The notes under the pieces: generated by a model
Databases searched by the model: none
What the model saw: the letters and a program-made list of their open reading frames with translations, nothing else
Told to the model about the DNA's origin: nothing
Position numbers and translations under genes: made by a program
Shown here: positions 1 to 64,000 of the stretch, one piece after another
How the letters are laid out: the number at the start of each line of letters is the position of its first letter
Numbering within the stretch: position 1 is the first letter of the stretch
NCBI GenBank assembly: GCA_963695855.1
Contig: CAVOHZ010000010.1
Coordinates: 416,001-480,000, forward strand
Source of the DNA: an uncultured Nitrososphaerales archaeon
GTDB taxonomy: Archaea > Thermoproteota > Nitrososphaeria > Nitrososphaerales > Nitrososphaeraceae
Direction of reading: 5' to 3'
Length of the DNA: 64,000 nucleotides

Positions 1-2
1 AA

Positions 3-392
3 CCAATAATAAAAAATAAACTAATAGATTTTTATAAATTAGAGAAAGATGATCAAATCGAAATAATTGATTTAGTATTGGAATCCATACCAAATGTAGA
101 TGTCAATAAAATTCAAGAATTAATTACAACGTGGTTCGAAGTTCTCTCAAAGTTTGATAATAAAAAAATTACATATATGATGCAGATCTATCTTGAAGAA
201 ATAGTCAAAAGATCTGATCTGATTTCTAAATTAATTCCGCCTGTAATTAAAGCAATAAAGAATTTGAAGGAAGATGAAAAAGAGATACTAAGAATTTGCT
301 TCTTGGAAACATTATTTACTATTAGTTTTCGAAAAGAGATTATTAAAAGCCTTGATATTTCGTCACTTGATTTATTAAAGATTGCAAAATAA
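3..392 (+). CDS. Hypothetical protein, 5'-truncated by the window edge
   Basis: Frame of ORF 78..392 is open back to position 3; no recognisable motif. Confidence 0.7.
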   Translation, partial: PIIKNKLIDFYKLEKDDQIEIIDLVLESIPNVDVNKIQELITTWFEVLSKFDNKKITYMMQIYLEEIVKRSDLISKLIPPVIKAIKNLKEDEKEILRICFLETLFTISFRKEIIKSLDISSLDLLKIAK

Positions 393-477
393 AGATTCTA
401 AATTAACTAAACTAACTGCTAAATATCATATATACATAAATTTTTTAAAAAAAGATAAAAAAAGTGAGAAAGGTTGT

Positions 478-858
478 CTATGGTTGAAGCAGTTTTATTG
501 CTTCATTGGCATGCATTAATGCAGAATCTTTGTTTCCGTCTTTTACCATTTTAATAGCCGCTTCTACTCTCTTTTCTGCAGTTTTATCTGTCATATCCTC
601 CATCAAGCCCTCAACTTGAATAAGAAGTTTTTTTGCCTGATTTGTATCATCATTATTTATTGCCGCAATCGCATCTTGTATTAATTTAATTTCTTCAGAA
701 AATTGGCCACTTTGAGCCACATCAACTGAATTGGTTGTGTTCTCATTTTGGGAGAATGAAGGTACAGTATTGTTTGCTGATAGCAAAAATGCAAATGCTA
801 ATACTGTTGCACTTATTCCTGATAAAATTTTTTTTGTATACATAAAAAAAGGGTACAT
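478..858 (-). CDS. Secreted helical hypothetical protein
   Basis: N-terminal signal-like segment followed by amphipathic helices; TATATATA just upstream. Confidence 0.75.
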   Translation of the reverse strand: MYPFFMYTKKILSGISATVLAFAFLLSANNTVPSFSQNENTTNSVDVAQSGQFSEEIKLIQDAIAAINNDDTNQAKKLLIQVEGLMEDMTDKTAEKRVEAAIKMVKDGNKDSALMHANEAIKLLQP

Positions 859-1046
859 ATAATCGATATATATACATTTCTCATTTCATAGATTATTGTT
901 ACCATTTGATCGATAATTAACAACATATTAATATATTTATTAATGGCGTTATATTTTCTACAGTTACAAAATAAAATAAGGATAAAAAATGATCCTGGAA
1001 CACTATCGTTGTTACACCATTGTCTTGATCCAAGACACATAGTAAG

Positions 1047-1499
1047 CTATTTTCTAGCTTTGATATCGACCAGTTTCCTTTCCTTACCTCGCTGTATAGA
1101 ACATATCAGATAAATGGACAATCCTGATATCAATACTTGCAAAATCTTACTTGTAATATCCATTTTTCCAATATAGTACTCTATTCCTATTGGAGGAACT
1201 CCCACAGTTCGTGAAGCAATATAAATTCCTATCAGGGTGATCGAACCCGCTGTCAAAACTATATATGGTAATACTGATGACAGTTTTTTCTTTAACATCC
1301 AAATCACAGTAAGAATATAACCTGCTCCAGTAGTCAAGAACAATGTCATCTCGATCTGCTTTTCCTGTATTTCACCCATTACGCCAGCATCAATAAAATC
1401 GATGTAGTCCGAATACTCGCCAGAAGCCACATAAAAATACACGATGGCAGTAGATACCACTATCCCAGCAAGAAGATATACTAATATTTTTGAAAGCAC
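1047..1499 (-). CDS. Membrane protein with about 4 TM helices
   Basis: Four hydrophobic segments; YIASRTVGVP motif. Confidence 0.8.
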   Translation of the reverse strand: MLSKILVYLLAGIVVSTAIVYFYVASGEYSDYIDFIDAGVMGEIQEKQIEMTLFLTTGAGYILTVIWMLKKKLSSVLPYIVLTAGSITLIGIYIASRTVGVPPIGIEYYIGKMDITSKILQVLISGLSIYLICSIQRGKERKLVDIKARK

Positions 1500-1536
1500 G
1501 TTACTATTTTCTTAAGATATTATAATAACACTGAAG

Positions 1537-1568
1537 TAACAAAGTTCAGAATACATAGAACTTTGTTA
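1537..1568. promoter_or_regulatory. Perfect 11-bp inverted repeat, putative operator
   Basis: TAACAAAGTTC-N10-GAACTTTGTTA just upstream of the TATA-like box of 1047..1499. Confidence 0.5.
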
Positions 1569-1579
1569 TATGGTTTTGG

Positions 1580-1684
1580 TAAGAGAAACTTATATTTCTA
1601 TAATTTTGTTATATAAAACATAAATATAACAAAATAAGAGAAACTTATATTTCTATAATTTTGTTATATAAAACATAAATATAA
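1580..1684. repeat. 50-bp direct repeat, two copies, period 55
   Basis: 1580-1629 is identical to 1635-1684. Confidence 0.95.
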
Positions 1685-2917
1685 TAATACTTTTGTTTGA
1701 AAAAATTCTTGATATAACTATGGTAATTAACAATCACTGTTACAATCAATGGATTATTCGTATATGCCGATCTTTGGTATTTTTGGAAATTTTATTATTA
1801 TATATTTTCGTAAGTTATTATTTTTCAATAATACAGATTTATTACAATAAGGTAAATTTACAAATTTCCGTCAAATTCTCATAACCAAAAATACTAGATT
1901 TTGAAGGAAATATTGGCGTGAATCATTTTGGTATTTACAAATACTAGATGACAACGAAGAGAGGTCAAATTATAATTTTCTATGACTGATATCAATGCAC
2001 ACAGCAGCCAATAGATTAACAGTAAGATTACCAATTGGATTGTAAAGATACATGTAAAAAATAATATATTATATTATTTTGTCAAAAATCAATACTAAAA
2101 ATTTCAAAACCTTTCCACATTTCTATTCGTGTTCATATAGAGATTCTATGTTTCTAAAAACTTTTGATTGGACATTCAACACTTTTATCATATCAAATCT
2201 CTTATACATAATCTTAGATTGGGTTTTTTCATCTTGTTTCTGCATTCCTATTATATTTTTCATATTATTACCTCAATATTAATAGCATAATACTCGAACT
2301 TTGTATTTTACACATTACTGAAACTTGAGTTCACTATAATATCTGTTAGTCATATTTATCCAAACTCCTTTCTAATTTTGATCCCTTTAGTTCAATGTTT
2401 TTAAAAATTTATTTCCGTACTTACTATTATTGATAACTTGTCATCTTATCAGTACAGACTATTTTTTTAGACTGCTTCTTTTCGAATTTATTTCAACTAA
2501 TATATGTCTTTTATAACTAACTTTAATGAGAGATGAAATGATATTTCTGGCATTGAACTATTGTTTTTATTAATAAATTCCTGTAATATCTTATAGAAAC
2601 AAGATCATTGATGACCATAGAAAGAGGTGCAAATTATATCTCAGTACTTCTTTTCGAATCATGTTATTTTTGTTTCAATATTCTATTCTGGAGCGACGAT
2701 TATTTGTGACCCATTGTGTTGATATGATTGTTTTTTCTTATATGCAAACATGAGGAGAGTATAGAAAGTCATATAACATGATAATCAATCGTCCTAATCT
2801 AGATTTTCGATTAATTTATTTAATATCATATAAAGTTTCTCTCATTTTTTTGAAACTTTTGGACCAAATAGATGTATATATATGTCAGTGTAAACAATAT
2901 TGCTCTAGCTTTATTAA

Positions 2918-3223
2918 TTGGGAAAACCGAAAAGATTCTCCGCTGAATATACAATGCTCACAATATTGGAGTATTTATGCCTGAATTCCAAGAATACTCC
3001 GGTTAGTAAATACCACATAATGACCAAAATTCAAGAAATAAAACAACAGCGTCCAGACAGGATCTCTATCCTTTTAAATAAATTAGAACAAAATGGTTAT
3101 GTTTCCTCGATAGAAACATCAAATGCGAGATTTTATACAATAACCCAGAAAGGAATATCTGAATATTTGAAGTGGGTTAAGGATTTTCTCTTGTTTGTAA
3201 GAACTAACAATGAAATGACTTGA
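2918..3223 (+). CDS. Winged-helix transcriptional regulator
   Basis: LNKLEQNGYV...YTITQKG wHTH signature. Confidence 0.8.
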   Translation: MGKPKRFSAEYTMLTILEYLCLNSKNTPVSKYHIMTKIQEIKQQRPDRISILLNKLEQNGYVSSIETSNARFYTITQKGISEYLKWVKDFLLFVRTNNEMT

Positions 3224-3247
3224 GTAGTTGAAAGATACTTGAAGCAG

Positions 3248-4027
3248 TTAAATTACAATAGTAGGTTTTTCAACTAAGATAATTTTTTTGACAACGTCAT
3301 CAGTCGATAAGTGAACAAAATCATACACATCGCTAGAAATCTCTTCTGAAACGATTAAGGCAAGACCAATTTTATTTTTATAAGAATACTCCTTTAGCGC
3401 CTTCGTAAAAGAATTGAGGATTTTGGTATCAACCAAATCATCATAAATATTAATAATTATTGCACCGTATTCTTGCATGGAACGAGAAAGATCGTTATCG
3501 TCTTTTACGGTTGTATTATCTACCAATATATTAAATACATTTCCACCAAAATTGACGTCGAAGAATTCATCATGTACAGGTCTTGTTTCCAAGTAATTTT
3601 GCAGAGAGACGTTTATTGGTTCAAGAATTGATGATACAGAAGATAAAACTTCATCCTTGTTTCTGTTAGAAATCATCATTTTAATCTCTGCAGTTAATGA
3701 ATTTTTTTCGAAAAGATTGGCCCATTTTTCCAATAATCGCTCAAATTTATATAGAGGTCTAAGAACGATTGTTAAAATGACAAGCATGATTAAAGATAAA
3801 GAAATAATCAACATATCAATAGATTTATCTGCGATAAACAATTTTAATCCCATATCAGCCGACAAATCTAGCACAGTTAATGAGATTAATCCAATAATAG
3901 TTGCGATAAGATATGGAAATTTTTTAGTAATGCATTTTATAAAGATTGACGCTTCATGTCCGTATCTAGTTGGCAAGGTAGGAGAATCCGAATCAAAATA
4001 CCGTGAATTACCACTTGTATTTACCAT
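3248..4027 (-). CDS. 2-TM membrane protein with cytoplasmic alpha/beta domain
   Basis: Two N-terminal TM helices; convergent with the wHTH gene. Confidence 0.8.
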   Translation of the reverse strand: MVNTSGNSRYFDSDSPTLPTRYGHEASIFIKCITKKFPYLIATIIGLISLTVLDLSADMGLKLFIADKSIDMLIISLSLIMLVILTIVLRPLYKFERLLEKWANLFEKNSLTAEIKMMISNRNKDEVLSSVSSILEPINVSLQNYLETRPVHDEFFDVNFGGNVFNILVDNTTVKDDNDLSRSMQEYGAIIINIYDDLVDTKILNSFTKALKEYSYKNKIGLALIVSEEISSDVYDFVHLSTDDVVKKIILVEKPTIVI

Positions 4028-4179
4028 ATTTTCTTGATATTTCTTTATGAATTTTTAACTATTTAAGCAGTAATAGAACTATTTTACTGTAGTACAGGTA
4101 AAATAACTATTTTTTGGCTGTCCTAAGTTAAACCACTTTATCTATGTTAGACCCAAAATTAGAATAATTATTACCGCTT

Positions 4180-4430
4180 ATAGGGCCATCATACATACAA
4201 ACAAAGGTTTGTACCCGGTTATTTACATATAATAAGATCATTCAATTTGCACACATGGACGGTACTTATCAAGATTTTCTATTCTATCATAGAAATGTTG
4301 ATTGATTTTTCCCATCTGATATTTCTTTAAAGGAGGATGTAGATGAGGTTTAAATTCTAAGACATCGCATCCTTGATCACATACCATATACTTCCTTTTG
4401 TTTTGTATCTGTATGTTTAGAACGTTTTTC
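4180..4430 (-). pseudogene. Decayed DDE (IS6-like) transposase fragment
   Basis: Minus strand translates as GCDVLEFKPHLHPPLKK..INQHFYDRIENLDKYRPC, resembling thaumarchaeal DDE transposase C-termini; contains stops; boundaries approximate. Confidence 0.6.
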
Positions 4431-4621
4431 GCCTAAAGTAAAAGTCCAAAATTTAAAATTAAATTTAAAAACTAAATTGTGACTGTAAAAAGAAAATTTC
4501 TTATTAGAATGTGAATAAGACACAACGAAAGGTAATAAAAAACATCAACTTTCTACTGTAGATATATTTTTAGAATACTAAAAATTACTAACCATGATAA
4601 ATGTTAGAAGATAAGTACATA

Positions 4622-4870
4622 TCACGGATTATCTGGGTTCTTTTGTATTTCTTCGCCCTGTTCTAGACCAAAGAATATCCTCTCGTGTTTTTTCAGTGCT
4701 TTTCTATGTTCTGCTAGTGACATATCTAATCTCATTTCATTTATAACCATAACTGCATAAGCTGTCCACTCCTTCCAACATTCAGGACAGGATGAATATT
4801 TTTGTGCCCCTGGGTCATTGACTAAATTTTCGTCAAAAGTTTTTTTACATTTAGAACATGTTTTAGCCAT
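4622..4870 (-). CDS. Fe(II)-trafficking protein, YggX-like
   Basis: CWKEW....MVINEMRLDM..AEHRK.L......FF pattern, plus an extra N-terminal CxxC. Confidence 0.75.
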   Translation of the reverse strand: MAKTCSKCKKTFDENLVNDPGAQKYSSCPECWKEWTAYAVMVINEMRLDMSLAEHRKALKKHERIFFGLEQGEEIQKNPDNP

Positions 4871-4954
4871 CTGATTTTAAATATATAAATTAGACTATAT
4901 TTTATTCTTCTGGATTTCCATATATTGGATTCTTATCTATCTATTTATGATGTG

Positions 4955-5170
4955 TTATTTCTTTTTCATAACGTTGTACGAATGCGATTTTTTTATATGA
5001 TCTCGCATTTGTTCCATCCCATCAAAACTCATGTTGCATTTGTTGCATGTGTATGATCTACCGGTTCCATGAATTACCTGTTGGTGCTGCATAGATTCTT
5101 CTATCTTTCTAAATTTTTTTTTACATATTTTACACTCATATCTTCTGAAAACTTTTTCAAAAGAAATCAA
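4955..5170 (-). CDS. Protein with two C2H2 zinc fingers
   Basis: CKIC..HQQVIH and CNKC..HIKKSH. Confidence 0.85.
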   Translation of the reverse strand: MISFEKVFRRYECKICKKKFRKIEESMQHQQVIHGTGRSYTCNKCNMSFDGMEQMRDHIKKSHSYNVMKKK

Positions 5171-5329
5171 TAGTTGAGTAGTGCTTGAAAAAATATAAAA
5201 ACATTTGGTCTGCAGAGTAATATAGATGCAAAAAGGATCTGTTCATTTAAGATAACATTCAGCTTCTTCAACTGTAAATTATTATCATTTCTTATTGTGT
5301 AATATACATCCAAAAAACAAAGAATTGTA

Positions 5330-5700
5330 TCCACTTACGTATATGAATTAAATTTCAATAATCTTTTAATCTTTCTCTCCTCTTCACACATGGATAGTAG
5401 TAGTCATCAAGATATCCTATTCTATCATTGAAATATTGATTGATTGATTGATTTTTTCCATGACACTCCTAAATGAATGTAGTTTGTTTTCAATCCCTAG
5501 ATGTTGCATCATTCGTCAAACCCCGTATCGCCTTTATGTCTACTTATCCATACCTTTGAACCAGATATCTAATGAATTTTTCAGCAACACGTTTGCTTTA
5601 GCTTGGGACGTCAATTCGAACAATTGAATTGGTTATTGTTTCTATACTAACCCATTGCCAGAAATCTTGATAACAATTTTGAATAATGATTCATCCATCT
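5330..5700 (-). pseudogene. Second decayed DDE (IS6-like) transposase fragment
   Basis: Minus strand reads QYFNDRIGYLDDYYYPC, same family as 4180-4430; frameshifted; boundaries approximate. Confidence 0.55.
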
Positions 5701-6665
5701 ATAACGAGGACTGTTAGTCTTTTTCTGTGTTTTACAGACATCACCTGACCGTCTCTGGATCCAATTCTACGCAGACATGTAAGTTCTTTCTTCTGGCTAT
5801 ATTCAAAGAGTATTAACGTTTTGGACGTGCTATGTAACCTTAAACGAGACAATATAGATTTAAACATTGCATTAAAGCAAGGCTGGATTATCTATATCAT
5901 TCATTTAATTTTTATATCATGCATAAGTAGAACGTTCTCTTCTATCCGTTTTTTTGCCTTAATAGACCATGAAAAACAGAAAAATAAGAAATACGTCACG
6001 AGATAACTTTAACTCCAGTATCTGAATAAGTAAGAGTAAGGATACGGATCTGATAAAATAGAATAAAAGATTTATCGATAATGCCTTAACTAGGATTTCA
6101 AATAATGTGGGCATTAATGAAAAACCCTGGTTGTTCATTCTATTCTTCGTTTTACATAAAAATAAATACAAAAAATATTGTAGACCTCTGGCAGCATAGC
6201 CTAATGGGCTCGAATGACCTGTTCACAATTATTTGCTAGAATATCGCCGTCGTCAGAATCGTAGTCGAGCACTTTATCATAGTTTTCTCCGCAATCAAAG
6301 TAATCTGCTCCTGGACCACCTTCAAGCATATCTTCTCCAAAGTCACCATACATCTCGTTGCTTTGTGATCGGATTGGCGAAAAACAACAAAATATTAAAA
6401 TCTTATTTTAGCAAGTCTATACTGTACAAAAATAAAAAAGTTATTTATCTTGTTATATACCTATCAAATATAATTATATATTTTTTCATCTTTGTTACAA
6501 GAACAACAAAGTATTTTGTTCAGATCAAGCCATGAATTCTTGTATATCCTGAAAGTGTATAAATAATTAGGATGGCGCGATAGCTTCAAAGCGATTGATC
6601 AGAATTTCAGGCCAAAAGATAATTGTAGCTAATAGCAGAGGACATTTTAAAAAATAATACGTCTA

Positions 6666-7382
6666 TTAGTCGATTTCCTTTCCTATATCTTCTATATCTG
6701 TCTTGTCTTGAGAGGATCCAATGCCAAATTTTTCTAGATGAGATTTAAGCTTGGTTGGTTGGGCGAAAATTTTCATATCATCATGATAACTTTCAATTAC
6801 TTCACAATTGATATTTTGAATATCGCCATCATCGAGATCGAAATCGATTATAATATCAAAGTTTTCACCACAATCAAAAGTGTCCGCTCCTTTTCCTCCA
6901 ATCAATACGTCAGTACCCAGGCCTCCATAAAGTTCATCATCACCTTTTCCTCCCACTAATAAGTTTGAACCTATACTAACCTTTAGAATATCATTACCAG
7001 GACCTCCGAATATTTTATCGTCGCCTCCCGCGCCTGAAATTTTATCATTTCCGTCATCGCCATATAGTACATCATTACCCTCTGCCCCTTGGATAACATC
7101 GTCTTTTTCAAGCCCTCTCACAAGATCCCCTGCATTACAACCACCAGGTCCTGTATTAAGTGGTGAAAATGGGCAACCCACAATTACGTCATTACATTTT
7201 GACCCAATAGTTGTAGTACCAGTACCTATTATGACATTGGCATCCTTCTTATCACAATCTTGCTTGGCTACTACGTAGACTACAAGTTGCTCAGAAAATA
7301 TCATAAAAGAAAATATTGGTGCAATAATTACTATTGAAATCACAATTTTATAAAATGACATTAAAGGAATAACATTAATCAA
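6666..7382 (-). CDS. Secreted calcium-binding protein with RTX/hemolysin-type GGxGxD repeats
   Basis: Repeated GxxGxDxLxG nonapeptides; signal/TM segment. Confidence 0.9.
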   Translation of the reverse strand: MINVIPLMSFYKIVISIVIIAPIFSFMIFSEQLVVYVVAKQDCDKKDANVIIGTGTTTIGSKCNDVIVGCPFSPLNTGPGGCNAGDLVRGLEKDDVIQGAEGNDVLYGDDGNDKISGAGGDDKIFGGPGNDILKVSIGSNLLVGGKGDDELYGGLGTDVLIGGKGADTFDCGENFDIIIDFDLDDGDIQNINCEVIESYHDDMKIFAQPTKLKSHLEKFGIGSSQDKTDIEDIGKEID

Positions 7383-7608
7383 GCAATCTCTCTTTTGTTA
7401 GTAGGATCATATTTAAAAAGTATTCTCAATGTTATTCTATCAAAAAAATAGCTAAAAATTATCATTATCTTTATAAAATATTTCCGAAAAAAGAGTGTAA
7501 TGAATCTCGTACAATTACACTAGATTGAATTTTATTCTAAAATCCTGTTATCGGTTTATGTCAATAGTATAGCGCAAAAGTAAAAAATAGACATTACCTT
7601 GAAATATT

Positions 7609-7764
7609 CTATGAAATTGAGTTACCCTTCCTAGTTGCCTCGGCCGTAACTGCCGATATAGTTCCGATACTCACATTCATTAATTTGTGGATTTCAAGAG
7701 TCGAAAACCCTTCTAAATATTTTGTAATAATTTCTGATTTTGTTGATTCGGGAACAGGTCTCAC
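7609..7764 (-). CDS. Short HTH protein or N-terminal fragment (51 aa, GTG start)
   Basis: Manual translation MRPVPESTKSEIITKYLEGFSTLEIHKLMNVSIGTISAV.. has an HTH pattern; below the ORF-track cutoff. Confidence 0.45.
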   Translation of the reverse strand: MRPVPESTKSEIITKYLEGFSTLEIHKLMNVSIGTISAVTAEATRKGNSIS

Positions 7765-8565
7765 TTAAAACAAGAATGGGAATTTATTTAAAACATTTAC
7801 ATGTATTTAAAAAAATGTGAATTTAAAAGCTATTAAATTCTAATATTCGAGGTCCTAGTATTCGAGGTGATTTACACTAAATTTTAATTTTTTTTAGATT
7901 AATTATTCGAATAAACATATCTATTACTTTTTTGGATGACCTAGCTTATTAAATATATATCCGTAAAAAATTCAAATGATAACGCCAGGTAAATACCAAT
8001 CCATAAATAGGATACATCAATTTCTTATTCTAGTATTGCCATAGTGATATATCTATATGAGCACAAAATAGCTGTTTTGAACAGTACTTGAAAGGCATTT
8101 GAAAATTATATGAAAGCTAAAAAATACTTAATTGAAAAGCTCATGAAACGTATTTGAAAATGACCTGAAAACCACTTGAAATATTTTGTTAATATATTTA
8201 TCCAGTCATAATCTTTGAATCTCTTTTAGAATGCAGATAAAATAAAAGATTTGTAGTATAACATTTGTACTAGTCAAATGTTTAACCAATCGATGATATT
8301 TGGACGAATTAGACTAATCAAATGGAAAGGGATGATTATTTAGTATTTATAGATTAGGTATAAACCGGTCAAAATGGTTAAAGTGGTATACAACAAATAC
8401 TAATGATGGAAAAGTTAAACGAACGCCCCTGCCAAAAAATAACCTCCGATAAATAATTATGCTGTTATCCGATTATACGAATACCAATATAGTTTCTTGC
8501 ACATTAAATAACTATCAGCTATCTTTAACCTATTCTAAAAATATAAAAATTAAAATAAAAAGAAC

Positions 8566-8700
8566 TTACCTTTTTGATTTGAATGCTAACTTCTCTATGG
8601 CTTGACTATAATTAGTCATCCCCATTTTCTTTGCATACTCTTCAATAATTAACAAGTCATCTGGTTTAAAACATATAGGCATACTTCTCTTCTCACTCAT
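8566..8700 (-). CDS. Small RHH-like protein (44 aa)
   Basis: Manual translation MSEKRSMPICFKPDDLLIIEEYAKKMGMTNYSQAIEKLAFKSKR; strand-helix-G-helix pattern. Confidence 0.65.
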   Translation of the reverse strand: MSEKRSMPICFKPDDLLIIEEYAKKMGMTNYSQAIEKLAFKSKR

Positions 8701-8793
8701 ACTTTAAGAGACGAGTCTGTACTTTTTATGTGTTTCCAAAATTTTTATCCATTTTCAATTATAAAGATTATAAATTAAATTAAAATAAATTAT

Positions 8794-9186
8794 TTATCCC
8801 TTAGCTCTCACTATCTTGACTCTATCAAGAACCTTCCAGTATTCAATTTCTCCTCCTTGCACAATCTTATCTCTTACCTCTTCCTCGACCGAAGAAGTTT
8901 CAAATACCTCAAACGTATCCAGATCCATTATTTGTAATAAAGAACCTGTTATAGAAACTATTTGACCACTTCTTTTGTCTATCAATGGAACTTCCACATT
9001 AGCAGAAACAGGTGAAACCATGCTATGCTTGGATCCGTCAAAAACACCTATTGCTGAGACTCGAGCTTTTGCAGATCCATGTTTTCCCGGTTTGCTATGA
9101 TCATAAGAAACTATTCTACAAGGTTCATTATCAATAATAATGTAGGATCCGACTTTTAAACTTCCAAGATCCATTGGTTTACTCAT
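8794..9186 (-). CDS. eif5a: Translation factor aIF5A
   Basis: Hypusine loop SKPGKHGSAK. Confidence 0.97.
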   Translation of the reverse strand: MSKPMDLGSLKVGSYIIIDNEPCRIVSYDHSKPGKHGSAKARVSAIGVFDGSKHSMVSPVSANVEVPLIDKRSGQIVSITGSLLQIMDLDTFEVFETSSVEEEVRDKIVQGGEIEYWKVLDRVKIVRAKG

Positions 9187-10283
9187 AATTATTCAAAGAG
9201 GAAACATGTTGGTATATAATATTTCTGTTTCATCTTGAATATTCTAAGCGAATTTTACTTTTTGACAATATTTCTAAATAGACTTGGAAATATCGCCAGA
9301 GTCATCAACCGAGTTGAAGAAACATAAAACCAAAAAAATTCTAAGCTCAGTCCGTTGATCAAGTACTGGCTATTGTACTAGAGAGTTGAATAAGTTATTT
9401 TGTTGTTCCATGATTATATTGGGTATCTTTCCCATATCGCCTTATACTTTCTCAGATTCTTCTGGGTTACTTTCTTTCTCGGAGAAATTCCCATATTTGT
9501 ACAATTATTTATGCTTGCTCAGAATTATCGAATATGAATTATTGTCGTAATGGTCCCAGATGTGGTGTAGAGCATCTATCCCATCTTCCAAGCTCTTTGT
9601 CATCTGGAGGGCTAACTTTTATCTGTTTGTTTATTTTTATATTTAGACATATATTTACCAGCGGTATATTGAAGTTTATTCTATCTCAAGGTCTGTTACG
9701 GTTTAAAGTATATGGTTTACCATCGTGATTTGGGCCTTCTGCTGCTAATATATCGCTATGTCCTTGAAATATCTCGGTAATATCTATTCTATTAATGATT
9801 GTTGGTTGGTAATCTCTCCGGGGTTCGGTAAAATGTTGACAATTCTTTATGAATTAATTATTGTATAATATCACCACAGTAATGATAGAATAATTAATTT
9901 ATTTTTTTAACGAAAAATACTTATTTTAACATAGACATATAGAAACTCGATACGCTTGCTCTTACTCCACAGCAGAGAAAGTAAGAGGCCAAATCTAGAT
10001 AATAGTTTCACTATAACAGACTCTATACAAGATAGTAAATAATTATAATGATGGAAGAGGGATTTCAGGGCGATGACTTAAAGCAAACTACCGCGAGGTA
10101 AAATCCTCTGACTCAAATTAAACTATTAAACTCAATACGTTTAGATAATTGATACCAACAACACTACCAACACACAATGAGATAAATAGATAAAAAATGA
10201 ATGAGACGTAGCAGAACATAAACAAAATATGCTAAAAAAATAAACAAATGACTTTTAATATATAAAATAACAGGAACCGGATT

Positions 10284-10421
10284 ATGAATAATACGTGTTG
10301 CTACGGCTGTAATACTCCCATATTCTGGCATACCATCCGAGGAGAATATTGGGAGCTATACACAAACAAGAAACATAAATGTCCCTTTCTGCAGAAACAA
10401 CAACTACAAGAAATAAAATAA
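10284..10421 (+). CDS. Small Cys/His zinc-binding protein (45 aa)
   Basis: Manual translation MNNTCCYGCNTPIFWHTIRGEYWELYTNKKHKCPF..; CxxxC...HxC. Confidence 0.55.
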   Translation: MNNTCCYGCNTPIFWHTIRGEYWELYTNKKHKCPFLQKQQLQEIK

Positions 10422-10559
10422 TGAAGATATTATTATAATCTTCTTGTGTGGTTATTGTTGTTATAGGGATATTATTATGAGATCAGTAATATTTTGAAAT
10501 ATGTAAGTTTCTGTTTCAATTGTTAGTACCTATGAACGTATATAATGACAGCAAAAAAT

Positions 10560-11436
10560 CTATCTCTTGGTGCTTTTTGCTACATACCACTTGGCAGAAG
10601 AAATTTTTTTTGAATATCTCATTTCATAATAAGGTATGAACATGTAACAATAGATGGTAGATAATCCACCAACCGGATCCTTTAAAAAACAACCAATAGT
10701 TGCTTTTAAATTCACGCTTGTTGACAGTTCTTCTCCCTTGTAAGAAGAGATCTGTCTGTGACCAGATCTCAGCTCGTAAGACTTGAGACAAAAAATCGTA
10801 AAGCGTAGATGGGGACTTGAAAAATACCTTTGCATCATCATTATACCATATCTTCTCATCTAATTCAATAAGCTTATTTTGTAAAAAAAGATCAATTGCA
10901 ATCAAATCTTCAGGGATGATTATCTTTTTTGCCAAGTCATTACGTATTGCAAGTCCTCTTCCCATTACAGTATACCTGCTCAGAGTCGATCTCCGAATTT
11001 TCCGCAACCAATTAGAAATGAATTTGGTTGCTCTGCCGTATATGTTAGAATATTTGATTGGTTGTGGATTAGAAGCACAAAGTCCGATTCCTTTTCCAGA
11101 AATGGATTTGACCAAGTTACAAGTACAGTTCTTTTCCAATCTTATATCAGCATCATAAAGAACTAGGATATCTCCACTGGATTCCCGAAATATTTCGTTC
11201 CATCCTGAAGCGGCACCCCTTCTAGTCTCTGAATGGAAAAGTCGAATAGATAGATTGCGATTTGCTATTGTAAAATCCCTTATCAAATCAGGAGTACCAT
11301 CAGAAGAGTCATCAGAAATGATTATTTCCTTTAACAGAAAGGGAACGGGAATATTTTGTGATTTTATAGAATTTAGTAAGGCAATAATATTTTTTTCCTC
11401 GTTATAAGAAATAATACCAATAGAAATTTCCTTCAT
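10560..11436 (-). pseudogene. Glycosyltransferase family 2, frameshifted near 10770
   Basis: GT-A motifs YNEE, DDSSDGT, DAD; a plausible C-terminus (GHRQI...WYVAKSTKR) lies in the +1 frame. Confidence 0.75.
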
Positions 11437-11731
11437 TATTAATAAATCTGAAATATTATCGTAAATTTCGATAATATTAACTTTTTATAATAAGAAATAC
11501 AAAACTTCATTTTTTATAAGTCAAAATTTTTATATCTAATATTCTACTATCAAAAATAGTATTGATATATGTACGCAGAAATCCCTATAGAATTTTGATG
11601 TAATAAAATTCAAAATTAAAAAGCAATAATACTTTTACCTTTCTTAATTTTTGATATTTTAATAATTATAATTTTATATTCCTTTTAATCATTCATGTTA
11701 AAAAATAAACGCACTCTTATATATTGAAAAT

Positions 11732-13303
11732 ATGGAAAAAGGTATTATTTTTAATTTCGGAAATAAGTTCTTGATTTCAATTATTTTTCTCTCCTTATTA
11801 ATAGGTGTCCTTGGAAATGGATTGGTTTTGGGTCAAGTATTTGCAAAAGGACATAATCCACAGAATGATGTTGACACAGAAAGCATCGAAATATATCCTC
11901 TTTCATACAAGAAATCGGATGGTAATAATGTTTTTCATAATGACAAGATACTTTCATTAAAATTGCAGGAACAAAAACAAGAGAATACAGATCTCAATAC
12001 ATTATCAAAATCAAAGCAGCAAAAGATTGCTGAAAAAAACTTTGGAGAACAGGAAGATGATGCCATTATCATGAAAGGACCGGTCCATTACGAAGAAAAA
12101 GAAGATTATCAAAAAGACATGAAGAATGAAGATTATGGGTATGAAGGTAAGTACTCCAAGTATACAAGCGATGAAGAGGCAAGGGATGATAGTAACAGAG
12201 ATTCAGACATAGATACAAGCGATGAAGAGGCAAGGGATGATAGTAACAGAGATTCAGACATAGATACAAGCGATGAAGAGGCAAGGGATGATAGTAACAG
12301 AGATTCAGACATAGATACAAGCGATGAAGAGGCAAGGGATGATAGTAACAGAGATTCAGACATAGATACAAGCGATGAAGAGGCAAGGGATGATAGTAAC
12401 AGAGATTCAGACATAGATACAAGCGATGAAGAGGCAAGGGATGATAGTAACAGAGATTCAGACATAGATACAAGCGATGAAGAGGCAAGGGATGATAGTA
12501 ACAGAGATTCAGACATAGATACAAGCGATGAAGAGGCAAGGGATGATAGTAACAGAGATTCAGACATAGATACAAGCGATGAAGAGGCAAGGGATGATAG
12601 TAACAGAGATTCAGACATAGATACAAGCGATGAAGAGGCAAGGGATGATAGTAACAGAAATTCAGACATAGATACAAGCGATGAAGAGGCAAGGGACAGT
12701 AGAGATTTCGTTGATGATTCCAAAGAAAATCACTCCAATATAAATGACAAAAATCAATCAAATATAACTGAAAAATCTAATCAAGAGTTTAAAAAGATTG
12801 AAGAAGATGTAATTGAAAACGAAAATAGTAGACTAATCTCAGAAGCGAGTCAAGAAGAACAAATTTCTTCAGATATACTACCAGCAAATATCAATTCAAA
12901 AAACAAATACCATGGATATGAAATTCTTATCGCAAATGCAGGATTAGATCAATCTATATCAAAAGAAGAAAGAATAGTTCTTGATGCGTCCAATAGTTTC
13001 TCTAAAGACAATTCGATAACAGGATTTAATTGGGAACTAATTGGTGACTCAGATATTGAAATAGATCCTAGCAATCTAGAGGTCTATACAATTGATGTTC
13101 CAAATCACATGAAAGGTAATACTTTGGAATTCCAACTTACTGTAACAAATGATGATGGACTAACAGATAGCGATACAGTAAAAGTATTGATAAATGACGA
13201 ACAGGATGACGATAATGACGAACAGGATGACGATAATGACGAACAAGATGACGATAATGACGAACAAGATGACGATAATGACGAACAAGATGAAAGAAAA
13301 TAA
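11732..13303 (+). CDS. Secreted acidic repeat protein with PKD-like domain
   Basis: Signal/TM; 17-aa repeats; ANAGLDQ..VLDASNS..W..FQLTVTNDDGLTDSDTV; acidic tail. Confidence 0.9.
   Translation: MEKGIIFNFGNKFLISIIFLSLLIGVLGNGLVLGQVFAKGHNPQNDVDTESIEIYPLSYKKSDGNNVFHNDKILSLKLQEQKQENTDLNTLSKSKQQKIAEKNFGEQEDDAIIMKGPVHYEEKEDYQKDMKNEDYGYEGKYSKYTSDEEARDDSNRDSDIDTSDEEARDDSNRDSDIDTSDEEARDDSNRDSDIDTSDEEARDDSNRDSDIDTSDEEARDDSNRDSDIDTSDEEARDDSNRDSDIDTSDEEARDDSNRDSDIDTSDEEARDDSNRDSDIDTSDEEARDDSNRDSDIDTSDEEARDDSNRNSDIDTSDEEARDSRDFVDDSKENHSNINDKNQSNITEKSNQEFKKIEEDVIENENSRLISEASQEEQISSDILPANINSKNKYHGYEILIANAGLDQSISKEERIVLDASNSFSKDNSITGFNWELIGDSDIEIDPSNLEVYTIDVPNHMKGNTLEFQLTVTNDDGLTDSDTVKVLINDEQDDDNDEQDDDNDEQDDDNDEQDDDNDEQDERK
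12162..12696 (+). repeat. 51-bp coding tandem repeat, 10 full copies plus a partial copy
   Basis: Encodes DTSDEEARDDSNRDSDI; copies near-identical. Confidence 0.97.
13193..13293 (+). repeat. 21-bp coding tandem repeat, about 4.8 copies
   Basis: Encodes NDEQDDD. Confidence 0.95.
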
Positions 13304-13378
13304 TTAATCCTAAAACCTCACTTGGAGGTTAATAGGAAAATTTAAATTTTCTATATTTTTTAATTATATCGATAAAAA

Positions 13379-14527
13379 ATTCCCATACTTTATCAAAAAT
13401 ACACTGGATATTATGCGAAACTAGTATTGGAAAATGGTAAATCTTTTTCTGGGACAGGATTTGGTTATCCCATGCCGAGCTCTGGTGAAGTCGTTTTTAA
13501 TACAGGAATGGTTGGATATACTGAGAGTTTAACGGATCCATCTTATAGTGGTCAAATATTATGCATGACCTACCCTCTTGTTGGCAATTATGGAGTCCCA
13601 CAGAAAGACATTTTAGATGAATTTGGTTTACCCAAATTTTTCGAGTCAGAAAGAATACAGGTCAAAGGATTGATAATTCATTCATTATCAAATATAGCAA
13701 GTCATTGGAGTTGTGTAAAAACACTAGATGAATGGTTATATGAAGAAAAAATTCCGGGAATATACGGAGTTGATACAAGAGAACTGACAAAAATAATACG
13801 CCAAAAGGGAGTAATGATGGGAGTTTTATCCGTCTCTGAAAAACCACTTCAAAAAATAGACATATCTCAAATTGTTAAAAATGAGGATTATGACAATAAA
13901 AATTTCATGTCTACAGTAAGTTCCAATGAAATTAGAACGTATGGCAATTCCAACGAAAAGATTATTGTATTATTAGATACAGGAACTAAGTATAGTATTA
14001 TTAGAAATTTACTGAAGAGGGGTTATAGGGTAGTACAACTTCCTTGGAATTCATCGTATGATAAAGTAATATCTTACGATCCAGATGGGGTTGTAATTAG
14101 TAACGGTCCTGGAGATCCAAAGATGTGCAATGCAACAATCGAGACGGCAAAAAAATTGCTAGATAATTCAATTCCAACACTTGGTATATGTCTTGGCAAT
14201 CAGATTTTGGCCCTATCAGCAGGAGCAGACACGTATAAATTAAAATATGGTCACAGGGGACAAAACAAATCATGTATAAATATTAAGAATGAAAATTCCT
14301 ATATCACCAGTCAAAACCATGGATATGGAATAGAAGCCAAAAGTCTAGAAAAGACGGGATTCGAGCCATGGTTTTATAATCCAGATGACAAATCTATAGA
14401 GGGTATAATACATAAAGATAAACCTGCAATAGCCGTACAATTTCACCCAGAGGCATCACCAGGACCTTTTGATTGTACATTTGTTTTTGATAAATTTAAA
14501 GAAATTATTAATTTAAATAAGAGATAA
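13379..14527 (+). CDS. carA: Carbamoyl-phosphate synthase small subunit (start uncertain: ATT 13379, ATA 13385 or TTG 13427)
   Basis: GEVVFNTGMVGY, TDPSY, SNGPGDP, GICLG, QFHPEASPGP. Confidence 0.95.
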   Translation: MPILYQKYTGYYAKLVLENGKSFSGTGFGYPMPSSGEVVFNTGMVGYTESLTDPSYSGQILCMTYPLVGNYGVPQKDILDEFGLPKFFESERIQVKGLIIHSLSNIASHWSCVKTLDEWLYEEKIPGIYGVDTRELTKIIRQKGVMMGVLSVSEKPLQKIDISQIVKNEDYDNKNFMSTVSSNEIRTYGNSNEKIIVLLDTGTKYSIIRNLLKRGYRVVQLPWNSSYDKVISYDPDGVVISNGPGDPKMCNATIETAKKLLDNSIPTLGICLGNQILALSAGADTYKLKYGHRGQNKSCINIKNENSYITSQNHGYGIEAKSLEKTGFEPWFYNPDDKSIEGIIHKDKPAIAVQFHPEASPGPFDCTFVFDKFKEIINLNKR

Positions 14528-14577
14528 AAATTACCATATTAAACCTATATAAAAAAAATGTAAAAATAGAGTGAGAG

Positions 14578-17500
14578 GTGAAAATAATTCCAAGAAATAA
14601 TGATATAAAAAAAGTTGTTCTGTTGGGTAGTGGGGCAATAAAAATCGGAGAAGCAGGCGAAAGTCATTAGAAGATGACCGCTAATTTGATTACTCTGGTT
14701 CACAATGCCTCAAAGCTCTGAAGGAGGAGGAAATTGAAACAGTTCTAATTAATCCCAATATTGCTACTATTCAGACGGATACCAGGTTTTCTGATAAAGT
14801 ATATCTTTTGCCTATAACTCCTGATTATGTTTCCAATATTTTAGAAATTGAAAGACCAGATTCTATAATGCTATCATTCGGGGGACAAACTGCCCTAAAC
14901 TGTGGTACATCATTATTCAAAAACGGAATTCTTGATAAATACGGAATAAAAGTCCTTGGAACACCAATTAACGGAATAGAAAGAACTGAAGATAGACAAC
15001 TTTTCAAAGAGGCCATGCAGACAAGTAATGTTCCTGTATTACCTAGTTCTCCAGCATATTCTGTTGAAGAATCAATTCATATTGCAAAAAAAATTGGTTA
15101 TCCTGTAATCATTAGGGTTGCATACACTCTCGGAGGAAAGGGAGGAGGAGTTGCCTATAACGAATATGAATTACAAGAGATAGTACATAGAGGCCTTTCA
15201 GTCAGTATGACCGGTCAAGTTTTAATAGAAAAATATGTTGGTAATTGGAAACAAATAGAATACGAAGTAATGCGAGATTATAAAGGAAATTCTATAATTG
15301 TTTGCAATATGGAAAATATTTTGGCTATGCGAGTTCATACAGGGGATAACATTGTAGTGGCTCCATCTCAGACTCTTAATAACTACGAATATCATATGTT
15401 GCGTTCTGCAGCGATCAGAGCAACAAAAGAAGTAGGTATTATTGGTGAGTGTAATATTCAGTTTGGACTCGATCCGAAAAAAGAGGAATATTGTGCAATA
15501 GAGATAAATGCAAGACTCTCTAGATCATCGGCACTTGCTAGCAAAGCAACTGGATATCCGCTAGCATATATGGCTGCAAAATTGGGTTTGGGATATTCAC
15601 TAAACGAGTTAGTAAATAAAGTTACCAAGAAAACTACTGCATTTTTTGAACCATCTTTAGATTATGTAGTAGTAAAGATGCCTAGATGGGATTTTAATAA
15701 ATTTGAGAATGTTAACCGTAGACTCGGAACTGCTATGAAATCAGTTGGAGAAGTAATGGCTATTGGAAGAACTTTTGAGGAATCAATTCAAAAAGCAATA
15801 AGAATGTGTGACATTGGAAAGAAAGGACTGGTTGAAAACTATGAATTCAATGAGCCCAACGAAGAAGAGTTAGAAAATATTGAACACGCACTTTTGTATC
15901 CCGATGACAACATCCTTTTTGACGTTGTGAGAGCAATATACAGCGGTATCACCATAGAAAAGATAAATGAATTATCCAGCATAGATCCATGGTTTCTTGT
16001 CAAAATAAAGAACATAATAGACATGGAAAGAAGGTTGAAAAATTCGGGAAATGATTTTGATGAAAGCCTCATAAAAGAAGCTAAACAAGCAGGGTTCTCT
16101 GATATACAATTATCTTCTTATTTAAAATTGGATGAAATAACAGTTAGAAAACTTAGGAAAAAATTTGGAATACAACCAGTCATAAAACAGATTGATACCT
16201 TGGCTGCCGAATGGCCTGCTCAAACTAATTATCTTTATCTTACCTATGGTGGTGATACCGATGATATCAAAATTAGAAAGAAAGATAAGAATGCAATAGT
16301 TCTGGGAGCAGGTCCGTATAGAATTGGAAGTAGTGTAGAATTTGATTGGGGTACTGTTAATATGGTTAGAGGTTTGAAAGAAAATGGAATAAATGAAGTA
16401 TCAATAATAAACTGTAATCCCGAAACAGTTTCTACAGACTTTGATATTTCTGACCGGTTATACTTTGAGGAGATTACCTTTGAAAGAGTTATGGATATTT
16501 ATGAAAAAGAAAATGATGCTGAAATAGTAACCTGTGTGGGCGGTCAAACTGCTAACAATCTAACGTTAAAACTGGCCCAAAATGGAGCAAAAATAATAGG
16601 AACAGAAAGCAAAGATGTGGACAGGGCTGAAGACAGAGAAAAGTTTGGGAAATTACTTGATTCATTAAAGATTAAACAGCCTCCTTGGAAAAAATTTACA
16701 AGTCTAGATGAGGCAATTATCTTTTCTCAAGAGGTAGGATATCCCGTGCTTGTGCGACCGTCATATGTATTAAGTGGAGCAGCAATGAAGGTAGTATGGG
16801 ATGACAAACAGTTGGAAATATTTATAGAAAATGCCACAGAGGTCAGCCCGGATCATCCAATAGTTATTAGTAAGTTCTTTCAAGATGCTGCAGAAGTAGA
16901 GGTGGATGGAGTAAGCGGGAAAGACAAAATAATTATTGGATCCATTATAGAACACATAGACAACGCCGGAATACATTCAGGTGATGCGATGATGTGTATA
17001 CCTCCATGGAGATTAAATAGGGATATAATGGATACAATAACAGGCTATTCAAATAAAATAGTCAAATCTCTCAATGTCATTGGACCATTTAACATTCAGT
17101 TTCTTGTAAAGAATGACGAAGTACTTGTAATCGAGGCAAATATCAGGGCATCAAGGTCAATGCCTTTTGTTTCTAAATATGTAGGGATAAATCTGATGAA
17201 TCTTGCCGCAAAAGCGATGTTAGGTAAACCTCTACCAGAGATAAAGGATGTATGGTTGAAAACCAGCGGCTTTGGTATTAAAGTACCTCAATTCTCTTTT
17301 ATGCAACTAGAAGGTGCCGATATAGTTTTAGGTGTAGAGATGCATTCTACTGGAGAAGTTGCGTGTTTTGGAACAAGCTTTTATGATGCTCTAAGTAAAG
17401 CCTTCCTAGCCGCAGGATATTCGCTGCCGTTACGTGGAACTTCTTTAATCACAATAGGAGGCCAAAAAAATAAGGAAAAATCACTTCCTCTTCTGTCTTT

Positions 17501-17882
17501 GATTTCGTCAATGGAATTTAATATTTTAGCGACAGAACATACTGCTGACTTTTTGGAAAATAATGGTTTTAACGAAGTCCAAAGGGTTTATAAAATAAGT
17601 GAGCCTGACAGGAAACCAAACATCACAGAATTACTGTATGATCATAAAATTGATTTTATCATAAATATTCCTGCAACTGTAACTGTGGAAAAATATTTGG
17701 ATATGTTAAATGATGAATACCATATAAGGAGGAAAGCGGTCGAGATGGGTATTCCGGTAATGACAACTATTGAGGCAGCAATATCGTTTGTAAAAACGTT
17801 ACAATGGCTCAAAAGCAATGCTCCAACAATAGTTCCATTGAAGAATTACTTAAAAGAAAACTCAATCAGTGAAAAAAATTAG
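14578..17882 (+). CDS. carB: Carbamoyl-phosphate synthase large subunit, split by a 23-nt intron (join 14578..14661,14685..17882)
   Basis: Exon 1 PRNNDIKKVVLLGSGAIKIGEAGE joins exon 2 FDYSGSQCLKALKEE..NPNIATIQTD, which is in frame with ORF 14808..17882 (two ATP-grasp domains plus MGS-like domain). Confidence 0.93.
14662..14684 (+). other. Putative BHB-type mRNA intron (23 nt)
   Basis: AGTCATTAGAAGATGACCGCTAA; central helix GGCG/CGCU, 3-nt bulges AAA and AAU, intron stem GUCAUU/GAUGAC; canonical cuts restore the frame. Confidence 0.88.
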
Positions 17883-17891
17883 TGAAACTTT

Positions 17892-18674
17892 TCAATTCTT
17901 TACATCACCTATAACAGAACCTTCCAAAGTAAATAGCAGTCCGGATAAAATTGCATTTTGTTCTAAAAATAATTTAATAATTGGAGAGGGAGAAGATGTC
18001 GATTTCTTAAACTTGTGGGTTGATACCAGAGAGGAGTAAAAATATTTGTTAAATGTTGGAATAATTATAATCTCCAAAATTCCCTTCTTTTTCAATCCAT
18101 AAAGAATTTCTTTTTTTACCTTAAGATATATCCATACTCTCTTTCCATGAACGGTACTCTTTGGATCTATAAATATAGGATGAAGATGACCCATTATTAT
18201 CTTGCTAATATTTGATTTTATTTTATTTGGAAGAGTATGACCGTGTATTAACAAAGTATCGTCAATAATAAGTCCACTAGTGTTGCATGTAATCACTGAT
18301 TCCGGAACGAGTAGGTGAATATTTCCATCGTGGTTTCCAGGTATTAAGAAGACATCTAGATCTTTTGATAATTTATCCAAAAAATAAGGAACAATATCCC
18401 ATTCAATTTTGGTAATATGAGTGATGGAGCTCTTGAGGTCTCCTAAAATTATAATTCCATCTATTCTTTGAGATTTTCTTATTTCGTTAATCTCATCTAA
18501 AATATCATTTACTATTTGATTTGAATCAATGTTAATTCCCTTCTGAATTAGAGAGGATTCAAATCCCAAATGAAGATCTGATACTACAATGAATATTTTT
18601 TTTTTATTTTCCCTTTTATCGATGTACTCCAAAATAAGAGCTGCATGAGGATTTATAGGATATGCCTTAGTCAC
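17892..18674 (-). CDS. Metallophosphoesterase (calcineurin-like)
   Basis: SDLHLG, LGD, GNHD, HGH, GHLHP. Confidence 0.92.
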   Translation of the reverse strand: MTKAYPINPHAALILEYIDKRENKKKIFIVVSDLHLGFESSLIQKGINIDSNQIVNDILDEINEIRKSQRIDGIIILGDLKSSITHITKIEWDIVPYFLDKLSKDLDVFLIPGNHDGNIHLLVPESVITCNTSGLIIDDTLLIHGHTLPNKIKSNISKIIMGHLHPIFIDPKSTVHGKRVWIYLKVKKEILYGLKKKGILEIIIIPTFNKYFYSSLVSTHKFKKSTSSPSPIIKLFLEQNAILSGLLFTLEGSVIGDVKN

Positions 18675-18974
18675 AACATAAATATAATGATACTTGATCT
18701 ATTAATTATTTTACTCGATATTCTATAAAACTAAAAAATGTCTTCCTTTGACATCTTTCAATAGATTGTAGTTGATTAAATGTGAATAAATGTTTTTTTA
18801 TTGATTAATATTTATGCTAAGATACTGAAAAATGGCACAGTTACATTCCAGATTATAATAAAGTATGTATTTATCTTGTAAATATTAAAGAATAATCTGT
18901 AAATACAAAATATTTAATGATTCTATCAAGATATCGATTTATAAATAAATTAGTGATTTTATTATGTAATTTAT

Positions 18975-19814
18975 ATGATCATTAGCGGAGTCGAAGTCTC
19001 GACCAAATTAAAATCTGAATTAATACAAAAAGTTAAAATTCTGAAGAAAAAAGGAATTGATCCGTGTTTAGCTACCATTTTGGTGGGCAATGATCAGGCT
19101 TCTGCAATTTATATTAGAAATAAACATAAAGCCTGTTCTGAATTAGGAATTAAGACGAAAGACAAGACGATGCCATCTTCAATTGAAGAAGAAAAACTGA
19201 TCGAATTGATAAATTCATTAAACAATGATCTATCTGTTCATGGAATATTATTACAGTTACCTCTTCCCAGTCATATAGATCAATTCGAGGTAATAAATAA
19301 AATTAAACCTACAAAAGATGTTGATGGATTAACATACCAAAATGCAGGATTACTATTAAACAAAAAATCATCTTTGATACCCTGCACACCTCTAGGAGTT
19401 ATGGAATTATTTAATTACTACAAAATAGAACTAAAAGGAAAAGATATCGTAATAATAAATCGAAGTATTCTAGTTGGAAAACCACTTTTATTGCTGTTAT
19501 TGGAGAAGGATGCAACCGTAACAATATGTCATTCAAAAACTAGAAATTTGGAGCTAAAATTGAGAAGGGCAGATATAATAATCACTGCAGTTGGAAATAG
19601 AAAACTTTTTACTCTAAAACCAGAACATGTTAAAGAGGATGTAGTGATAATTGATATCGGAATATCAAGAGAAAATGGAAAGATAATCGGTGACACAGAT
19701 TTTGAAAAAGTTGCACCAAAAGCTTCTTGGATAACACCAGTTCCAGGAGGAGTTGGTCCAATGACTATTACAATGTTATTAAACAACACTATAAAAGCTG
19801 CATCAAATTTTTAG
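18975..19814 (+). CDS. folD: Methylenetetrahydrofolate dehydrogenase/cyclohydrolase
   Basis: HGILLQLPLP, KDVDG, PCTPLG, TPVPGGVGPMT. Confidence 0.97.
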   Translation: MIISGVEVSTKLKSELIQKVKILKKKGIDPCLATILVGNDQASAIYIRNKHKACSELGIKTKDKTMPSSIEEEKLIELINSLNNDLSVHGILLQLPLPSHIDQFEVINKIKPTKDVDGLTYQNAGLLLNKKSSLIPCTPLGVMELFNYYKIELKGKDIVIINRSILVGKPLLLLLLEKDATVTICHSKTRNLELKLRRADIIITAVGNRKLFTLKPEHVKEDVVIIDIGISRENGKIIGDTDFEKVAPKASWITPVPGGVGPMTITMLLNNTIKAASNF

Positions 19815-19838
19815 AACCTTATTAGTGTACACTAAAAA

Positions 19839-20444
19839 ATGTCATACCAATCTTCTAAGCAGGAAATTCGAAAAAAAACATTAAACAAAAGAAATCAATT
19901 ATCTGAGAAAGACCGAGTTATGTTCAGCAAGATAATATTTGACAAGTTAATAGAATCACAAGAATACAAAAAAGCAGATCGAATCGCAGTTTATTATCCA
20001 GTAGGTTCTGAGGTACAAACTTTGGAGATTATAAGAGACGCATTAACAAACAAAAAAAAAGTTGGTCTTCCAAGAGTAATTAACGATGATGAAATAAAAT
20101 TTTATCAAATCATGGAAAAATATTTAGAAGAAGTTGAATTTACTAAAGGGAAATACGGTATTATGGAAAATATAGATTCAACAGTCGAATTGGATCAGAT
20201 CGATCTTTTGATAATACCAGGGGTGGCATTTGATGTTGAGTGCAACAGAATTGGATATGGCAAAGGATATTATGATAGATTTCTGGGTCAGAATGATATT
20301 GGATATATAGTAGGATTAGCATTTGAAAATCAGATAGTCAAGTACATTCCCATAAATGAATTAGATCAAAAAGTTGATTGCATTATAACAAACAAGAATA
20401 ATTATTATCATAAAATCAATAGAAAAAGAATTAAAATTTTATGA
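19839..20444 (+). CDS. 5-formyltetrahydrofolate cyclo-ligase
   Basis: PGVAFD..RIGYGKGYYDRFL. Confidence 0.95.
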   Translation: MSYQSSKQEIRKKTLNKRNQLSEKDRVMFSKIIFDKLIESQEYKKADRIAVYYPVGSEVQTLEIIRDALTNKKKVGLPRVINDDEIKFYQIMEKYLEEVEFTKGKYGIMENIDSTVELDQIDLLIIPGVAFDVECNRIGYGKGYYDRFLGQNDIGYIVGLAFENQIVKYIPINELDQKVDCIITNKNNYYHKINRKRIKIL

Positions 20445-21707
20445 GAATCTTTTTCCAATATCATTTCTATAGTACTGATAATTGTGCCCCCAATGAATCA
20501 TTTTTACTGCTGAATAGGCATTTATTCTGGCTGCATTGAAATTCTCGCCTAATGCGGTAACACCTAAAATCCTGCCACCATTGGTGAGAACTTTATAATC
20601 CCTTAAAATAGTTCCTGCGTGAAATACCATAACATTATCATCAAATTTACTATCCAAACCATAAATTACATTCCCTGTTTCGTTCTTTATGGGATATCCT
20701 TTCTCTGCCATAACTACGCATATAGCAGGTTTTTCAGACCACTCAATGTCAGGTAATATATCCAAATTTTCATCAATTGAAGCATCAAGATATTCATATA
20801 AATCTGATTTCATACGCATCATTATAGGCTGGCATTCTGGGTCACCCATTCTTGCGTTAAATTCAAGAACATAGGGTTTAGATGTTTCCCTGTCTATCAT
20901 CACACCTGCATAAAGAAATCCTTTGAACGCATTGTTATGATTTTGCATTGAATTAATTGTCTTTTCCATAATATTTTTCATTATATCATTAAAGAGAACG
21001 TCATCAACTAGTGGCGAAGGAGAAAAACTACCCATTCCTCCGGTGTTAGGACCTTTATCATCATCATATATCCTCTTATGATCTTGACTGGTAGCAACAG
21101 GAATAATTTTTTTTCCATCAGAAATGCCAATGAAAGAAACTTCATTTCCATAAATCCTTTCTTCAATCACTACTTTATCCCCGGAATCTCCAAATTCTTT
21201 CTTGATCATGATTCTATTGATAGCATCTATAGCCTCGCTTTGAGAATCGCAAACGATCACACCTTTTCCAGCAGCTAGTCCATCTGCTTTGATGACCAAT
21301 TGTTTTTCAGTGTTACGTATGTATTCCATTGCATTTTCTGGATCTGTAAAGATTGAAAAATCTGTAGTAGGGATATTATTATTTTTCATGAATAGTTTTG
21401 CGAATGACTTACTTGATTCTAGCTGTGCTGCCTCTTTTGTTGGACCAAATATCTTAACACTGTTGGACAACTCATTAACTATTCCCTTTGTTAAAGGTTC
21501 TTCCGGACCAACTACAATCATACAATCGTTCTGTAATGCATACGATCTAATTTTTTCAAAATCACTAATTTTGAAATCTAGGTTTTTTGATGTCCCTCCA
21601 TTGCCAGGAGCGAAAAAAACATTTTGTACTGATTTGCTCTTGGAAAGTTTCCATCCCAATGCATGTTCTCTCCCTCCAGAACCAACGATCAATACGTTTT
21701 TGTTCAA
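20439..21707 (-). CDS. purD: Phosphoribosylamine-glycine ligase
   Basis: GSGGREHAL, KADGLAAGKGV, GPNTGGMG, EFNARMGDPE. Confidence 0.97.
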   Translation of the reverse strand: MNKNVLIVGSGGREHALGWKLSKSKSVQNVFFAPGNGGTSKNLDFKISDFEKIRSYALQNDCMIVVGPEEPLTKGIVNELSNSVKIFGPTKEAAQLESSKSFAKLFMKNNNIPTTDFSIFTDPENAMEYIRNTEKQLVIKADGLAAGKGVIVCDSQSEAIDAINRIMIKKEFGDSGDKVVIEERIYGNEVSFIGISDGKKIIPVATSQDHKRIYDDDKGPNTGGMGSFSPSPLVDDVLFNDIMKNIMEKTINSMQNHNNAFKGFLYAGVMIDRETSKPYVLEFNARMGDPECQPIMMRMKSDLYEYLDASIDENLDILPDIEWSEKPAICVVMAEKGYPIKNETGNVIYGLDSKFDDNVMVFHAGTILRDYKVLTNGGRILGVTALGENFNAARINAYSAVKMIHWGHNYQYYRNDIGKRFS

Positions 21708-22227
21708 TTATAGTTGGTAAATAGATCGCACATAATATTTCTTACATAATGATTTTTATAATTTTTCTATTAAAATTGAAATGATGAAATTTCAATTTCA
21801 TGATACACAAAAAAAAGATATTTAATGAAGAGGCAGGTTAACAATTGAAAAATATTAGTACCGAGTAAAAAACGTATGATTGCCATCAACTACAAAAAAT
21901 CTAGATGGTATTGACTTTTAAGAATGAAAGTAAGAAGTAGAAAGTAGAAAATTATACATTTAAAAATACTCATTTAAGTGTAGATTTAATTTTCACGATC
22001 CTTACTTTTTCCATAAGCTGTTCCTCAAAAGATGTCCAGAAAGCAAAGTAAATTGAAAATCATTACAAAAAAATCATTTTTCAGTCTGACGTGACAAAAG
22101 AGAGATAGCAAATACTCTTCAAAAGGAGATATAATCTTCTTATCTGTTCAAAATTAACATTTTTGATTGGTGTTATTCAGGATTATTTCAGTAAGACATT
22201 TAAAAATTTAAATAAAATTTTAATAAA

Positions 22228-22539
22228 TTATCTGCTTAAGGTATAGTTCCAAGATAGGACATCTTTGAGAAGGGATGTAAGAAAACCAACATATTCATCA
22301 TCTTGAAATTCTACCTTATCATATTCTTTTAATCTTAATGCCTCAGCCAATGATTTTAAATGGATACACCTATCCTTGCCAGAGAGAGTTTTAAAGAAAT
22401 AATATTTACAAGTACAATAATCTAAATCCAGATCTAACCAATATTCATTGTTCTTACTAACTATTGTCCAAATTTTTCTATTGCTTGGAAGAAAAATATG
22501 AAGTTTTATCCTACTGTACGAATTAACAGCATCTGTCAT
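22228..22539 (-). CDS. SWIM zinc-finger-like protein
   Basis: CTC..(13 aa)..CIH. Confidence 0.75.
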   Translation of the reverse strand: MTDAVNSYSRIKLHIFLPSNRKIWTIVSKNNEYWLDLDLDYCTCKYYFFKTLSGKDRCIHLKSLAEALRLKEYDKVEFQDDEYVGFLTSLLKDVLSWNYTLSR

Positions 22540-22586
22540 TTGAATATGATATATACAATTTTGACATGCCTAAAATTCCTTTTGAA

Positions 22587-23204
22587 TTACAAAATAATTA
22601 CTTTTCTACCTTCCACCTTTAATCTGTTTTCTGCAAATAACTTTACTGCCTGAGGATACAATTTATGTTCCAACTCTAATATCCTATTTGAAATATCTTC
22701 TTCAGAATCAGTTGTGTAAACATTAACTGCTTGTTGAAGAATAATTGGTCCCGTATCAACCTCATCATCAACAAAATGAACAGTACATCCGGACACTTTA
22801 ACACCGTAATCCAGTGCCTGTTTCTGTGCGTGTAATCCCTTAAATGAGGGTAGTAACGCTGGATGAACATTCATTATTCTAAATTTATATTCATTTACAA
22901 ATTCCGTACTAATAATTTTCATATATCCTGCAAGACAAATCAATCCATTTGATGGAAGAACATTATATGACCGTAATATTGATACTATCTCTTTATCATA
23001 ATCCCATCCTTTCTTCCCATTACCTAGAACAATTTCAGTAGGAATATTAAAATCATTTTTAGCGATTTCTAGTCCAATAGCATCTCCCCTGTTTGAGATA
23101 ACTACAATCGGGTTCACATTCTTTATATTGCCACTAAAGATAGAAGAAAGGATGGCCTTCATATTACTGCCCCTGCCAGAAATAATGATTGCGAGATTTA
23201 TCAT
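22587..23204 (-). CDS. purN: Phosphoribosylglycinamide formyltransferase
   Basis: SGRGSN, NVHPALLPSF.G, GCTVHFV..EVDTGPII. Confidence 0.97.
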   Translation of the reverse strand: MINLAIIISGRGSNMKAILSSIFSGNIKNVNPIVVISNRGDAIGLEIAKNDFNIPTEIVLGNGKKGWDYDKEIVSILRSYNVLPSNGLICLAGYMKIISTEFVNEYKFRIMNVHPALLPSFKGLHAQKQALDYGVKVSGCTVHFVDDEVDTGPIILQQAVNVYTTDSEEDISNRILELEHKLYPQAVKLFAENRLKVEGRKVIIL

Positions 23205-23486
23205 TATGTTTTGAGATTATAATTACTAGAAAATATATTAAAAGTTTCGAATTCAACAAATAAAATCAAAATGGAAAAAAATTGGGCAGTAAATTTGTAA
23301 AAACTTATTTTATTGAAATTTATGGGTAGAAATTATACACAATATATGTAAAGTAAAAATTATGAAGAGTCTTCTTAAGACTATAAATATTGAAAAATTC
23401 GCTTATATGCTATAAAGAATGTGAAATTGAAGTATTATTAATCGTAACAGAAATAAATGAATATTGATGTTACAGAACGTATTTAA

Positions 23487-24125
23487 TTGTCAAATAAATG
23501 GTTATCCTGGGTTCGGACAAACGATAAGGACATCCTTGACAGTTTGGAAAGTCAAGGTTCTAATCTTGTTAAGTCAACCACACTTTTAGTAGAAATTTTA
23601 ACCGATTACGAAAAATCTCTGGAAGAAAAAAAACAAAAAATAAGAGAATTAGAGCATACTGGGGATGAAATTTCACATCGGCTATTTACCATAATTTCCC
23701 AAACATTTGTGACTCCAATAGATAGAGAAGATATATCCAAACTTACCAGCTCTATAGACGAAGTTCTTGATTATGTTGATGGAATTTCTGAGAGATTTGT
23801 TCTTTTTAAGATAAAGAAACCGACACAATACATGATGGAATTGGGAAAAATCATTTTATCAGCTTCACAGGAGATATATATTTTAGTAACTATGTTAAAA
23901 AGAATAAAAGATCATCAAGAATTACGCAACCATTGTGCGAACATTAAGAAATATGAGCATGACGCAGATAAGATTTATAGAAAGGCGATTGCAGAATTGT
24001 TTGAAACGAATGATCCAATAGAGATTATCAAACTTAAAGAAGTGTATGATAACCTTGAAGAAACTCTTGATAAATGTCAGGATGTTGCAGATATCGTAGA
24101 GGATATCTCTTTGAAATACGGATAG
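23487..24125 (+). CDS. DUF47 / PhoU-like phosphate transport regulator
   Basis: LEH.GD, FVTPIDREDI; directly upstream of PiT. Confidence 0.9.
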   Translation: MSNKWLSWVRTNDKDILDSLESQGSNLVKSTTLLVEILTDYEKSLEEKKQKIRELEHTGDEISHRLFTIISQTFVTPIDREDISKLTSSIDEVLDYVDGISERFVLFKIKKPTQYMMELGKIILSASQEIYILVTMLKRIKDHQELRNHCANIKKYEHDADKIYRKAIAELFETNDPIEIIKLKEVYDNLEETLDKCQDVADIVEDISLKYG

Positions 24126-24161
24126 CTCATTTTGATCAAAAATGGTAGTTGCTGAATACTG

Positions 24162-25169
24162 ATGGTCGATAGCGGGATAGTGCTAGTATGTGGCATATTG
24201 ACAGCTTTATTCTTTGATTTTGTAAATGGATTTCACGATTCAGCAAATGCCATTGCAACAGTTGTAGGTACTCGTGTTCTTAAGCCAATTCAAGCAGTTT
24301 CTATGGCTGCTCTAGCTAACTTTGCAGGTCCTTTTGTATTCGGTACAGCAATTGCAGCTACGGTCGGAAAGGGAATAATACAAGCAGAATTTTCAACGTT
24401 TGAAGTAATTATTGCAGGTCTTATAGGAGCTATTGTATGGGATTTGTTAACCTGGTACTTTGGTTTGCCATCATCTAGCAGTCATGCCTTAATAGGAGGT
24501 TTAATCGGGTCTGCATTAGTGGCTGGTGGTATCCAAGCACTTGTCTTTGGCGGCATAGAAAAAGTACTTACTTTTATAGCAATTTCACCTATATTGGGAT
24601 TCATAGTTGCTTTATCCTTTGCAATAGTTATAATGTATTTTTTAAGGAAGTATCGACCAAATAAAATCAATAAGGTATTTGGAAAATTGCAGATCGTTTC
24701 TTCTGTATTCTTTTCACTTACTCATGGCGCAAATGATGGACAAAAAACAATGGGAATCATTACAGCATTACTAATTGCTGGCGGACTCTTAGATGCTAAA
24801 TCATTTGTTGTACCAACATGGGTTATTTTCATATCTGCCACAGCTATTGCCTTGGGGACGTTTCTAGGTGGCTGGCGAATAGTAAAGACTATGGCTTTCA
24901 GAATTACAGACCTAAAACCTTTCCAAGGATTTTGTGCTGAAACTGGAGGAGGAGTAATACTAACCACAATGGCATGGCTTGGAATTCCCGTCAGTACTAC
25001 GCATGCCATATCAGGTGCCATAATGGGTGTCGGTTCGACAAGAAGACTTTCTGCTGTAAGATGGGGTATTGGGAGAAGAATAGTCTATGCTTGGTTAATT
25101 ACTATTCCAGCTAGTGCAGCAGTTTCTGCAATTGTTTTAGTAATTATAAAAACTATTAGTGGAAATTAA
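24162..25169 (+). CDS. Inorganic phosphate transporter (PiT family)
   Basis: NGFHDSANA, PSSSSHA, HGANDGQK, PVSTTH. Confidence 0.95.
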   Translation: MVDSGIVLVCGILTALFFDFVNGFHDSANAIATVVGTRVLKPIQAVSMAALANFAGPFVFGTAIAATVGKGIIQAEFSTFEVIIAGLIGAIVWDLLTWYFGLPSSSSHALIGGLIGSALVAGGIQALVFGGIEKVLTFIAISPILGFIVALSFAIVIMYFLRKYRPNKINKVFGKLQIVSSVFFSLTHGANDGQKTMGIITALLIAGGLLDAKSFVVPTWVIFISATAIALGTFLGGWRIVKTMAFRITDLKPFQGFCAETGGGVILTTMAWLGIPVSTTHAISGAIMGVGSTRRLSAVRWGIGRRIVYAWLITIPASAAVSAIVLVIIKTISGN

Positions 25170-25199
25170 ATAGAATTTGCAAATATTGAAAACTAAAAA

Positions 25200-25397
25200 T
25201 TAGACTTGTTTTGGAAGACAGTTTTCACAGCATCTTTTTAGAAACAGAATGCCTTCGATATTACTGGAAATATACAAGTCGTACGAAGCTAATTCCTTTT
25301 TGCAGTTATCACAATGTATTACCTGCAGGCCTAGTATCGATTGTGAAATTGGTTTTATCTGCTTTATATCAGCGGCAAACGTTTCTTGATATTTCAT
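25200..25397 (-). CDS. Small zinc-ribbon protein
   Basis: CDNC...CCENC. Confidence 0.6.
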   Translation of the reverse strand: MKYQETFAADIKQIKPISQSILGLQVIHCDNCKKELASYDLYISSNIEGILFLKRCCENCLPKQV

Positions 25398-26161
25398 TCA
25401 TAGAATATAGCCACCCTCGTTTTAATATACTCTTTACATATAATCTATTTAGATATCGTAAACTATATAGAATAGCATAGATTTGTTCAGAAATCATGTT
25501 GTAACTTTCAATAATATTTGTCAAGTAAACTTTACCTCCTATAGAATTTTTTAACCGTAACTATGGGAAAGATTGTTTCATTGTCACACTAATATAACCT
25601 TTTTAACGAATGCTTTAAAGTGGAAAAAATAACAAATGACAATTTAGTAAATACAATATAAAATTTTAATAGATATTTTCTCCTTGTGTTGCTTCTCCTA
25701 ATAACAGTTTAAATTTAATGAGAAAACATGAAATAAAAATATAAAAAACAAATCTGCCCTAATTTTCTATTTATATATTGCTAAAAATTCAACCCTTCCA
25801 CTAAAATTCGTGTGACCCATAATTTTTAATATCTTTAAAAGATGTAATGTCTGAAACTCAGAGATTGGAGATTGAAAGTATAAATTAAAAATATCTAACT
25901 ACAAATGTATGTATCCTATTTCTTGTAAATATGATTATTTATTCGAATACCATATTCAGGAAGGGATTTTACGACTATAATTATCAGTACCAAACTAGTA
26001 GATCGTTTGACGTTTGCAGCTCATATTTTGCTTTTACAAAATTTCATTCTAAAATGTCTTACCCAAAGCACATAAAAATTCTTCGATTTTTTAGATATTT
26101 TCATAATATTTGAACAGCGAATCAATTTTCATCGAAAATAAATAGATGTTTATATCATGCC

Positions 26162-27295
26162 ATGAATGAAAAAACAATAATTAAAATAATAGATTTAAAA
26201 ATCCATAGTATGGTTTCTGGCGTGAAGTTTACTAGTGAAGGTCTCTCAATTGAAAATAGTAAATCAAAAATATTGCTAGATCCAACAAAAATCAATAATC
26301 ATGATTTTGTATTTGTTTCCCATGCTCATTCAGATCACGTTTATAGGAAACCAAAAAATAAAAAAAATATTCAAACTTTAGTTTCTCAAGAGACAGAAAT
26401 GATTGCAAATGCAAGAGGATATGATATTACTAATCCTATTTATGATAAAAAAGATTTTGAACTAATAGACACTGGTCACATATTAGGATCAAGAGGGTTA
26501 CTTGCCTATAACGATGTATATTACACAGGAGATATATCTTTAAGAAAAAGAGGATTTATGAACCCATCAAAGAAGATTCCCAAGGTCGACATATTAATAA
26601 TAGAATCTACATTTGGAAAAGCTGAGTATATTTTCCCTAACCCAAACGATATAATACATCGAACAAACAATATTATCTCAAATGCATATGAAAAGGGAAT
26701 TCCAGTTATCATTATGGGATACCCGCTTGGAAAGGCTCAGCTATTAATGGATTTTTTCAGTCATTGGGATCCTTTTTATGTATTTGATTCTATAGAGACA
26801 ATGAATTCTGTATATAGAGAAATGAATATTCCCTTAAGGGATGTTATAACTTATGGTAAAGCAGAAAAAAATAATTCTTTATCTAAAAAACCGTGGATAA
26901 TGTTATCATCATTAATGAACGGAAGAACAAAATTACTCAAAAATATTAAAGAAAAATATAAGGCTATCACTATAGGTTTTAGCGGTTGGGCATCTAATCC
27001 AAGTTATAAATATATGATGGATCTTGATTATGCCATGCCTTTAAGTGACCATTGTGATTACAAAGAACTTTTACATGTAGTTGAAAAGAGCGATCCAAAA
27101 AAAGTATTTACATTTCATGGTTTCGCAGATGAATTCGCTAGATCTTTAATAAATTTAGGATATAATGCCGAACCCATTAGGAATGGATATAGAAAAGTTA
27201 GTAACAGAGCAAATCAAAAGATAAAGGAAAATAAACATCTGAGATCAAAAATAACAGAAAAGAAAGATCGATCATTGGATTCATTTTTAAAATAA
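26162..27295 (+). CDS. MBL-fold/beta-CASP nuclease
   Basis: SHAHSDH, GHILGS, YTGD, ESTFG, SDHCD. Confidence 0.9.
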   Translation: MNEKTIIKIIDLKIHSMVSGVKFTSEGLSIENSKSKILLDPTKINNHDFVFVSHAHSDHVYRKPKNKKNIQTLVSQETEMIANARGYDITNPIYDKKDFELIDTGHILGSRGLLAYNDVYYTGDISLRKRGFMNPSKKIPKVDILIIESTFGKAEYIFPNPNDIIHRTNNIISNAYEKGIPVIIMGYPLGKAQLLMDFFSHWDPFYVFDSIETMNSVYREMNIPLRDVITYGKAEKNNSLSKKPWIMLSSLMNGRTKLLKNIKEKYKAITIGFSGWASNPSYKYMMDLDYAMPLSDHCDYKELLHVVEKSDPKKVFTFHGFADEFARSLINLGYNAEPIRNGYRKVSNRANQKIKENKHLRSKITEKKDRSLDSFLK

Positions 27296-27395
27296 AAAAT
27301 TTATTTTAAACTATACTTTTTAATAAAATAGATCTTGAATAGGCATTAATATCAGATAAAAAAGATGAAAATTATTAAAAAAGTGTAACCTTATT

Positions 27396-28478
27396 TTATT
27401 TCTTTTCCTGTTCTCTAAAGTATGGGATTACTTTTTTACCAAACATCTCAATATTTTTGAAATATCCATCACCCCAGAACCTGATAATGAAATGATTCAC
27501 TCCAGACTTAATAAAACGCTCTAGCATTTCAATTACATCATCAGGTTTACCCACTCCTATAGCAGTTCTCGCTATACTGTCTGGGATGGTTAATGCAGCC
27601 TTTTTCATTTGTTCCATAAGTTCTGGTTTATCCATCGTATATTCAGTAAAGTATTTTCGAAAATCAAATTCAGAATCCTGCTGAATATTATGAACTTTCA
27701 ATAATTCCGGTTTGTATAGACTTACTTTCACAGCATTTTTCATTTTATTCCATGCTTCTTCTCCATCTTCTGTAAAATAGATATCGACATCGTTTGCAAA
27801 TTGGAAATCAATCAAATCTCTACCAAAAGTTTTTGCATGTTCACGTATTACATCTGCATGAGCTTTAAATAATTCAGGAGTATACCCTATTGGAATCCAA
27901 CCATCACCATATTTAGCACATAATTCAAGCGTCTTTGGTGCCCCCGCAGCAATATAGATAGGAGGTCTTGGTTTTCGAATACTCCTAGCTTGCAAACAGG
28001 CATTAATTAGTCTATAATATTTACCTTCATAATCTACTCTATGATTTGGATCTGATTGAAAGAGCTTATCAATAAGTTCTAGTTGTTCCTTTAATTTGGT
28101 AACAGGTTTATTAAATTCAATCCCAAAATCAACAACATTCTGAGCTTCACCTGCACCAATACCAAGCATTCCTCTGCCATTAGTTATTCTATCCAGGGTT
28201 ACGGTTGCCAAAGCTATTGAAGACGGATGTCTTCTAATTGCATCTGTGACACATGTACCTAATTCAACTTTATTTGTTAATGCACCTATAGCTGCTAGCA
28301 TTAACCAAGCGTCATTTACAACTGCATTTTTCCATTGAGGAACGTTAGTGTGATCCATTGCCCATATGGAATCATAATCTAGTCTATCAGCCATCTGGCA
28401 TGCAGTAATAATTTGTGTTTCATCTAAGCCAAGTCTCGCTACATTGAGTCCTTGAGTAAAACCAAATTTTGTCCTCAT
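27396..28478 (-). CDS. LLM-class (probably F420-dependent) oxidoreductase
   Basis: WAMDH, LGIGAGE, PIYIAA, DGWIP. Confidence 0.9.
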   Translation of the reverse strand: MRTKFGFTQGLNVARLGLDETQIITACQMADRLDYDSIWAMDHTNVPQWKNAVVNDAWLMLAAIGALTNKVELGTCVTDAIRRHPSSIALATVTLDRITNGRGMLGIGAGEAQNVVDFGIEFNKPVTKLKEQLELIDKLFQSDPNHRVDYEGKYYRLINACLQARSIRKPRPPIYIAAGAPKTLELCAKYGDGWIPIGYTPELFKAHADVIREHAKTFGRDLIDFQFANDVDIYFTEDGEEAWNKMKNAVKVSLYKPELLKVHNIQQDSEFDFRKYFTEYTMDKPELMEQMKKAALTIPDSIARTAIGVGKPDDVIEMLERFIKSGVNHFIIRFWGDGYFKNIEMFGKKVIPYFREQEKK

Positions 28479-28912
28479 GATTATATTATCTCCCCGCTTT
28501 TCAAGATATTAAAGATTACTAAAAAGTTGTTGACAACCACAATTGTTGAAAAGAACTTCAACCATATTTATGCATTTTCAAATAGAATAGAAAAAAATAT
28601 ATTAAAATATGAATAAATTTCAAATATCAATTGAATTGTTATAAAATTTATACTATAAAAGCAAGGGGAATTTTGTAAAATAGTCCGAAAAAATGTCAAG
28701 AACATAACACAATAATGCAAAAAAATAAAGTTAGAAAAAAGTACATTACAAAAATATAACAAATTAAAAATGTTTATCGGGTGTGATTTTTATCTAAATG
28801 GTTCAAATTGCTGGTATTAAGAAAATTTAATTTATTTGATTAAACGATTTTTATTATTTAAAAGGTACCAGAATAACATTAAGTTATATATAAGATAGTA
28901 ATAAGAATCGAT

Positions 28913-29335
28913 ATGTCTTACAAAATAAAAGGCATCTCAATATTGGTTTCTGATACTAAAAAATCTTTAGAATTTTACAAGAATGTCTTGGGAATAAATG
29001 TAAATCAAATAGATGACAATAGAATAGAATTTTCGTATAAAGGATCAGACAGTATCAACTTTGTGTTAGAAAATAAAAATTCAGAAGAAAACAAAAACAC
29101 TCAGCTCTCGGACAATGGAAACATAATGATAACGTTTCTCATCAATAATTTTGATGAAATTCACAATAATCTCATTCAAAAAAATGCTAAAATTCATAGT
29201 AAAGCAACACAAGGAGAAAATTCAAAAAATGTCATAGTAATGGATCCTGATGGCTATCTGATCTCACTCGTTGAGACCATTCCAAAAGATGAATTCCGAC
29301 AAATACCATATTACCATGGTTTTGCTCCAGATTAA
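28913..29335 (+). CDS. VOC/glyoxalase family protein
   Basis: VSD..KSLEFY..VLG and DPDGY. Confidence 0.88.
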   Translation: MSYKIKGISILVSDTKKSLEFYKNVLGINVNQIDDNRIEFSYKGSDSINFVLENKNSEENKNTQLSDNGNIMITFLINNFDEIHNNLIQKNAKIHSKATQGENSKNVIVMDPDGYLISLVETIPKDEFRQIPYYHGFAPD

Positions 29336-29568
29336 TCATATTTTTGATTATTATTTAATTCTTCAATAAGATGATAAAATTTTTTTATAATATTTTTAGA
29401 TGTTAAAACATTTGAAAAATATGTTTAACTAGCTGTGTTAAATAACAACAATAAAAAGAAAACAGGCGCAAGCAGTGATATAAATATCTGTTTATTAAAA
29501 AATCACTAAACAAGAAAGATATTGTTCAAGTAATCAAGAACAATCGTAGTTTGTTATATTTTTCAAAC

Positions 29569-31050
29569 CTATTTACTTTGGTTCAAATTAGAATTATCCT
29601 TATTTCTGTCAGTTAGCTCTTTTAGCATATCATAAAATTTTTCAATTAGTATTGTATATTGATCTTTAGTTATTTTTCCTCTAATGAATTCATGTTTAAT
29701 AATCTCTATAGCATTCTTAACATTATGTATCGATTCAGGGACATTATTTTCATCATAATTTTTATAAATTTTTCGAAGGTAGCTGCTGGCGACACGCTTT
29801 TTATTGTAATCATTAACCAGACGCGAAACCGATGGAATGAATATAGTAAAGAGAGCTGTTAAAATAACTGCTATATAACTAGCGGGGATTTCAGGCAACG
29901 AAAATAAGAATGGGGAAGATTTTTGGACATTCAAACTCAAATAAAGAATTTTTGAATAATTATGTACTTGAGTTAATGGACTAGTTTGATTATAATCAAG
30001 ACTTTGTGAGTCGAGGATACTATAGGATAAATTTAATGGTACAATATAATTTTTAAAGTCGATTTTTGGATCTATATTAAAATCAACCGGTATTGACCCC
30101 GATCCGCCAAATAAGTTTAGTTTGTTTCCCTGAGGGAAGTTTATATTAATTTCCTTCGGATAAGTTTTATTAGATATATTCACATCTACAAAGAGATCGT
30201 TATTGGATGTACTGTTGAAAATTAAAATATCAGAATGTTTTCCAGGATATACATTTATGACTTTATTGCCAATTGACAGCCCTGGAACAGGAAAATGAAG
30301 CTGTCCAACGGTATCCATTAGCTTGTAATACTTCGATTTTGCCCCTAATTGAAGTAATATAGAATAACTGTTTGGATAATTCATTTGTTTTAAATCAATT
30401 ATGACCTTAATTCCGTCAGGAATAAAGGACAAATATTTATAATCAGCGGCTGAACTAAAAAATAATGGTTCGTAATTATAGTCAATTATTTCGTACCCAG
30501 CAATTGTCCAATTAAAGTAATCAAATGATTCTGTGAATTCAAACTCAATAGGATGTGAAGTATTTTGAAAATCTTGATCGGATACTAGACCGTAGTCATA
30601 TAGCGATTTGCCTGTACCTGTTGTATTTGATTTTAAATCTAAATTCTTATTTTCTAATGTTTTTGAATTATTGTCATTTATTAAGTATCTATAATCATAT
30701 CCTAAAAACCCCGTATCAACATCATCATCCGAATTTATCAAAACGTTAATGAAAAATTCGTTTGAGTTATTGTTCTTTAAAAATTGAAACACTTCTGAAG
30801 GTAAATCTTCGGAAAATATCTTCATCTCTAAATGAGTTCCGTTACTTGAGATTGAAGCAGTTTCTATGTTAACCAGTGATTTAATTCTTGAAAGTTCACT
30901 ATCGTCTGTTAAATTTTCATCTAATACTGTTACATCACTAGTTTTATCCTGAATTATCGTTCTACTGAATGTTGGAGAAATTGCATAGATATCAGAGGTA
31001 TAAAACACAAAAAATATGCTAATCAAAAGAAAACAGATCAAATGATTCAA
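29569..31050 (-). CDS. Membrane-anchored extracellular hypothetical protein
   Basis: Signal peptide, Asn-rich body, C-terminal TM and cytoplasmic tail. Confidence 0.8.
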   Translation of the reverse strand: MNHLICFLLISIFFVFYTSDIYAISPTFSRTIIQDKTSDVTVLDENLTDDSELSRIKSLVNIETASISSNGTHLEMKIFSEDLPSEVFQFLKNNNSNEFFINVLINSDDDVDTGFLGYDYRYLINDNNSKTLENKNLDLKSNTTGTGKSLYDYGLVSDQDFQNTSHPIEFEFTESFDYFNWTIAGYEIIDYNYEPLFFSSAADYKYLSFIPDGIKVIIDLKQMNYPNSYSILLQLGAKSKYYKLMDTVGQLHFPVPGLSIGNKVINVYPGKHSDILIFNSTSNNDLFVDVNISNKTYPKEININFPQGNKLNLFGGSGSIPVDFNIDPKIDFKNYIVPLNLSYSILDSQSLDYNQTSPLTQVHNYSKILYLSLNVQKSSPFLFSLPEIPASYIAVILTALFTIFIPSVSRLVNDYNKKRVASSYLRKIYKNYDENNVPESIHNVKNAIEIIKHEFIRGKITKDQYTILIEKFYDMLKELTDRNKDNSNLNQSK

Positions 31051-31147
31051 TTATTTCATTAGATTATCATCCTTTTATAATTTTTATTTTGAAGATCAAT
31101 GTTTAGAAAGTCGACAAAGTTTTATAATAAATTGTATTGGTAAATTT

Positions 31148-31654
31148 ATGAAAATAATAGTATTAACAATTGGAGCTCTAATTTTGTTTCTCGGCACATT
31201 CTCGCCCTTAAATTTCAATAGCCTCATTTTTGCACAAGATGAAGAATTAGGAAATGAAAAATCGACCGTAAGTTTGATGACCAATACGCACAGTATAGAA
31301 TCTATTTCAAGCTATTCAAGTATAGTTGATTTTGCCACTAATTTCACAGTTACAGGACCCAATAGTAATATAATCAACGAGACAGATTTAATAAAAAACA
31401 CAATAATAGATAATTTTAATAAGTCACCTACAGTAGGATATATAAAAATTCAAAATGGCACTGATCATGCAAACAATACTACTTTATCAAACCCGTTTGC
31501 AAATAAAGAACAAATAGATGATAAGATTTCAATCGAATTCGATAAGGCTATAAAAGAATCTGAAAATTCAGACACTGTATCAGGGATAATAAATTGTGAG
31601 TTTCGTATGTATTTAGCTAATTTTCGATGTTCTTTTTCCGAATTGCTCGAGTAA
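31148..31654 (+). CDS. Secreted hypothetical protein
   Basis: Signal peptide ending FAQ; C-terminal Cys pair. Confidence 0.75.
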   Translation: MKIIVLTIGALILFLGTFSPLNFNSLIFAQDEELGNEKSTVSLMTNTHSIESISSYSSIVDFATNFTVTGPNSNIINETDLIKNTIIDNFNKSPTVGYIKIQNGTDHANNTTLSNPFANKEQIDDKISIEFDKAIKESENSDTVSGIINCEFRMYLANFRCSFSELLE

Positions 31655-32528
31655 TCTGGTTCAAATTACATATTTTTTGTATCTTTTTTTGAAAACTTCT
31701 CTAAACGATAATAGAATGTTTTATTGCCTCAGATAAATTTTATTATTCGAACGATTTGTTAAGTTTTCCAAATTTACACCATATCATCAAGATGACAAGC
31801 AGTGATTCTATAATCAAACGTAGATCAACTGGCATAACTTATTAAATGAATTCTTATTGGATATCATATACAATGAAATGAAAAATTTGCAAGATATGAG
31901 TAATAATTACTGCTTATAATGCTTTATGTTATCCATTGTTGGGGATACTTTAATTTCTTTGTTTGACTTCAAGCGTACTTTTCCAGATATTCATATGCCA
32001 GCAAGGTACCTCTTTAAACAGTCCTCCTGCAAAATATATGGACCCCGCCAAAAAATCAAATATCCAGAAAACAATAAGCTAAAAAAACCATTCGAACCAA
32101 CCTTCACTACATAATCACGTGGTTTTCCTGTTATTGAAAAATGAATATCATTTAGTGAACCAGCTATTACTTTAACAGGTCTCTTTTCTGTTATGATACT
32201 TAAAAACATTGCATTATTTAACTCTCCTATGAACTCCGTAAGAATTTGTAAATTTGCTTGATCTTGAATTTCCCCTTTTATAGAATTATATAATTTGTTT
32301 ATGTCTGTATGAGGACCTTTGTAATGTTGAACTTTAACCTTCTTTTTATTGCTGTCCCTGTCCTATTAACACACTGCAAATAAGTACTTTTATTAAATAA
32401 ACACGGCAGTATAACTAAATATGTGATGATAATATTATTTTCGTCTTCAAAAATTATATTTATTCTTTTATACGTAATAGAATCAAATTTCAGTAAATAT
32501 TAAATATATCTTTGGTCATATAAAAATA

Positions 32529-32990
32529 ATGTATAAACTTAATAATCGTTTAATACCAATCATCACATTATTAATTCTAGCGATCTTAGCCAATTTATCA
32601 ACATCACCAGGAATGGCACAAACCACAGGTAATGAAACCAAAGAAAAAACTGAAGAAACTTCGCAAACAGAAAAACCGTTTTTTTTCTTATTTAATTCTG
32701 AACTGCCTGCATTTAACGTGACAGAATTTCCACCAGATGTTTTCTCTCAAACAACATTAGAGGTCAATCAGGGAGATGAAGTCAAGATATTTATGTACAA
32801 TCAGGAAGCGCCAAATGCCGATCGACACTCATTTACTATAAATGCACCATATAATATCAATTTAGACTTGGGACCAGGCAAAAATGGAAATGTAACTATT
32901 AACGCAGATCAACCTGGAATTTATAGATTCTACTGCGAATATCATGAACCAACTATGAGTGGACAATTCGTTGTATTGCCTAAAGGATAG
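32529..32990 (+). CDS. Cupredoxin (type-1 copper) protein
   Basis: His plus YCEYHEPTM; signal peptide. Confidence 0.9.
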   Translation: MYKLNNRLIPIITLLILAILANLSTSPGMAQTTGNETKEKTEETSQTEKPFFFLFNSELPAFNVTEFPPDVFSQTTLEVNQGDEVKIFMYNQEAPNADRHSFTINAPYNINLDLGPGKNGNVTINADQPGIYRFYCEYHEPTMSGQFVVLPKG

Positions 32991-33138
32991 GTTGTGTCTG
33001 TAAGTTATTAGAGTTAATGGATAGAGTCAATTCCTTTCAGCAAGTAATAATTTTTTTAAAAAAATAAAATTACGATTATTTTTTATTAGTAAATAGAAAG
33101 ATAAATTTTTATAATAATCTTTTACAATACAAAATAAG

Positions 33139-33399
33139 ATGGAAAATACAAAAATTTTCTTAATGTTCGCAGGAATTTTTTCCTTGGGATTGCAGGGTTG
33201 CCTGTACACAGTAAATAATGCTTACGCTCAGGGAGAAACGGAAAAAGATTTCGAAAAAATTGCTGGAGACGAGAATATGCAAATCATAGAGAACAATACT
33301 GCAATTAGCAATCCAAATGACACGCTTTTAAATGCTGAAGAAGTCAACATTGAAGAAGATTGTATGACTTTACCAGATGGTAGCAAGGACTGTCCGTAA
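33139..33399 (+). CDS. Small secreted acidic protein
   Basis: Signal ending AYAQ; C-terminal Cys pair. Confidence 0.7.
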   Translation: MENTKIFLMFAGIFSLGLQGCLYTVNNAYAQGETEKDFEKIAGDENMQIIENNTAISNPNDTLLNAEEVNIEEDCMTLPDGSKDCP

Positions 33400-33444
33400 T
33401 TCATACAAGATTTTTATTTTTTGACAAGTCATCAAAATCTTAAA

Positions 33445-33990
33445 TATTAAAGCTTAATTCAAAATTATCATCCCATAGACAACTATACTGTTTGGTAATG
33501 TACGACATGAACATAGTGTTCTTATTTCTTTCCATACGTTGTAAATAACATCCTGATTCTGTTATGCATGAATTTGTTCCTTCTATAATCCATCCACTTG
33601 CTGCATGATGTCTTCTCAGATACCTCCGTTTCTTCTTTCTCATGATAGTTTAATGTTCTACATACTTCGGTTGATCTGCTTTATGAATAGATAGATTCCG
33701 CTTTTTCTTCCTATCTTCTGTAGTTGATGGTTCTGATTTCATGATAACCAAATTTTTAACTGTATAAATTGAACATAATATCAAAAGTATTGACTAATCG
33801 TATAATCGCATACAGTCAAATACCCATCCTTATCTGCAATATCTCTCTTGGTTCCTAATTTACTCCTGTTAGTAGGATTATATTCAGATATTATCATAAA
33901 TGTGATTTTGTATATTCTTTCAAGACAATCCCATTCCGATTTGCTTCCCCTTTTATCATCGTAGATTTTTACAAATGTTTTTGATATTAA
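33445..33990 (-). pseudogene. Decayed IS5-family transposase fragment
   Basis: WIIEGTNS / HNRIRMLFTTYGKK resembles the IS5 WVVERTxSW-NRFRKL motif; frameshifted; boundaries approximate. Confidence 0.5.
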
Positions 33991-34117
33991 TTTATAGCAT
34001 TAGCAAACTAGACAAGATTAGTTTTTCGGTCACTGAATTATTATTAACGTTATTAAATTGAATATTTCAACAACAAAAACAGCAGGATAATGATCTAATG
34101 ATGTTTTAAAAATATGT

Positions 34118-34432
34118 TTAGTCAACTGTCGTTTCTTCTGATGAAATTGGTACCGATGCAAAGAGGTCAAGTCCATTTGAAATCTCCTGAATATTGTCCG
34201 TTACATTAGATAAAAGATGTAATGCAGTTTCAATGTCACCGGATTGAATTGCTTGAATAGTTTGATTCACATTAATACCAGTACTATTGATCAATTCTGA
34301 CAGTTTCAGATACATACCTGCTTTTGGAGGGTTTTCAAAAAAAGGATCATATGCAAAAGCGTTATCAAATAAAGAAGAAGTGAGAATGGATAAGAAAGAA
34401 GCATTGATCAAAAGTTTTACACCTAATTTCAT
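34118..34432 (-). CDS. Secreted hypothetical protein
   Basis: Signal ending AFAY; helical. Confidence 0.7.
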   Translation of the reverse strand: MKLGVKLLINASFLSILTSSLFDNAFAYDPFFENPPKAGMYLKLSELINSTGINVNQTIQAIQSGDIETALHLLSNVTDNIQEISNGLDLFASVPISSEETTVD

Positions 34433-34948
34433 ATAGTCTGTTCATTCAATAATTATATAAACATTTTTAGAAGTATAATATTACCTTTATACTTGTCATA
34501 ATGCAATATCTGTATGTAACTAATTATAAGAACATTTCTTATCCGATTTAGTTGATGGAAATTATGTAAAAAGTCATATTTTTAATATACACCTTGAAGT
34601 ACTACTTAGATTCTTGATCATGTAAATATAAGAGATTGTTTTATAGAATCAAAGTATTATACAGATACTGGTTCTAAAATTCAGATTAAAAAATATACCT
34701 ATGACAAATATGCTAAAAGATAGGAATAAATAGATTATTAACTGGATTGCTTCACAAACTGAGACGGAAACCCTCCCTGCTATAAGATCCATTTTGACAT
34801 CATTAATAGAATAAAAAGATGAGGAATAGAATCGCCTTACGAAAAATTTCCTTGAAGGTGCAAATACATACTAAAATAGAGACTTTTGATATATCAATAG
34901 ACTAGGATAAAGAAAATTTATATAATTTAGGTTATAATTAACCATTAG

Positions 34949-35356
34949 ATGCTTTTACCTGCAGAAATTGAAGCGAAGTCACTGATTCCAGCGATTAGAG
35001 CTATTCTTGCCAAAAAATTAATCACTGAATACAAAATGAAAGAAGAAGTTGTTGCTAAGGTATTAGGAGTAACCCAAGCAGCAATAAGCAACTACATAAG
35101 GGGAACAAGGGGTGACTTGGAACTAATAGATAAATTATCATCTATTCACGAGATAGTGAGAAAGGTAGATGATATCGCCCAAGACTTGGTATCAAATAGA
35201 GCATATACTCCAGGCACAATGGCAAAATTCGTAGAGCTTTGTAATTTCATGAGGTACTCTTTTATTATTTGCGATGTTCATCACAAGATAGAATCAAATA
35301 TAGATGAGCAGGTATGCGAGCTATGTAAAGATAATTTAATTGGAAGCAAGTTTTGA
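34949..35356 (+). CDS. Archaeal HTH transcriptional regulator
   Basis: IPAIRAILA..VAKVLGVTQAAISNYIRGTRG; C-terminal Cys/His cluster. Confidence 0.88.
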   Translation: MLLPAEIEAKSLIPAIRAILAKKLITEYKMKEEVVAKVLGVTQAAISNYIRGTRGDLELIDKLSSIHEIVRKVDDIAQDLVSNRAYTPGTMAKFVELCNFMRYSFIICDVHHKIESNIDEQVCELCKDNLIGSKF

Positions 35357-35398
35357 CTGATAAATTTTAAAATGATAAAAAATAAAATTTAAGTAAAA

Positions 35399-36688
35399 TT
35401 ATTTTACCATTTTGATAGCCATATCCAATATTTCTGATCCCATTAACGTACCTAGATTTCCTTTTTTAGCAAAAAATTCAGTGAATCTCTTGCTGCCATC
35501 TTTCGGAATTTGGTTACCAGATATCAAGAGCGGAACAGGGTCATCACTATGACTTTTTTTAACACAAGGAGTTGAATGGTCTCCCGAAACCATGATAATG
35601 GCGTCATCGACATTCAATTCAGCAATTAAAGTTCCAAAGAAATTTTCATCAATTTTTTCTATGTTCTTTTGTTTTCCAATAGCGTCACCATCATGACCAA
35701 ACTCATCAGGTCCCTTTATGTGCACATATATCACATTATACTTGTTCAATTTCTCGGCAGTAACCTTTGCTTTTGTAATATAGTCATTAACATCCCCTGC
35801 ACGAATTGAATCCATTTTTAATATTTTTGATATTCCTATTTCAACGGGCATATCAACAATAGATGCAACATCGAGATCATATTTCTTATTTATAGGCACA
35901 TAATTTGGCAATTCGTTACCTGCATCTCTGACTAAAATACAATTCATAGGATTCAAATCTCTTTGGATTCTAGAAAGATTTATGGGATGATTTTTTGTTA
36001 AGGAAATAACTTGGTTTGTAAAATCATTAACCAGATCTGCTGAAATTCTTGAGGATGCATCATTATTTTGTGGTTCAGATTTCAGAACATGCACCTCTGC
36101 AATATCTGTTTTAGCAATTCCAATACCATTTACTTTATCATACGCAGGATCGGTATTAGTTATTTGATCAGAAAGTTTTGTCTTTTTGTGCCTAAATCTT
36201 ATGGTAACTCTATGAGCAATGGTAGGAACAACAACAACGGAAGCATCTGGATCCTGAAAAGAAATTTTTTTGTTAAGTGTTTCACAGATCGATCTGGCTT
36301 CTTCATCCCTGATAATACGTCCTGCACGTCTATCTACAATTTTCAACCCGTTGTCAACTGTTGCAAAATTCCCTCTTAATGCTAAATCTCCCTTCTGAAA
36401 ATCTATGCCACATCCAATAGATTCTACAACTCCTCGCCCGACATAAGGAGTATTCCGAAAATTATATCCTAACATGTTAAATACTGCTATGTCTGATTGA
36501 GGAGCTATTCCCTTACCCACCGTAATTACTTGCCCCATACTACCATTACTTGCAATCTTATCTAGATTAGGAGTATATGCTGCAGCCAGAGGAGTCAAGT
36601 TATCAAGAGATTCATGAGGAAGATCACCAATTCCATCCAAAATTACGTAGACTATTCTAACTGAATTCTTGCTATTTTTTACTTTCAC
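35399..36688 (-). CDS. apgM: 2,3-bisphosphoglycerate-independent phosphoglycerate mutase
   Basis: LDGIGD, DRRAGRI, HIKGPDEFGHDG, GDHSTP, HSDDPVP. Confidence 0.93.
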   Translation of the reverse strand: MKVKNSKNSVRIVYVILDGIGDLPHESLDNLTPLAAAYTPNLDKIASNGSMGQVITVGKGIAPQSDIAVFNMLGYNFRNTPYVGRGVVESIGCGIDFQKGDLALRGNFATVDNGLKIVDRRAGRIIRDEEARSICETLNKKISFQDPDASVVVVPTIAHRVTIRFRHKKTKLSDQITNTDPAYDKVNGIGIAKTDIAEVHVLKSEPQNNDASSRISADLVNDFTNQVISLTKNHPINLSRIQRDLNPMNCILVRDAGNELPNYVPINKKYDLDVASIVDMPVEIGISKILKMDSIRAGDVNDYITKAKVTAEKLNKYNVIYVHIKGPDEFGHDGDAIGKQKNIEKIDENFFGTLIAELNVDDAIIMVSGDHSTPCVKKSHSDDPVPLLISGNQIPKDGSKRFTEFFAKKGNLGTLMGSEILDMAIKMVK

Positions 36689-36765
36689 AAGAAAAAAGAT
36701 ATTTTAACTAAATTTATTTTTATTTAATAAAAAAATAAAATTATAGCTAAAAAAGGGATTTAAAA

Positions 36766-36984
36766 TTAAGTTTTGTCTTTCGTTCCACCTTTTTTCCAAA
36801 CTTGTATTTGTCCTCCATAAACCTCATCGGCATATACAAATGAAGGAATCTGTGCGTAATATCCTTCTCTACCAGTACTAAAAGTCTTTCTAACTAGGGG
36901 AATTTCATAATTTTTTCCATCAGGCATCAATAATGTCGCGATAGCGAACTTTCTTTCTTTGGTACCTTTGAGATCTTCTGTCAT
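36766..36984 (-). CDS. Small hypothetical protein
   Basis: KTFSTGREGYYAQ; clean ORF with upstream TATA-like box. Confidence 0.75.
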   Translation of the reverse strand: MTEDLKGTKERKFAIATLLMPDGKNYEIPLVRKTFSTGREGYYAQIPSFVYADEVYGGQIQVWKKGGTKDKT

Positions 36985-37668
36985 ACTAATTATCTTATTG
37001 ACAAGCTGAAATATAAAAATAATATTAATCAGAATAATCTTAATGTTATAGTAAATGTAATGAATCGCAAGAAAATGAGTAGCTGATTACTCAATATAAA
37101 TTGAATTTGTAATGAAAAGATTTGATGACTCCTTTGAAGTTATTAATCAAAGATAGTTAATATTTAGATTTATTTGGATCACGAAATGTTAAAAACATCA
37201 AAAAACATAGCTAAATAATATTTTAAAAGTAATAAAAGAATCGATGACTAGATAATTTCATTAATCCTATTTTATCTAGTTAATTTAAATGACAAATATA
37301 ATATAATATAATATCTTACGATCATGAAATGAAAATTTTTAATTGTATTATAGTTTTGTGTTATAATATTATTACTCATTTACACCAACCAAACACATTC
37401 CCTTATAATGATCTTTAACAAAATTGAATGAAAATAAAGAAAGAGCAAAATTGAATAAATTATACTAGAATGATATTATTTTAAGAAAAGAATTTTATTC
37501 GGTGATTTCGGCAATAATCAAAAAAGTAATTGATATTTAATCCGCAAATAACTTGATAGAACAATACCAAAGTCTCAAATTTTGGTAGATTAAATCCCAT
37601 GTTATTGAATTTTATAAAATTGTATAATTTAAAACAATTTTATATATTACAGATATGAAATCAATTAG

Positions 37669-38562
37669 ATGGATTTTTTAGAATGCTATAGAAAGGCTGG
37701 AAAGATAGCGAGTACAGTTAGAGAAAATGCTAGGGAGAAAAACCACATTGGCTCAACTATGTTTAAAATCTGTGAAGAAATAGAAATAGAAATAAGGAAA
37801 GAAGGAGCAGAGCCCGCATTTCCAGTCAATGTTAGTCTAAATGAAATTGCTGCACATTATACGGCAGAACCCAACGATCCCACTCTGGTAAAAGATGGTG
37901 ATATTTTAAAAATAGACATAGGAGTTCATGTTGATGGATATATAGCTGATACTGCTGTAACTGTTTGTTACAATCCAGAATTTGGATCTTTGGTAAGAGC
38001 CTCAGAAATCGCATTAAATGAGGCGTTAAAAATAGCCAAAACTGGTGTCAAGTCGTCTGATATTGGAAAGGTAATCGAAAGTAGCATCATAAAAGGTGGA
38101 TTTATACCCATAAAGAACTTGAGCGGTCATTCATTAGAACAATACACAATTCATGCTGGAAAATCAATTCCCAATATCGATACATTTGGTTCTTTTCGAT
38201 TAGAAACTAACCACATCTATGCAATAGAACCCTTTGTAACTGTCAAGAATGGATTAGGGATAGTACATGAGGGAAAAATCGCAAATATTTTTGCAATAGT
38301 GTCAAGAAAACCTACAAAAGAGAAGGAGACTGACGAGTTTTTAAACGAATTATGGAATAGATTTAGATCATTGCCTTTCGCTTTGAGGTGGTTACTTGAT
38401 TCTCATGAAGAGAAGGAAGCAAGAGAGTTACTGGAAAAACTGAAAAAAAGGAAAAATGTTCATGCATATCCAGTTTTAATAGAGGGTAAAGGAATGACAG
38501 TGGCTCAATCTGAACACACCATAATACCTATTGAGAATATTGTTGAAGTCATTACTGCATGA
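37669..38562 (+). CDS. map: Methionine aminopeptidase type II
   Basis: AFPVN, AAHYT, KIDIGVHVDGYIADTA, LSGH, AIEPF, AQSEHT. Confidence 0.97.
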   Translation: MDFLECYRKAGKIASTVRENAREKNHIGSTMFKICEEIEIEIRKEGAEPAFPVNVSLNEIAAHYTAEPNDPTLVKDGDILKIDIGVHVDGYIADTAVTVCYNPEFGSLVRASEIALNEALKIAKTGVKSSDIGKVIESSIIKGGFIPIKNLSGHSLEQYTIHAGKSIPNIDTFGSFRLETNHIYAIEPFVTVKNGLGIVHEGKIANIFAIVSRKPTKEKETDEFLNELWNRFRSLPFALRWLLDSHEEKEARELLEKLKKRKNVHAYPVLIEGKGMTVAQSEHTIIPIENIVEVITA

Positions 38563-38658
38563 TTCTATGGTCTAATTTTAAAACTACAATAGTTTAAAAG
38601 AAAACTTCCGAAGCTTAAAATTATATACTAAAAAAAACATTATTTAATCGTAAAATAA

Positions 38659-38732
38659 GGGGTCGTTGTCTAGCTTGGTATGATGCCAGCCTTGGGCGCT
38701 GGAGTTCGCCGGTTCAAATCCGGCCGACCCCA
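38659..38732 (+). tRNA. tRNA-Pro (TGG), no intron, CCA not encoded
   Basis: Acceptor GGGGTCG/CGACCCC-A; anticodon arm CCAGC-CTTGGGC-GCTGG; T arm GCCGG-TTCAAAT-CCGGC. Confidence 0.97.
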
Positions 38733-39088
38733 TTGATTCTTTGGATCAAAGCAAATTCGAATTTTTTTGAAGAATATGAACACCGTATATGTACTTAATA
38801 CTTAGTAACAAATAATTAGTGATTATAATCTCATAGCTTATCTTTAGTATGTCTTCCTAATGGATGCAAATTTGTTTCTGCTAAAACTGGTAAAAGTACT
38901 AACATATGAATAATAAAAAGATTAGACGATACATATGATCCGGAAAGACCTTAATTTAAAACATGTGAATAATTCATACATTATACTAACAACAAAAAAT
39001 TGCTTTTACTTTGGAATTCCTCGAATCCGTCAGCCTTGTACAATAAGCAAAGAAGCCTAACACATCTTGTGGGTTGACTGAAATAGAG

Positions 39089-39557
39089 TAAGACTTAAGA
39101 GATGTCTTATTTTAAATATCCATACAAAGCAGGTTTATTGATTATTGCAGAGAGACAGAATTTATTTAATGATAGACATTTTAACAAAATTAACTGAATT
39201 TGGAGAAATAAACCAATCTTCTCTTTTGCTTTATTGTAGATTAAATTTAACTAAACATAAAGAAATTTTTGATGAGTTAGAAGAAAATAAATTTATTGAA
39301 AGAACAGAGTCTTTTTTAGGAAAAAAGCTCATTATCACTTATAAAATAACTATAGAAGGACTAGAATTTTACAAGAAAATCTTAGAACCATATGAAAAAT
39401 TTTTCCCAAGAAGATAACTCTGAATAAGATAATTATAAAGAACGAGGATTAATCAAAACTCATGATTGTTGTTCTTTCCCATCGGCATCATCTATTTCCA
39501 TTTTGAATTTTTTTGCTATGTATTTATTAGAGATCATCTTTATCCTTTTTGAATGAT
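39089..39557. repeat. Direct repeat copy 1 (~469 bp)
   Basis: Matches 40588-41055 at offset 1499; one substitution and one 1-nt indel noticed. Confidence 0.95.
39145..39417 (+). CDS. Winged-helix regulator, copy 1
   Basis: QRDRIYLMIDIL..YKITIEGLEF; protein identical to 40644..40916. Confidence 0.85.
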   Translation: MQRDRIYLMIDILTKLTEFGEINQSSLLLYCRLNLTKHKEIFDELEENKFIERTESFLGKKLIITYKITIEGLEFYKKILEPYEKFFPRR

Positions 39558-39856
39558 TTGTATTTCTTATGCCATGAACCTATTTGCCTAAATTGCAAAA
39601 TTCCAGTGACAAATAGTATTGATGATATTATTATAACAGAAGACAGTAAAACAGCTAGCCCTAATCCAAAATCACTTTCTGATTCTAAAATCCTGAAGAA
39701 TGATGGATGACTGAATAAGAATATTGCCAGCATAATTGCAATAGGGGTAAGAATAACTGATGAAATTGAGACTCCTATAAGGAATTTTCTTATTTTATCT
39801 ATTTGTTCAATAAAACTATCTAAAAGGGTTAGTGTATTAGTTCTGTCAGGATCCAT
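39527..39856 (-). CDS. 2-TM membrane protein with truncated C-terminus
   Basis: Two TM helices; a 1-nt insertion relative to the second repeat copy creates an early stop. Confidence 0.75.
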   Translation of the reverse strand: MDPDRTNTLTLLDSFIEQIDKIRKFLIGVSISSVILTPIAIMLAIFLFSHPSFFRILESESDFGLGLAVLLSSVIIISSILFVTGILQFRQIGSWHKKYKSFKKDKDDL

Positions 39857-39915
39857 CTACAAATCACTTTTATTGTTATTGTTCAATATTTATCTCTCTT
39901 TTTATTTTATTTACT

Positions 39916-40425
39916 CTATTTTGCATGTACTATGATTTTGCCTTTCATTTCTGGATGAATACTACAATAATAATCAAATGTTCCAGTTTTGTTTGCACTG
40001 AAAGTTACAGTTTGACTCTGGAAATATCCTAAATCTCCTGTATGAACGTTAAATTCATCAATGTTTAGATTATGTTTAGAATGTTTCACTGAATCTTCAT
40101 TAATTAAATGCATTGATAATGAATTACCTTGAGTAAGAGTAATTGTAGGATTATGACCAAATCTTCCTGCACCACTATTTAATGATTTAGCTGTCCCTGT
40201 AGATTGACTGGTAAATAAGTAGCCTGTATTTTGGGAATACATCGCTTTAAGGAAAATGTTTCTGGGTGGAGAAGATAAAAAAATGCCATTAGAAGTTTTC
40301 AAGGCATTTATCCCTCCATAAATGATTAAACCTCCTATAGTAAATAAAATTCCTAAAATAATAATTCTTTTTTTAGATAAATTTATAGTATTTTTTTTAT
40401 TAATTGTCTTATTTCTTTTATTCAT
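39916..40425 (-). CDS. Membrane-anchored cupredoxin
   Basis: HNLNI plus YYCSIHPEMKG. Confidence 0.9.
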   Translation of the reverse strand: MNKRNKTINKKNTINLSKKRIIILGILFTIGGLIIYGGINALKTSNGIFLSSPPRNIFLKAMYSQNTGYLFTSQSTGTAKSLNSGAGRFGHNPTITLTQGNSLSMHLINEDSVKHSKHNLNIDEFNVHTGDLGYFQSQTVTFSANKTGTFDYYCSIHPEMKGKIIVHAK

Positions 40426-40429
40426 AAAT

Positions 40430-40581
40430 GAAATAATTCTGTTATGTATTTAAAGAAGACTGAACAATGTTAATAGATATTTATTATATTTTTATGTATT
40501 GATATAATACGAAATAACTCTGTTATGTATTTAAAGAAGACTGAACAATGTTAATAGATATTTATTATATTTTTATGTATT
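40430..40581. repeat. 71-bp promoter duplication, period 81
   Basis: 40430-40500 versus 40511-40581, one mismatch. Confidence 0.93.
40460..40474 (-). promoter_or_regulatory. GTTAAC-N3-GTTMAC-type motif 5 bp upstream of TATA
   Basis: Minus strand ATTAAC-ATT-GTTCAG-tcttc-TTTAAATA. Confidence 0.55.
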
Positions 40582-40587
40582 AGTTAA

Positions 40588-41055
40588 TAAGACTTAAGAG
40601 ATGTCTTATTTTAAATATCCATACGAAGCAGGTTTATTGATTATTGCAGAGAGACAGAATTTATTTAATGATAGACATTTTAACAAAATTAACTGAATTT
40701 GGAGAAATAAACCAATCTTCTCTTTTGCTTTATTGTAGATTAAATTTAACTAAACATAAAGAAATTTTTGATGAGTTAGAAGAAAATAAATTTATTGAAA
40801 GAACAGAGTCTTTTTTAGGAAAAAAGCTCATTATCACTTATAAAATAACTATAGAAGGACTAGAATTTTACAAGAAAATCTTAGAACCATATGAAAAATT
40901 TTTCCCAAGAAGATAACTCTGAATAAGATAATTATAAAGAACGAGGATTAATCAAAACTCATGATTGTTGTTCTTTCCCATCGGCATCATCTATTTCCAT
41001 TTTGAATTTTTTTGCTATGTATTTATTAAGATCATCTTTATCCTTTTTGAATGAT
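40588..41055. repeat. Direct repeat copy 2 (~468 bp)
   Basis: See copy 1. Confidence 0.95.
40644..40916 (+). CDS. Winged-helix regulator, copy 2
   Basis: Protein identical to 39145..39417. Confidence 0.85.
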   Translation: MQRDRIYLMIDILTKLTEFGEINQSSLLLYCRLNLTKHKEIFDELEENKFIERTESFLGKKLIITYKITIEGLEFYKKILEPYEKFFPRR

Positions 41056-41199
41056 GTATTTGCAAGAGAGTAGTTTGAGTACTCCCCTTATCGATTTGTC
41101 TATATTTAAAAAGGCTCTATTTAATTAAGCAAAATTTGGGAGAAATATTAAAAACTCACCAAAATTGGCCACAGTAACGATATTGATTTTCTAAATCCT

Positions 41200-42110
41200 C
41201 TGCTTGTATGATGATACGTTGTCTGTTCTGATGACCAGATCTTGTGGTATTATGTTCTTGTGTGTTACCAGAGCATTTTCTATCGATATTATAGCGTTCT
41301 CTTTTACTACAGACAGATCAAAACAGTAATCAATCCATTCCATTGTGAATAAATCAAATACATTGAATAGGTAAACCCATCTATCAATACCACAGTGTAG
41401 GAAGGTATGATCTACTTCCCATACCTGGTTTGGTTGCCTACTCTTACATAGGATCCTTTTGATCGTATAATTTCCTTCTTACTTTTAGATGATGTAATAT
41501 AACCCGTCTTTCTGAAGATTCTCTGTATCCTCTTTCTGTCGATTGGTCTACCTAATAGTGTGTCAAAATTGCATTATAGCTATTCTTCTTGTATCATAAT
41601 AAGTTGGTCTTGGTAGTGCTGCAGTGACTGCAGCGACTCGCGCAATATGATTTGTATGATATTTCTTCTGTTCGCTGTGCCGATTGTTGTTGTAGTACGT
41701 ATTTTTACTACAACCAGAATATGTCAGTGTCTTTAAGACCCATCGTACCGTTGTTTAATATTGTTCTGATCACTGCTAACCTTTTCTTCCTGTTTCTAAC
41801 GTTTCTTTAAATGCATCTATTGCTATTGTCTGTTCACCAATAATCTTCTTTAGTCTCTCAATCTCTCTGCTTCTTTGTTATTTTTTATTCGTATTGTATT
41901 TATTGCAAGCTGAAAGTGCCATCCTACCACAATCTATGAATTTCTGTTTCCAGTTGTAGAACACGTCTCGAATGAGATTCTATTTTCTTCACAATTCAGC
42001 TACCGTGATATTTGTAGTCAATGATTCCATTACAATCCCTGTCTTGTCTTCTGGTGTACATCTTCCAGTAATATTCTCTTTCTTTATCTTTAACACCCTG
42101 CACCTGCATG
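41200..42110 (-). mobile_element. Decayed IS3-family element (OrfA and OrfB remnants)
   Basis: OrfA-like TPEDKTGIVMESLTTNITVAEL..FYNWKQKF..IERLKKIIGEQ; rve-like PNQVWEVDHT..YLFNVFD..LVIRTD; many stops; boundaries approximate. Confidence 0.75.
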
Positions 42111-42948
42111 ACCTCATTCTATACTTGTTATAATGATAGGAGTAAAAGAGTGTCCATTACAAGATGTTCTCATTTTCAATGGGTCCAGACTAATTTTTTA
42201 TTATCAAGAGTGTATTTGAAAGATCGATTCAATGGACTATCATGTTTTTCATTTTCTATTACATTCTTTGCTTCAAAATATTCTAACCTTTTTTGATCTC
42301 ATCACAGTCATAACCAATATAAGTCAAATTTTTTTGATATGTATGTTCCCTCAAAATTTTGGTGTCTCGATTCAAATTTAGCAACAAATATATCAATATT
42401 ATTTAGTTCAACAAAAAGAGTAATAATATCAATTATTCGTAAATAGACTTTGTATTTCTAGTACTAATTACTTCAACGTAATTTTAACTTGAAAGATAGA
42501 ATATCTGTTATCTCAATTACAATATATTATACAGTTTCCATATCTTTGCTAAAACGATATCCTGAGATTGAAAAACAATGTGACTTTTTTATTCTTATGT
42601 TGATTATGATCTGGTTATAAACAACATAATAAATATCATTTAAATTTATATTTAAAAAATAGTATAAGTTAATAGGTAAAAATTGTATTATCATGTATTC
42701 TATGATACAGAAAAATAATCTAAATGGGTATAATATTTAGCTTCCACTAAGTTAGTCAAAAATCTATTAGTAATAACTTCATAGCAATTAAGTATATGTT
42801 AAGATAACACCAATAAAAAAAGTCATCAGATGAATACTAGTTTCTTGAATTACCCTCATTTTTGATATTTATAATTATTTGTAATCATGTCAATTTATTT
42901 TCAGTCTAATTTCTTTCAAATAATTAAACCTACTAAAATAAATATAAA

Positions 42949-43785
42949 TCATGATGCTTGGATATTTACTATGCCTGTTTTTGCAAGTTCAGAACCTATA
43001 CCATATCCTACTAACGCTATACCGGTTCCTAGTCCCGCCATTTCTATTCCACCTTTGATCCAGTTTTTTTTTGCTAGACGAGCCTTTATGGCACCAATCA
43101 CAAATGAAGAAACAATACTCATAACAATAGCTAATCCAATCCCAGTCATAGATGACATTATTCCAGCTTTAACTACAAAATAAGGCATTATTGGAAGGAT
43201 GCCTCCTAATAGAAATGAACCAAACATCACCAAGGCACCTTTTAATGGGCTCCCTAGAATGTCTAAATTAAGCCCTATTTCCTCAGTCAACATAGTCTGG
43301 AGCCATACTTCTTTGTTTGAGGTTATCTTTTCTACAATTTTCTCGAGATCCTCTCCTTCAAATCCTTTTGCACGGTAAATGTTTTCGATCTCCAGTCTTT
43401 CTTCATCAGGTCTATTTTCTATCTCGTATTCTTCACGTTTTATTTCTGATTCTAATATTTCCCTTTGCGATTTTACAGCAAGGTAATTCTGGACAGCCAT
43501 TGCCTTAGCCCCTGTAAACATTCCTATTAATGCAGCAAGAATGACAACATCGGCTGTAATTACAGCTCCTCCTACACCCGCTACAATTCCTAAGGAAGTG
43601 TTAACACCATCTCCAAAGCCGAATACAAAATCTCGTATGTAATTACTTTCTTTGATATGTGGTTCTGGATGTATATTAAAATTAATCAACATAAATGTAA
43701 TAATTTCCAATTTATTAAATGTAACTAATATATGGAATTTTACTATGAATCTATTCCGGATAATCAAGAAATTTATATCCATCAA
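42949..43785 (-). CDS. VIT1/CCC1 family Fe/Mn transporter (start may be 43692)
   Basis: IRDFVFGFGDG, MAVQNYLAVKSQRE, SFLLGGILP. Confidence 0.92.
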   Translation of the reverse strand: MMDINFLIIRNRFIVKFHILVTFNKLEIITFMLINFNIHPEPHIKESNYIRDFVFGFGDGVNTSLGIVAGVGGAVITADVVILAALIGMFTGAKAMAVQNYLAVKSQREILESEIKREEYEIENRPDEERLEIENIYRAKGFEGEDLEKIVEKITSNKEVWLQTMLTEEIGLNLDILGSPLKGALVMFGSFLLGGILPIMPYFVVKAGIMSSMTGIGLAIVMSIVSSFVIGAIKARLAKKNWIKGGIEMAGLGTGIALVGYGIGSELAKTGIVNIQAS

Positions 43786-44166
43786 ATTAACGATTCTGCG
43801 TAAATAGTTATCTTTAAATCAAACTATTAGATTAAAACGGACATAAATTAGTTTTACATATGAACTCAGAGGATTGCAATCTGCGAATCTATCTATATTA
43901 CCAATCTCACTTACAAAAACCATATCATAATAATATCCGAGGCGAAGTATACTAATCAATAATATTTAAGTATCATCTTCTTTAGTATGTAACTATATCT
44001 TTTTGTATACTTCTTTGATTTTTTCATCTAAAGGATGAGTTACAAAGATATGTGGCCATTTATAATTATGTAATTCAATTAACAATATACTGTAACCTGT
44101 TACTCGGCTCACTCGGATAATGATTTTTTATTATAATTTAATATGTAATCATTTGAAAGTTGTTCT

Positions 44167-45040
44167 TTAAACCCAGTTATACAATGATACTTTTAATAGC
44201 ATCTCTTTCATCATGTTCTCAAATCTTATTGCAGTAACATATGCTCCAAACATTCTTTTGATACAGGAGAAGATAGTTTTTTTTACAATCCATCGCTGTT
44301 CATAGATAAGGCTATACTTCCATTGTTGTATGTTAGTTTTCTGTGATTGTACACTCCTGTCTCTGAGATAGTAATTGGTCTTTTTACACCTAACATTCTT
44401 TCTTACCATAATTGCAGGGTTCGTTTCCCTAAAGGATAGAAATTGAAAATTTTTGTTACTAATATAGGAACCTTCCATAATGGTAGTTTCTAGTTCCTTA
44501 TTCTGCTTTATTGTTATATCATCTGCTAGTTCGGGGAAAACTTTTCCGTCATCTACTTGCTCACTGATTATTTTTAATGATAGAATTCTTTTCTTTTTAA
44601 TACCAACAGCTAGATGTATCTTAAGATAGCCTCTTTTGACATTCAACTTGAACCTAATCCATTCTCCTCGGTTGCTTACTTTCATACCAGTACAATCAAT
44701 TGCTATCACAAAATCATTATCATGTATGTTAAAATCTTGGCTTATTTTGATATTCAGTCTGTTTATTCGTCCCATTCTATTGCTATAATCAGTGATTGAT
44801 GATACTGTATTTGGAGCATGTGCTGTTACTGGATCTGCAGTCTTTCTATACGGTAAATGAAAATAGGTTCTCAAATGACCTAATAACTTGCTAAATGAAT
44901 ATGGATATACGAACTTTCCATCTTCCTTACATTCGTTCATCTTTTCTAATCAGTATCAGAGTTATCAATAACATCAAAATCAAGTAATATGTTTCCTCTC
45001 CTAACCAGCAGGGATTCTTAGTATCTATTCCAATGCCATA
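44167..45040 (-). mobile_element. Degenerate IS5-family transposase
   Basis: AIDCTGMKVSNRGEW, GYLKIHLAV, RWIV..FSCIKRMFG; the N-terminus (LVRRGNILLDFDVID) is upstream and out of frame. Confidence 0.85.
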
Positions 45041-45081
45041 CATAATATGACTAGAATTCGTTAGCTAATGTGTTAATTTGA

Positions 45082-45711
45082 GTGAGTTGTGCAATACAGC
45101 AGAAAGTATTATTAGCTCATTCTCATACATATCATGTGGATATTTTCAAACTATTTTCAAAACGGTCTTTGAGAGTTCTTCAAATCGTATTTGGAATTCT
45201 TTCGATAATAGCTGCAGCAATTGTATTAGTTTTTCCAAATATAGGAATTTTAACAGTAGTTCTAATCCTATCAATTGCACTATTATTAATAGGAATAGAA
45301 CGAGTGATTATGGGAATTTTCTCTCCTTTGAAAAAGAACATAAAAAAAGTAAACATAGGTCTTGGAATTTTGGCAATAGTACTATCAATAGTTTCTTTGG
45401 CATTTCCAATCTTTGCCATAGAGATTTTAATACTAATTATTAGCTTTGCGTTAATGTTCATTGGAATTACAAGGATCCTACATGTAATAAAACAACCGCC
45501 CGCGCAAAAATGGTTACGCGTTTTTTCAGCGGGTTCTGGTATCTTTAGTATAATTCTATCAGTGTTAACGATGATTTCGCCAACCTTTGGTATAATATTG
45601 GTAGATATTTTTGTATCCTTCGCGTTACTGATTAATGGTTTAGAAATGATAACTACTGGAATAAGCGGTGCACATAATTTCGGTAGAAAAGATTTGGAAG
45701 ATATGCGATGA
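45082..45711 (+). CDS. HdeD/DUF308 membrane protein (start may be GTG 45136)
   Basis: Six TM helices in three repeated pairs. Confidence 0.8.
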   Translation: MSCAIQQKVLLAHSHTYHVDIFKLFSKRSLRVLQIVFGILSIIAAAIVLVFPNIGILTVVLILSIALLLIGIERVIMGIFSPLKKNIKKVNIGLGILAIVLSIVSLAFPIFAIEILILIISFALMFIGITRILHVIKQPPAQKWLRVFSAGSGIFSIILSVLTMISPTFGIILVDIFVSFALLINGLEMITTGISGAHNFGRKDLEDMR

Positions 45712-45810
45712 AGTTAAGTTAAAATACACATATAAACAAATTTATTTTCGAAATCAATAATAACTTCAAATAGAGCAAATCATCTAAAGATTCCTTAATT
45801 ATCAAAAAAA

Positions 45811-47266
45811 ATGTTAACATCATTAACGAGGGATCTGATAGGTATATTTAAAAAATTGCCTGAGTTGGGTTTCAAAATGGTCAATTTTCATAATTCACGA
45901 GAAAACAATCGTTCACCAAATAAATTTTTATGTAAACAAAAGGAGATGTACATTTTAGAGAAAGTATGTATATTCTTAAATAGACAGATTAAATATATGT
46001 ATATTTGTAATATGCATAACCACAAACTGGAAAGATCAAATGATGATAAAATTAACCTAGTAATTATTTCTTGTATTCTTTTTTTATTAAGTATATTGTA
46101 TCTTAATACGAATAGCCATATATCTTATCAATTTTTAGAATCAAACAATGTTCAAACGTTGTTTCCTATATATTCTAATTATTCAAAAGCCGGTTCATTA
46201 ATGATAAATACCACTCTTCCAGAGACTCAATCAGCTTTATCACTAAATGACATCAAAAATCTTGTTAGCGCCGGTGAAATAGATAGTAACAATACAGCGT
46301 CCAATTTAATGAATCAAAGTATTTATCCCAATAATTTCCACGGTAAAAGTAGCTCTCAATATATGTTCTCTAGTAATAGAAGTGAAATAAAGACTCCGGA
46401 AAACAATAGCCATACTTTAGAATTTGAAAATTCAAGAATAGCTCTTGTTAAACCTACTTTCACCGATGCGGCTTATCATAGCGCCTTTTATGAATTTTAT
46501 AGAATGTATGAACACGTTCCTAGTGATGCAAACGTAACTAGCAATCTCAATCTACTTTCAAGCAGAATCTCTACCAATCAAGAAGGAGCAATTTCTAACG
46601 TATTTGCGATGCTTGATCTAGTAAAAAATTTAAAATGGCTAACCAATGATTCCAGTATTACGATATTGTCTGACCAAGGTATTGACTCTAAATCAATTTT
46701 TGATAAAAATGGATCTAATCTATATGATGTTATAATTCTAGGACATCAAGAGTATGTTACTCAGGAAGAATATAATAGCTTAAAAGAATTCGTTTCTGAC
46801 GGAGGAACAATTATCCTCCTTGATGGCAATGTATTTTATGCTCAGGTAAAATACAATAGCAGTACAAATCTAATAACTCTTGTTAAAGGTCACGGTTGGG
46901 CTTTCAACGGAAAGTCTGCATGGAAAAAGTGTAGATGAAAGATGGAAAAATGAGACCGCCAAATGGATAGGAAGTAATTACCTATGTGCTATTTGTCATA
47001 TTTCATATCTAAATAATCCTTTTGGATATATTCATCACGAGGAACAATATGTAACTAATCTAAAAGACATTATTCTGTTAAGTTATCCAATCACTAATTT
47101 GGATTCTAAGATACCTAAAAAGATCGTAGTAGCAACATATGAATTGAACTATAATAAAGGAAAAGTTATAGCCCTGGGCTTATATTCTGATGATATAATA
47201 GATAATGGAGTTTTCGATAGATTTTTTGATAGTCTATTGGTTAAATATGCGCTCCGCAAAAGTTAA
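45811..47266 (+). pseudogene. Secreted protein with glutamine-amidotransferase-like / N,N-dimethylformamidase-beta-like domain, split by a +1 frameshift at ~46926
   Basis: ILGHQEYVTQEEY, GGTIILLDGN; removing one A from GGAAAAAGT gives a continuous SAWKSVDERW. Confidence 0.7.
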
Positions 47267-47341
47267 ACATGATACTATCATGATAATATTATAATATTCA
47301 AAGATAAATATCATAAAAATAACTTTTGGGTAGTTATAAAA

Positions 47342-48247
47342 TTGTTACCATTTCAATTCAAAGAACACAACACATATGTTCAAATGATAAACCATATACA
47401 AATCAACATTTATAATATAATTCATTCTTTACATATTATGAATATATCATTTATGTTTTTTGTTACTATAGTAATACTAGGATTGTATTCAATCAATTTC
47501 ATTTTTGTAAATGACTCTTTTGGGATAATCATTCAAGATGACAATAATGCTATAATTTTAAATTCTACAAATAACACATTTACAGAATCAGTACCAAGAA
47601 TTCCCCCTTCTGCTTTATATGAAAAGGATACTTCTATCATATCAAGTACCGAAACATCACAGGAAGATCAAGCTCTTCAAAAAAATGAATCGTTTATTGA
47701 AAATGTTATAAAGTCAAAATTTGGAGAAAATAAAAATTCTTCTGCTACTATTGGTACTACTATGGATAATTCAACTTTATCTCAATTTTATCATATGCGA
47801 AATAACTATTTGTCACAATGGGAGGCAGTGCCTTTTCAGTCTAATTTTGCTACCCTTATTAACGAGGATTTAAACAAAGAAGGATATGGAGTATTTACTG
47901 AAAGAAATTCTAATATTTTTAACCCAGATGAACGAATATCTCTATATCTAGAACCAATAGGATTTAAACACAAACCAATAATAGACTCGAAAGGAACCAA
48001 ATTATACTTCACAAATATTACAACAATAATAACAATGCAGGATGATAATGGAAATGAAGTACCATCTATAGAAGATATAAAAAACTATAACTCTAAATCT
48101 CATAACAAAATAACTGAGCTGTTTTTACATATAGATTTGGATTTGATCCCACCTCTTCCATCTGGAAATTATATCATAACTTACAGTATTTTTGATGAAA
48201 TATCAAAGCAAGATTTTGATCTTCAAAAAAATATTACTATATCATAG
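47342..48247 (+). CDS. Secreted hypothetical protein
   Basis: N-terminal TM (likely start 47438); LYLEPIGF, LPSGNYII Ig-like tail. Confidence 0.75.
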   Translation: MLPFQFKEHNTYVQMINHIQINIYNIIHSLHIMNISFMFFVTIVILGLYSINFIFVNDSFGIIIQDDNNAIILNSTNNTFTESVPRIPPSALYEKDTSIISSTETSQEDQALQKNESFIENVIKSKFGENKNSSATIGTTMDNSTLSQFYHMRNNYLSQWEAVPFQSNFATLINEDLNKEGYGVFTERNSNIFNPDERISLYLEPIGFKHKPIIDSKGTKLYFTNITTIITMQDDNGNEVPSIEDIKNYNSKSHNKITELFLHIDLDLIPPLPSGNYIITYSIFDEISKQDFDLQKNITIS

Positions 48248-48697
48248 AATATTGGGTTAACGCAATTTTACACCTAAGTATATTTGAGATTTGAATTTTG
48301 TTATTTTTGATCATTGGATCTGATTTGATTCTCTGTTATGCAATTCCATTCATAGACCAATCAGCATTAACTATCTAGATTTTACTTGAAGGTACTAAAA
48401 ATAGCTTTGATTCTGTTTTATTTGGAATTGGTAGTGTCATTGTTATAACCAGCTGAGTCTGATTAGTGTCTGATGATATGAAATCCATTATATTTTCTTG
48501 TTATGCCTATGCGTGCAAATCAGACAGGATCAAGATAGTTAACATCAATGCCATTGTTACCATCAAATGACTGGATTTGTCAAATTTCAAGATAGTCAAC
48601 CTCATACATCATTGACATTAATTCTTTTGTTATTAAGAAGATCTATTAACTTGATTAACTAATATTTATATTTAATAAATAATATATTTTATTAAAG

Positions 48698-48841
48698 ATG
48701 GAAACGAAATATATTTATGAAATTAATTCAAAAGCATATGATCAAGATACATACAATACTAGATTATATCCTCAAAATTATATTCAATCAGTTTTTCCCG
48801 TTGAAAAAAGTTATCTAGAAATAGATCAAGTTTCAAGTTAA
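48698..48841 (+). CDS. Small hypothetical protein (47 aa) upstream of patatin
   Basis: ATG 33 bp after TTTATATT; manual translation METKYIYEINSKAYDQ.. Confidence 0.4.
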   Translation: METKYIYEINSKAYDQDTYNTRLYPQNYIQSVFPVEKSYLEIDQVSS

Positions 48842-48870
48842 ATAATTGCAGGAAGTCAATAAATTCGATC

Positions 48871-49971
48871 ATGGATAAGGAATCATATAAAGAAACAGTC
48901 CTTATAATGCAAGGAGGAGGATCACTAGGTTCTTATGAATGTGGTGTGTACAAAGTTTTAGAAAAACATAATATAAAATTTGACATAATCGCTGGTACGT
49001 CTATTGGTGCTATCAATGCCTCTATTATAGCCGGGACAAAGACTGATACTCCAGCACTTGCACTAGAAGATTTTTGGTATTCATTAGCAGAAAACTCGAC
49101 ATCATCATATTTTTCAGACGAACTGCGATCTTATTATTCATCCATGTACGCAGCAATTTTTGGCAATCCTAACGTCTTCATCCCGATCTGGCTCAAACCC
49201 TTTTCATACTATTCTTATATAAATTCAAATTATATTTATGATCTTGCTCCATTAAAAAACAAAATCACTGAATACGTAGATTTTGAGAGGATTACAACGG
49301 ATTCTAGTCCACGGCTCATCTTAACAGCCACCGATATCCAAAAAGGTGAATTGATAAAATTTGATAGCAAAAAAGATAGGATTGATCTGAATACTATGCT
49401 TGGATGTGTTGGTTTTCCTTTCTACGGGATTAAATGGACAAGAAAAGATGACAAATACCTTTGGGACGGCGCACTTGAAAGTAATACACCAATAAAAGCA
49501 ATAATGGATTCTTCTCCTAAATTCAATAAACTCGTATACATGATTAATCTATTTCCTCGGGTTCAGGCTGAACTACCAAAAAACCTGTTAGAAGTATGGC
49601 ATAGAGCACGAGATATTATATATAGTGATAAAACACAGTCAAATGTTGATATTTATAATTCTATTTCAGAATATATTTTTCTCTTAAAGGAAATGAATGA
49701 AATAATATCAAATAATGAATCTTGTCTGGACTTTGAAGCAAAATTCAAATTTAAAAAAATACAAAAATTGTACAATAAACTAGCAGTTGATAGGGGTGCA
49801 ATATTAGAAAAAATAATTCGAATAGAGCGAACAGAAAAAATTCACTTCCTTTTCGAAGATGTAGATTTTTCTTTAAAGACGATAAAAAAACTAATAAAAC
49901 AGGGGGAACATGATGCAGAATTAGAAATATCCAAACAAAAAGGTGAAAATCCACTCTTTCTAACCGTGTAA
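48871..49971 (+). CDS. Patatin-like phospholipase
   Basis: QGGGSLG, GTSIG nucleophile elbow, DGA. Confidence 0.93.
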   Translation: MDKESYKETVLIMQGGGSLGSYECGVYKVLEKHNIKFDIIAGTSIGAINASIIAGTKTDTPALALEDFWYSLAENSTSSYFSDELRSYYSSMYAAIFGNPNVFIPIWLKPFSYYSYINSNYIYDLAPLKNKITEYVDFERITTDSSPRLILTATDIQKGELIKFDSKKDRIDLNTMLGCVGFPFYGIKWTRKDDKYLWDGALESNTPIKAIMDSSPKFNKLVYMINLFPRVQAELPKNLLEVWHRARDIIYSDKTQSNVDIYNSISEYIFLLKEMNEIISNNESCLDFEAKFKFKKIQKLYNKLAVDRGAILEKIIRIERTEKIHFLFEDVDFSLKTIKKLIKQGEHDAELEISKQKGENPLFLTV

Positions 49972-50592
49972 TGGAATCCAATTATTCAGATAAATAAAAT
50001 ATAAGAATTGAAATGAATTATGTTCTCTTTATCCATAAATAACAGTTTTATAGATCGTATATGTTAACATAATTATAGATTGATACCCAACTATACTACC
50101 TAACACATACCATCAATTATTATTTGTCCTGATAAATTTATAGTCTGTATTTCGAGTACCAATGAATTATAAATTGCCTGTCTAACTATTCTAGATCCTT
50201 GTTCAATTGTTGCTGACCTAATAGATACATACGGTTTCATTCCGTAACATTCCGTAAGCATGAACACCGAGTACAAATAGATATAACAAACGAAATATAA
50301 TGTCAAATGAGATTTTTAATGTAACCAAATAAGTACATGCGAAATCACTAAAAGCATATATACAGGGTTTACATGGATATCTTTTTTTAATCTAACAATT
50401 GACTTACGTATCTATTGTTACATCTGGACATTTTCTTTTTCCATGTCACCTACCATCAAAAATATAACCTACTTTTCTGAATATCTGTAATCAATGTTAA
50501 CGGTTTGATCTCATGTAAAAATTACGCATAAGGTAATAATCATTATTATGCCTTTTTATTTCAAATGTAAAAGTATTGCCTAAAAGAAAAAA

Positions 50593-50817
50593 TTAGTTTG
50601 TAAAAATTTTGTACTTGTATACATCATTTGTATCTATACTCAAGAAAACTTCTCTGCCGTTATATCCATCAATGAATTGAACAGGAAATTGGAAGATTCG
50701 CCTTCCCCGTACAGTGATATATGCACTATCTGCCGCTATTACGTTGCCTAAAATGTTTCCATCTTTTGTCCTAACTCCTTTATGGACCAATTTATTAAAA
50801 TATGAGATTGTAGACAT
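50593..50817 (-). CDS. Small PRC-barrel-like protein, paralogue 1
   Basis: VHKGVRTKDGNILGNV; similar to 51559..51774. Confidence 0.75.
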   Translation of the reverse strand: MSTISYFNKLVHKGVRTKDGNILGNVIAADSAYITVRGRRIFQFPVQFIDGYNGREVFLSIDTNDVYKYKIFTN

Positions 50818-50862
50818 TTTTAAGTCAGAAGAAGGTATATGTCAATAATTATATAACCATGA

Positions 50863-50877
50863 GTGAACAACGTTAAC
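50863..50877 (-). promoter_or_regulatory. GTTAAC-N3-GTTMAC motif 5 bp upstream of TATA
   Basis: Minus strand GTTAAC-GTT-GTTCAC-tcatg-GTTATATA. Confidence 0.6.
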
Positions 50878-50886
50878 CGATACTAA

Positions 50887-51318
50887 ACAATCATTACAAA
50901 TTTAGAATTACTAGATGACAACAAAACTCTTTATTATCAAATTAATGTTCTAGATGTTCCAAAAATAACAGGGATCCATATTCATAAAGGTAACTTGGGT
51001 GAAAATGGAGATGTATTGGTGAGTATATATAATGTAAAGGAAGACATATTTAAAAATCAAAATACAACAAAAATTTCTGAAATAGAATCTAACTCTATAA
51101 CAATTAATGGAAACAAACAAAATTCCCTCGCCGCAAGTAGAACAATCAATAACTTGGATTTGCAAGGACCCCTGAAAGGAAAGAATATTTCTGATCTGAT
51201 CACTTTAACAGAAAGTGGAGACACCTACGTGAATGTCCGTAGGACGATTAATATTGATGATGAAATCGGAAGTCAGATAAATCAAATTAAAATCAAAATT
51301 TTTAATTTTTTTAAATAA
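50887..51318 (+). pseudogene. Truncated CHRD-domain gene
   Basis: In-frame upstream of ORF 50995: LYYQINVLDVPKITGIHIHKGNLGENGDV; degenerate YVNV..DEIGSQI; no start before the upstream stop. Confidence 0.7.
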
Positions 51319-51558
51319 AAATTCAAATTTTATTATACTTTTTATCTGGATACAATAGATTGAATAGGTCAGAAAATTTTTTTAATAATTTAAATAACTA
51401 TGATATGAAAGTATAACTCGGAAATGTTGAAAAATACAAAAGATCTACAATAGCTAACAGGATCACGATAAAATAGAATATTTAAACTAATTTCGCTCCT
51501 ACATTTTGGCCAAAGTTTAATTTAATTAACAATAAAAAATAAAAAATGATGTTGATCT

Positions 51559-51774
51559 TTAGATTTTGTACTTGTATGCTTCCTTCGTATCTAATGTTAG
51601 AAAAACTTCGCTTCCATTGTAAAGATCAATGAATTTTGATGGAATTTTCAGGATTTTTCTTCCTTGGACGGTTATATTTGAACCCTCAATAGCAATTACA
51701 TTTCCCAAATCGTTTCCGTCCTTTGTTCTCACACCTTTATGTACCATTCGTTCCAAGTCATGAATCGTAGACAT
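51559..51774 (-). CDS. Small PRC-barrel-like protein, paralogue 2
   Basis: VHKGVRTKDGNDLGNV. Confidence 0.75.
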   Translation of the reverse strand: MSTIHDLERMVHKGVRTKDGNDLGNVIAIEGSNITVQGRKILKIPSKFIDLYNGSEVFLTLDTKEAYKYKI

Positions 51775-51817
51775 TTATCTTCAAAATATGCAACATATAA
51801 AAGATATATAAATATGA

Positions 51818-51832
51818 GTTAACAAGGTTAAC
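51818..51832 (-). promoter_or_regulatory. GTTAAC-N3-GTTAAC motif 5 bp upstream of TATA
   Basis: Minus strand GTTAAC-CTT-GTTAAC-tcata-TTTATATA. Confidence 0.6.
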
Positions 51833-52389
51833 TTAATTTTTATTATGAGTCAGACAAACAATAAAGTCCCTTAACCGACTTAAATTACCTTCAAATAAAA
51901 AAGCCTTACAGATTACATTTAAAATTAAAATTGCGGTATTTACTTTCATTGTTATAGCGTCAATATTTCTTATGTCAAGATATTGTAGCAACAAGAAAGT
52001 TAGAGCAGAATCAGATACTGCGTCTAGTAATATTTTACCGTTAAATAAATCTATTTTAGTACTGATTATGGAGAGTTATTGTGAAATGTACAAAATTCGA
52101 CGATTCAAATATCGTCTCGTTCTGCGAATTTATTATATTATATTGACTATGAATATAATAAAATAGGTTCAGGTTTTGTATATAACACGGGAGCACATAT
52201 AATTAAGAATAATCATATTATTCAAAAATCAAATAAACTCGATGTTGGTTTTTAAAATTGAAATCTCTACACCGCAAATATAGTAGAAAGTGATGCCCAA
52301 TTGATATCGGCCTCATAAAACTAAATATATCTTTACGATAAAATATTAATTGCATGAGATTTGCCAAACTCTTGTTTAATTAAAATATG

Positions 52390-52730
52390 AGAAACTTTTG
52401 CGGCAATTTGAAATTTCTTGATTATCGAGTAGATTACGGAAGCGATCGATGACTACGCTGGAAGATCATTACTACCATATAATGAGTCAAGGAGTAACAC
52501 ATTTTTTAAATCAGGAACTGTACAACTTTGAATTTCAGATACGGCCCCAAATACCTGCTGTCGTAAATCCAGGAAATTTCGGTCTTTTCCTTAATTTAGA
52601 AGGTAATTTTATAGGATAAAACACATCGTTTTTTTCCTCTACCGGTGCGCGTGCTTGTGTATGTAATTCGATTTTGTATGGTTTCTTAGCAGGCTGGAAA
52701 GTATTACCAATGTATGTGAATGAACTTTTA
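52390..52730 (+). pseudogene. Decayed HtrA/trypsin-like protease fragment
   Basis: QIPAVVNPGNFGLFLNLEGNFIG*NTSFFSSTG resembles QTDAAINPGNSGGPLLN..G.VIGINT; boundaries approximate. Confidence 0.65.
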
Positions 52731-52828
52731 ACCGTATGAAAGTATAACAGCTAGCATTACAATTTTATTTGATCTTTATTATTAAAAAATCAAATTGGGG
52801 ATAATGAAGGATAGATAGGTAGTTAATT

Positions 52829-53152
52829 ATGTTTGGAGAAATTCTTGCAATATGGGGTTGCGTACCTGAAATAACTGGGGATTGTATAGATATGACAAAT
52901 GCAGCGAGCACTTATGTTGGAATTTTGATAGGAGGAATTATGGGAGGCATAATATCATGGTGGATATATAATAGACAGAAAAAAACTTCAGACAAGGAGG
53001 ATGAAGTACTACAACATATTGAAGATCTTGAAGAGAATAATGAAATGGTGCTCAAAAAAATAGAATATTTTGAAGAGAATAATGAGAAACTTTTACAAAA
53101 TATTTTTCAACTGGAGAAAAAAATAGATTCAATAATAGAAAAAAACTCATAG
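52829..53152 (+). CDS. Single-TM coiled-coil protein
   Basis: GxxxG TM segment followed by coiled coil. Confidence 0.75.
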   Translation: MFGEILAIWGCVPEITGDCIDMTNAASTYVGILIGGIMGGIISWWIYNRQKKTSDKEDEVLQHIEDLEENNEMVLKKIEYFEENNEKLLQNIFQLEKKIDSIIEKNS

Positions 53153-53193
53153 AAAAATCTTATTCTGAGAGTTCTATTTCGATGTATTAATAT

Positions 53194-53208
53194 GTTAACA
53201 AAGTTCAC
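53194..53208 (+). promoter_or_regulatory. GTTAAC-N3-GTTCAC motif 5 bp upstream of TATA
   Basis: GTTAAC-AAA-GTTCAC-ttttc-TTTATATA. Confidence 0.6.
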
Positions 53209-53252
53209 TTTTCTTTATATACCAATATTTTCTAATTAAAACAGGATTAAAA

Positions 53253-53774
53253 ATGATAGATAAAAGAAGAACTCATCAAAATAACGAGAAAAAAAAGAGC
53301 AAAAAATGTTTAATATCAATTAAGACTTTTGTCATTGTTTTGTTCGCAGCGTTGACTACTGTTATTGCAAATATCGCAGTAAATTTCGATAATGGAAATG
53401 GAATATTAATGATGCCCGGAATACCTACTGCAAATGCTCAGCAGTCAACCTCCGGAGAAAATGGAATTGTAGATTTAAAGGTTTCAGAGAGAAATGGTAA
53501 CTTCGTATGGGAATCCGGAGACAATAAGGTAAATCCACAAATTAACATGAAAGCAAATGCTGTCTATAGTATTCAATTGGAGAGCATGGATGGAAACAAC
53601 ATAGAACATCAATTGGTTATACAGACAAAGGATGGTAAAGAATTAGTAAAATCGGCTGAAATCTCCAATGGTGAGACAGACGACTTCTCCTTTACACCTA
53701 AAACTATTGGAACCTATGAGTATCACTGTGAATACCATCCACAAACAATGAAAGGAACAATAATTGTATCCTAA
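53253..53774 (+). CDS. Cupredoxin (type-1 copper) protein
   Basis: HQLVI plus YHCEYHPQTMKG. Confidence 0.9.
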   Translation: MIDKRRTHQNNEKKKSKKCLISIKTFVIVLFAALTTVIANIAVNFDNGNGILMMPGIPTANAQQSTSGENGIVDLKVSERNGNFVWESGDNKVNPQINMKANAVYSIQLESMDGNNIEHQLVIQTKDGKELVKSAEISNGETDDFSFTPKTIGTYEYHCEYHPQTMKGTIIVS

Positions 53775-53840
53775 TAAAGAGTTATTTTCATTTTCACTCT
53801 TATTAGAACAGATTTTGTAATTTAGGTGTAAGATAAAATT

Positions 53841-54947
53841 ATGATCCCAAACTCTTTCTATAAACAATTTGTTATAGTTGTTTTTCTTGTGTTAGTATAT
53901 TTATTTGGAAATAATATACAATATTTTTTTATTTATGGAGATTTTGTTGATACATTAAATAAAATTCAAAATTGTAATGATGGAAAGATTATCGATAGAG
54001 TATTATCTGGTTCTAATTTTGATAGTTATAGTAAACAGGGTTTTAACACTCCACAAAATTTTCATCATATCAAAAAATTCAACTCTAATGGCGATTTAAT
54101 TGATAGTTGGGGCATAAAAGGATCAAAAGATGGTCAATTTCTACATCCCCACGGAATCGGCTCTGATTCTAAAGGAAACATATTCGTAAGCGACGCCGTA
54201 TTGTGTAATATTCAGAAATTTGATAAAAATGGTAAATTCTTGTTGAAATTTGGTAAGAGAGGAGATGGACCTGGTGAATTCTTACAGCCAGAAAGTATTG
54301 CTATAGATAAGAATGATAATGTATTTGTAGTTGATTATGTTACTTCACATATCCAAAAGTTTGACAATGATGGTAACTTTATTACAATGTGGGGATCAAA
54401 AGGAAATGGAACAAATCAATTTATGAAGCCATGGGGAATAGGAGTAGATTCTAAAGGTTATGTTTATGTAGGTGATCAGGAAAATCCAGTCATCCAAAAA
54501 TTTGATAACAATGGAAATTTTGTTAAGAAATGGGGTTCCTATGGATCCAAAGCAGGAGAATTTGTTCATATTCATGATGTTACCTTGGATTCAGTAGATA
54601 ATGTCTATGTAACTGATGGCAGAGATAATTCTAGAGTTGAAAAATTTGATAGTAACGGCAACTTTATTACTATGTGGGGATCAAAAGGAAGTGATAAGGG
54701 TCAATTCATAGAAGACCATGGGATAGCAGTAGATAAATCAGGATATGTATATGTAGCAGATACAAGAAATGTAAGAGTACAAAAATTTGACAGTAATGGT
54801 AACTTCATTACAATGTGGGGATCTCTTGGATGTAAAAATGACCAATTTTTAATACCTCATGATATAACAATTAGTCCAGATGGAAACATATATGTAAGTG
54901 ATAGCGGAAATGTACATTTTAGACAAAATTACATGTGTAATCCTTAG
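53841..54947 (+). CDS. NHL-repeat beta-propeller protein
   Basis: Repeated IQKFD.NGNFI..WGS.G...GQF..P.GI.VD. Confidence 0.93.
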   Translation: MIPNSFYKQFVIVVFLVLVYLFGNNIQYFFIYGDFVDTLNKIQNCNDGKIIDRVLSGSNFDSYSKQGFNTPQNFHHIKKFNSNGDLIDSWGIKGSKDGQFLHPHGIGSDSKGNIFVSDAVLCNIQKFDKNGKFLLKFGKRGDGPGEFLQPESIAIDKNDNVFVVDYVTSHIQKFDNDGNFITMWGSKGNGTNQFMKPWGIGVDSKGYVYVGDQENPVIQKFDNNGNFVKKWGSYGSKAGEFVHIHDVTLDSVDNVYVTDGRDNSRVEKFDSNGNFITMWGSKGSDKGQFIEDHGIAVDKSGYVYVADTRNVRVQKFDSNGNFITMWGSLGCKNDQFLIPHDITISPDGNIYVSDSGNVHFRQNYMCNP

Positions 54948-55058
54948 TCATAAATTATTAACATGATCATTTTCATTTAGATAAAGAGTCCTCTTTGGAA
55001 GGTCATAAATTATTAACATGATCATTTTCATTTAGATAAAGAGTCCTCTTTGGAAGGT
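54947..55058. repeat. Perfect 55-bp tandem duplication
   Basis: 54947-55001 is identical to 55002-55056. Confidence 0.95.
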
Positions 55059-56128
55059 ATATTATACTAAACAGCCTTTGTATACGCTTACATATTCTTT
55101 TGTAATTTTGCTTATATGAAATAAAGGATTACATCATACAAGTCAGCCTTTTCCAAATATTTTTTATCATATATCTTGAGATTTTTAGGATGCTTTATGA
55201 TATCGGTGGAATTTATTCTGTCATAGAAACCATACAACGGTTTCTATTCACTCTATAGCATACATTTTACATCGAGAATTTCTTTCTTACATCATTATGT
55301 CTGATATTTTGTTGTTAACCTGCAAAATTTAATGTCTTTTTTATACATGGTTTCTATCTTATCATGGTTTCATTTCAAATACCAGCATCATTTTTTTTGG
55401 GTTGATGTGACTTGTCTGTAGTTCTTTGCCTGTTTCTTTCCATCATCATATTTTTGTGCTTGTTCTACTTTTTGTCTTTTACATCAAGTATCCAAATCTT
55501 TAGTACCGTTTGAAGATGTTCGAAGTTGATTTCGATATCAAGTTCTTCGGTGAGATAATTTCCAGTGACCTCAGACTCCAAGTATTTCTCACATGACCAA
55601 AAATGATGTGTTCATTAAAAGTACAAAAGGTAAAATGTCTCTATATTCATATGTTATACGCATTTTTTACTACCTGTCTTTTTCATTTTCCAAACCACTA
55701 GTTTTTGTCTGGAGTTAAGCTGATACATATCTCTGCACAGACTTAATTAATGTTCACATAGTGTTCCTTCGGTTTATCTTTAAAAGTTCTACCATTACTT
55801 GTGTGGAGCATTACATGAAACCTTCGATAATCTCTCTTGTCTCTACTATTTTTTCAACAGTCGGTAGTATTTTTTTATCAATGACTTTAGACTCTCATTC
55901 TCTGCTGTAATAAGACTGAGATTTTTAGAACCACGTACACACATTTATGATATTGTGATATAAGCTTTATTTACCGAAGAATTTAGACCTTGTAATTATA
56001 AAAATATAGCATCAATTGAGACATCGTACTTCTAGTCGTTTAGTAGAATACTGAATATCTCGGAAAGTGAATAACTGTCAAGTATTCAAGATAAAACAAT
56101 ATAAGAAGACAAAACAGAAGTACATAGA

Positions 56129-57490
56129 ATGAATAATGTTATTGAATATCCACCAGGTCCCAAAGATCTACTTCCCTATAGCATTGCTCGGAAATTTCTT
56201 CGAGATCCTCTTAAAACATTAATTGTCTTATCTGAAACTTATGGTGATATATCTCACTTTAAATTTGGTAAACAGGATGTCTATTTCCTGAATAATCCTA
56301 ATTACATTGAAGAAGTATTAGTAACTAATTACAAGAATTTTATTAAAAGTAGAGGATTGCAGGTATCAAAACGTCTGTTGGGCATAGGTTTGCTTACTAG
56401 TGAGGGCATTTATCATGATAAACAACGACACTTAATACAACCAACATTCTCCCCGACGAGAATCAGATCATACGTTGACGTGATGATTAAAAAAACTCTG
56501 AATAGCTGTGAAAAGTGGAATGAGGGGTCAATACTAGATATTCATAAAGAGATGACACGGCTTACATTGGAAATTATTTGTAAAACCGTATTAAGTTATG
56601 ATATTAAACCGGAGGATGATGAAGTAGGAGATTCACTTCTAACTTGTATGGAGTATTTTAATCGTCTTTTAATGCCGTTTGGTGAATTAATTGAAAAAAT
56701 CCCAATTTTACCAATCAATAAGGGATTTCAAAAAGCCAAAGGAAATCTAGATTCAATAGTTTTTAGAATAATCGACGAACATAGAGTCAAATTAGAGAAA
56801 AATGAGCAAGATAATGATCTATTATTTACTCTTTTACAGGCACAAGACTATGGTTCAGGCATTGGGAAGATGACTGACCAACAATTAAGAGATGAAGTAA
56901 TGACCATATTTTTGGCAGGACATGAAACAACCGCAAATGCGCTTACTTGGACATTTTATTTGTTATCCGAACATCCTACCATCGATGCTAGACTTCAAGA
57001 AGAAATTCATTCGATTTTTTGTAACAAAATAGATATGTCATTTCATGATATCTCAAAACTGCAATATACTGCAAAAGTACTGACAGAGTCTATGAGACTT
57101 TATCCACCTGCATGGGCTTTAGGACGTCAAGCGATTAATGATTGCAAAATTGGAAAATACATAATTCCGTCGGGTTCTATAATCTTAATGAGTCAATATG
57201 TGATGCACCGTAGTCAACATTATTTTCCCGAGCCTAACTCTTTTTATCCTGATCGTTGGACTGATGAATTTAAGAAAAGCCTGCCAAGATTTAGCTATTT
57301 TCCTTTTGGTGGTGGAATTAGAGGTTGCGTTGGAGAACCATTCGCATGGATGGAAGCAATTATCATTACAGCTGTCATAAACAGACTGTGGAAGATGAAT
57401 AGTACATTATCAAATAAGGTTGCTTTGAAACCATTGATAACATTGCGACCAAAGTACGGAATGCATCTGAAAATAACCAGAAGAGAATAA
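56129..57490 (+). CDS. Cytochrome P450
   Basis: AGHETT, ESMR (ExxR), PDRW, FGGGIRGCVG heme motif. Confidence 0.96.
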   Translation: MNNVIEYPPGPKDLLPYSIARKFLRDPLKTLIVLSETYGDISHFKFGKQDVYFLNNPNYIEEVLVTNYKNFIKSRGLQVSKRLLGIGLLTSEGIYHDKQRHLIQPTFSPTRIRSYVDVMIKKTLNSCEKWNEGSILDIHKEMTRLTLEIICKTVLSYDIKPEDDEVGDSLLTCMEYFNRLLMPFGELIEKIPILPINKGFQKAKGNLDSIVFRIIDEHRVKLEKNEQDNDLLFTLLQAQDYGSGIGKMTDQQLRDEVMTIFLAGHETTANALTWTFYLLSEHPTIDARLQEEIHSIFCNKIDMSFHDISKLQYTAKVLTESMRLYPPAWALGRQAINDCKIGKYIIPSGSIILMSQYVMHRSQHYFPEPNSFYPDRWTDEFKKSLPRFSYFPFGGGIRGCVGEPFAWMEAIIITAVINRLWKMNSTLSNKVALKPLITLRPKYGMHLKITRRE

Positions 57491-57662
57491 AAAAGAAATA
57501 TAATTTTATTTAAAATCCCAATTATCAAAAATCATTTTCAGATTATTAGACTCCTTGTTTCTTCTACTTTATACTCACATAGGACCGCTGTTATTGACAA
57601 ATGTTTCAGTCAAGCTTTAATCTATATAATACACATTTATCTTACTGATCTGTATATCCGAT

Positions 57663-59000
57663 ATGCAAAGAACTTCTACCATTAAAACTACTGTTAAGAC
57701 CAAAAAGGCCTATTCCCCATATGAGAAGTTTTTACGGTCAATCCATACCGAGGCAACCAGAACAGGATACAGTTATTACCTGAAACAGTTTCTGGAATAC
57801 TGTGGTTTTAATAAATATGAACAGTTACTTGTAAACATTTCTACCAAGAAGAAAGAAGATTTGATACGTAGTTACATTCAGTATCTGGTACAGGATAGAA
57901 AATTATCTTATTCAACTGTTAATAATACTACTGCAGCAATTCGTCTATTCTACGTAGCAAATGGTGTCTATCTGGCATTCTGGGAATCTTTGAAAAGTAT
58001 TAAAGGTAAAAATAAACTGATTATTAAGAATCGAACTTACACTGTTGACGAACTAAAATCATTGATTGAATATGCAGATTTGAGGGAAAAAGTTGCAGTT
58101 CTTGTAATGTTGTCAAGTGGAATTAGAGTTGGTGCACTTGCTAGGTTGAGGGTTGGTGATTTAAAGTATAATGAAGAATACAAACTGTATAGGATAGAGG
58201 CCTATAACAACGAGGAAGATGATACTACGGCAAATGATATGTACATTACCTATTGTACCCCAGAATGTGCTACTTATATCAACAAGTACTTGGAGGATCG
58301 TAAGAAAGGGGGTAAGGAAACCATTACTAAGGATTCACCACTTATCACGCATAAAATAGATTCTCCTACTAGAGATAGGAAAAAAAATTCCTATTTAAGT
58401 GTCAAGTCCATAGAAAAGGTGCTATCCAGGTTAAGGTACGATGCCAAAGTTATTGAACCTATTACAATGAAGGAATTGAGGAGGAAGGTAAGGGAGCAAC
58501 CCAATAAAAGGCCGTCTCAATTCATGCGCAAAGAAATAATGAGTACTCACGCATTTAGAAAATTCTTTGATACTGCATGTGTAGACAATAACGTCAACAT
58601 AAACATTATGAAGGCATTAATGGGTCATGATATCGGTCTACAAAAACACTACTACAAACCTGAAAATGAAAATAAGTTATTATCCGAGTACCTGAAGATA
58701 ATCGATGCTCTGACGGTAGATGAATCCTATAGGTTAAGACGCAAGACGGAGAAATTAGAAAAACAGGTTGAGGAAATCAACATATTAAAACAACAGATGA
58801 AGGAAAAAGATCAGGAATGGGGTAACGCATTACAGGATGCGTATTACACAAGTGAAGAATTAGAGACTATGAAAAAAGAATTTACTAAAGTTGTACAAGA
58901 ATCTTATGATTACCAAACCTACACAGAAGCAGAATTAGGGTTTTTAAGAAAACAATTAGAGATATTAAAACGTCAACTAAAAGAAAAGAATAAAAAATAA
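57663..59000 (+). CDS. Tyrosine recombinase/integrase with C-terminal coiled coil
   Basis: SGIRVGAL, HAFRK, LMGH, HYY catalytic residues. Confidence 0.93.
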   Translation: MQRTSTIKTTVKTKKAYSPYEKFLRSIHTEATRTGYSYYLKQFLEYCGFNKYEQLLVNISTKKKEDLIRSYIQYLVQDRKLSYSTVNNTTAAIRLFYVANGVYLAFWESLKSIKGKNKLIIKNRTYTVDELKSLIEYADLREKVAVLVMLSSGIRVGALARLRVGDLKYNEEYKLYRIEAYNNEEDDTTANDMYITYCTPECATYINKYLEDRKKGGKETITKDSPLITHKIDSPTRDRKKNSYLSVKSIEKVLSRLRYDAKVIEPITMKELRRKVREQPNKRPSQFMRKEIMSTHAFRKFFDTACVDNNVNINIMKALMGHDIGLQKHYYKPENENKLLSEYLKIIDALTVDESYRLRRKTEKLEKQVEEINILKQQMKEKDQEWGNALQDAYYTSEELETMKKEFTKVVQESYDYQTYTEAELGFLRKQLEILKRQLKEKNKK

Positions 59001-59010
59001 ATTTTCTTTC

Positions 59011-59028
59011 TGGATGAAATTTCATCCA
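59011..59028. repeat. Perfect 18-bp palindrome between convergent genes
   Basis: TGGATGAAATTTCATCCA. Confidence 0.85.
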
Positions 59029-59031
59029 AAA

Positions 59032-59202
59032 TTAGAAAGAATAGTCGTCGTCCTTGTGAGGAGCATCGTAAGCATTGCATTTCATGCATAATTCCAAGTC
59101 ACTACCAAATGTCCTTTCCAATTCTAAGTAATCCGTCTCTCTTCCACACTGATCACAATGGAAATAGTACCAGTACGGCTTACCGTCTACGGGTGAAGTC
59201 AT
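59032..59202 (-). CDS. Small zinc-ribbon protein (56 aa)
   Basis: Manual translation MTSPVDGKPYWYYFHCDQCGRET...LCMKCNAY.. Confidence 0.6.
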   Translation of the reverse strand: MTSPVDGKPYWYYFHCDQCGRETDYLELERTFGSDLELCMKCNAYDAPHKDDDYSF

Positions 59203-59387
59203 TTTATTTCGGTGCTACTGGAAAGCAAATGTTAAATCTGATGAAATAATATTTAGAATTACTACTTTCAGATTTGACATCATGGTAGATGTTTTTGCGC
59301 TGGAGGTGGTAAAGATTTCTAGAGAGGGTCTTGTTTGCCCTTGGCCCTCTCTCCTATTTTTCTTCTCAATTACAATATTTTTCATTT

Positions 59388-59522
59388 CTATTTTTTTCCT
59401 TTCTGCTGCATATAGTAGTCGAATAACCTTAGGATTATTCCTTCATAGGTTTCACCTTTGACGCCTATCTTTTTCAATTTCTCGCGTGTGTCACTATCAA
59501 CAACGATTGTTGTTCTTACCAT
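59388..59522 (-). CDS. Ribbon-helix-helix protein (44 aa)
   Basis: Manual translation MVRTTIVVDSDTREKLKKIGVKGETYEGIILRLFDYY.. Confidence 0.75.
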   Translation of the reverse strand: MVRTTIVVDSDTREKLKKIGVKGETYEGIILRLFDYYMQQKGKK

Positions 59523-59669
59523 ATTTTCATGAATGATGTTCATCATTATAATTACTTCTGATATAACATACTTATAAAGTATATGTCAGTATACAATTAA
59601 TGCATTAACAGTTATTCCATATGTAAGAATCATTATAGTATATATGATGGAATGTAATTAGAAATCTGT

Positions 59670-60743
59670 ATGACTAGCCCGACAAACGAAGAACGAATAG
59701 ACGAACTGATGAAAATGTTAAAACATGAGTCAGGTAAAATGAATTGGAAAGTAGTTGTAGATATAGTAAAAGAAGAATTGAAACCTTACCAGATACAAGG
59801 CTTTGCTCCTTCTCTTAGAACTATGTTTTATCGTCTATATTCAAAAGGCGTATTGCCCAATACCGAATATCATTACAATCAACTGAGCAAGGTCACGGCT
59901 GACGCAAGGATGGATAGACGTCTGCCGATAGATTGTTTTTCAGATTCAAGCAGAAACATGATAGCAGATTTCACAGAGGTTTATAAAACAATAGACGATT
60001 TTATGGACAGGGATTATCTGAAAAAAATAAAAGAACTGCCTGAAAAATATCCGGAACTTATACCAAGATGGCATCGACAACCTGAATATATTGAGGTCTG
60101 GATTGAAAAGGATGCTATGTTGGGAACATTTGAATCCATTCTTGAAGGAAGGGATGTTAGAATAGTTTCAAACAAAGGTTTTGACAGTCTATCATGGCTT
60201 TTGAAAAATGTAAAAAGATTGAGTATGTGGAGTAGGAAATGGGTTGATTCATCAATATTATTAGATGACCCAACGACGAGTAATTATAGACCCGCATTAA
60301 AGAATATTCATGTTCTGTATTTCGGTGACTTTGATCCATCAGGTGAAGATATGGATAGAGACCTGGAGAATAGGATTGATCTACTAAGGGAATACAAGCA
60401 TACAGGCATATCATTTGATGAAATAGATTTTCAGAGGATTGCAGTAACGAAAGATCAGATTAGAGAATATAATCTGCCGATAGATATAGATGCTGAAACC
60501 CAGGAGAAACTGGACAGGGATTCCAGAACCCCAGGATTCATAGAAAAATACGGCGAACTGTATGCTGTTGAACTTGATGCGTTGCCTGCTATTGTTCCCG
60601 ATGAATTTAGAGAATTGGTAATCGGTTCAGTTGACAAACATTTTGATGAAGATATCCATGAAGAAAATACGGCAGATTATTCTGAAGATGATACCAAGAA
60701 ATTAATAAAAAAATATTTAAAACAATTTTTAAAAGAATTCTGA
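59670..60743 (+). CDS. TopoVI-A/Spo11-like TOPRIM protein
   Basis: SLRTMFYRL, EVWIEKDAM, YFGDFDPSG, ELDAL. Confidence 0.85.
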   Translation: MTSPTNEERIDELMKMLKHESGKMNWKVVVDIVKEELKPYQIQGFAPSLRTMFYRLYSKGVLPNTEYHYNQLSKVTADARMDRRLPIDCFSDSSRNMIADFTEVYKTIDDFMDRDYLKKIKELPEKYPELIPRWHRQPEYIEVWIEKDAMLGTFESILEGRDVRIVSNKGFDSLSWLLKNVKRLSMWSRKWVDSSILLDDPTTSNYRPALKNIHVLYFGDFDPSGEDMDRDLENRIDLLREYKHTGISFDEIDFQRIAVTKDQIREYNLPIDIDAETQEKLDRDSRTPGFIEKYGELYAVELDALPAIVPDEFRELVIGSVDKHFDEDIHEENTADYSEDDTKKLIKKYLKQFLKEF

Positions 60744-60873
60744 TTTTTTGTGTGGCTAGTCACACAATCCACATTTTATTTTAAATTAAAATTTATTTTA
60801 TTTTAATCATTCAAAAATTTTTTGTGAAGATATTCCCATACTGGTTTATTAATAACAATTTTAATCCAAATAA

Positions 60874-61176
60874 ATGATAATCATGCAAAAAGAATTTGAA
60901 GAATTAGAACGTTGTGCGGATTGTGGTCATTATGGTGGTTACGAAGTGGTAGGAATTCCTGCTTATGATGATTCTGGTGCCCGTTGTTATCTCTGTGGCG
61001 AATCAGCAAAGACCAGATCACTGCCTTCTATGTTGTATCTAGATGGTGTAACAAATGAAGCACCACATTTTCGTTTTCTGATATGCAAGAATTGTATTGA
61101 TCACGCATATGAAGAACTAACACTGGCGTATAATTCAGAATCATATCAAGGATATGTACAAAGAATGTCCAGGTAA
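60874..61176 (+). CDS. Cys-rich zinc-binding protein
   Basis: CADC, CYLC, CKNC. Confidence 0.65.
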   Translation: MIIMQKEFEELERCADCGHYGGYEVVGIPAYDDSGARCYLCGESAKTRSLPSMLYLDGVTNEAPHFRFLICKNCIDHAYEELTLAYNSESYQGYVQRMSR

Positions 61177-61381
61177 AAATTTTAATTTTTCAGACTGAGT
61201 TAGGATATGACCACCGTGGCCACCGTGTCCAAAAATGTTTCATTATTACAATATTTCATATTGTACTTGTAGATCAGTTGCTATTCTTCTTATAGTCAAT
61301 ATTTCAGCATGATAAAATATTACAAGATTAGATAATGTTCCTTCCAACCATAGATATATTAAATTCGTATTTAACAATGCA

Positions 61382-62377
61382 ATGAGCGATAGTAAGAATA
61401 GAATCATAGTTTTTGCTTCTATACTGGGAGCAATACTGGCGACAAGTATACTGGCTCTAAACCCATCAACAATTACAAGTGCAGGTGCACAAATGGATGG
61501 AGACCAGTACGGATATGATAGGAACTATTACCAAGACGACAATAGATACGGATATGATAACCATGAAAAAAAGAGTTCTCATGGAGATATTCAGAAAATA
61601 AAGTGTGTAAACAGTAACATAAACGTCAATGGTGTAGATATTACCAAGATACCTCGAGACGACATTGCTGGTGTAGCGGCGGCAAATGAAGGAGGAACAG
61701 CAGCAGACGCAGCAAATACACAAAATGGTAACGGACTCGATAGAATAAACTTCGACAAGAATCTAGTAAACGTATGTGTAAATGTCAATGACAACGAACA
61801 GACAAAAATTACTCCTCCAGGTGAAACACCACCACCAGTAGAAGAAACAGCAACATTAACCGTAAATAAACAAGTTTTTGGTTGTACTGTTGTTATTGGT
61901 GGTGCAATGACTTGTGACCTACAAAATACTTCACCATTATGGCAGGCATGTGCCGATCCGACATCGGATATATTCGGTAACTCTTTCTGTGAAGGATTAC
62001 CAGAAGACACATTCAATATTGAAGTATTAGATGGGCAGGATAATCAAATTCGGCCCCCGTTTCAAGGATCTGCAATAGGAACAACAATTCCAAATCTGCA
62101 ACCAGGCAATTATCAAGTAAATGAGATAAAAAATCCGGATATTACTGTCGAGAACGAGTTAGTACGAAATGCAGATTCCCAAATAGGATGTCTTCTTAAC
62201 GGATTTGATGATGGCGGACAATTGTTTGCCTCATCACCGGGCATAATATATGAAGATATATGTTTTGAATATGAAGACGAACAGGGAAATGATTGCAGTA
62301 CATTGACATTAGCGCCAGGAGAAGAAAAGACATGCACAGTTAAGAACTACATACAACTTGCTTATCCCCAATCTTGA
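61382..62377 (+). CDS. Secreted Cys-rich protein with Ig/prealbumin-like domain
   Basis: Signal peptide, Tyr/Asp-rich segment, IQKIKCVNSNINVNG, PGEEKTCTVKN. Confidence 0.8.
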   Translation: MSDSKNRIIVFASILGAILATSILALNPSTITSAGAQMDGDQYGYDRNYYQDDNRYGYDNHEKKSSHGDIQKIKCVNSNINVNGVDITKIPRDDIAGVAAANEGGTAADAANTQNGNGLDRINFDKNLVNVCVNVNDNEQTKITPPGETPPPVEETATLTVNKQVFGCTVVIGGAMTCDLQNTSPLWQACADPTSDIFGNSFCEGLPEDTFNIEVLDGQDNQIRPPFQGSAIGTTIPNLQPGNYQVNEIKNPDITVENELVRNADSQIGCLLNGFDDGGQLFASSPGIIYEDICFEYEDEQGNDCSTLTLAPGEEKTCTVKNYIQLAYPQS

Positions 62378-62546
62378 TGTGACGGGGTAAACTCCACTTT
62401 TTTTTTATTTTGTTTCTAATCTGGGTTAATTAATTATTTGGGAATATACATTCCATTATCGATAAAGTCTCTTGCTAGCAATTTCTTTTTGGTTTCTTTC
62501 TCCTCTTCCGTAACCGTTACCAGTTTATCCATTGTATTCATCATCA

Positions 62547-63998
62547 TTACTCCCATGCGTTCCCCTTAAAGTCTACCTGTACTCCCTCCCTCCTTAAGGA
62601 CTCAATCCGATCCTTCGTAGGTTGGGGAGGCTGATCATTATGTGCTAACATACTATGAATAAGGTGCTGTTTGATGTCAGGAGATTCATTGTCGCAGTAG
62701 TTGCAGCCGTATAGTAATTCCATTGGTGCTCTTGTTGTCGTCTCTGTCGTCGATTCCTTGTCTTTCATATCTTTGTTATCGATTATGCCCTCAATCGATA
62801 TGAATGGGCTTATTTTGCCAAAAGGAGCAATATTTGGGCTCCGATTGTTATCGATTGGGCTAGGGGCAGTGTGGTATATTTTTACAAATTCATCTGGTGA
62901 AATCTTAGTTTTTCCCTCGTCGTTTAGTATCTGAAACCTATTTTCATCATTTAGATAATAAATAAGATTTTCCATGTTATACCCCTGACCCAATCGATAT
63001 GAAATCAACTGTGTTATTTTAGATAATATCCAATCTTCATTGATTTTTTCTGTAATTTTTTCATAAAGACCATTACTTTGTTGTGAAAGCACATCGATTG
63101 GCTTCATAATCGATATACTAGATATGCTTTCTGTGACCAATGGATAGTAAATATATTGCTTTGAGTTTATCTTGGAGTTTGTATAGTCGATTATTCCCTC
63201 GTTGACTAACTGATTTAGGAATGTTTGTTTTAGATTATCAGTCGAAATGGGTTTCTTTTTAACCTCCTTGTAAAAGTCGCAAAGTTCCCTTGTTGTTACT
63301 GCCACCACCTCTTCACATTTTTCTGATTTCTCACCCGTGTTTTGAATATCTACATGGCCATCCTTCGAATTGTAGCATGGGATGAAGACATCCCTTAAGA
63401 AGTCCAATTTAAATTTAGGCAGTCCCTCAAAATTCTGATTCATGGAAAGCACCTCCTTAAGGTCCTCGAGTTCAGCAATTACTGACGTTTCACCTTCCAG
63501 GACCAACAGTTTTCTAAGATTAAGTTTTACAACAGGAACGATATTCAGTAATGCAAAAACCCTTTTTAGAAATCTTACATCCATACCCTTGTTATGTGGT
63601 AGTTGTTTCTCCAACACGTCATTGTATGGAACCCAGACGCTTATCTTTCGGTTCTTATTTTTCTCTTTCAATTCTCTGATTTTGTGTTTTATTAGTAGGA
63701 CACACTGTTTTGTTAGGTCGATTCGTTCATTAGAGATTATTAGTTGTTCTTGAATTATATTCGGCATTCCGTAAGTTACCGCTATCAATTCGTTAGATTG
63801 TTTATACTTTTCAGGAACCATATTAGGAGACGTTGGAAGAATCCTGCTCTTTATCTCAGGCCATATCTCCCATTTTGATTCATCTTTTGCACTGCAGAAA
63901 ATACAGGCTGGCCAACCTCTAACCAATACTTTCTTAGTTTGATGACCCGTTCTGTCAGTATGATTTACAAAGTCATATTGCATCTCTCTTTTATCATG
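62547..63998 (-). CDS. Large putative replication/ATPase-like protein, 5'-truncated by the window edge
   Basis: Frame is open to the window edge; wHTH-like VTTRELCDFY..LNQLVNEGII; C-terminal CNYC..H..H finger. Confidence 0.6.
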   Translation of the reverse strand, partial: HDKREMQYDFVNHTDRTGHQTKKVLVRGWPACIFCSAKDESKWEIWPEIKSRILPTSPNMVPEKYKQSNELIAVTYGMPNIIQEQLIISNERIDLTKQCVLLIKHKIRELKEKNKNRKISVWVPYNDVLEKQLPHNKGMDVRFLKRVFALLNIVPVVKLNLRKLLVLEGETSVIAELEDLKEVLSMNQNFEGLPKFKLDFLRDVFIPCYNSKDGHVDIQNTGEKSEKCEEVVAVTTRELCDFYKEVKKKPISTDNLKQTFLNQLVNEGIIDYTNSKINSKQYIYYPLVTESISSISIMKPIDVLSQQSNGLYEKITEKINEDWILSKITQLISYRLGQGYNMENLIYYLNDENRFQILNDEGKTKISPDEFVKIYHTAPSPIDNNRSPNIAPFGKISPFISIEGIIDNKDMKDKESTTETTTRAPMELLYGCNYCDNESPDIKQHLIHSMLAHNDQPPQPTKDRIESLRREGVQVDFKGNAWE

Positions 63999-64000
63999 TT

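Follow-up and report, generated by a model that had tools for sequence, protein, structure and literature searches.

Interruption of carB and the fold of the insert

The window (the whole 64-kb stretch of DNA that was analysed) comes from a soil ammonia-oxidizing Nitrososphaeraceae archaeon and carries carB, which encodes the large subunit of carbamoyl-phosphate synthase (CPS). The features at the locus, all on the + strand, are as follows.

13427 to 14527, +: carA, glutamine amidotransferase small subunit, directly upstream of carB (TIGR01368, E 9e-133, 442.6 bits, cut-off 307)
14578 to 14661, +: carB exon 1, 28 codons beginning with GTG and ending with the Glu codon GAA (NF003671 match)
14643 to 14650, +: 5′ strand of the 8-bp exon-exon stem, pairing with 14693 to 14700
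14656 to 14659, +: 5′ strand of the 4-bp central helix, GGCG, on the exon side, made of the Gly codon GGC and the first base of GAA, pairing with 14679 to 14682
14660 to 14662, +: 5′ bulge AAA, predicted cut 14661/14662, left unpaired by both the minimum-energy fold and the RNAalifold consensus
14662 to 14684, +: putative bulge-helix-bulge (BHB)-type intron, 23 nt, phase 0, at a Glu/Phe codon boundary; its deletion restores the CarB frame, and relatives carry homologous inserts
14663 to 14678, +: intron hairpin h′, 6-bp stem (14663 to 14668 with 14673 to 14678) and loop AGAA (14669 to 14672), from the minimum-energy fold and RNAalifold
14668 to 14670, +: in-frame TAG, ending translation of unspliced carB mRNA after 30 residues
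14679 to 14682, +: 3′ strand of the central helix, CGCU (intronic), pairing with 14656 to 14659
14683 to 14685, +: 3′ bulge AAU, predicted cut 14684/14685; widened to the 4 nt AAUU by minimum-energy folding
14685 to 17882, +: carB exon 2, 1065 codons plus stop (TIGR01369, 1388 bits, cut-off 1027, profile positions 25 to 1051)
14693 to 14700, +: 3′ strand of the exon-exon stem, from fold and alignment

The frame beginning at GTG 14578 encodes 28 CarB-like residues up to GEAGE and then reads S-H-stop, so that an unspliced message would yield a peptide of the length (about 30 residues) given in the initial annotation. FDYSGSQ restarts at 14685 in a different frame, open to 17882. The split coordinates proposed earlier (14661/14662 and 14684/14685) were each correct to the base: deletion of the 23 nt between them joins GAA to TTT and restores the continuous CarB that had been claimed. 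In the NCBIfam profile NF003671, exon-1 residues 5–28 correspond to positions 2–25 and the first residue of exon 2 to position 26; positions 25 and 26 adjoin across the junction, indicating that no CarB residue is gained or lost. Exon 2 alone exceeds the curated cut-off of TIGR01369, and exon 1 adds positions 2–24 to give a full-length CarB match. In solved CPS structures, the N-terminal CarB motif, GEAGE followed by FDYSG, is uninterrupted.

We compared the fold of the insert with known BHB forms. The 4-bp central helix (three Watson-Crick pairs and one G·U), the AAA bulge, the 6-bp stem (with one U·G), the AGAA loop and the 8-bp exon stem agreed with the structure proposed in the initial annotation. 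The 3′ side did not: instead of a 3-nt bulge closed by A14655-U14686, the minimum-energy fold has the 4-nt bulge AAUU, with A14655-U14687 and C14654-G14688 as its closing pairs. The fold had a z-score of -2.49, and equally good folds appeared in 5 of 200 shuffles. Two bulges on opposite strands with a 4-bp helix between them, the basic definition of a BHB, are present (GGCG/CGCU, AAA and AAU(U)). The strict hBHBh′ form (PMC7714728) has at least two Watson-Crick pairs in both outer helices next to 3-nt bulges. The h′ helix (5–6 bp) has this form, but h beside a 3-nt bulge consists only of A14655-U14686, because the next position is a C opposite U or C in every sequence; two pairs are reached only with a 4-nt 3′ bulge. 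The motif thus belongs to the relaxed class.

A permissive BHB scan of the + strand of the window gave 1455 matches, compared with 1311–1493 in five shuffles, so BHB-like motifs are as common in shuffles as in this AT-rich window and the motif alone does not stand out from chance. The same scan with an ORF-merging filter also flagged in-frame deletions within intact genes, and its output was not used as evidence. The feature is set apart from chance by its exact frame junction, combined with the conservation and covariation seen in 77 of 80 related loci.

Conservation, covariation and loss in relatives

We analyzed 80 of the 177 matching genome loci. At the same Glu/Phe boundary, 77 loci contained an insert of 21–52 nt; it was absent from two, and a contig end cut the remaining one. 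Introns in loci of the Nitrososphaera and Nitrosocosmicus lineages measured 21–27 nt. The 78 intron sequences comprised 56 distinct ones, and all of them block translation, 44 by shifting the frame and 34 by an in-frame stop. Introns whose length is a multiple of three always kept such a stop (34/34; 23/23 distinct sequences), compared with a mean probability of 0.38 when they were shuffled, although these counts are phylogenetically non-independent. The GSG..IGEAGE coding motif of exon 1 was intact in all 77 intron-bearing loci, with variation restricted to third codon positions.

The elements of the fold were scored across the intron-bearing sequences (n = 78). The 5′ bulge was AAA in 66 sequences, AGA in 10 and AAU in 2, and the 3′ bulge was AAU in 61, AGU in 9 and AUU in 8. 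The central helix had four pairs in 46 sequences, three pairs plus an outermost G·A in 31, and an inserted base in one (L074). Single-sequence minimum-energy folding produced the BHB core in 67 sequences and not in the other 11.

Pairing in the inner stem was maintained by compensatory change: four of five aligned pairs changed on both sides, with 95.6% of cells paired. Together with the recurrence of the insert in 77 of 80 loci, this is the outcome of the comparison suggested in the initial annotation, which had proposed looking for a same-site insert with compensatory changes across relatives. For the whole structure, 94.4% of cells were paired, compared with 15–49% when partners were slid by 1–3 columns, and none of 500 shuffles reached its covariation score. 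RNAalifold, run without prior input, recovered the inner stem, three central-helix pairs, the 5′ bulge and the exon stem (six of its eight pairs), with a covariation term of -2.42. Among 73 distinct rows, three central-helix pairs were kept in every row, and the outermost was kept in 44 and non-standard, nearly always G·A, in 29. A14655-U14686, in the 3-nt register, was paired in 62 of the 73. The exon-exon stem had 97.1% of cells paired with one-sided (wobble) changes only, and coding constraint is inseparable there from pairing constraint. We left out of the evidence the covariation of synonymous alignment columns 24 and 86 (A-U 28, G-C 14, G-U 6, other 25; n = 73), as it is confounded by genome G+C content.

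The exonic strand of the central helix was invariant: GGCG was found in 78/78 intron-bearing sequences. Its Gly codon was GGC in all of them, compared with a pooled GGC use of 26% elsewhere in carB; the window carB uses GGC for 1 of 29 Gly codons, and the two intron-less loci have GGT or GGA at this codon. Within the final 30 bases of exon 1, nine of ten third-codon positions vary; the exception is the C of this GGC, which pairs in the central helix.

In the two intron-less loci (L034 and L040), GEAGE runs directly into FDYSG. Intron-less proteins such as P0125 have junction residues identical to exon 1 plus exon 2 of the intron-bearing locus L035, exactly as predicted for the joined exons, and a large intron-less group was found in Nitrosopumilaceae (120/120 matches listed). 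In a search for fragments derived from spliced transcripts among proteins of 66–210 aa, the junction was intact in 104 of the 120 matches listed, most of them distant. The fragment that best matched an intron-bearing lineage (P0283; 91% identity over 116 residues, to L026) could come from either an intron-less relative or a cDNA. Intron length tracks the CarB tree, and the intron is kept across two orders. These data suggest that the intron is old, already carried by the ancestor that Nitrososphaerales and Nitrosopumilales share, and was inherited vertically with drifting loop length. In marine Nitrosopumilaceae it was lost cleanly at least twice, without visible compensation. With so many close marine relatives lacking it, the intron is dispensable and not needed for CarB function.

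Proposed splicing of carB and alternative readings

The same interruption, with matching compensatory changes, lies at one codon boundary in many related archaea, so the transcript of carB, an essential metabolic gene, very probably requires splicing. The anatomy, exact junction, conservation, covariation and losses of the insert are observed; we infer cleavage, ligation and the enzymes involved (EndA and RtcB). In all likelihood, judging from these sequences, carB carries a tRNA-type (BHB-like) phase-0 intron that is spliced by EndA and an RtcB-type ligase, an old and vertically inherited intron lost in marine lines.

In the proposed pathway, exonic GGCG of the pre-mRNA would pair with intronic CGCU, the intron hairpin would close the 3-nt 5′ bulge, and the 3′ side would be held by exon-exon pairing. 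A heterotetrameric EndA would then cut each bulge behind its second base (14661 and 14684), and an RtcB-type ligase would join the exons into a message encoding a CarB of about 1093 residues; without splicing, only the 30-residue peptide would be made. Cutting between the second and third bulge bases is the rule stated in PMC2738675. On the window sequence this rule joins profile position 25 to 26 and predicts a functional product, which bears out the earlier claim that the cuts coincide with the frame-restoring junctions. In eight relatives with a U-final intron, a shift of the two cuts one base upstream would change the conserved Glu to Asp. Thaumarchaeota have a heterotetrameric EndA that accepts relaxed motifs, according to PMC5829648 and PMC4090602.

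The window itself encodes neither EndA nor RtcB (none of 59 ORFs matched their Pfam families) and has no intron-bearing tRNA; one intron-less tRNA-Pro is present, and a single tRNA was the only Rfam match. A self-splicing group I or II intron or an intein was rejected, as the inserts are 21–52 nt long and each has a stop or a frame shift.

The intron might also be a regulatory gate, spliced with an efficiency that tunes CarB synthesis. Its position 28 codons from the start, its retention across two orders and the stops kept in introns of multiple-of-three length would fit such a gate. However, those stop counts carry the phylogenetic non-independence stated above, and the two or more losses in close marine relatives, without visible compensation, leave a regulatory role unsupported; we consider it unlikely. 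The proposal in the initial annotation that splicing ties arginine and pyrimidine supply to splicing capacity is unsupported; many close marine relatives have no intron. Similarly improbable is a broader scenario in which EndA/RtcB mRNA splicing is a regular, overlooked layer of expression in ammonia-oxidizing archaea, with carB as the first visible case and its 5′-proximal, stop-carrying intron as a checkpoint coupling the supply of carbamoyl phosphate (for arginine and pyrimidines) to the condition of the tRNA-splicing machinery, or in which, alternatively, the excised 21–52-nt circle is itself functional.

Could the gene instead be split or shortened, with exon 1 left over or making a peptide of its own and a working CarB beginning within exon 2, for example at TTG 14808? 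Gene callers do output such models, full-length at 1024–1124 residues or partial at 814–963. Their N-termini, however, are out-of-frame readings of exon 1 plus intron that vary by lineage, and no start codon is conserved after the junction. As anticipated in the initial annotation, carB is mis-called: the nearest 120 public CarB predictions all have a wrong N-terminus, in the wrong frame and missing about 28 true residues. A shortened enzyme would lack profile positions 2–25, which are contiguous in solved enzymes, and would leave the RNA covariation unexplained. Exon 1 keeps its coding motif in 77/77 loci and varies at third positions only. We therefore regard a split gene as very unlikely.

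Translational recoding, in which the ribosome bypasses the insert or shifts frame over it as in phage T4 gene 60, would require no RNA splicing. The conserved Gly/Glu codon pair is closely followed by a stop codon and a hairpin, an arrangement that resembles the gene 60 gap, which is flanked by matched take-off and landing codons. In carB, however, the intron ends in UAA, AAA, CAA, CAG, CAU, UAU or AAG, and a Glu landing codon (GAA or GAG) occurs in 0/78. Insert lengths fall in all three classes modulo 3, so no single frameshift rule fits, and bypassing would make no use of the pairing between GGCG and the 3′ end of the intron or of the constant 2-base offsets in the bulges. Recoding is thus extremely improbable. 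Finally, one sequence with an in-frame stop and a shifted frame could suggest a non-functional pseudogene broken by an insertion, or a sequencing or assembly error. This has virtually no chance of being correct, given interruption of the same site in 77 independent assemblies, an exon 2 whose frame runs on for about 1065 codons in the window, no stop in the approximately 380 codons read per relative (carB at 70–99% identity) and no second carB seen within the 64-kb window.

Comparison with known non-spliceosomal introns

In the papers examined, archaeal mRNA introns of the BHB kind comprise cbf5 and one haloarchaeal 5′-UTR case, and a 2020 paper calls cbf5 the only case in addition to that 5′-UTR intron (PMC7714728). 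Searches of open full-text literature yielded no report of a carB intron, though one may exist elsewhere. Within that literature, the carB intron would be the second archaeal BHB intron to break a reading frame, after cbf5. If so, mRNA splicing by the tRNA machinery would be more than a one-gene curiosity, with a host that is a central metabolic gene of globally important ammonia oxidizers. The 56 distinct introns and the clean losses would provide a natural test set for how the endonuclease reads relaxed motifs outside tRNA, and the wrong CarB starts would affect metabolic reconstructions, pseudogene counts and proteomic databases.

Outside the archaea, HAC1/XBP1 mRNA has a short coding intron whose removal depends on an endonuclease and a tRNA-type ligase rather than on the spliceosome and changes the downstream frame. 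The nuclease there is IRE1, not the tRNA endonuclease, and splicing is a regulated stress switch. The carB case is similar in its short coding intron, in the change of frame and in the proposed endonuclease/ligase route, and is set apart from HAC1/XBP1 by the proposed nuclease and the stress regulation. HAC1/XBP1 is mentioned as unconventional mRNA splicing in eukaryotes in PMC13149111.

Among archaeal introns, the BHB intron in the 5′ UTR of Haloferax volcanii HVO_1309 is, as proposed for carB, an mRNA substrate of the splicing endonuclease (PMC7714728). It differs from carB in that the intron lies in an untranslated leader and interrupts no frame, and the host is a euryarchaeon with a different EndA type. 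Archaeal tRNA introns at 37/38, of the canonical hBHBh′ form, share with carB the strand order (exon helix, 4-bp helix, 3-nt bulge and intron helix, then 4-bp helix, bulge and exon helix) and the predicted cut offset, and the carB intron falls within the size range of 11–175 nt given for them in PMC2738675. By contrast, carB has no tRNA body, its exon-side helix is weak or displaced, and one strand of its central helix is under coding constraint.

The closest parallel is the cbf5 pre-mRNA intron of thermophilic Crenarchaeota, reported in 2002 and mostly of unconventional BHB form. Like the carB insert, it is short, lies in a coding frame, has an unconventional BHB with second/third-base cuts (predicted for carB), occurs in hosts with a heterotetrameric EndA, shows patchy gain and loss and is mis-annotated by gene callers (PMC2738675). 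The hosts differ, cbf5 encoding an RNA-modification enzyme in Crenarchaeota and carB a metabolic enzyme in mesophilic Nitrososphaerota. Membership of carB in the cbf5 intron family was rejected on the host gene and on the site: cbf5 is cut inside its catalytic Asp codon, whereas carB is interrupted in phase 0, at the Glu/Phe codon boundary. Splicing of cbf5 rests on cDNA and enzyme evidence (PMC2738675), whereas that of carB is predicted from sequence.

The split carB frame and its 23-nt insert

Translation of positions 14400–14900 reproduced the frames, the stop and the resumption point read in the initial annotation. The carB gene lies in two frames, among the following features of the window.

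6666–7379, − strand, RTX-repeat protein
13427–14527, + strand, carA (profile search), directly 5′ of carB
14578–14661, + strand, carB exon 1 (translation): GTG start at 14578, 28 residues ending GEAGE, then Ser-His-stop, the in-frame TAG at 14668–14670 closing the frame two residues past GEAGE
14685–17882, + strand, carB exon 2 (translation): starts FDYSGSQ, 1065 open codons in a frame other than that of exon 1
18975–19811, + strand, folD
19839–20441, + strand, 5-formyl-THF cyclo-ligase
20439–21704, − strand, purD
22587–23201, − strand, purN-like formyltransferase
32529–32987, 39916–40422 (−) and 53253–53771, three small cupredoxin-domain proteins
44167–44937, − strand, DDE transposase
57663–58997, + strand, phage-type integrase

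A folate and purine gene cluster (18975–23201) adjoins carAB. Small cupredoxin-domain proteins are typical of ammonia-oxidizing archaea. The transposase and integrase suggest that the second half of the window harbours mobile DNA; several stretches there have no ORF of ≥70 codons (e.g., 40916–42949 and 54947–56129).

Exon-1 residues 5–28 match positions 2–25 of NF003671 (NCBIfam), and exon-2 residue 1 matches position 26. Since the exons occupy adjoining model positions, removal of 14662–14684 gives one collinear CarB, about 1093 residues long, bearing out the claim that this deletion neither loses nor gains a residue. Exon 2 by itself scored 1388 bits against TIGR01369 (NCBIfam; cut-off 1027). 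The motif at the junction is unbroken in solved carbamoyl-phosphate synthases (e.g., 5dot and 1bxr). The homologue of this motif in the second ATP-grasp half of CarB, a glycine-rich stretch encoded around 16290–16350 in exon 2 (GAGPYRIGSSVEFDWG), is uninterrupted; within the window carB, the intron is confined to the first repeat.

The insert had been drawn as a bulge-helix-bulge (BHB), and most of this drawing was recovered in the minimum-energy fold of 14635–14708: a central helix (GGCG 14656–59 with CGCU 14679–82), an unpaired AAA at 14660–62, a 6-bp intron stem (14663–68 with 14673–78) with an AGAA loop, and an 8-bp exon-exon stem (14643–50 with 14693–700). The size and closure of the 3′ bulge differed: the original drawing had 3 nt and the sole closing pair A14655-U14686, whereas the computed fold leaves 4 nt (AAUU) unpaired, closed by A14655-U14687 and C14654-G14688. 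A cut between the second and third bulge bases falls after 14684 in both registers. By the footnote definition in PMC7714728, the strict hBHBh′ form requires two or more Watson-Crick pairs on either side; the intron side of the carB motif has them and the exon side has fewer, so that the motif belongs to the relaxed class. The fold has an energy of −17.9 kcal/mol (z-score −2.49), equalled by 5 of 200 shuffles, and a loose BHB scan of the + strand gave 1455 matches against 1311–1493 in shuffles of this 31% G+C window. Taken alone, the motif is not remarkable here.

Same-site inserts in relatives

The initial annotation had proposed looking among relatives for a same-site insert with compensatory changes, and both were found. 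A query of the first 400 exon-2 residues against species-representative genomes matched 177 loci, of which we examined the best 80, all from Nitrososphaerota (70–99% identity; Nitrososphaeraceae and Nitrosopumilaceae predominating). An insert was present at the identical Glu|Phe codon boundary in 77 of these 80. The insert is missing from two, L034 (Ca. Nitrosothermus, of the order Nitrosocaldales) and L040 (single-cell genome, marine group I), and L079 is truncated by a contig end that falls within the insert. Together with the window, this gave 78 inserts of 21–52 nt (21 nt in 25, 26 nt in 21), with 56 distinct sequences. All are built alike: a single bulged base (A in 76 sequences, U in 2) leads into a stem whose two strands enclose a loop that varies, followed by four bases pairing with the exonic GGCG and by two last bases. 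In one Nitrososphaeraceae subclade (L004, L010, L011, L014, L017 and L064), the intron has grown to 33–52 nt by A/T-rich loop insertions, with both ends and the stem retained. In one metagenome-assembled genome, carB with a 26-nt intron occurs on two contigs (L063 and L070), probably through a mixture of strains in the bin and not through duplication.

For pair counts, the 78 regions were aligned with MAFFT (73 distinct rows). In the inner stem, 95.6% of cells were paired, and both sides had changed in four of five aligned pairs (e.g., U-A 37, C-G 27 and U-G 9 in one pair; C-G 52 and U-A 16 in another). Three central-helix pairs were kept in all 73 rows; the outermost was standard in 44 and non-standard in 29, comprising G·A (31/78 sequences), mostly in the Nitrososphaera clade, and an inserted base in L074. 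With this extra A in the intron strand, one of the four pairs stays in register; the base may be a sequencing error, or a genuine variant that tests endonuclease tolerance. The covariation score of the whole structure was equalled by none of 500 shuffles, and sliding the 3′ partners by 1–3 columns lowered pairing from 94.4% to 15–49%. Unguided RNAalifold agreed on the inner stem and the 3-nt 5′ bulge, and on three central-helix and six exon-stem pairs, and the BHB core appeared in 67 of 78 single-sequence minimum-energy folds.

Judged by its substitutions, exon 1 is under coding-type evolution: variation across the final 30 bases is limited to third codon positions, nine of ten of which vary. 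The sole fixed third position is the C of a Gly codon, paired in the central helix. This codon is GGC in all 78 intron-bearing sequences, against a GGC share of 26% among the Gly codons of those genes (1 of 29 in the window carB), and is GGT or GGA in both intron-less loci. Every insert blocks translation, 44 by shifting the frame and 34, with lengths a multiple of three, by an in-frame stop. These 34 (23 distinct, all with a stop) compare with a mean probability of 0.38 in shuffles, the counts not being phylogenetically independent. The origin of the stop varies by clade: it is a TAA in the loop or at the 3′ end, or a TAG in the stem. Such stops may be kept by selection disfavouring read-through, which would add 7–16 residues to the glycine-rich loop.

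Intron loss and carB annotation

In a FastTree phylogeny built from 80 exon-2 fragments without L079, intron length tracked clades, and L040 fell within Nitrosopumilaceae beside the intron-bearing L036. The natural N-terminus of L040 was then used to query the protein collection. In all 120 matches listed (P0124–P0243) the junction was intact, and 119 shared one N-terminus (mostly 1080 residues, four of 1083, three shorter fragments). Some of these proteins are encoded on contigs >1 Mb, and several carry the name Nitrosopumilus sp. This large intron-less group within Nitrosopumilaceae shows that the intron is not near-universal. For 117 of the 120, the closest locus was the intron-bearing L035 (88–92% identity). 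Marine relatives that are fairly close (Nitrosopumilaceae) thus differ in whether they carry the intron. A second tree, restricted to 19 of the loci plus 13 representatives (<95% identity), placed the intron-less group and L035 in one clade (support 0.88), and L040 with P0227 in a separate clade among intron-bearing loci (0.87), finer placement being unsupported (0.49). The two separate placements imply that the intron has been lost cleanly at least twice. Across the junction, residues of the intron-less proteins are identical to the predicted spliced product of their intron-bearing neighbours.

Gene callers had been expected to mis-call carB, and indeed none of the 120 listed public proteins nearest to 14685–15584 (P0003–P0122) has the true N-terminus. 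Among them, 118 start in the exon-2 frame, 5–22 residues before FDYSG, reading the intron and, where long enough, part of exon 1 out of frame; two start downstream of FDYSG. The annotation error in Nitrososphaeraceae carB is systematic.

Candidate splicing pathway and known archaeal introns

These sequence comparisons are best explained by a tRNA-type intron: the splicing endonuclease (EndA) would cut carB pre-mRNA at both bulges, and RtcB would seal the exons. Neither an EndA nor an RtcB gene was present in the 64-kb window. That the spliced intron also has a regulatory role is unlikely though conceivable, and its repeated losses argue against its being necessary at all. A shortened or split CarB is very improbable, as there is no conserved start and it accounts neither for the RNA covariation nor for the conservation of exon 1. 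Still less credible is ribosomal frameshifting or bypassing over the insert, given that the gaps span 21–52 nt in every length class and that no insert (0/78) ends in a Glu landing codon. A pseudogene or artefact can practically be dismissed, with 77 independent assemblies and exon 2 intact over the stretch read.

Full-text searches of openly available papers returned no mention of a carB intron; an earlier report may exist. According to a 2020 paper, cbf5 is the single other archaeal mRNA with a reported BHB intron, next to the 5′UTR case which that paper describes (PMC7714728), and papers from 2018 and 2025 cite, for pre-mRNA, cbf5 work alone. Three published points bear on the proposed splicing of carB: Thaumarchaeota are described as having a heterotetrameric endonuclease, of the type accepting relaxed motifs (PMC5829648, PMC4090602), the endonuclease as cutting between the second and third bulge residues, and cbf5 introns as unconventional BHBs for the most part (PMC2738675).

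What the first reader, a model, noticed from the sequence alone, without database searches (positions are those of the whole stretch)
14643..14700. Probable bulge-helix-bulge mRNA intron in carB
Seen: the CarB N-terminus runs ..GSGAIKIGEAGE, then hits S-H-stop (TAG 14668-14670), and FDYSGSQ.. resumes in another frame at 14685. Deleting 14662-14684 (23 nt) gives GAA|TTT and a continuous ~1090-aa CarB with no residue lost or gained in the conserved GEFDYSG motif. The RNA folds as a BHB: 4-bp central helix GGCG 14656-14659 / CGCU 14679-14682; 3-nt bulges AAA 14660-14662 and AAU 14683-14685; intron stem 14663-14668 / 14673-14678 with an AGAA loop; closing pair A14655-U14686; exon-exon stem 14643-14650 / 14693-14700. 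Established: archaeal tRNA-splicing endonuclease cuts after the second base of each bulge, here after 14661 and 14684, which are exactly the frame-restoring junctions. The well-documented archaeal mRNA intron is in cbf5. Inference: carB is spliced by the tRNA endonuclease/ligase, tying arginine and pyrimidine precursor synthesis to splicing capacity. Unspliced mRNA gives only a ~30-aa peptide, and gene callers would truncate or pseudogenise the gene. I cannot verify whether this intron has been reported before.
Basis: partly seen in the sequence, partly recalled or inferred. Interest (0 to 1): 0.95.

Follow-up and report, generated by a model that had tools for sequence, protein, structure and literature searches.

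The report
Spliced tRNA-type intron in archaeal carB
The only gene for the large subunit of carbamoyl-phosphate synthase in this soil ammonia-oxidiser-type archaeon is broken by a 23-base intron of the kind archaea cut out of tRNAs; RNA from a near-identical strain lacks exactly those bases, and the same spot carries such introns across distant archaea, so splicing of a core metabolic message is far more widespread in archaea than the two published cases suggest.

Summary
Confirmed. The single carB of this Nitrososphaeraceae genome carries a 23-nt bulge-helix-bulge (BHB) insert at 14662-14684. A soil metatranscriptome contig, 97% identical, lacks exactly 23 nt there. It shares 8 of 8 listed alleles with a relative whose DNA holds the intron.

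Same-site inserts (17-52 nt, all three frames) occur in nine families of the order, a second order of the phylum, and Thermoplasmata-like CarB. The exon/intron central helix covaries (GGCG, GGTG, GCGG, GCCG, GCTG with matching partners). All 41 in-frame introns among 126 distinct ones contain a stop codon. Exon synonymous sites are constrained only when the intron is present.

Further features: exon 1 starts at a near-cognate codon (ATT 14587), and such starts tend to revert where the intron is lost (suggestive, median p 0.06). The genome's EndA structural-subunit gene is itself out of frame at an A-run.

EndA/RtcB splicing is inferred, not assayed; a regulatory role is unproven. No report turned up in 10 literature searches. 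This scan noted the same carB intron earlier on two other genomes.

The parts
13379..14527 (+). carA (CPS small subunit); probable non-canonical ATT start at 13379, upstream of the called TTG at 13427
   Evidence: TIGR01368 above cut-off; conserved K-I-P N-terminal extension without ATG/GTG/TTG in relatives; start codon inferred
14575..14581 (+). Shine-Dalgarno-like GAGGTGA in front of carB
   Evidence: sequence; similar motif at similar spacing in relatives
14587..14661 (+). carB exon 1 (25 codons), near-cognate ATT start
   Evidence: TIGR01369 positions 2-24; E. coli CarB Met1 aligns to 14587
14643..14650 (+). 5' strand of the exon-exon stem (pairs with 14693-14700)
   Evidence: this register pairs in 77 of 78 distinct relatives; synonymous constraint
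14656..14662 (+). 5' strand of the 4-bp central helix (14656-14659) and first 3-nt bulge (14660-14662); predicted cut after 14661
   Evidence: covariation across 126 distinct introns
14662..14684 (+). 23-nt BHB intron: stem 14663-14668/14673-14678, in-frame stop TAG 14668-14670, helix strand 14679-14682
   Evidence: missing from RNA contig in run X5; conserved site
14683..14685 (+). second 3-nt bulge; predicted cut after 14684
14685..17882 (+). carB exon 2 (1065 codons plus stop)
   Evidence: open frame; TIGR01369 positions 25-1051, 1388 bits

Best explanation
A BHB mRNA intron in carB. The carAB transcript folds exon 1, the insert and exon 2 into helix-bulge-helix-bulge-helix. The (alpha-beta)2-type tRNA splicing endonuclease cuts after the second base of each bulge (after 14661 and 14684) and RtcB joins the exons, giving a 1090-aa CarB. 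Shown: the structure, its conservation and covariation, and removal of 23 nt in RNA. Inferred: the enzymes, from geometry and gene content. Unspliced message is terminated by a stop kept inside the intron, so splicing is an on/off gate for CarB; selection for that stop implies an unspliced pool that ribosomes do meet (inferred). A weak, near-cognate start on exon 1 probably lowers ribosome traffic so the motif can fold and be cut (inferred, about 0.4). Whether the gate responds to nutrients is open (about 0.35).
For: RNA: run X5 holds a 390-nt contig over 14573-14943 with 9 differences and a 23-nt gap at the site. Runs X6 and X12 hold more distant contigs that run from 14661 straight into exon-2 sequence. 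The X5 contig shares 8 of 8 listed alleles with G019, whose DNA has the identical intron. An intronless junction was found in 0 of 25 genomes of the genus and 6 of 201 of the family, all in one other genus. Conservation: 116 of 121 resolvable loci have a same-site insert (rows partly redundant, 78 distinct). The first four intron-stem pairs are 98% paired against 1-41% when slid. In a metagenome scan, 26 of 85 examined matches lay in carB, and all 26 had BHB geometry and a stop. Central-helix types among 126 distinct introns include GGCG/CGYH, GGTG/CACY, GCGG/CCGC, GCCG/CGGC and GCTG/CAGC. 41 of 41 in-frame introns have a stop; 117 of 126 overall against 40.7 expected by shuffling and 30 and 31 in the other frames; TAA 47, TAG 36, TGA 34. 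Exon codons are fixed only with the intron: Gly-2 is GGC in 115 of 119 versus 4 of 37, and Gly-5 is GGA in 111 of 119 versus 6 of 37. Single carB; EndA-family genes, RtcB and intron-bearing tRNAs present. N. viennensis CarB protein is detected with 26 and 40 peptides (PMC13674081 supplement rows).
Against: RNA evidence is one near-identical assembled contig, not reads. A reverse-transcriptase skip across the hairpin at the AA repeat is not excluded, and the X6 and X12 contigs are distant enough to be intronless relatives. X12 also holds an unspliced 152-nt contig with 0 differences (pre-mRNA or DNA), and X7 does not cover the site. No cleavage assay and no junction peptide; the peptides come from an exon-2-only database entry. 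Another N. viennensis proteome lists CarB as not found (PMC12542715 supplement). I did not see N. viennensis DNA; its intron is inferred from the truncated annotation. The EndA structural-subunit gene in this genome is out of frame at an A11 run, so intact machinery is inferred rather than read off. The start-codon link is not significant on independent pairs (5.2 same, 0.1 opposite, of 8; median p 0.06), and many intron-bearing lineages keep ATG or TTG. Related genomes are not independent, so shuffle comparisons overstate significance. The intron was lost repeatedly (13 changes, 8 forced, on a 97-row tree), so it is dispensable.
Confidence: 0.95

Rival explanations
1. The intron is spliced but has no regulatory role: a tolerated relic kept because it is removed efficiently and precise loss is rare. 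The stop is only a fail-safe, and the odd start codons are lineage drift. (Rival to the regulatory part only.)
For: At least 8 forced gains or losses, with intron-bearing and intronless sisters in one genus. Non-canonical starts also occur in 6 of 37 intronless rows and probably in carA. No arginine-rich leader signature in exon 1.
Against: Kept at one site across two phyla. A stop is enforced with all three stop codons. Starts tend to become canonical where the intron is lost: 6 of 6 intronless g35 genes against TCG/GCG in their intron-bearing sisters.
Confidence: 0.55
2. Translational recoding (ribosomal bypass, frameshift or readthrough) skips the insert, and the RNA is not cut.
For: A stop codon followed by a hairpin resembles bypass signals (recalled). 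The spliced contig could be an RT skip.
Against: Insert lengths fall in all three frames (41/43/42). Pairing between exon and insert covaries in exactly the 4-bp plus 3-nt EndA geometry. RNA lacking the insert exists.
Confidence: 0.02
3. carB is a pseudogene or mis-assembled, or a truncated CarB is made from an internal start (TTG 14808) and exon 1 is irrelevant.
For: Gene callers give a 1024-aa ORF. One proteome did not find CarB.
Against: Same insert site in over 100 loci from independent assemblies. Exon 1 protein is conserved and exon 2 is fully open. It is the only copy. CarB is detected in another proteome.
Confidence: 0.01

Closest known systems
cbf5 pre-mRNA BHB intron of Desulfurococcales and Sulfolobales (Watanabe 2002 and Yoshinari 2006, seen only as cited; Yokobori 2009, PMC2738675, first of six parts plus passages read)
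   Same: Short intron (16-44 nt in their Table 1; 17-52 nt here) inside a coding sequence, BHB-like boundaries, lineage-specific losses, mis-annotation; proposed there as a negative regulator.
   Different: cbf5 is an RNA-modifying enzyme in two orders. This is a core metabolic enzyme gene, found across Nitrososphaerales, a second order and Thermoplasmata-like CarB. cbf5 in this genome is uninterrupted. I did not test whether cbf5 introns also enforce a stop or go with weak starts.
HVO_1309 BHB intron of Haloferax volcanii (PMC7714728 and PMC10485636, passages read)
   Same: mRNA substrate of the archaeal splicing endonuclease; spliced RNA reported as the main product.
   Different: Lies in the 5' UTR and does not break the reading frame; alpha2-type enzyme.
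Archaeal tRNA and rRNA BHB introns
   Same: Same 4-bp helix with two 3-nt bulges and the same predicted cut positions.
   Different: Here the helix is built from codons, so synonymous sites carry the structure; no homing-endonuclease ORF was seen in any insert resolved (longest 52 nt).
HAC1/XBP1 non-spliceosomal mRNA splicing (recalled; outlined in passages of PMC13149111)
   Same: Works like it: an endonuclease plus tRNA ligase removes a short intron to restore a reading frame.
   Different: Different nuclease (IRE1) and signal; regulation is proven there and unproven here. An analogy, not membership.

Membership tests
Archaeal BHB mRNA intron (cbf5 type) | 4-bp central helix between exon 1 and the intron 3' end, flanked by two 3-nt bulges on opposite strands | tested here: met
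   inner three pairs intact in 78 of 78 distinct introns, outer pair G-A in 14 of 78
Archaeal BHB mRNA intron (cbf5 type) | Flanking helices (intron stem and exon-exon stem) | tested here: met
   intron stem 98% paired versus 1-41% slid; exon-exon register in 77 of 78; immediate closing pair mismatched in 8 of 78, i.e. relaxed
Archaeal BHB mRNA intron (cbf5 type) | Cuts after the second base of each bulge restore the reading frame of a conserved protein | tested here: met
Archaeal BHB mRNA intron (cbf5 type) | Spliced RNA exists | tested here: met
   one 97%-identical metatranscriptome contig with the 23-nt gap, alleles matching an intron-bearing genome; contig-level only
Archaeal BHB mRNA intron (cbf5 type) | Host encodes a hetero-oligomeric EndA and a ligase | tested here: inconclusive
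   catalytic-type subunit intact and RtcB intact; second subunit gene present but out of frame at an A11 run
Archaeal BHB mRNA intron (cbf5 type) | Cleavage by EndA in vitro or in vivo | not testable with these tools
   needs a cleavage assay or EndA depletion
Mobile BHB intron with homing endonuclease (rRNA type) | Intron-encoded endonuclease ORF | tested here: not met
   inserts 17-52 nt; six carB genes missed by the short-gap pattern resolved to 32-40 nt or no insert; inserts longer than 42 nt were not searchable in the metagenome scan
Known Rfam cis-regulatory RNA | Match to an Rfam family | tested here: not met
   0 matches at E up to 1 over 13200-15000

The most novel reading that the evidence does not exclude
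An ancient, cross-phylum archaeal control switch on carbamoyl-phosphate synthase. A near-cognate start, an enforced in-intron stop and a BHB motif together make ribosomes and the tRNA splicing endonuclease compete for the 5' end of carB mRNA. The spliced fraction then couples arginine and pyrimidine supply to translation state and tRNA-processing capacity, an archaeal analogue of HAC1/XBP1 splicing. In this genus the endonuclease supply may itself be limited by slippage in its structural-subunit gene.
Probability: 0.3. Interest if true: 0.95.

Novelty: new member of a known kind. Interest (0 to 1): 0.85.

Why it matters
A 2023 review counts two archaeal mRNAs spliced by the tRNA endonuclease and expects more (PMC10485636, passage). 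This is an in-frame-breaking intron in the only gene for a central metabolic enzyme, present in most Nitrososphaeraceae genomes examined, in many members of other families of the order, and in Thermoplasmata-like archaea. It makes a long-open question testable in cultured ammonia oxidisers: do archaeal mRNA introns regulate anything? Public RNA-seq and proteome data under nitrification-inhibitor and carbon-limitation treatments already exist. It also explains a systematic annotation error (truncated, pseudogenised or falsely started CarB) that affects metabolic models and proteome searches of these organisms.

Tried and rejected
Other mRNA introns in this genome: the scan's runner-up candidates had weaker folds. 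No. 2 joins two separate genes next to endA (rps17e-like and ThiS-like, judged from ORFs). No. 3 has no counterpart in 24 genus genomes beyond short chance matches. No. 4 was only inspected. The scan demands strict geometry and long ORFs, so it does not exclude others.

Viral contigs: 2 pattern matches, neither in carB by the motif test. Genome-wide estimate of non-canonical starts by a Shine-Dalgarno heuristic: only 12 of 1757 ORFs qualified, uninformative. Long, endonuclease-bearing versions: not found among 15 genomes rechecked; 7 had a resolvable carB 5' end (six with 32-40 nt, one without insert), the others gave no or partial carB match with this query. The careful tree did not finish; quick trees were used, two long-branch rows (L169, L192) were dropped, and the trees cannot tell gain from loss. 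Run X7 did not cover the site. Sequence and word look-ups in earlier findings gave nothing. Six of 91 metagenome matches were left out before counting and stay unchecked.

Full report
Observation. The window lies on contig C10 of a 3.55-Mb, 99.9% complete genome whose closest named relatives are Nitrososphaeraceae. carA (TIGR01368) is followed by carB in two pieces: a 5' piece matching TIGR01369 positions 2-24 and a 1065-codon open frame matching positions 25-1051. Between them lie 23 nt with an in-frame TAG. Only 23-nt deletions beginning at 14660-14662, which give one and the same sequence, restore the motif and a 1090-aa protein. There is no second carB. A genome-wide scan for BHB motifs whose removal joins two coding halves ranks this site first of 213 filtered candidates.

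Conservation. Of 130 loci read, 121 had both flanks resolvable by motif; 116 carried an insert at exactly this codon boundary and 5 had none. Rows are partly redundant and give 78 distinct introns. Four of the nine unresolved rows later proved to have 22-nt inserts. The first four intron-stem pairs are 98% paired against 1-41% with slid partners, with U-A, C-G and U-G exchanges. Across the order, 265 of 301 genomes matched a junction pattern, and only 150 match rows were displayed. Inserts occur in families f1, f2, f3, f4, f8, f10, f11, f13 and f14; all displayed carB rows of f6, f7, f9, f12, f16, f18 and f19 are intronless. In f13, 26 of 45 genomes have the insert. In the window's family an intronless junction was found in 6 of 201 genomes, all in one other genus, and in 0 of 25 of the window's genus. 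A quick CarB tree of 97 rows needs 13 changes of state, 8 forced by starred branches; it cannot tell gain from loss.

Beyond the order. One of 255 genomes outside the order matched an insert pattern; in its order 3 of 26 genomes carry a same-site insert in a GQAAE-type CarB, with the central helix changed on both sides to GCGG/CCGC. A metagenome scan with a GQAAE-type pattern returned 91 matches; 85 were examined and 26 lay in carB. All 26 had BHB geometry and an in-frame stop, although the pattern allowed any 12-42 bases. Two of these clades nest, on starred branches, among proteins that NCBI names Thermoplasmata archaeon CarB, at 82-85% identity. The taxon is inferred from these relatives; the contigs are unnamed. 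Pooled, 126 distinct introns span 17-52 nt in all three frames and show five central-helix types with matching partners.

Selection signatures. All 41 in-frame introns contain a stop. Overall 117 of 126 have a stop in the exon-1 frame, against 40.7 expected by shuffling and 30 and 31 in the other two frames; TAA, TAG and TGA are used 47, 36 and 34 times. Exon codons that build the structure are fixed only when the intron is present: Gly-2 GGC 115 of 119 versus 4 of 37, Gly-5 GGA 111 of 119 versus 6 of 37, Tyr+3 TAC 113 of 119 versus 15 of 37. On independent pairs the Gly-2 effect goes the same way in 5.4 of 6 (median p 0.06). Kin are not independent, so the raw ratios overstate significance.

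RNA and protein. None of the 23 listed runs held half of the query's words. Four RNA runs were laid as contigs. In X5 a 390-nt contig covers 14573-14943 with 9 differences and a 23-nt gap at the site (depth 14.2 of 17.3). It shares 8 of 8 listed alleles with G019 and 6 of 8 with G014 (the tool cut its variant table), and both genomes carry a 23-nt intron in DNA. X6 and X12 hold more distant contigs that continue from 14661 directly into exon-2 sequence; these could be intronless relatives. X12 also holds an unspliced 152-nt contig identical to the window, and X7 does not cover the site. Contigs cannot give strand or level, and an RT skip is not excluded. In N. viennensis, CarB is annotated at 1022 aa without a RefSeq tag and is detected with 26 and 40 peptides. 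Its RNA falls under DMPP (log2 -0.90) and ATU (-1.15) while protein does not change significantly in the time series (PMC13674081, supplement rows only, file 5 not searched). Another study lists it as not found in the proteome (PMC12542715, main-text search and supplement rows). I did not see that strain's DNA.

Start codons. E. coli CarB Met1 aligns to ATT 14587, five bases behind GAGGTGA. The homologous codon in relatives is often ATT, ATA, CTG, TTT, TCG or GCG. No ATG, GTG or TTG lies near the start in 43 of 60 intron-bearing against 6 of 37 intronless rows. On 8 independent pairs the trait goes the same way in 5.2 and the opposite way in 0.1 (median p 0.06). All six intronless g35 genes start canonically while their intron-bearing sisters have TCG or GCG. 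This is suggestive only.

Machinery. The genome has an intact 184-aa EndA subunit with the catalytic-type motifs (recalled), an intact RtcB, intron-bearing tRNA genes and an uninterrupted cbf5. The second EndA subunit gene is split into its N- and C-terminal Pfam halves by a frame break at an A11 run. The same break, always at an A9-A11 run, occurs in 9 of 21 genus genomes resolved. This argues for slippage or frameshifting rather than one bad assembly, but it was not tested on reads.

How it works. Shown: structure, conservation, covariation, enforced stop, and RNA without the insert. Inferred with high confidence (0.95): EndA cuts and RtcB ligates, gating production of the only CarB. Inferred with less confidence: a ribosome on exon 1 would melt the motif, so the weak start and early stop favour cutting (about 0.4), and the gate is regulatory (about 0.35). 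The neutral-relic reading of its persistence remains at least as likely.

Comparison and novelty. It meets the testable criteria of the cbf5-type BHB mRNA intron, so it is a new member of a known kind. PMC7714728 (passages) and PMC10485636 (passages) name only cbf5 and HVO_1309. Ten searches and passage searches in PMC12397907, PMC13149111, PMC3082918 and one 2026 preprint found no carB intron. The library lacks most subscription journals and bioRxiv supplements. Yokobori 2009 mentions predicted introns in other genes in two works I could not see. This scan noted the same carB intron on two other genomes and BHB introns in other genes; my reading was set before that call. The reach into Thermoplasmata-like CarB, the start-codon link and the EndA frame break did not come up in the later look-ups. 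Genomes G267 and G276 are unpublished and enter only the tallies.

Noticed in passing
G000:C3 about 189545-190167 (L132 1190-1812; A-run at L132 1430-1440): The gene for the second (structural-type) splicing-endonuclease subunit is out of frame at an A11 run; the same break at A9-A11 runs occurs in 9 of 21 genus genomes resolved, the other 12 are in frame. Candidate transcriptional slippage or -1 frameshift in the splicing machinery; homopolymer assembly error not excluded.
   Followed up: partly
window 13379-13427: carA has a conserved N-terminal extension beginning K-I-P upstream of the called TTG start, with no canonical start; ATT at 13379 is the likely initiator and recurs in most of the 13 relatives resolved, often behind a Shine-Dalgarno-like motif. 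Both CPS subunits may start at near-cognate codons.
   Followed up: partly
L103, L113, L115, L117, L123, L127, L130 and f10 loci L164-L179: Apparent carB start codons TCG, GCG and ACG (N-C-G in place of N-T-G) behind strong Shine-Dalgarno motifs; unusual initiation or C-to-U editing not tested.
   Followed up: no
database proteins P0002-P0120, P0121, P0123, P0126, P0243: Gene callers give intron-bearing carB a false N-terminus read through exon 1 and the intron in the exon-2 frame; these artefacts are deposited in public protein sets.
   Followed up: yes
window 11732-13303: 523-aa ORF upstream of carA with a long perfect 16-residue acidic tandem repeat and a C-terminal acidic repeat; probably a secreted or surface protein.
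   Followed up: no
L131 582-1226: The PhoU-like or DUF47-like gene just upstream of the catalytic endA looked slightly shortened in places by eye; not compared with relatives.
   Followed up: no
G149, G152, G177, G237, G096, G174 (family f10, genus g22): No carB match with this query in six 95-100% complete genomes, while sister genomes have it with or without the intron; possible gene loss, not confirmed by a family search.
   Followed up: no
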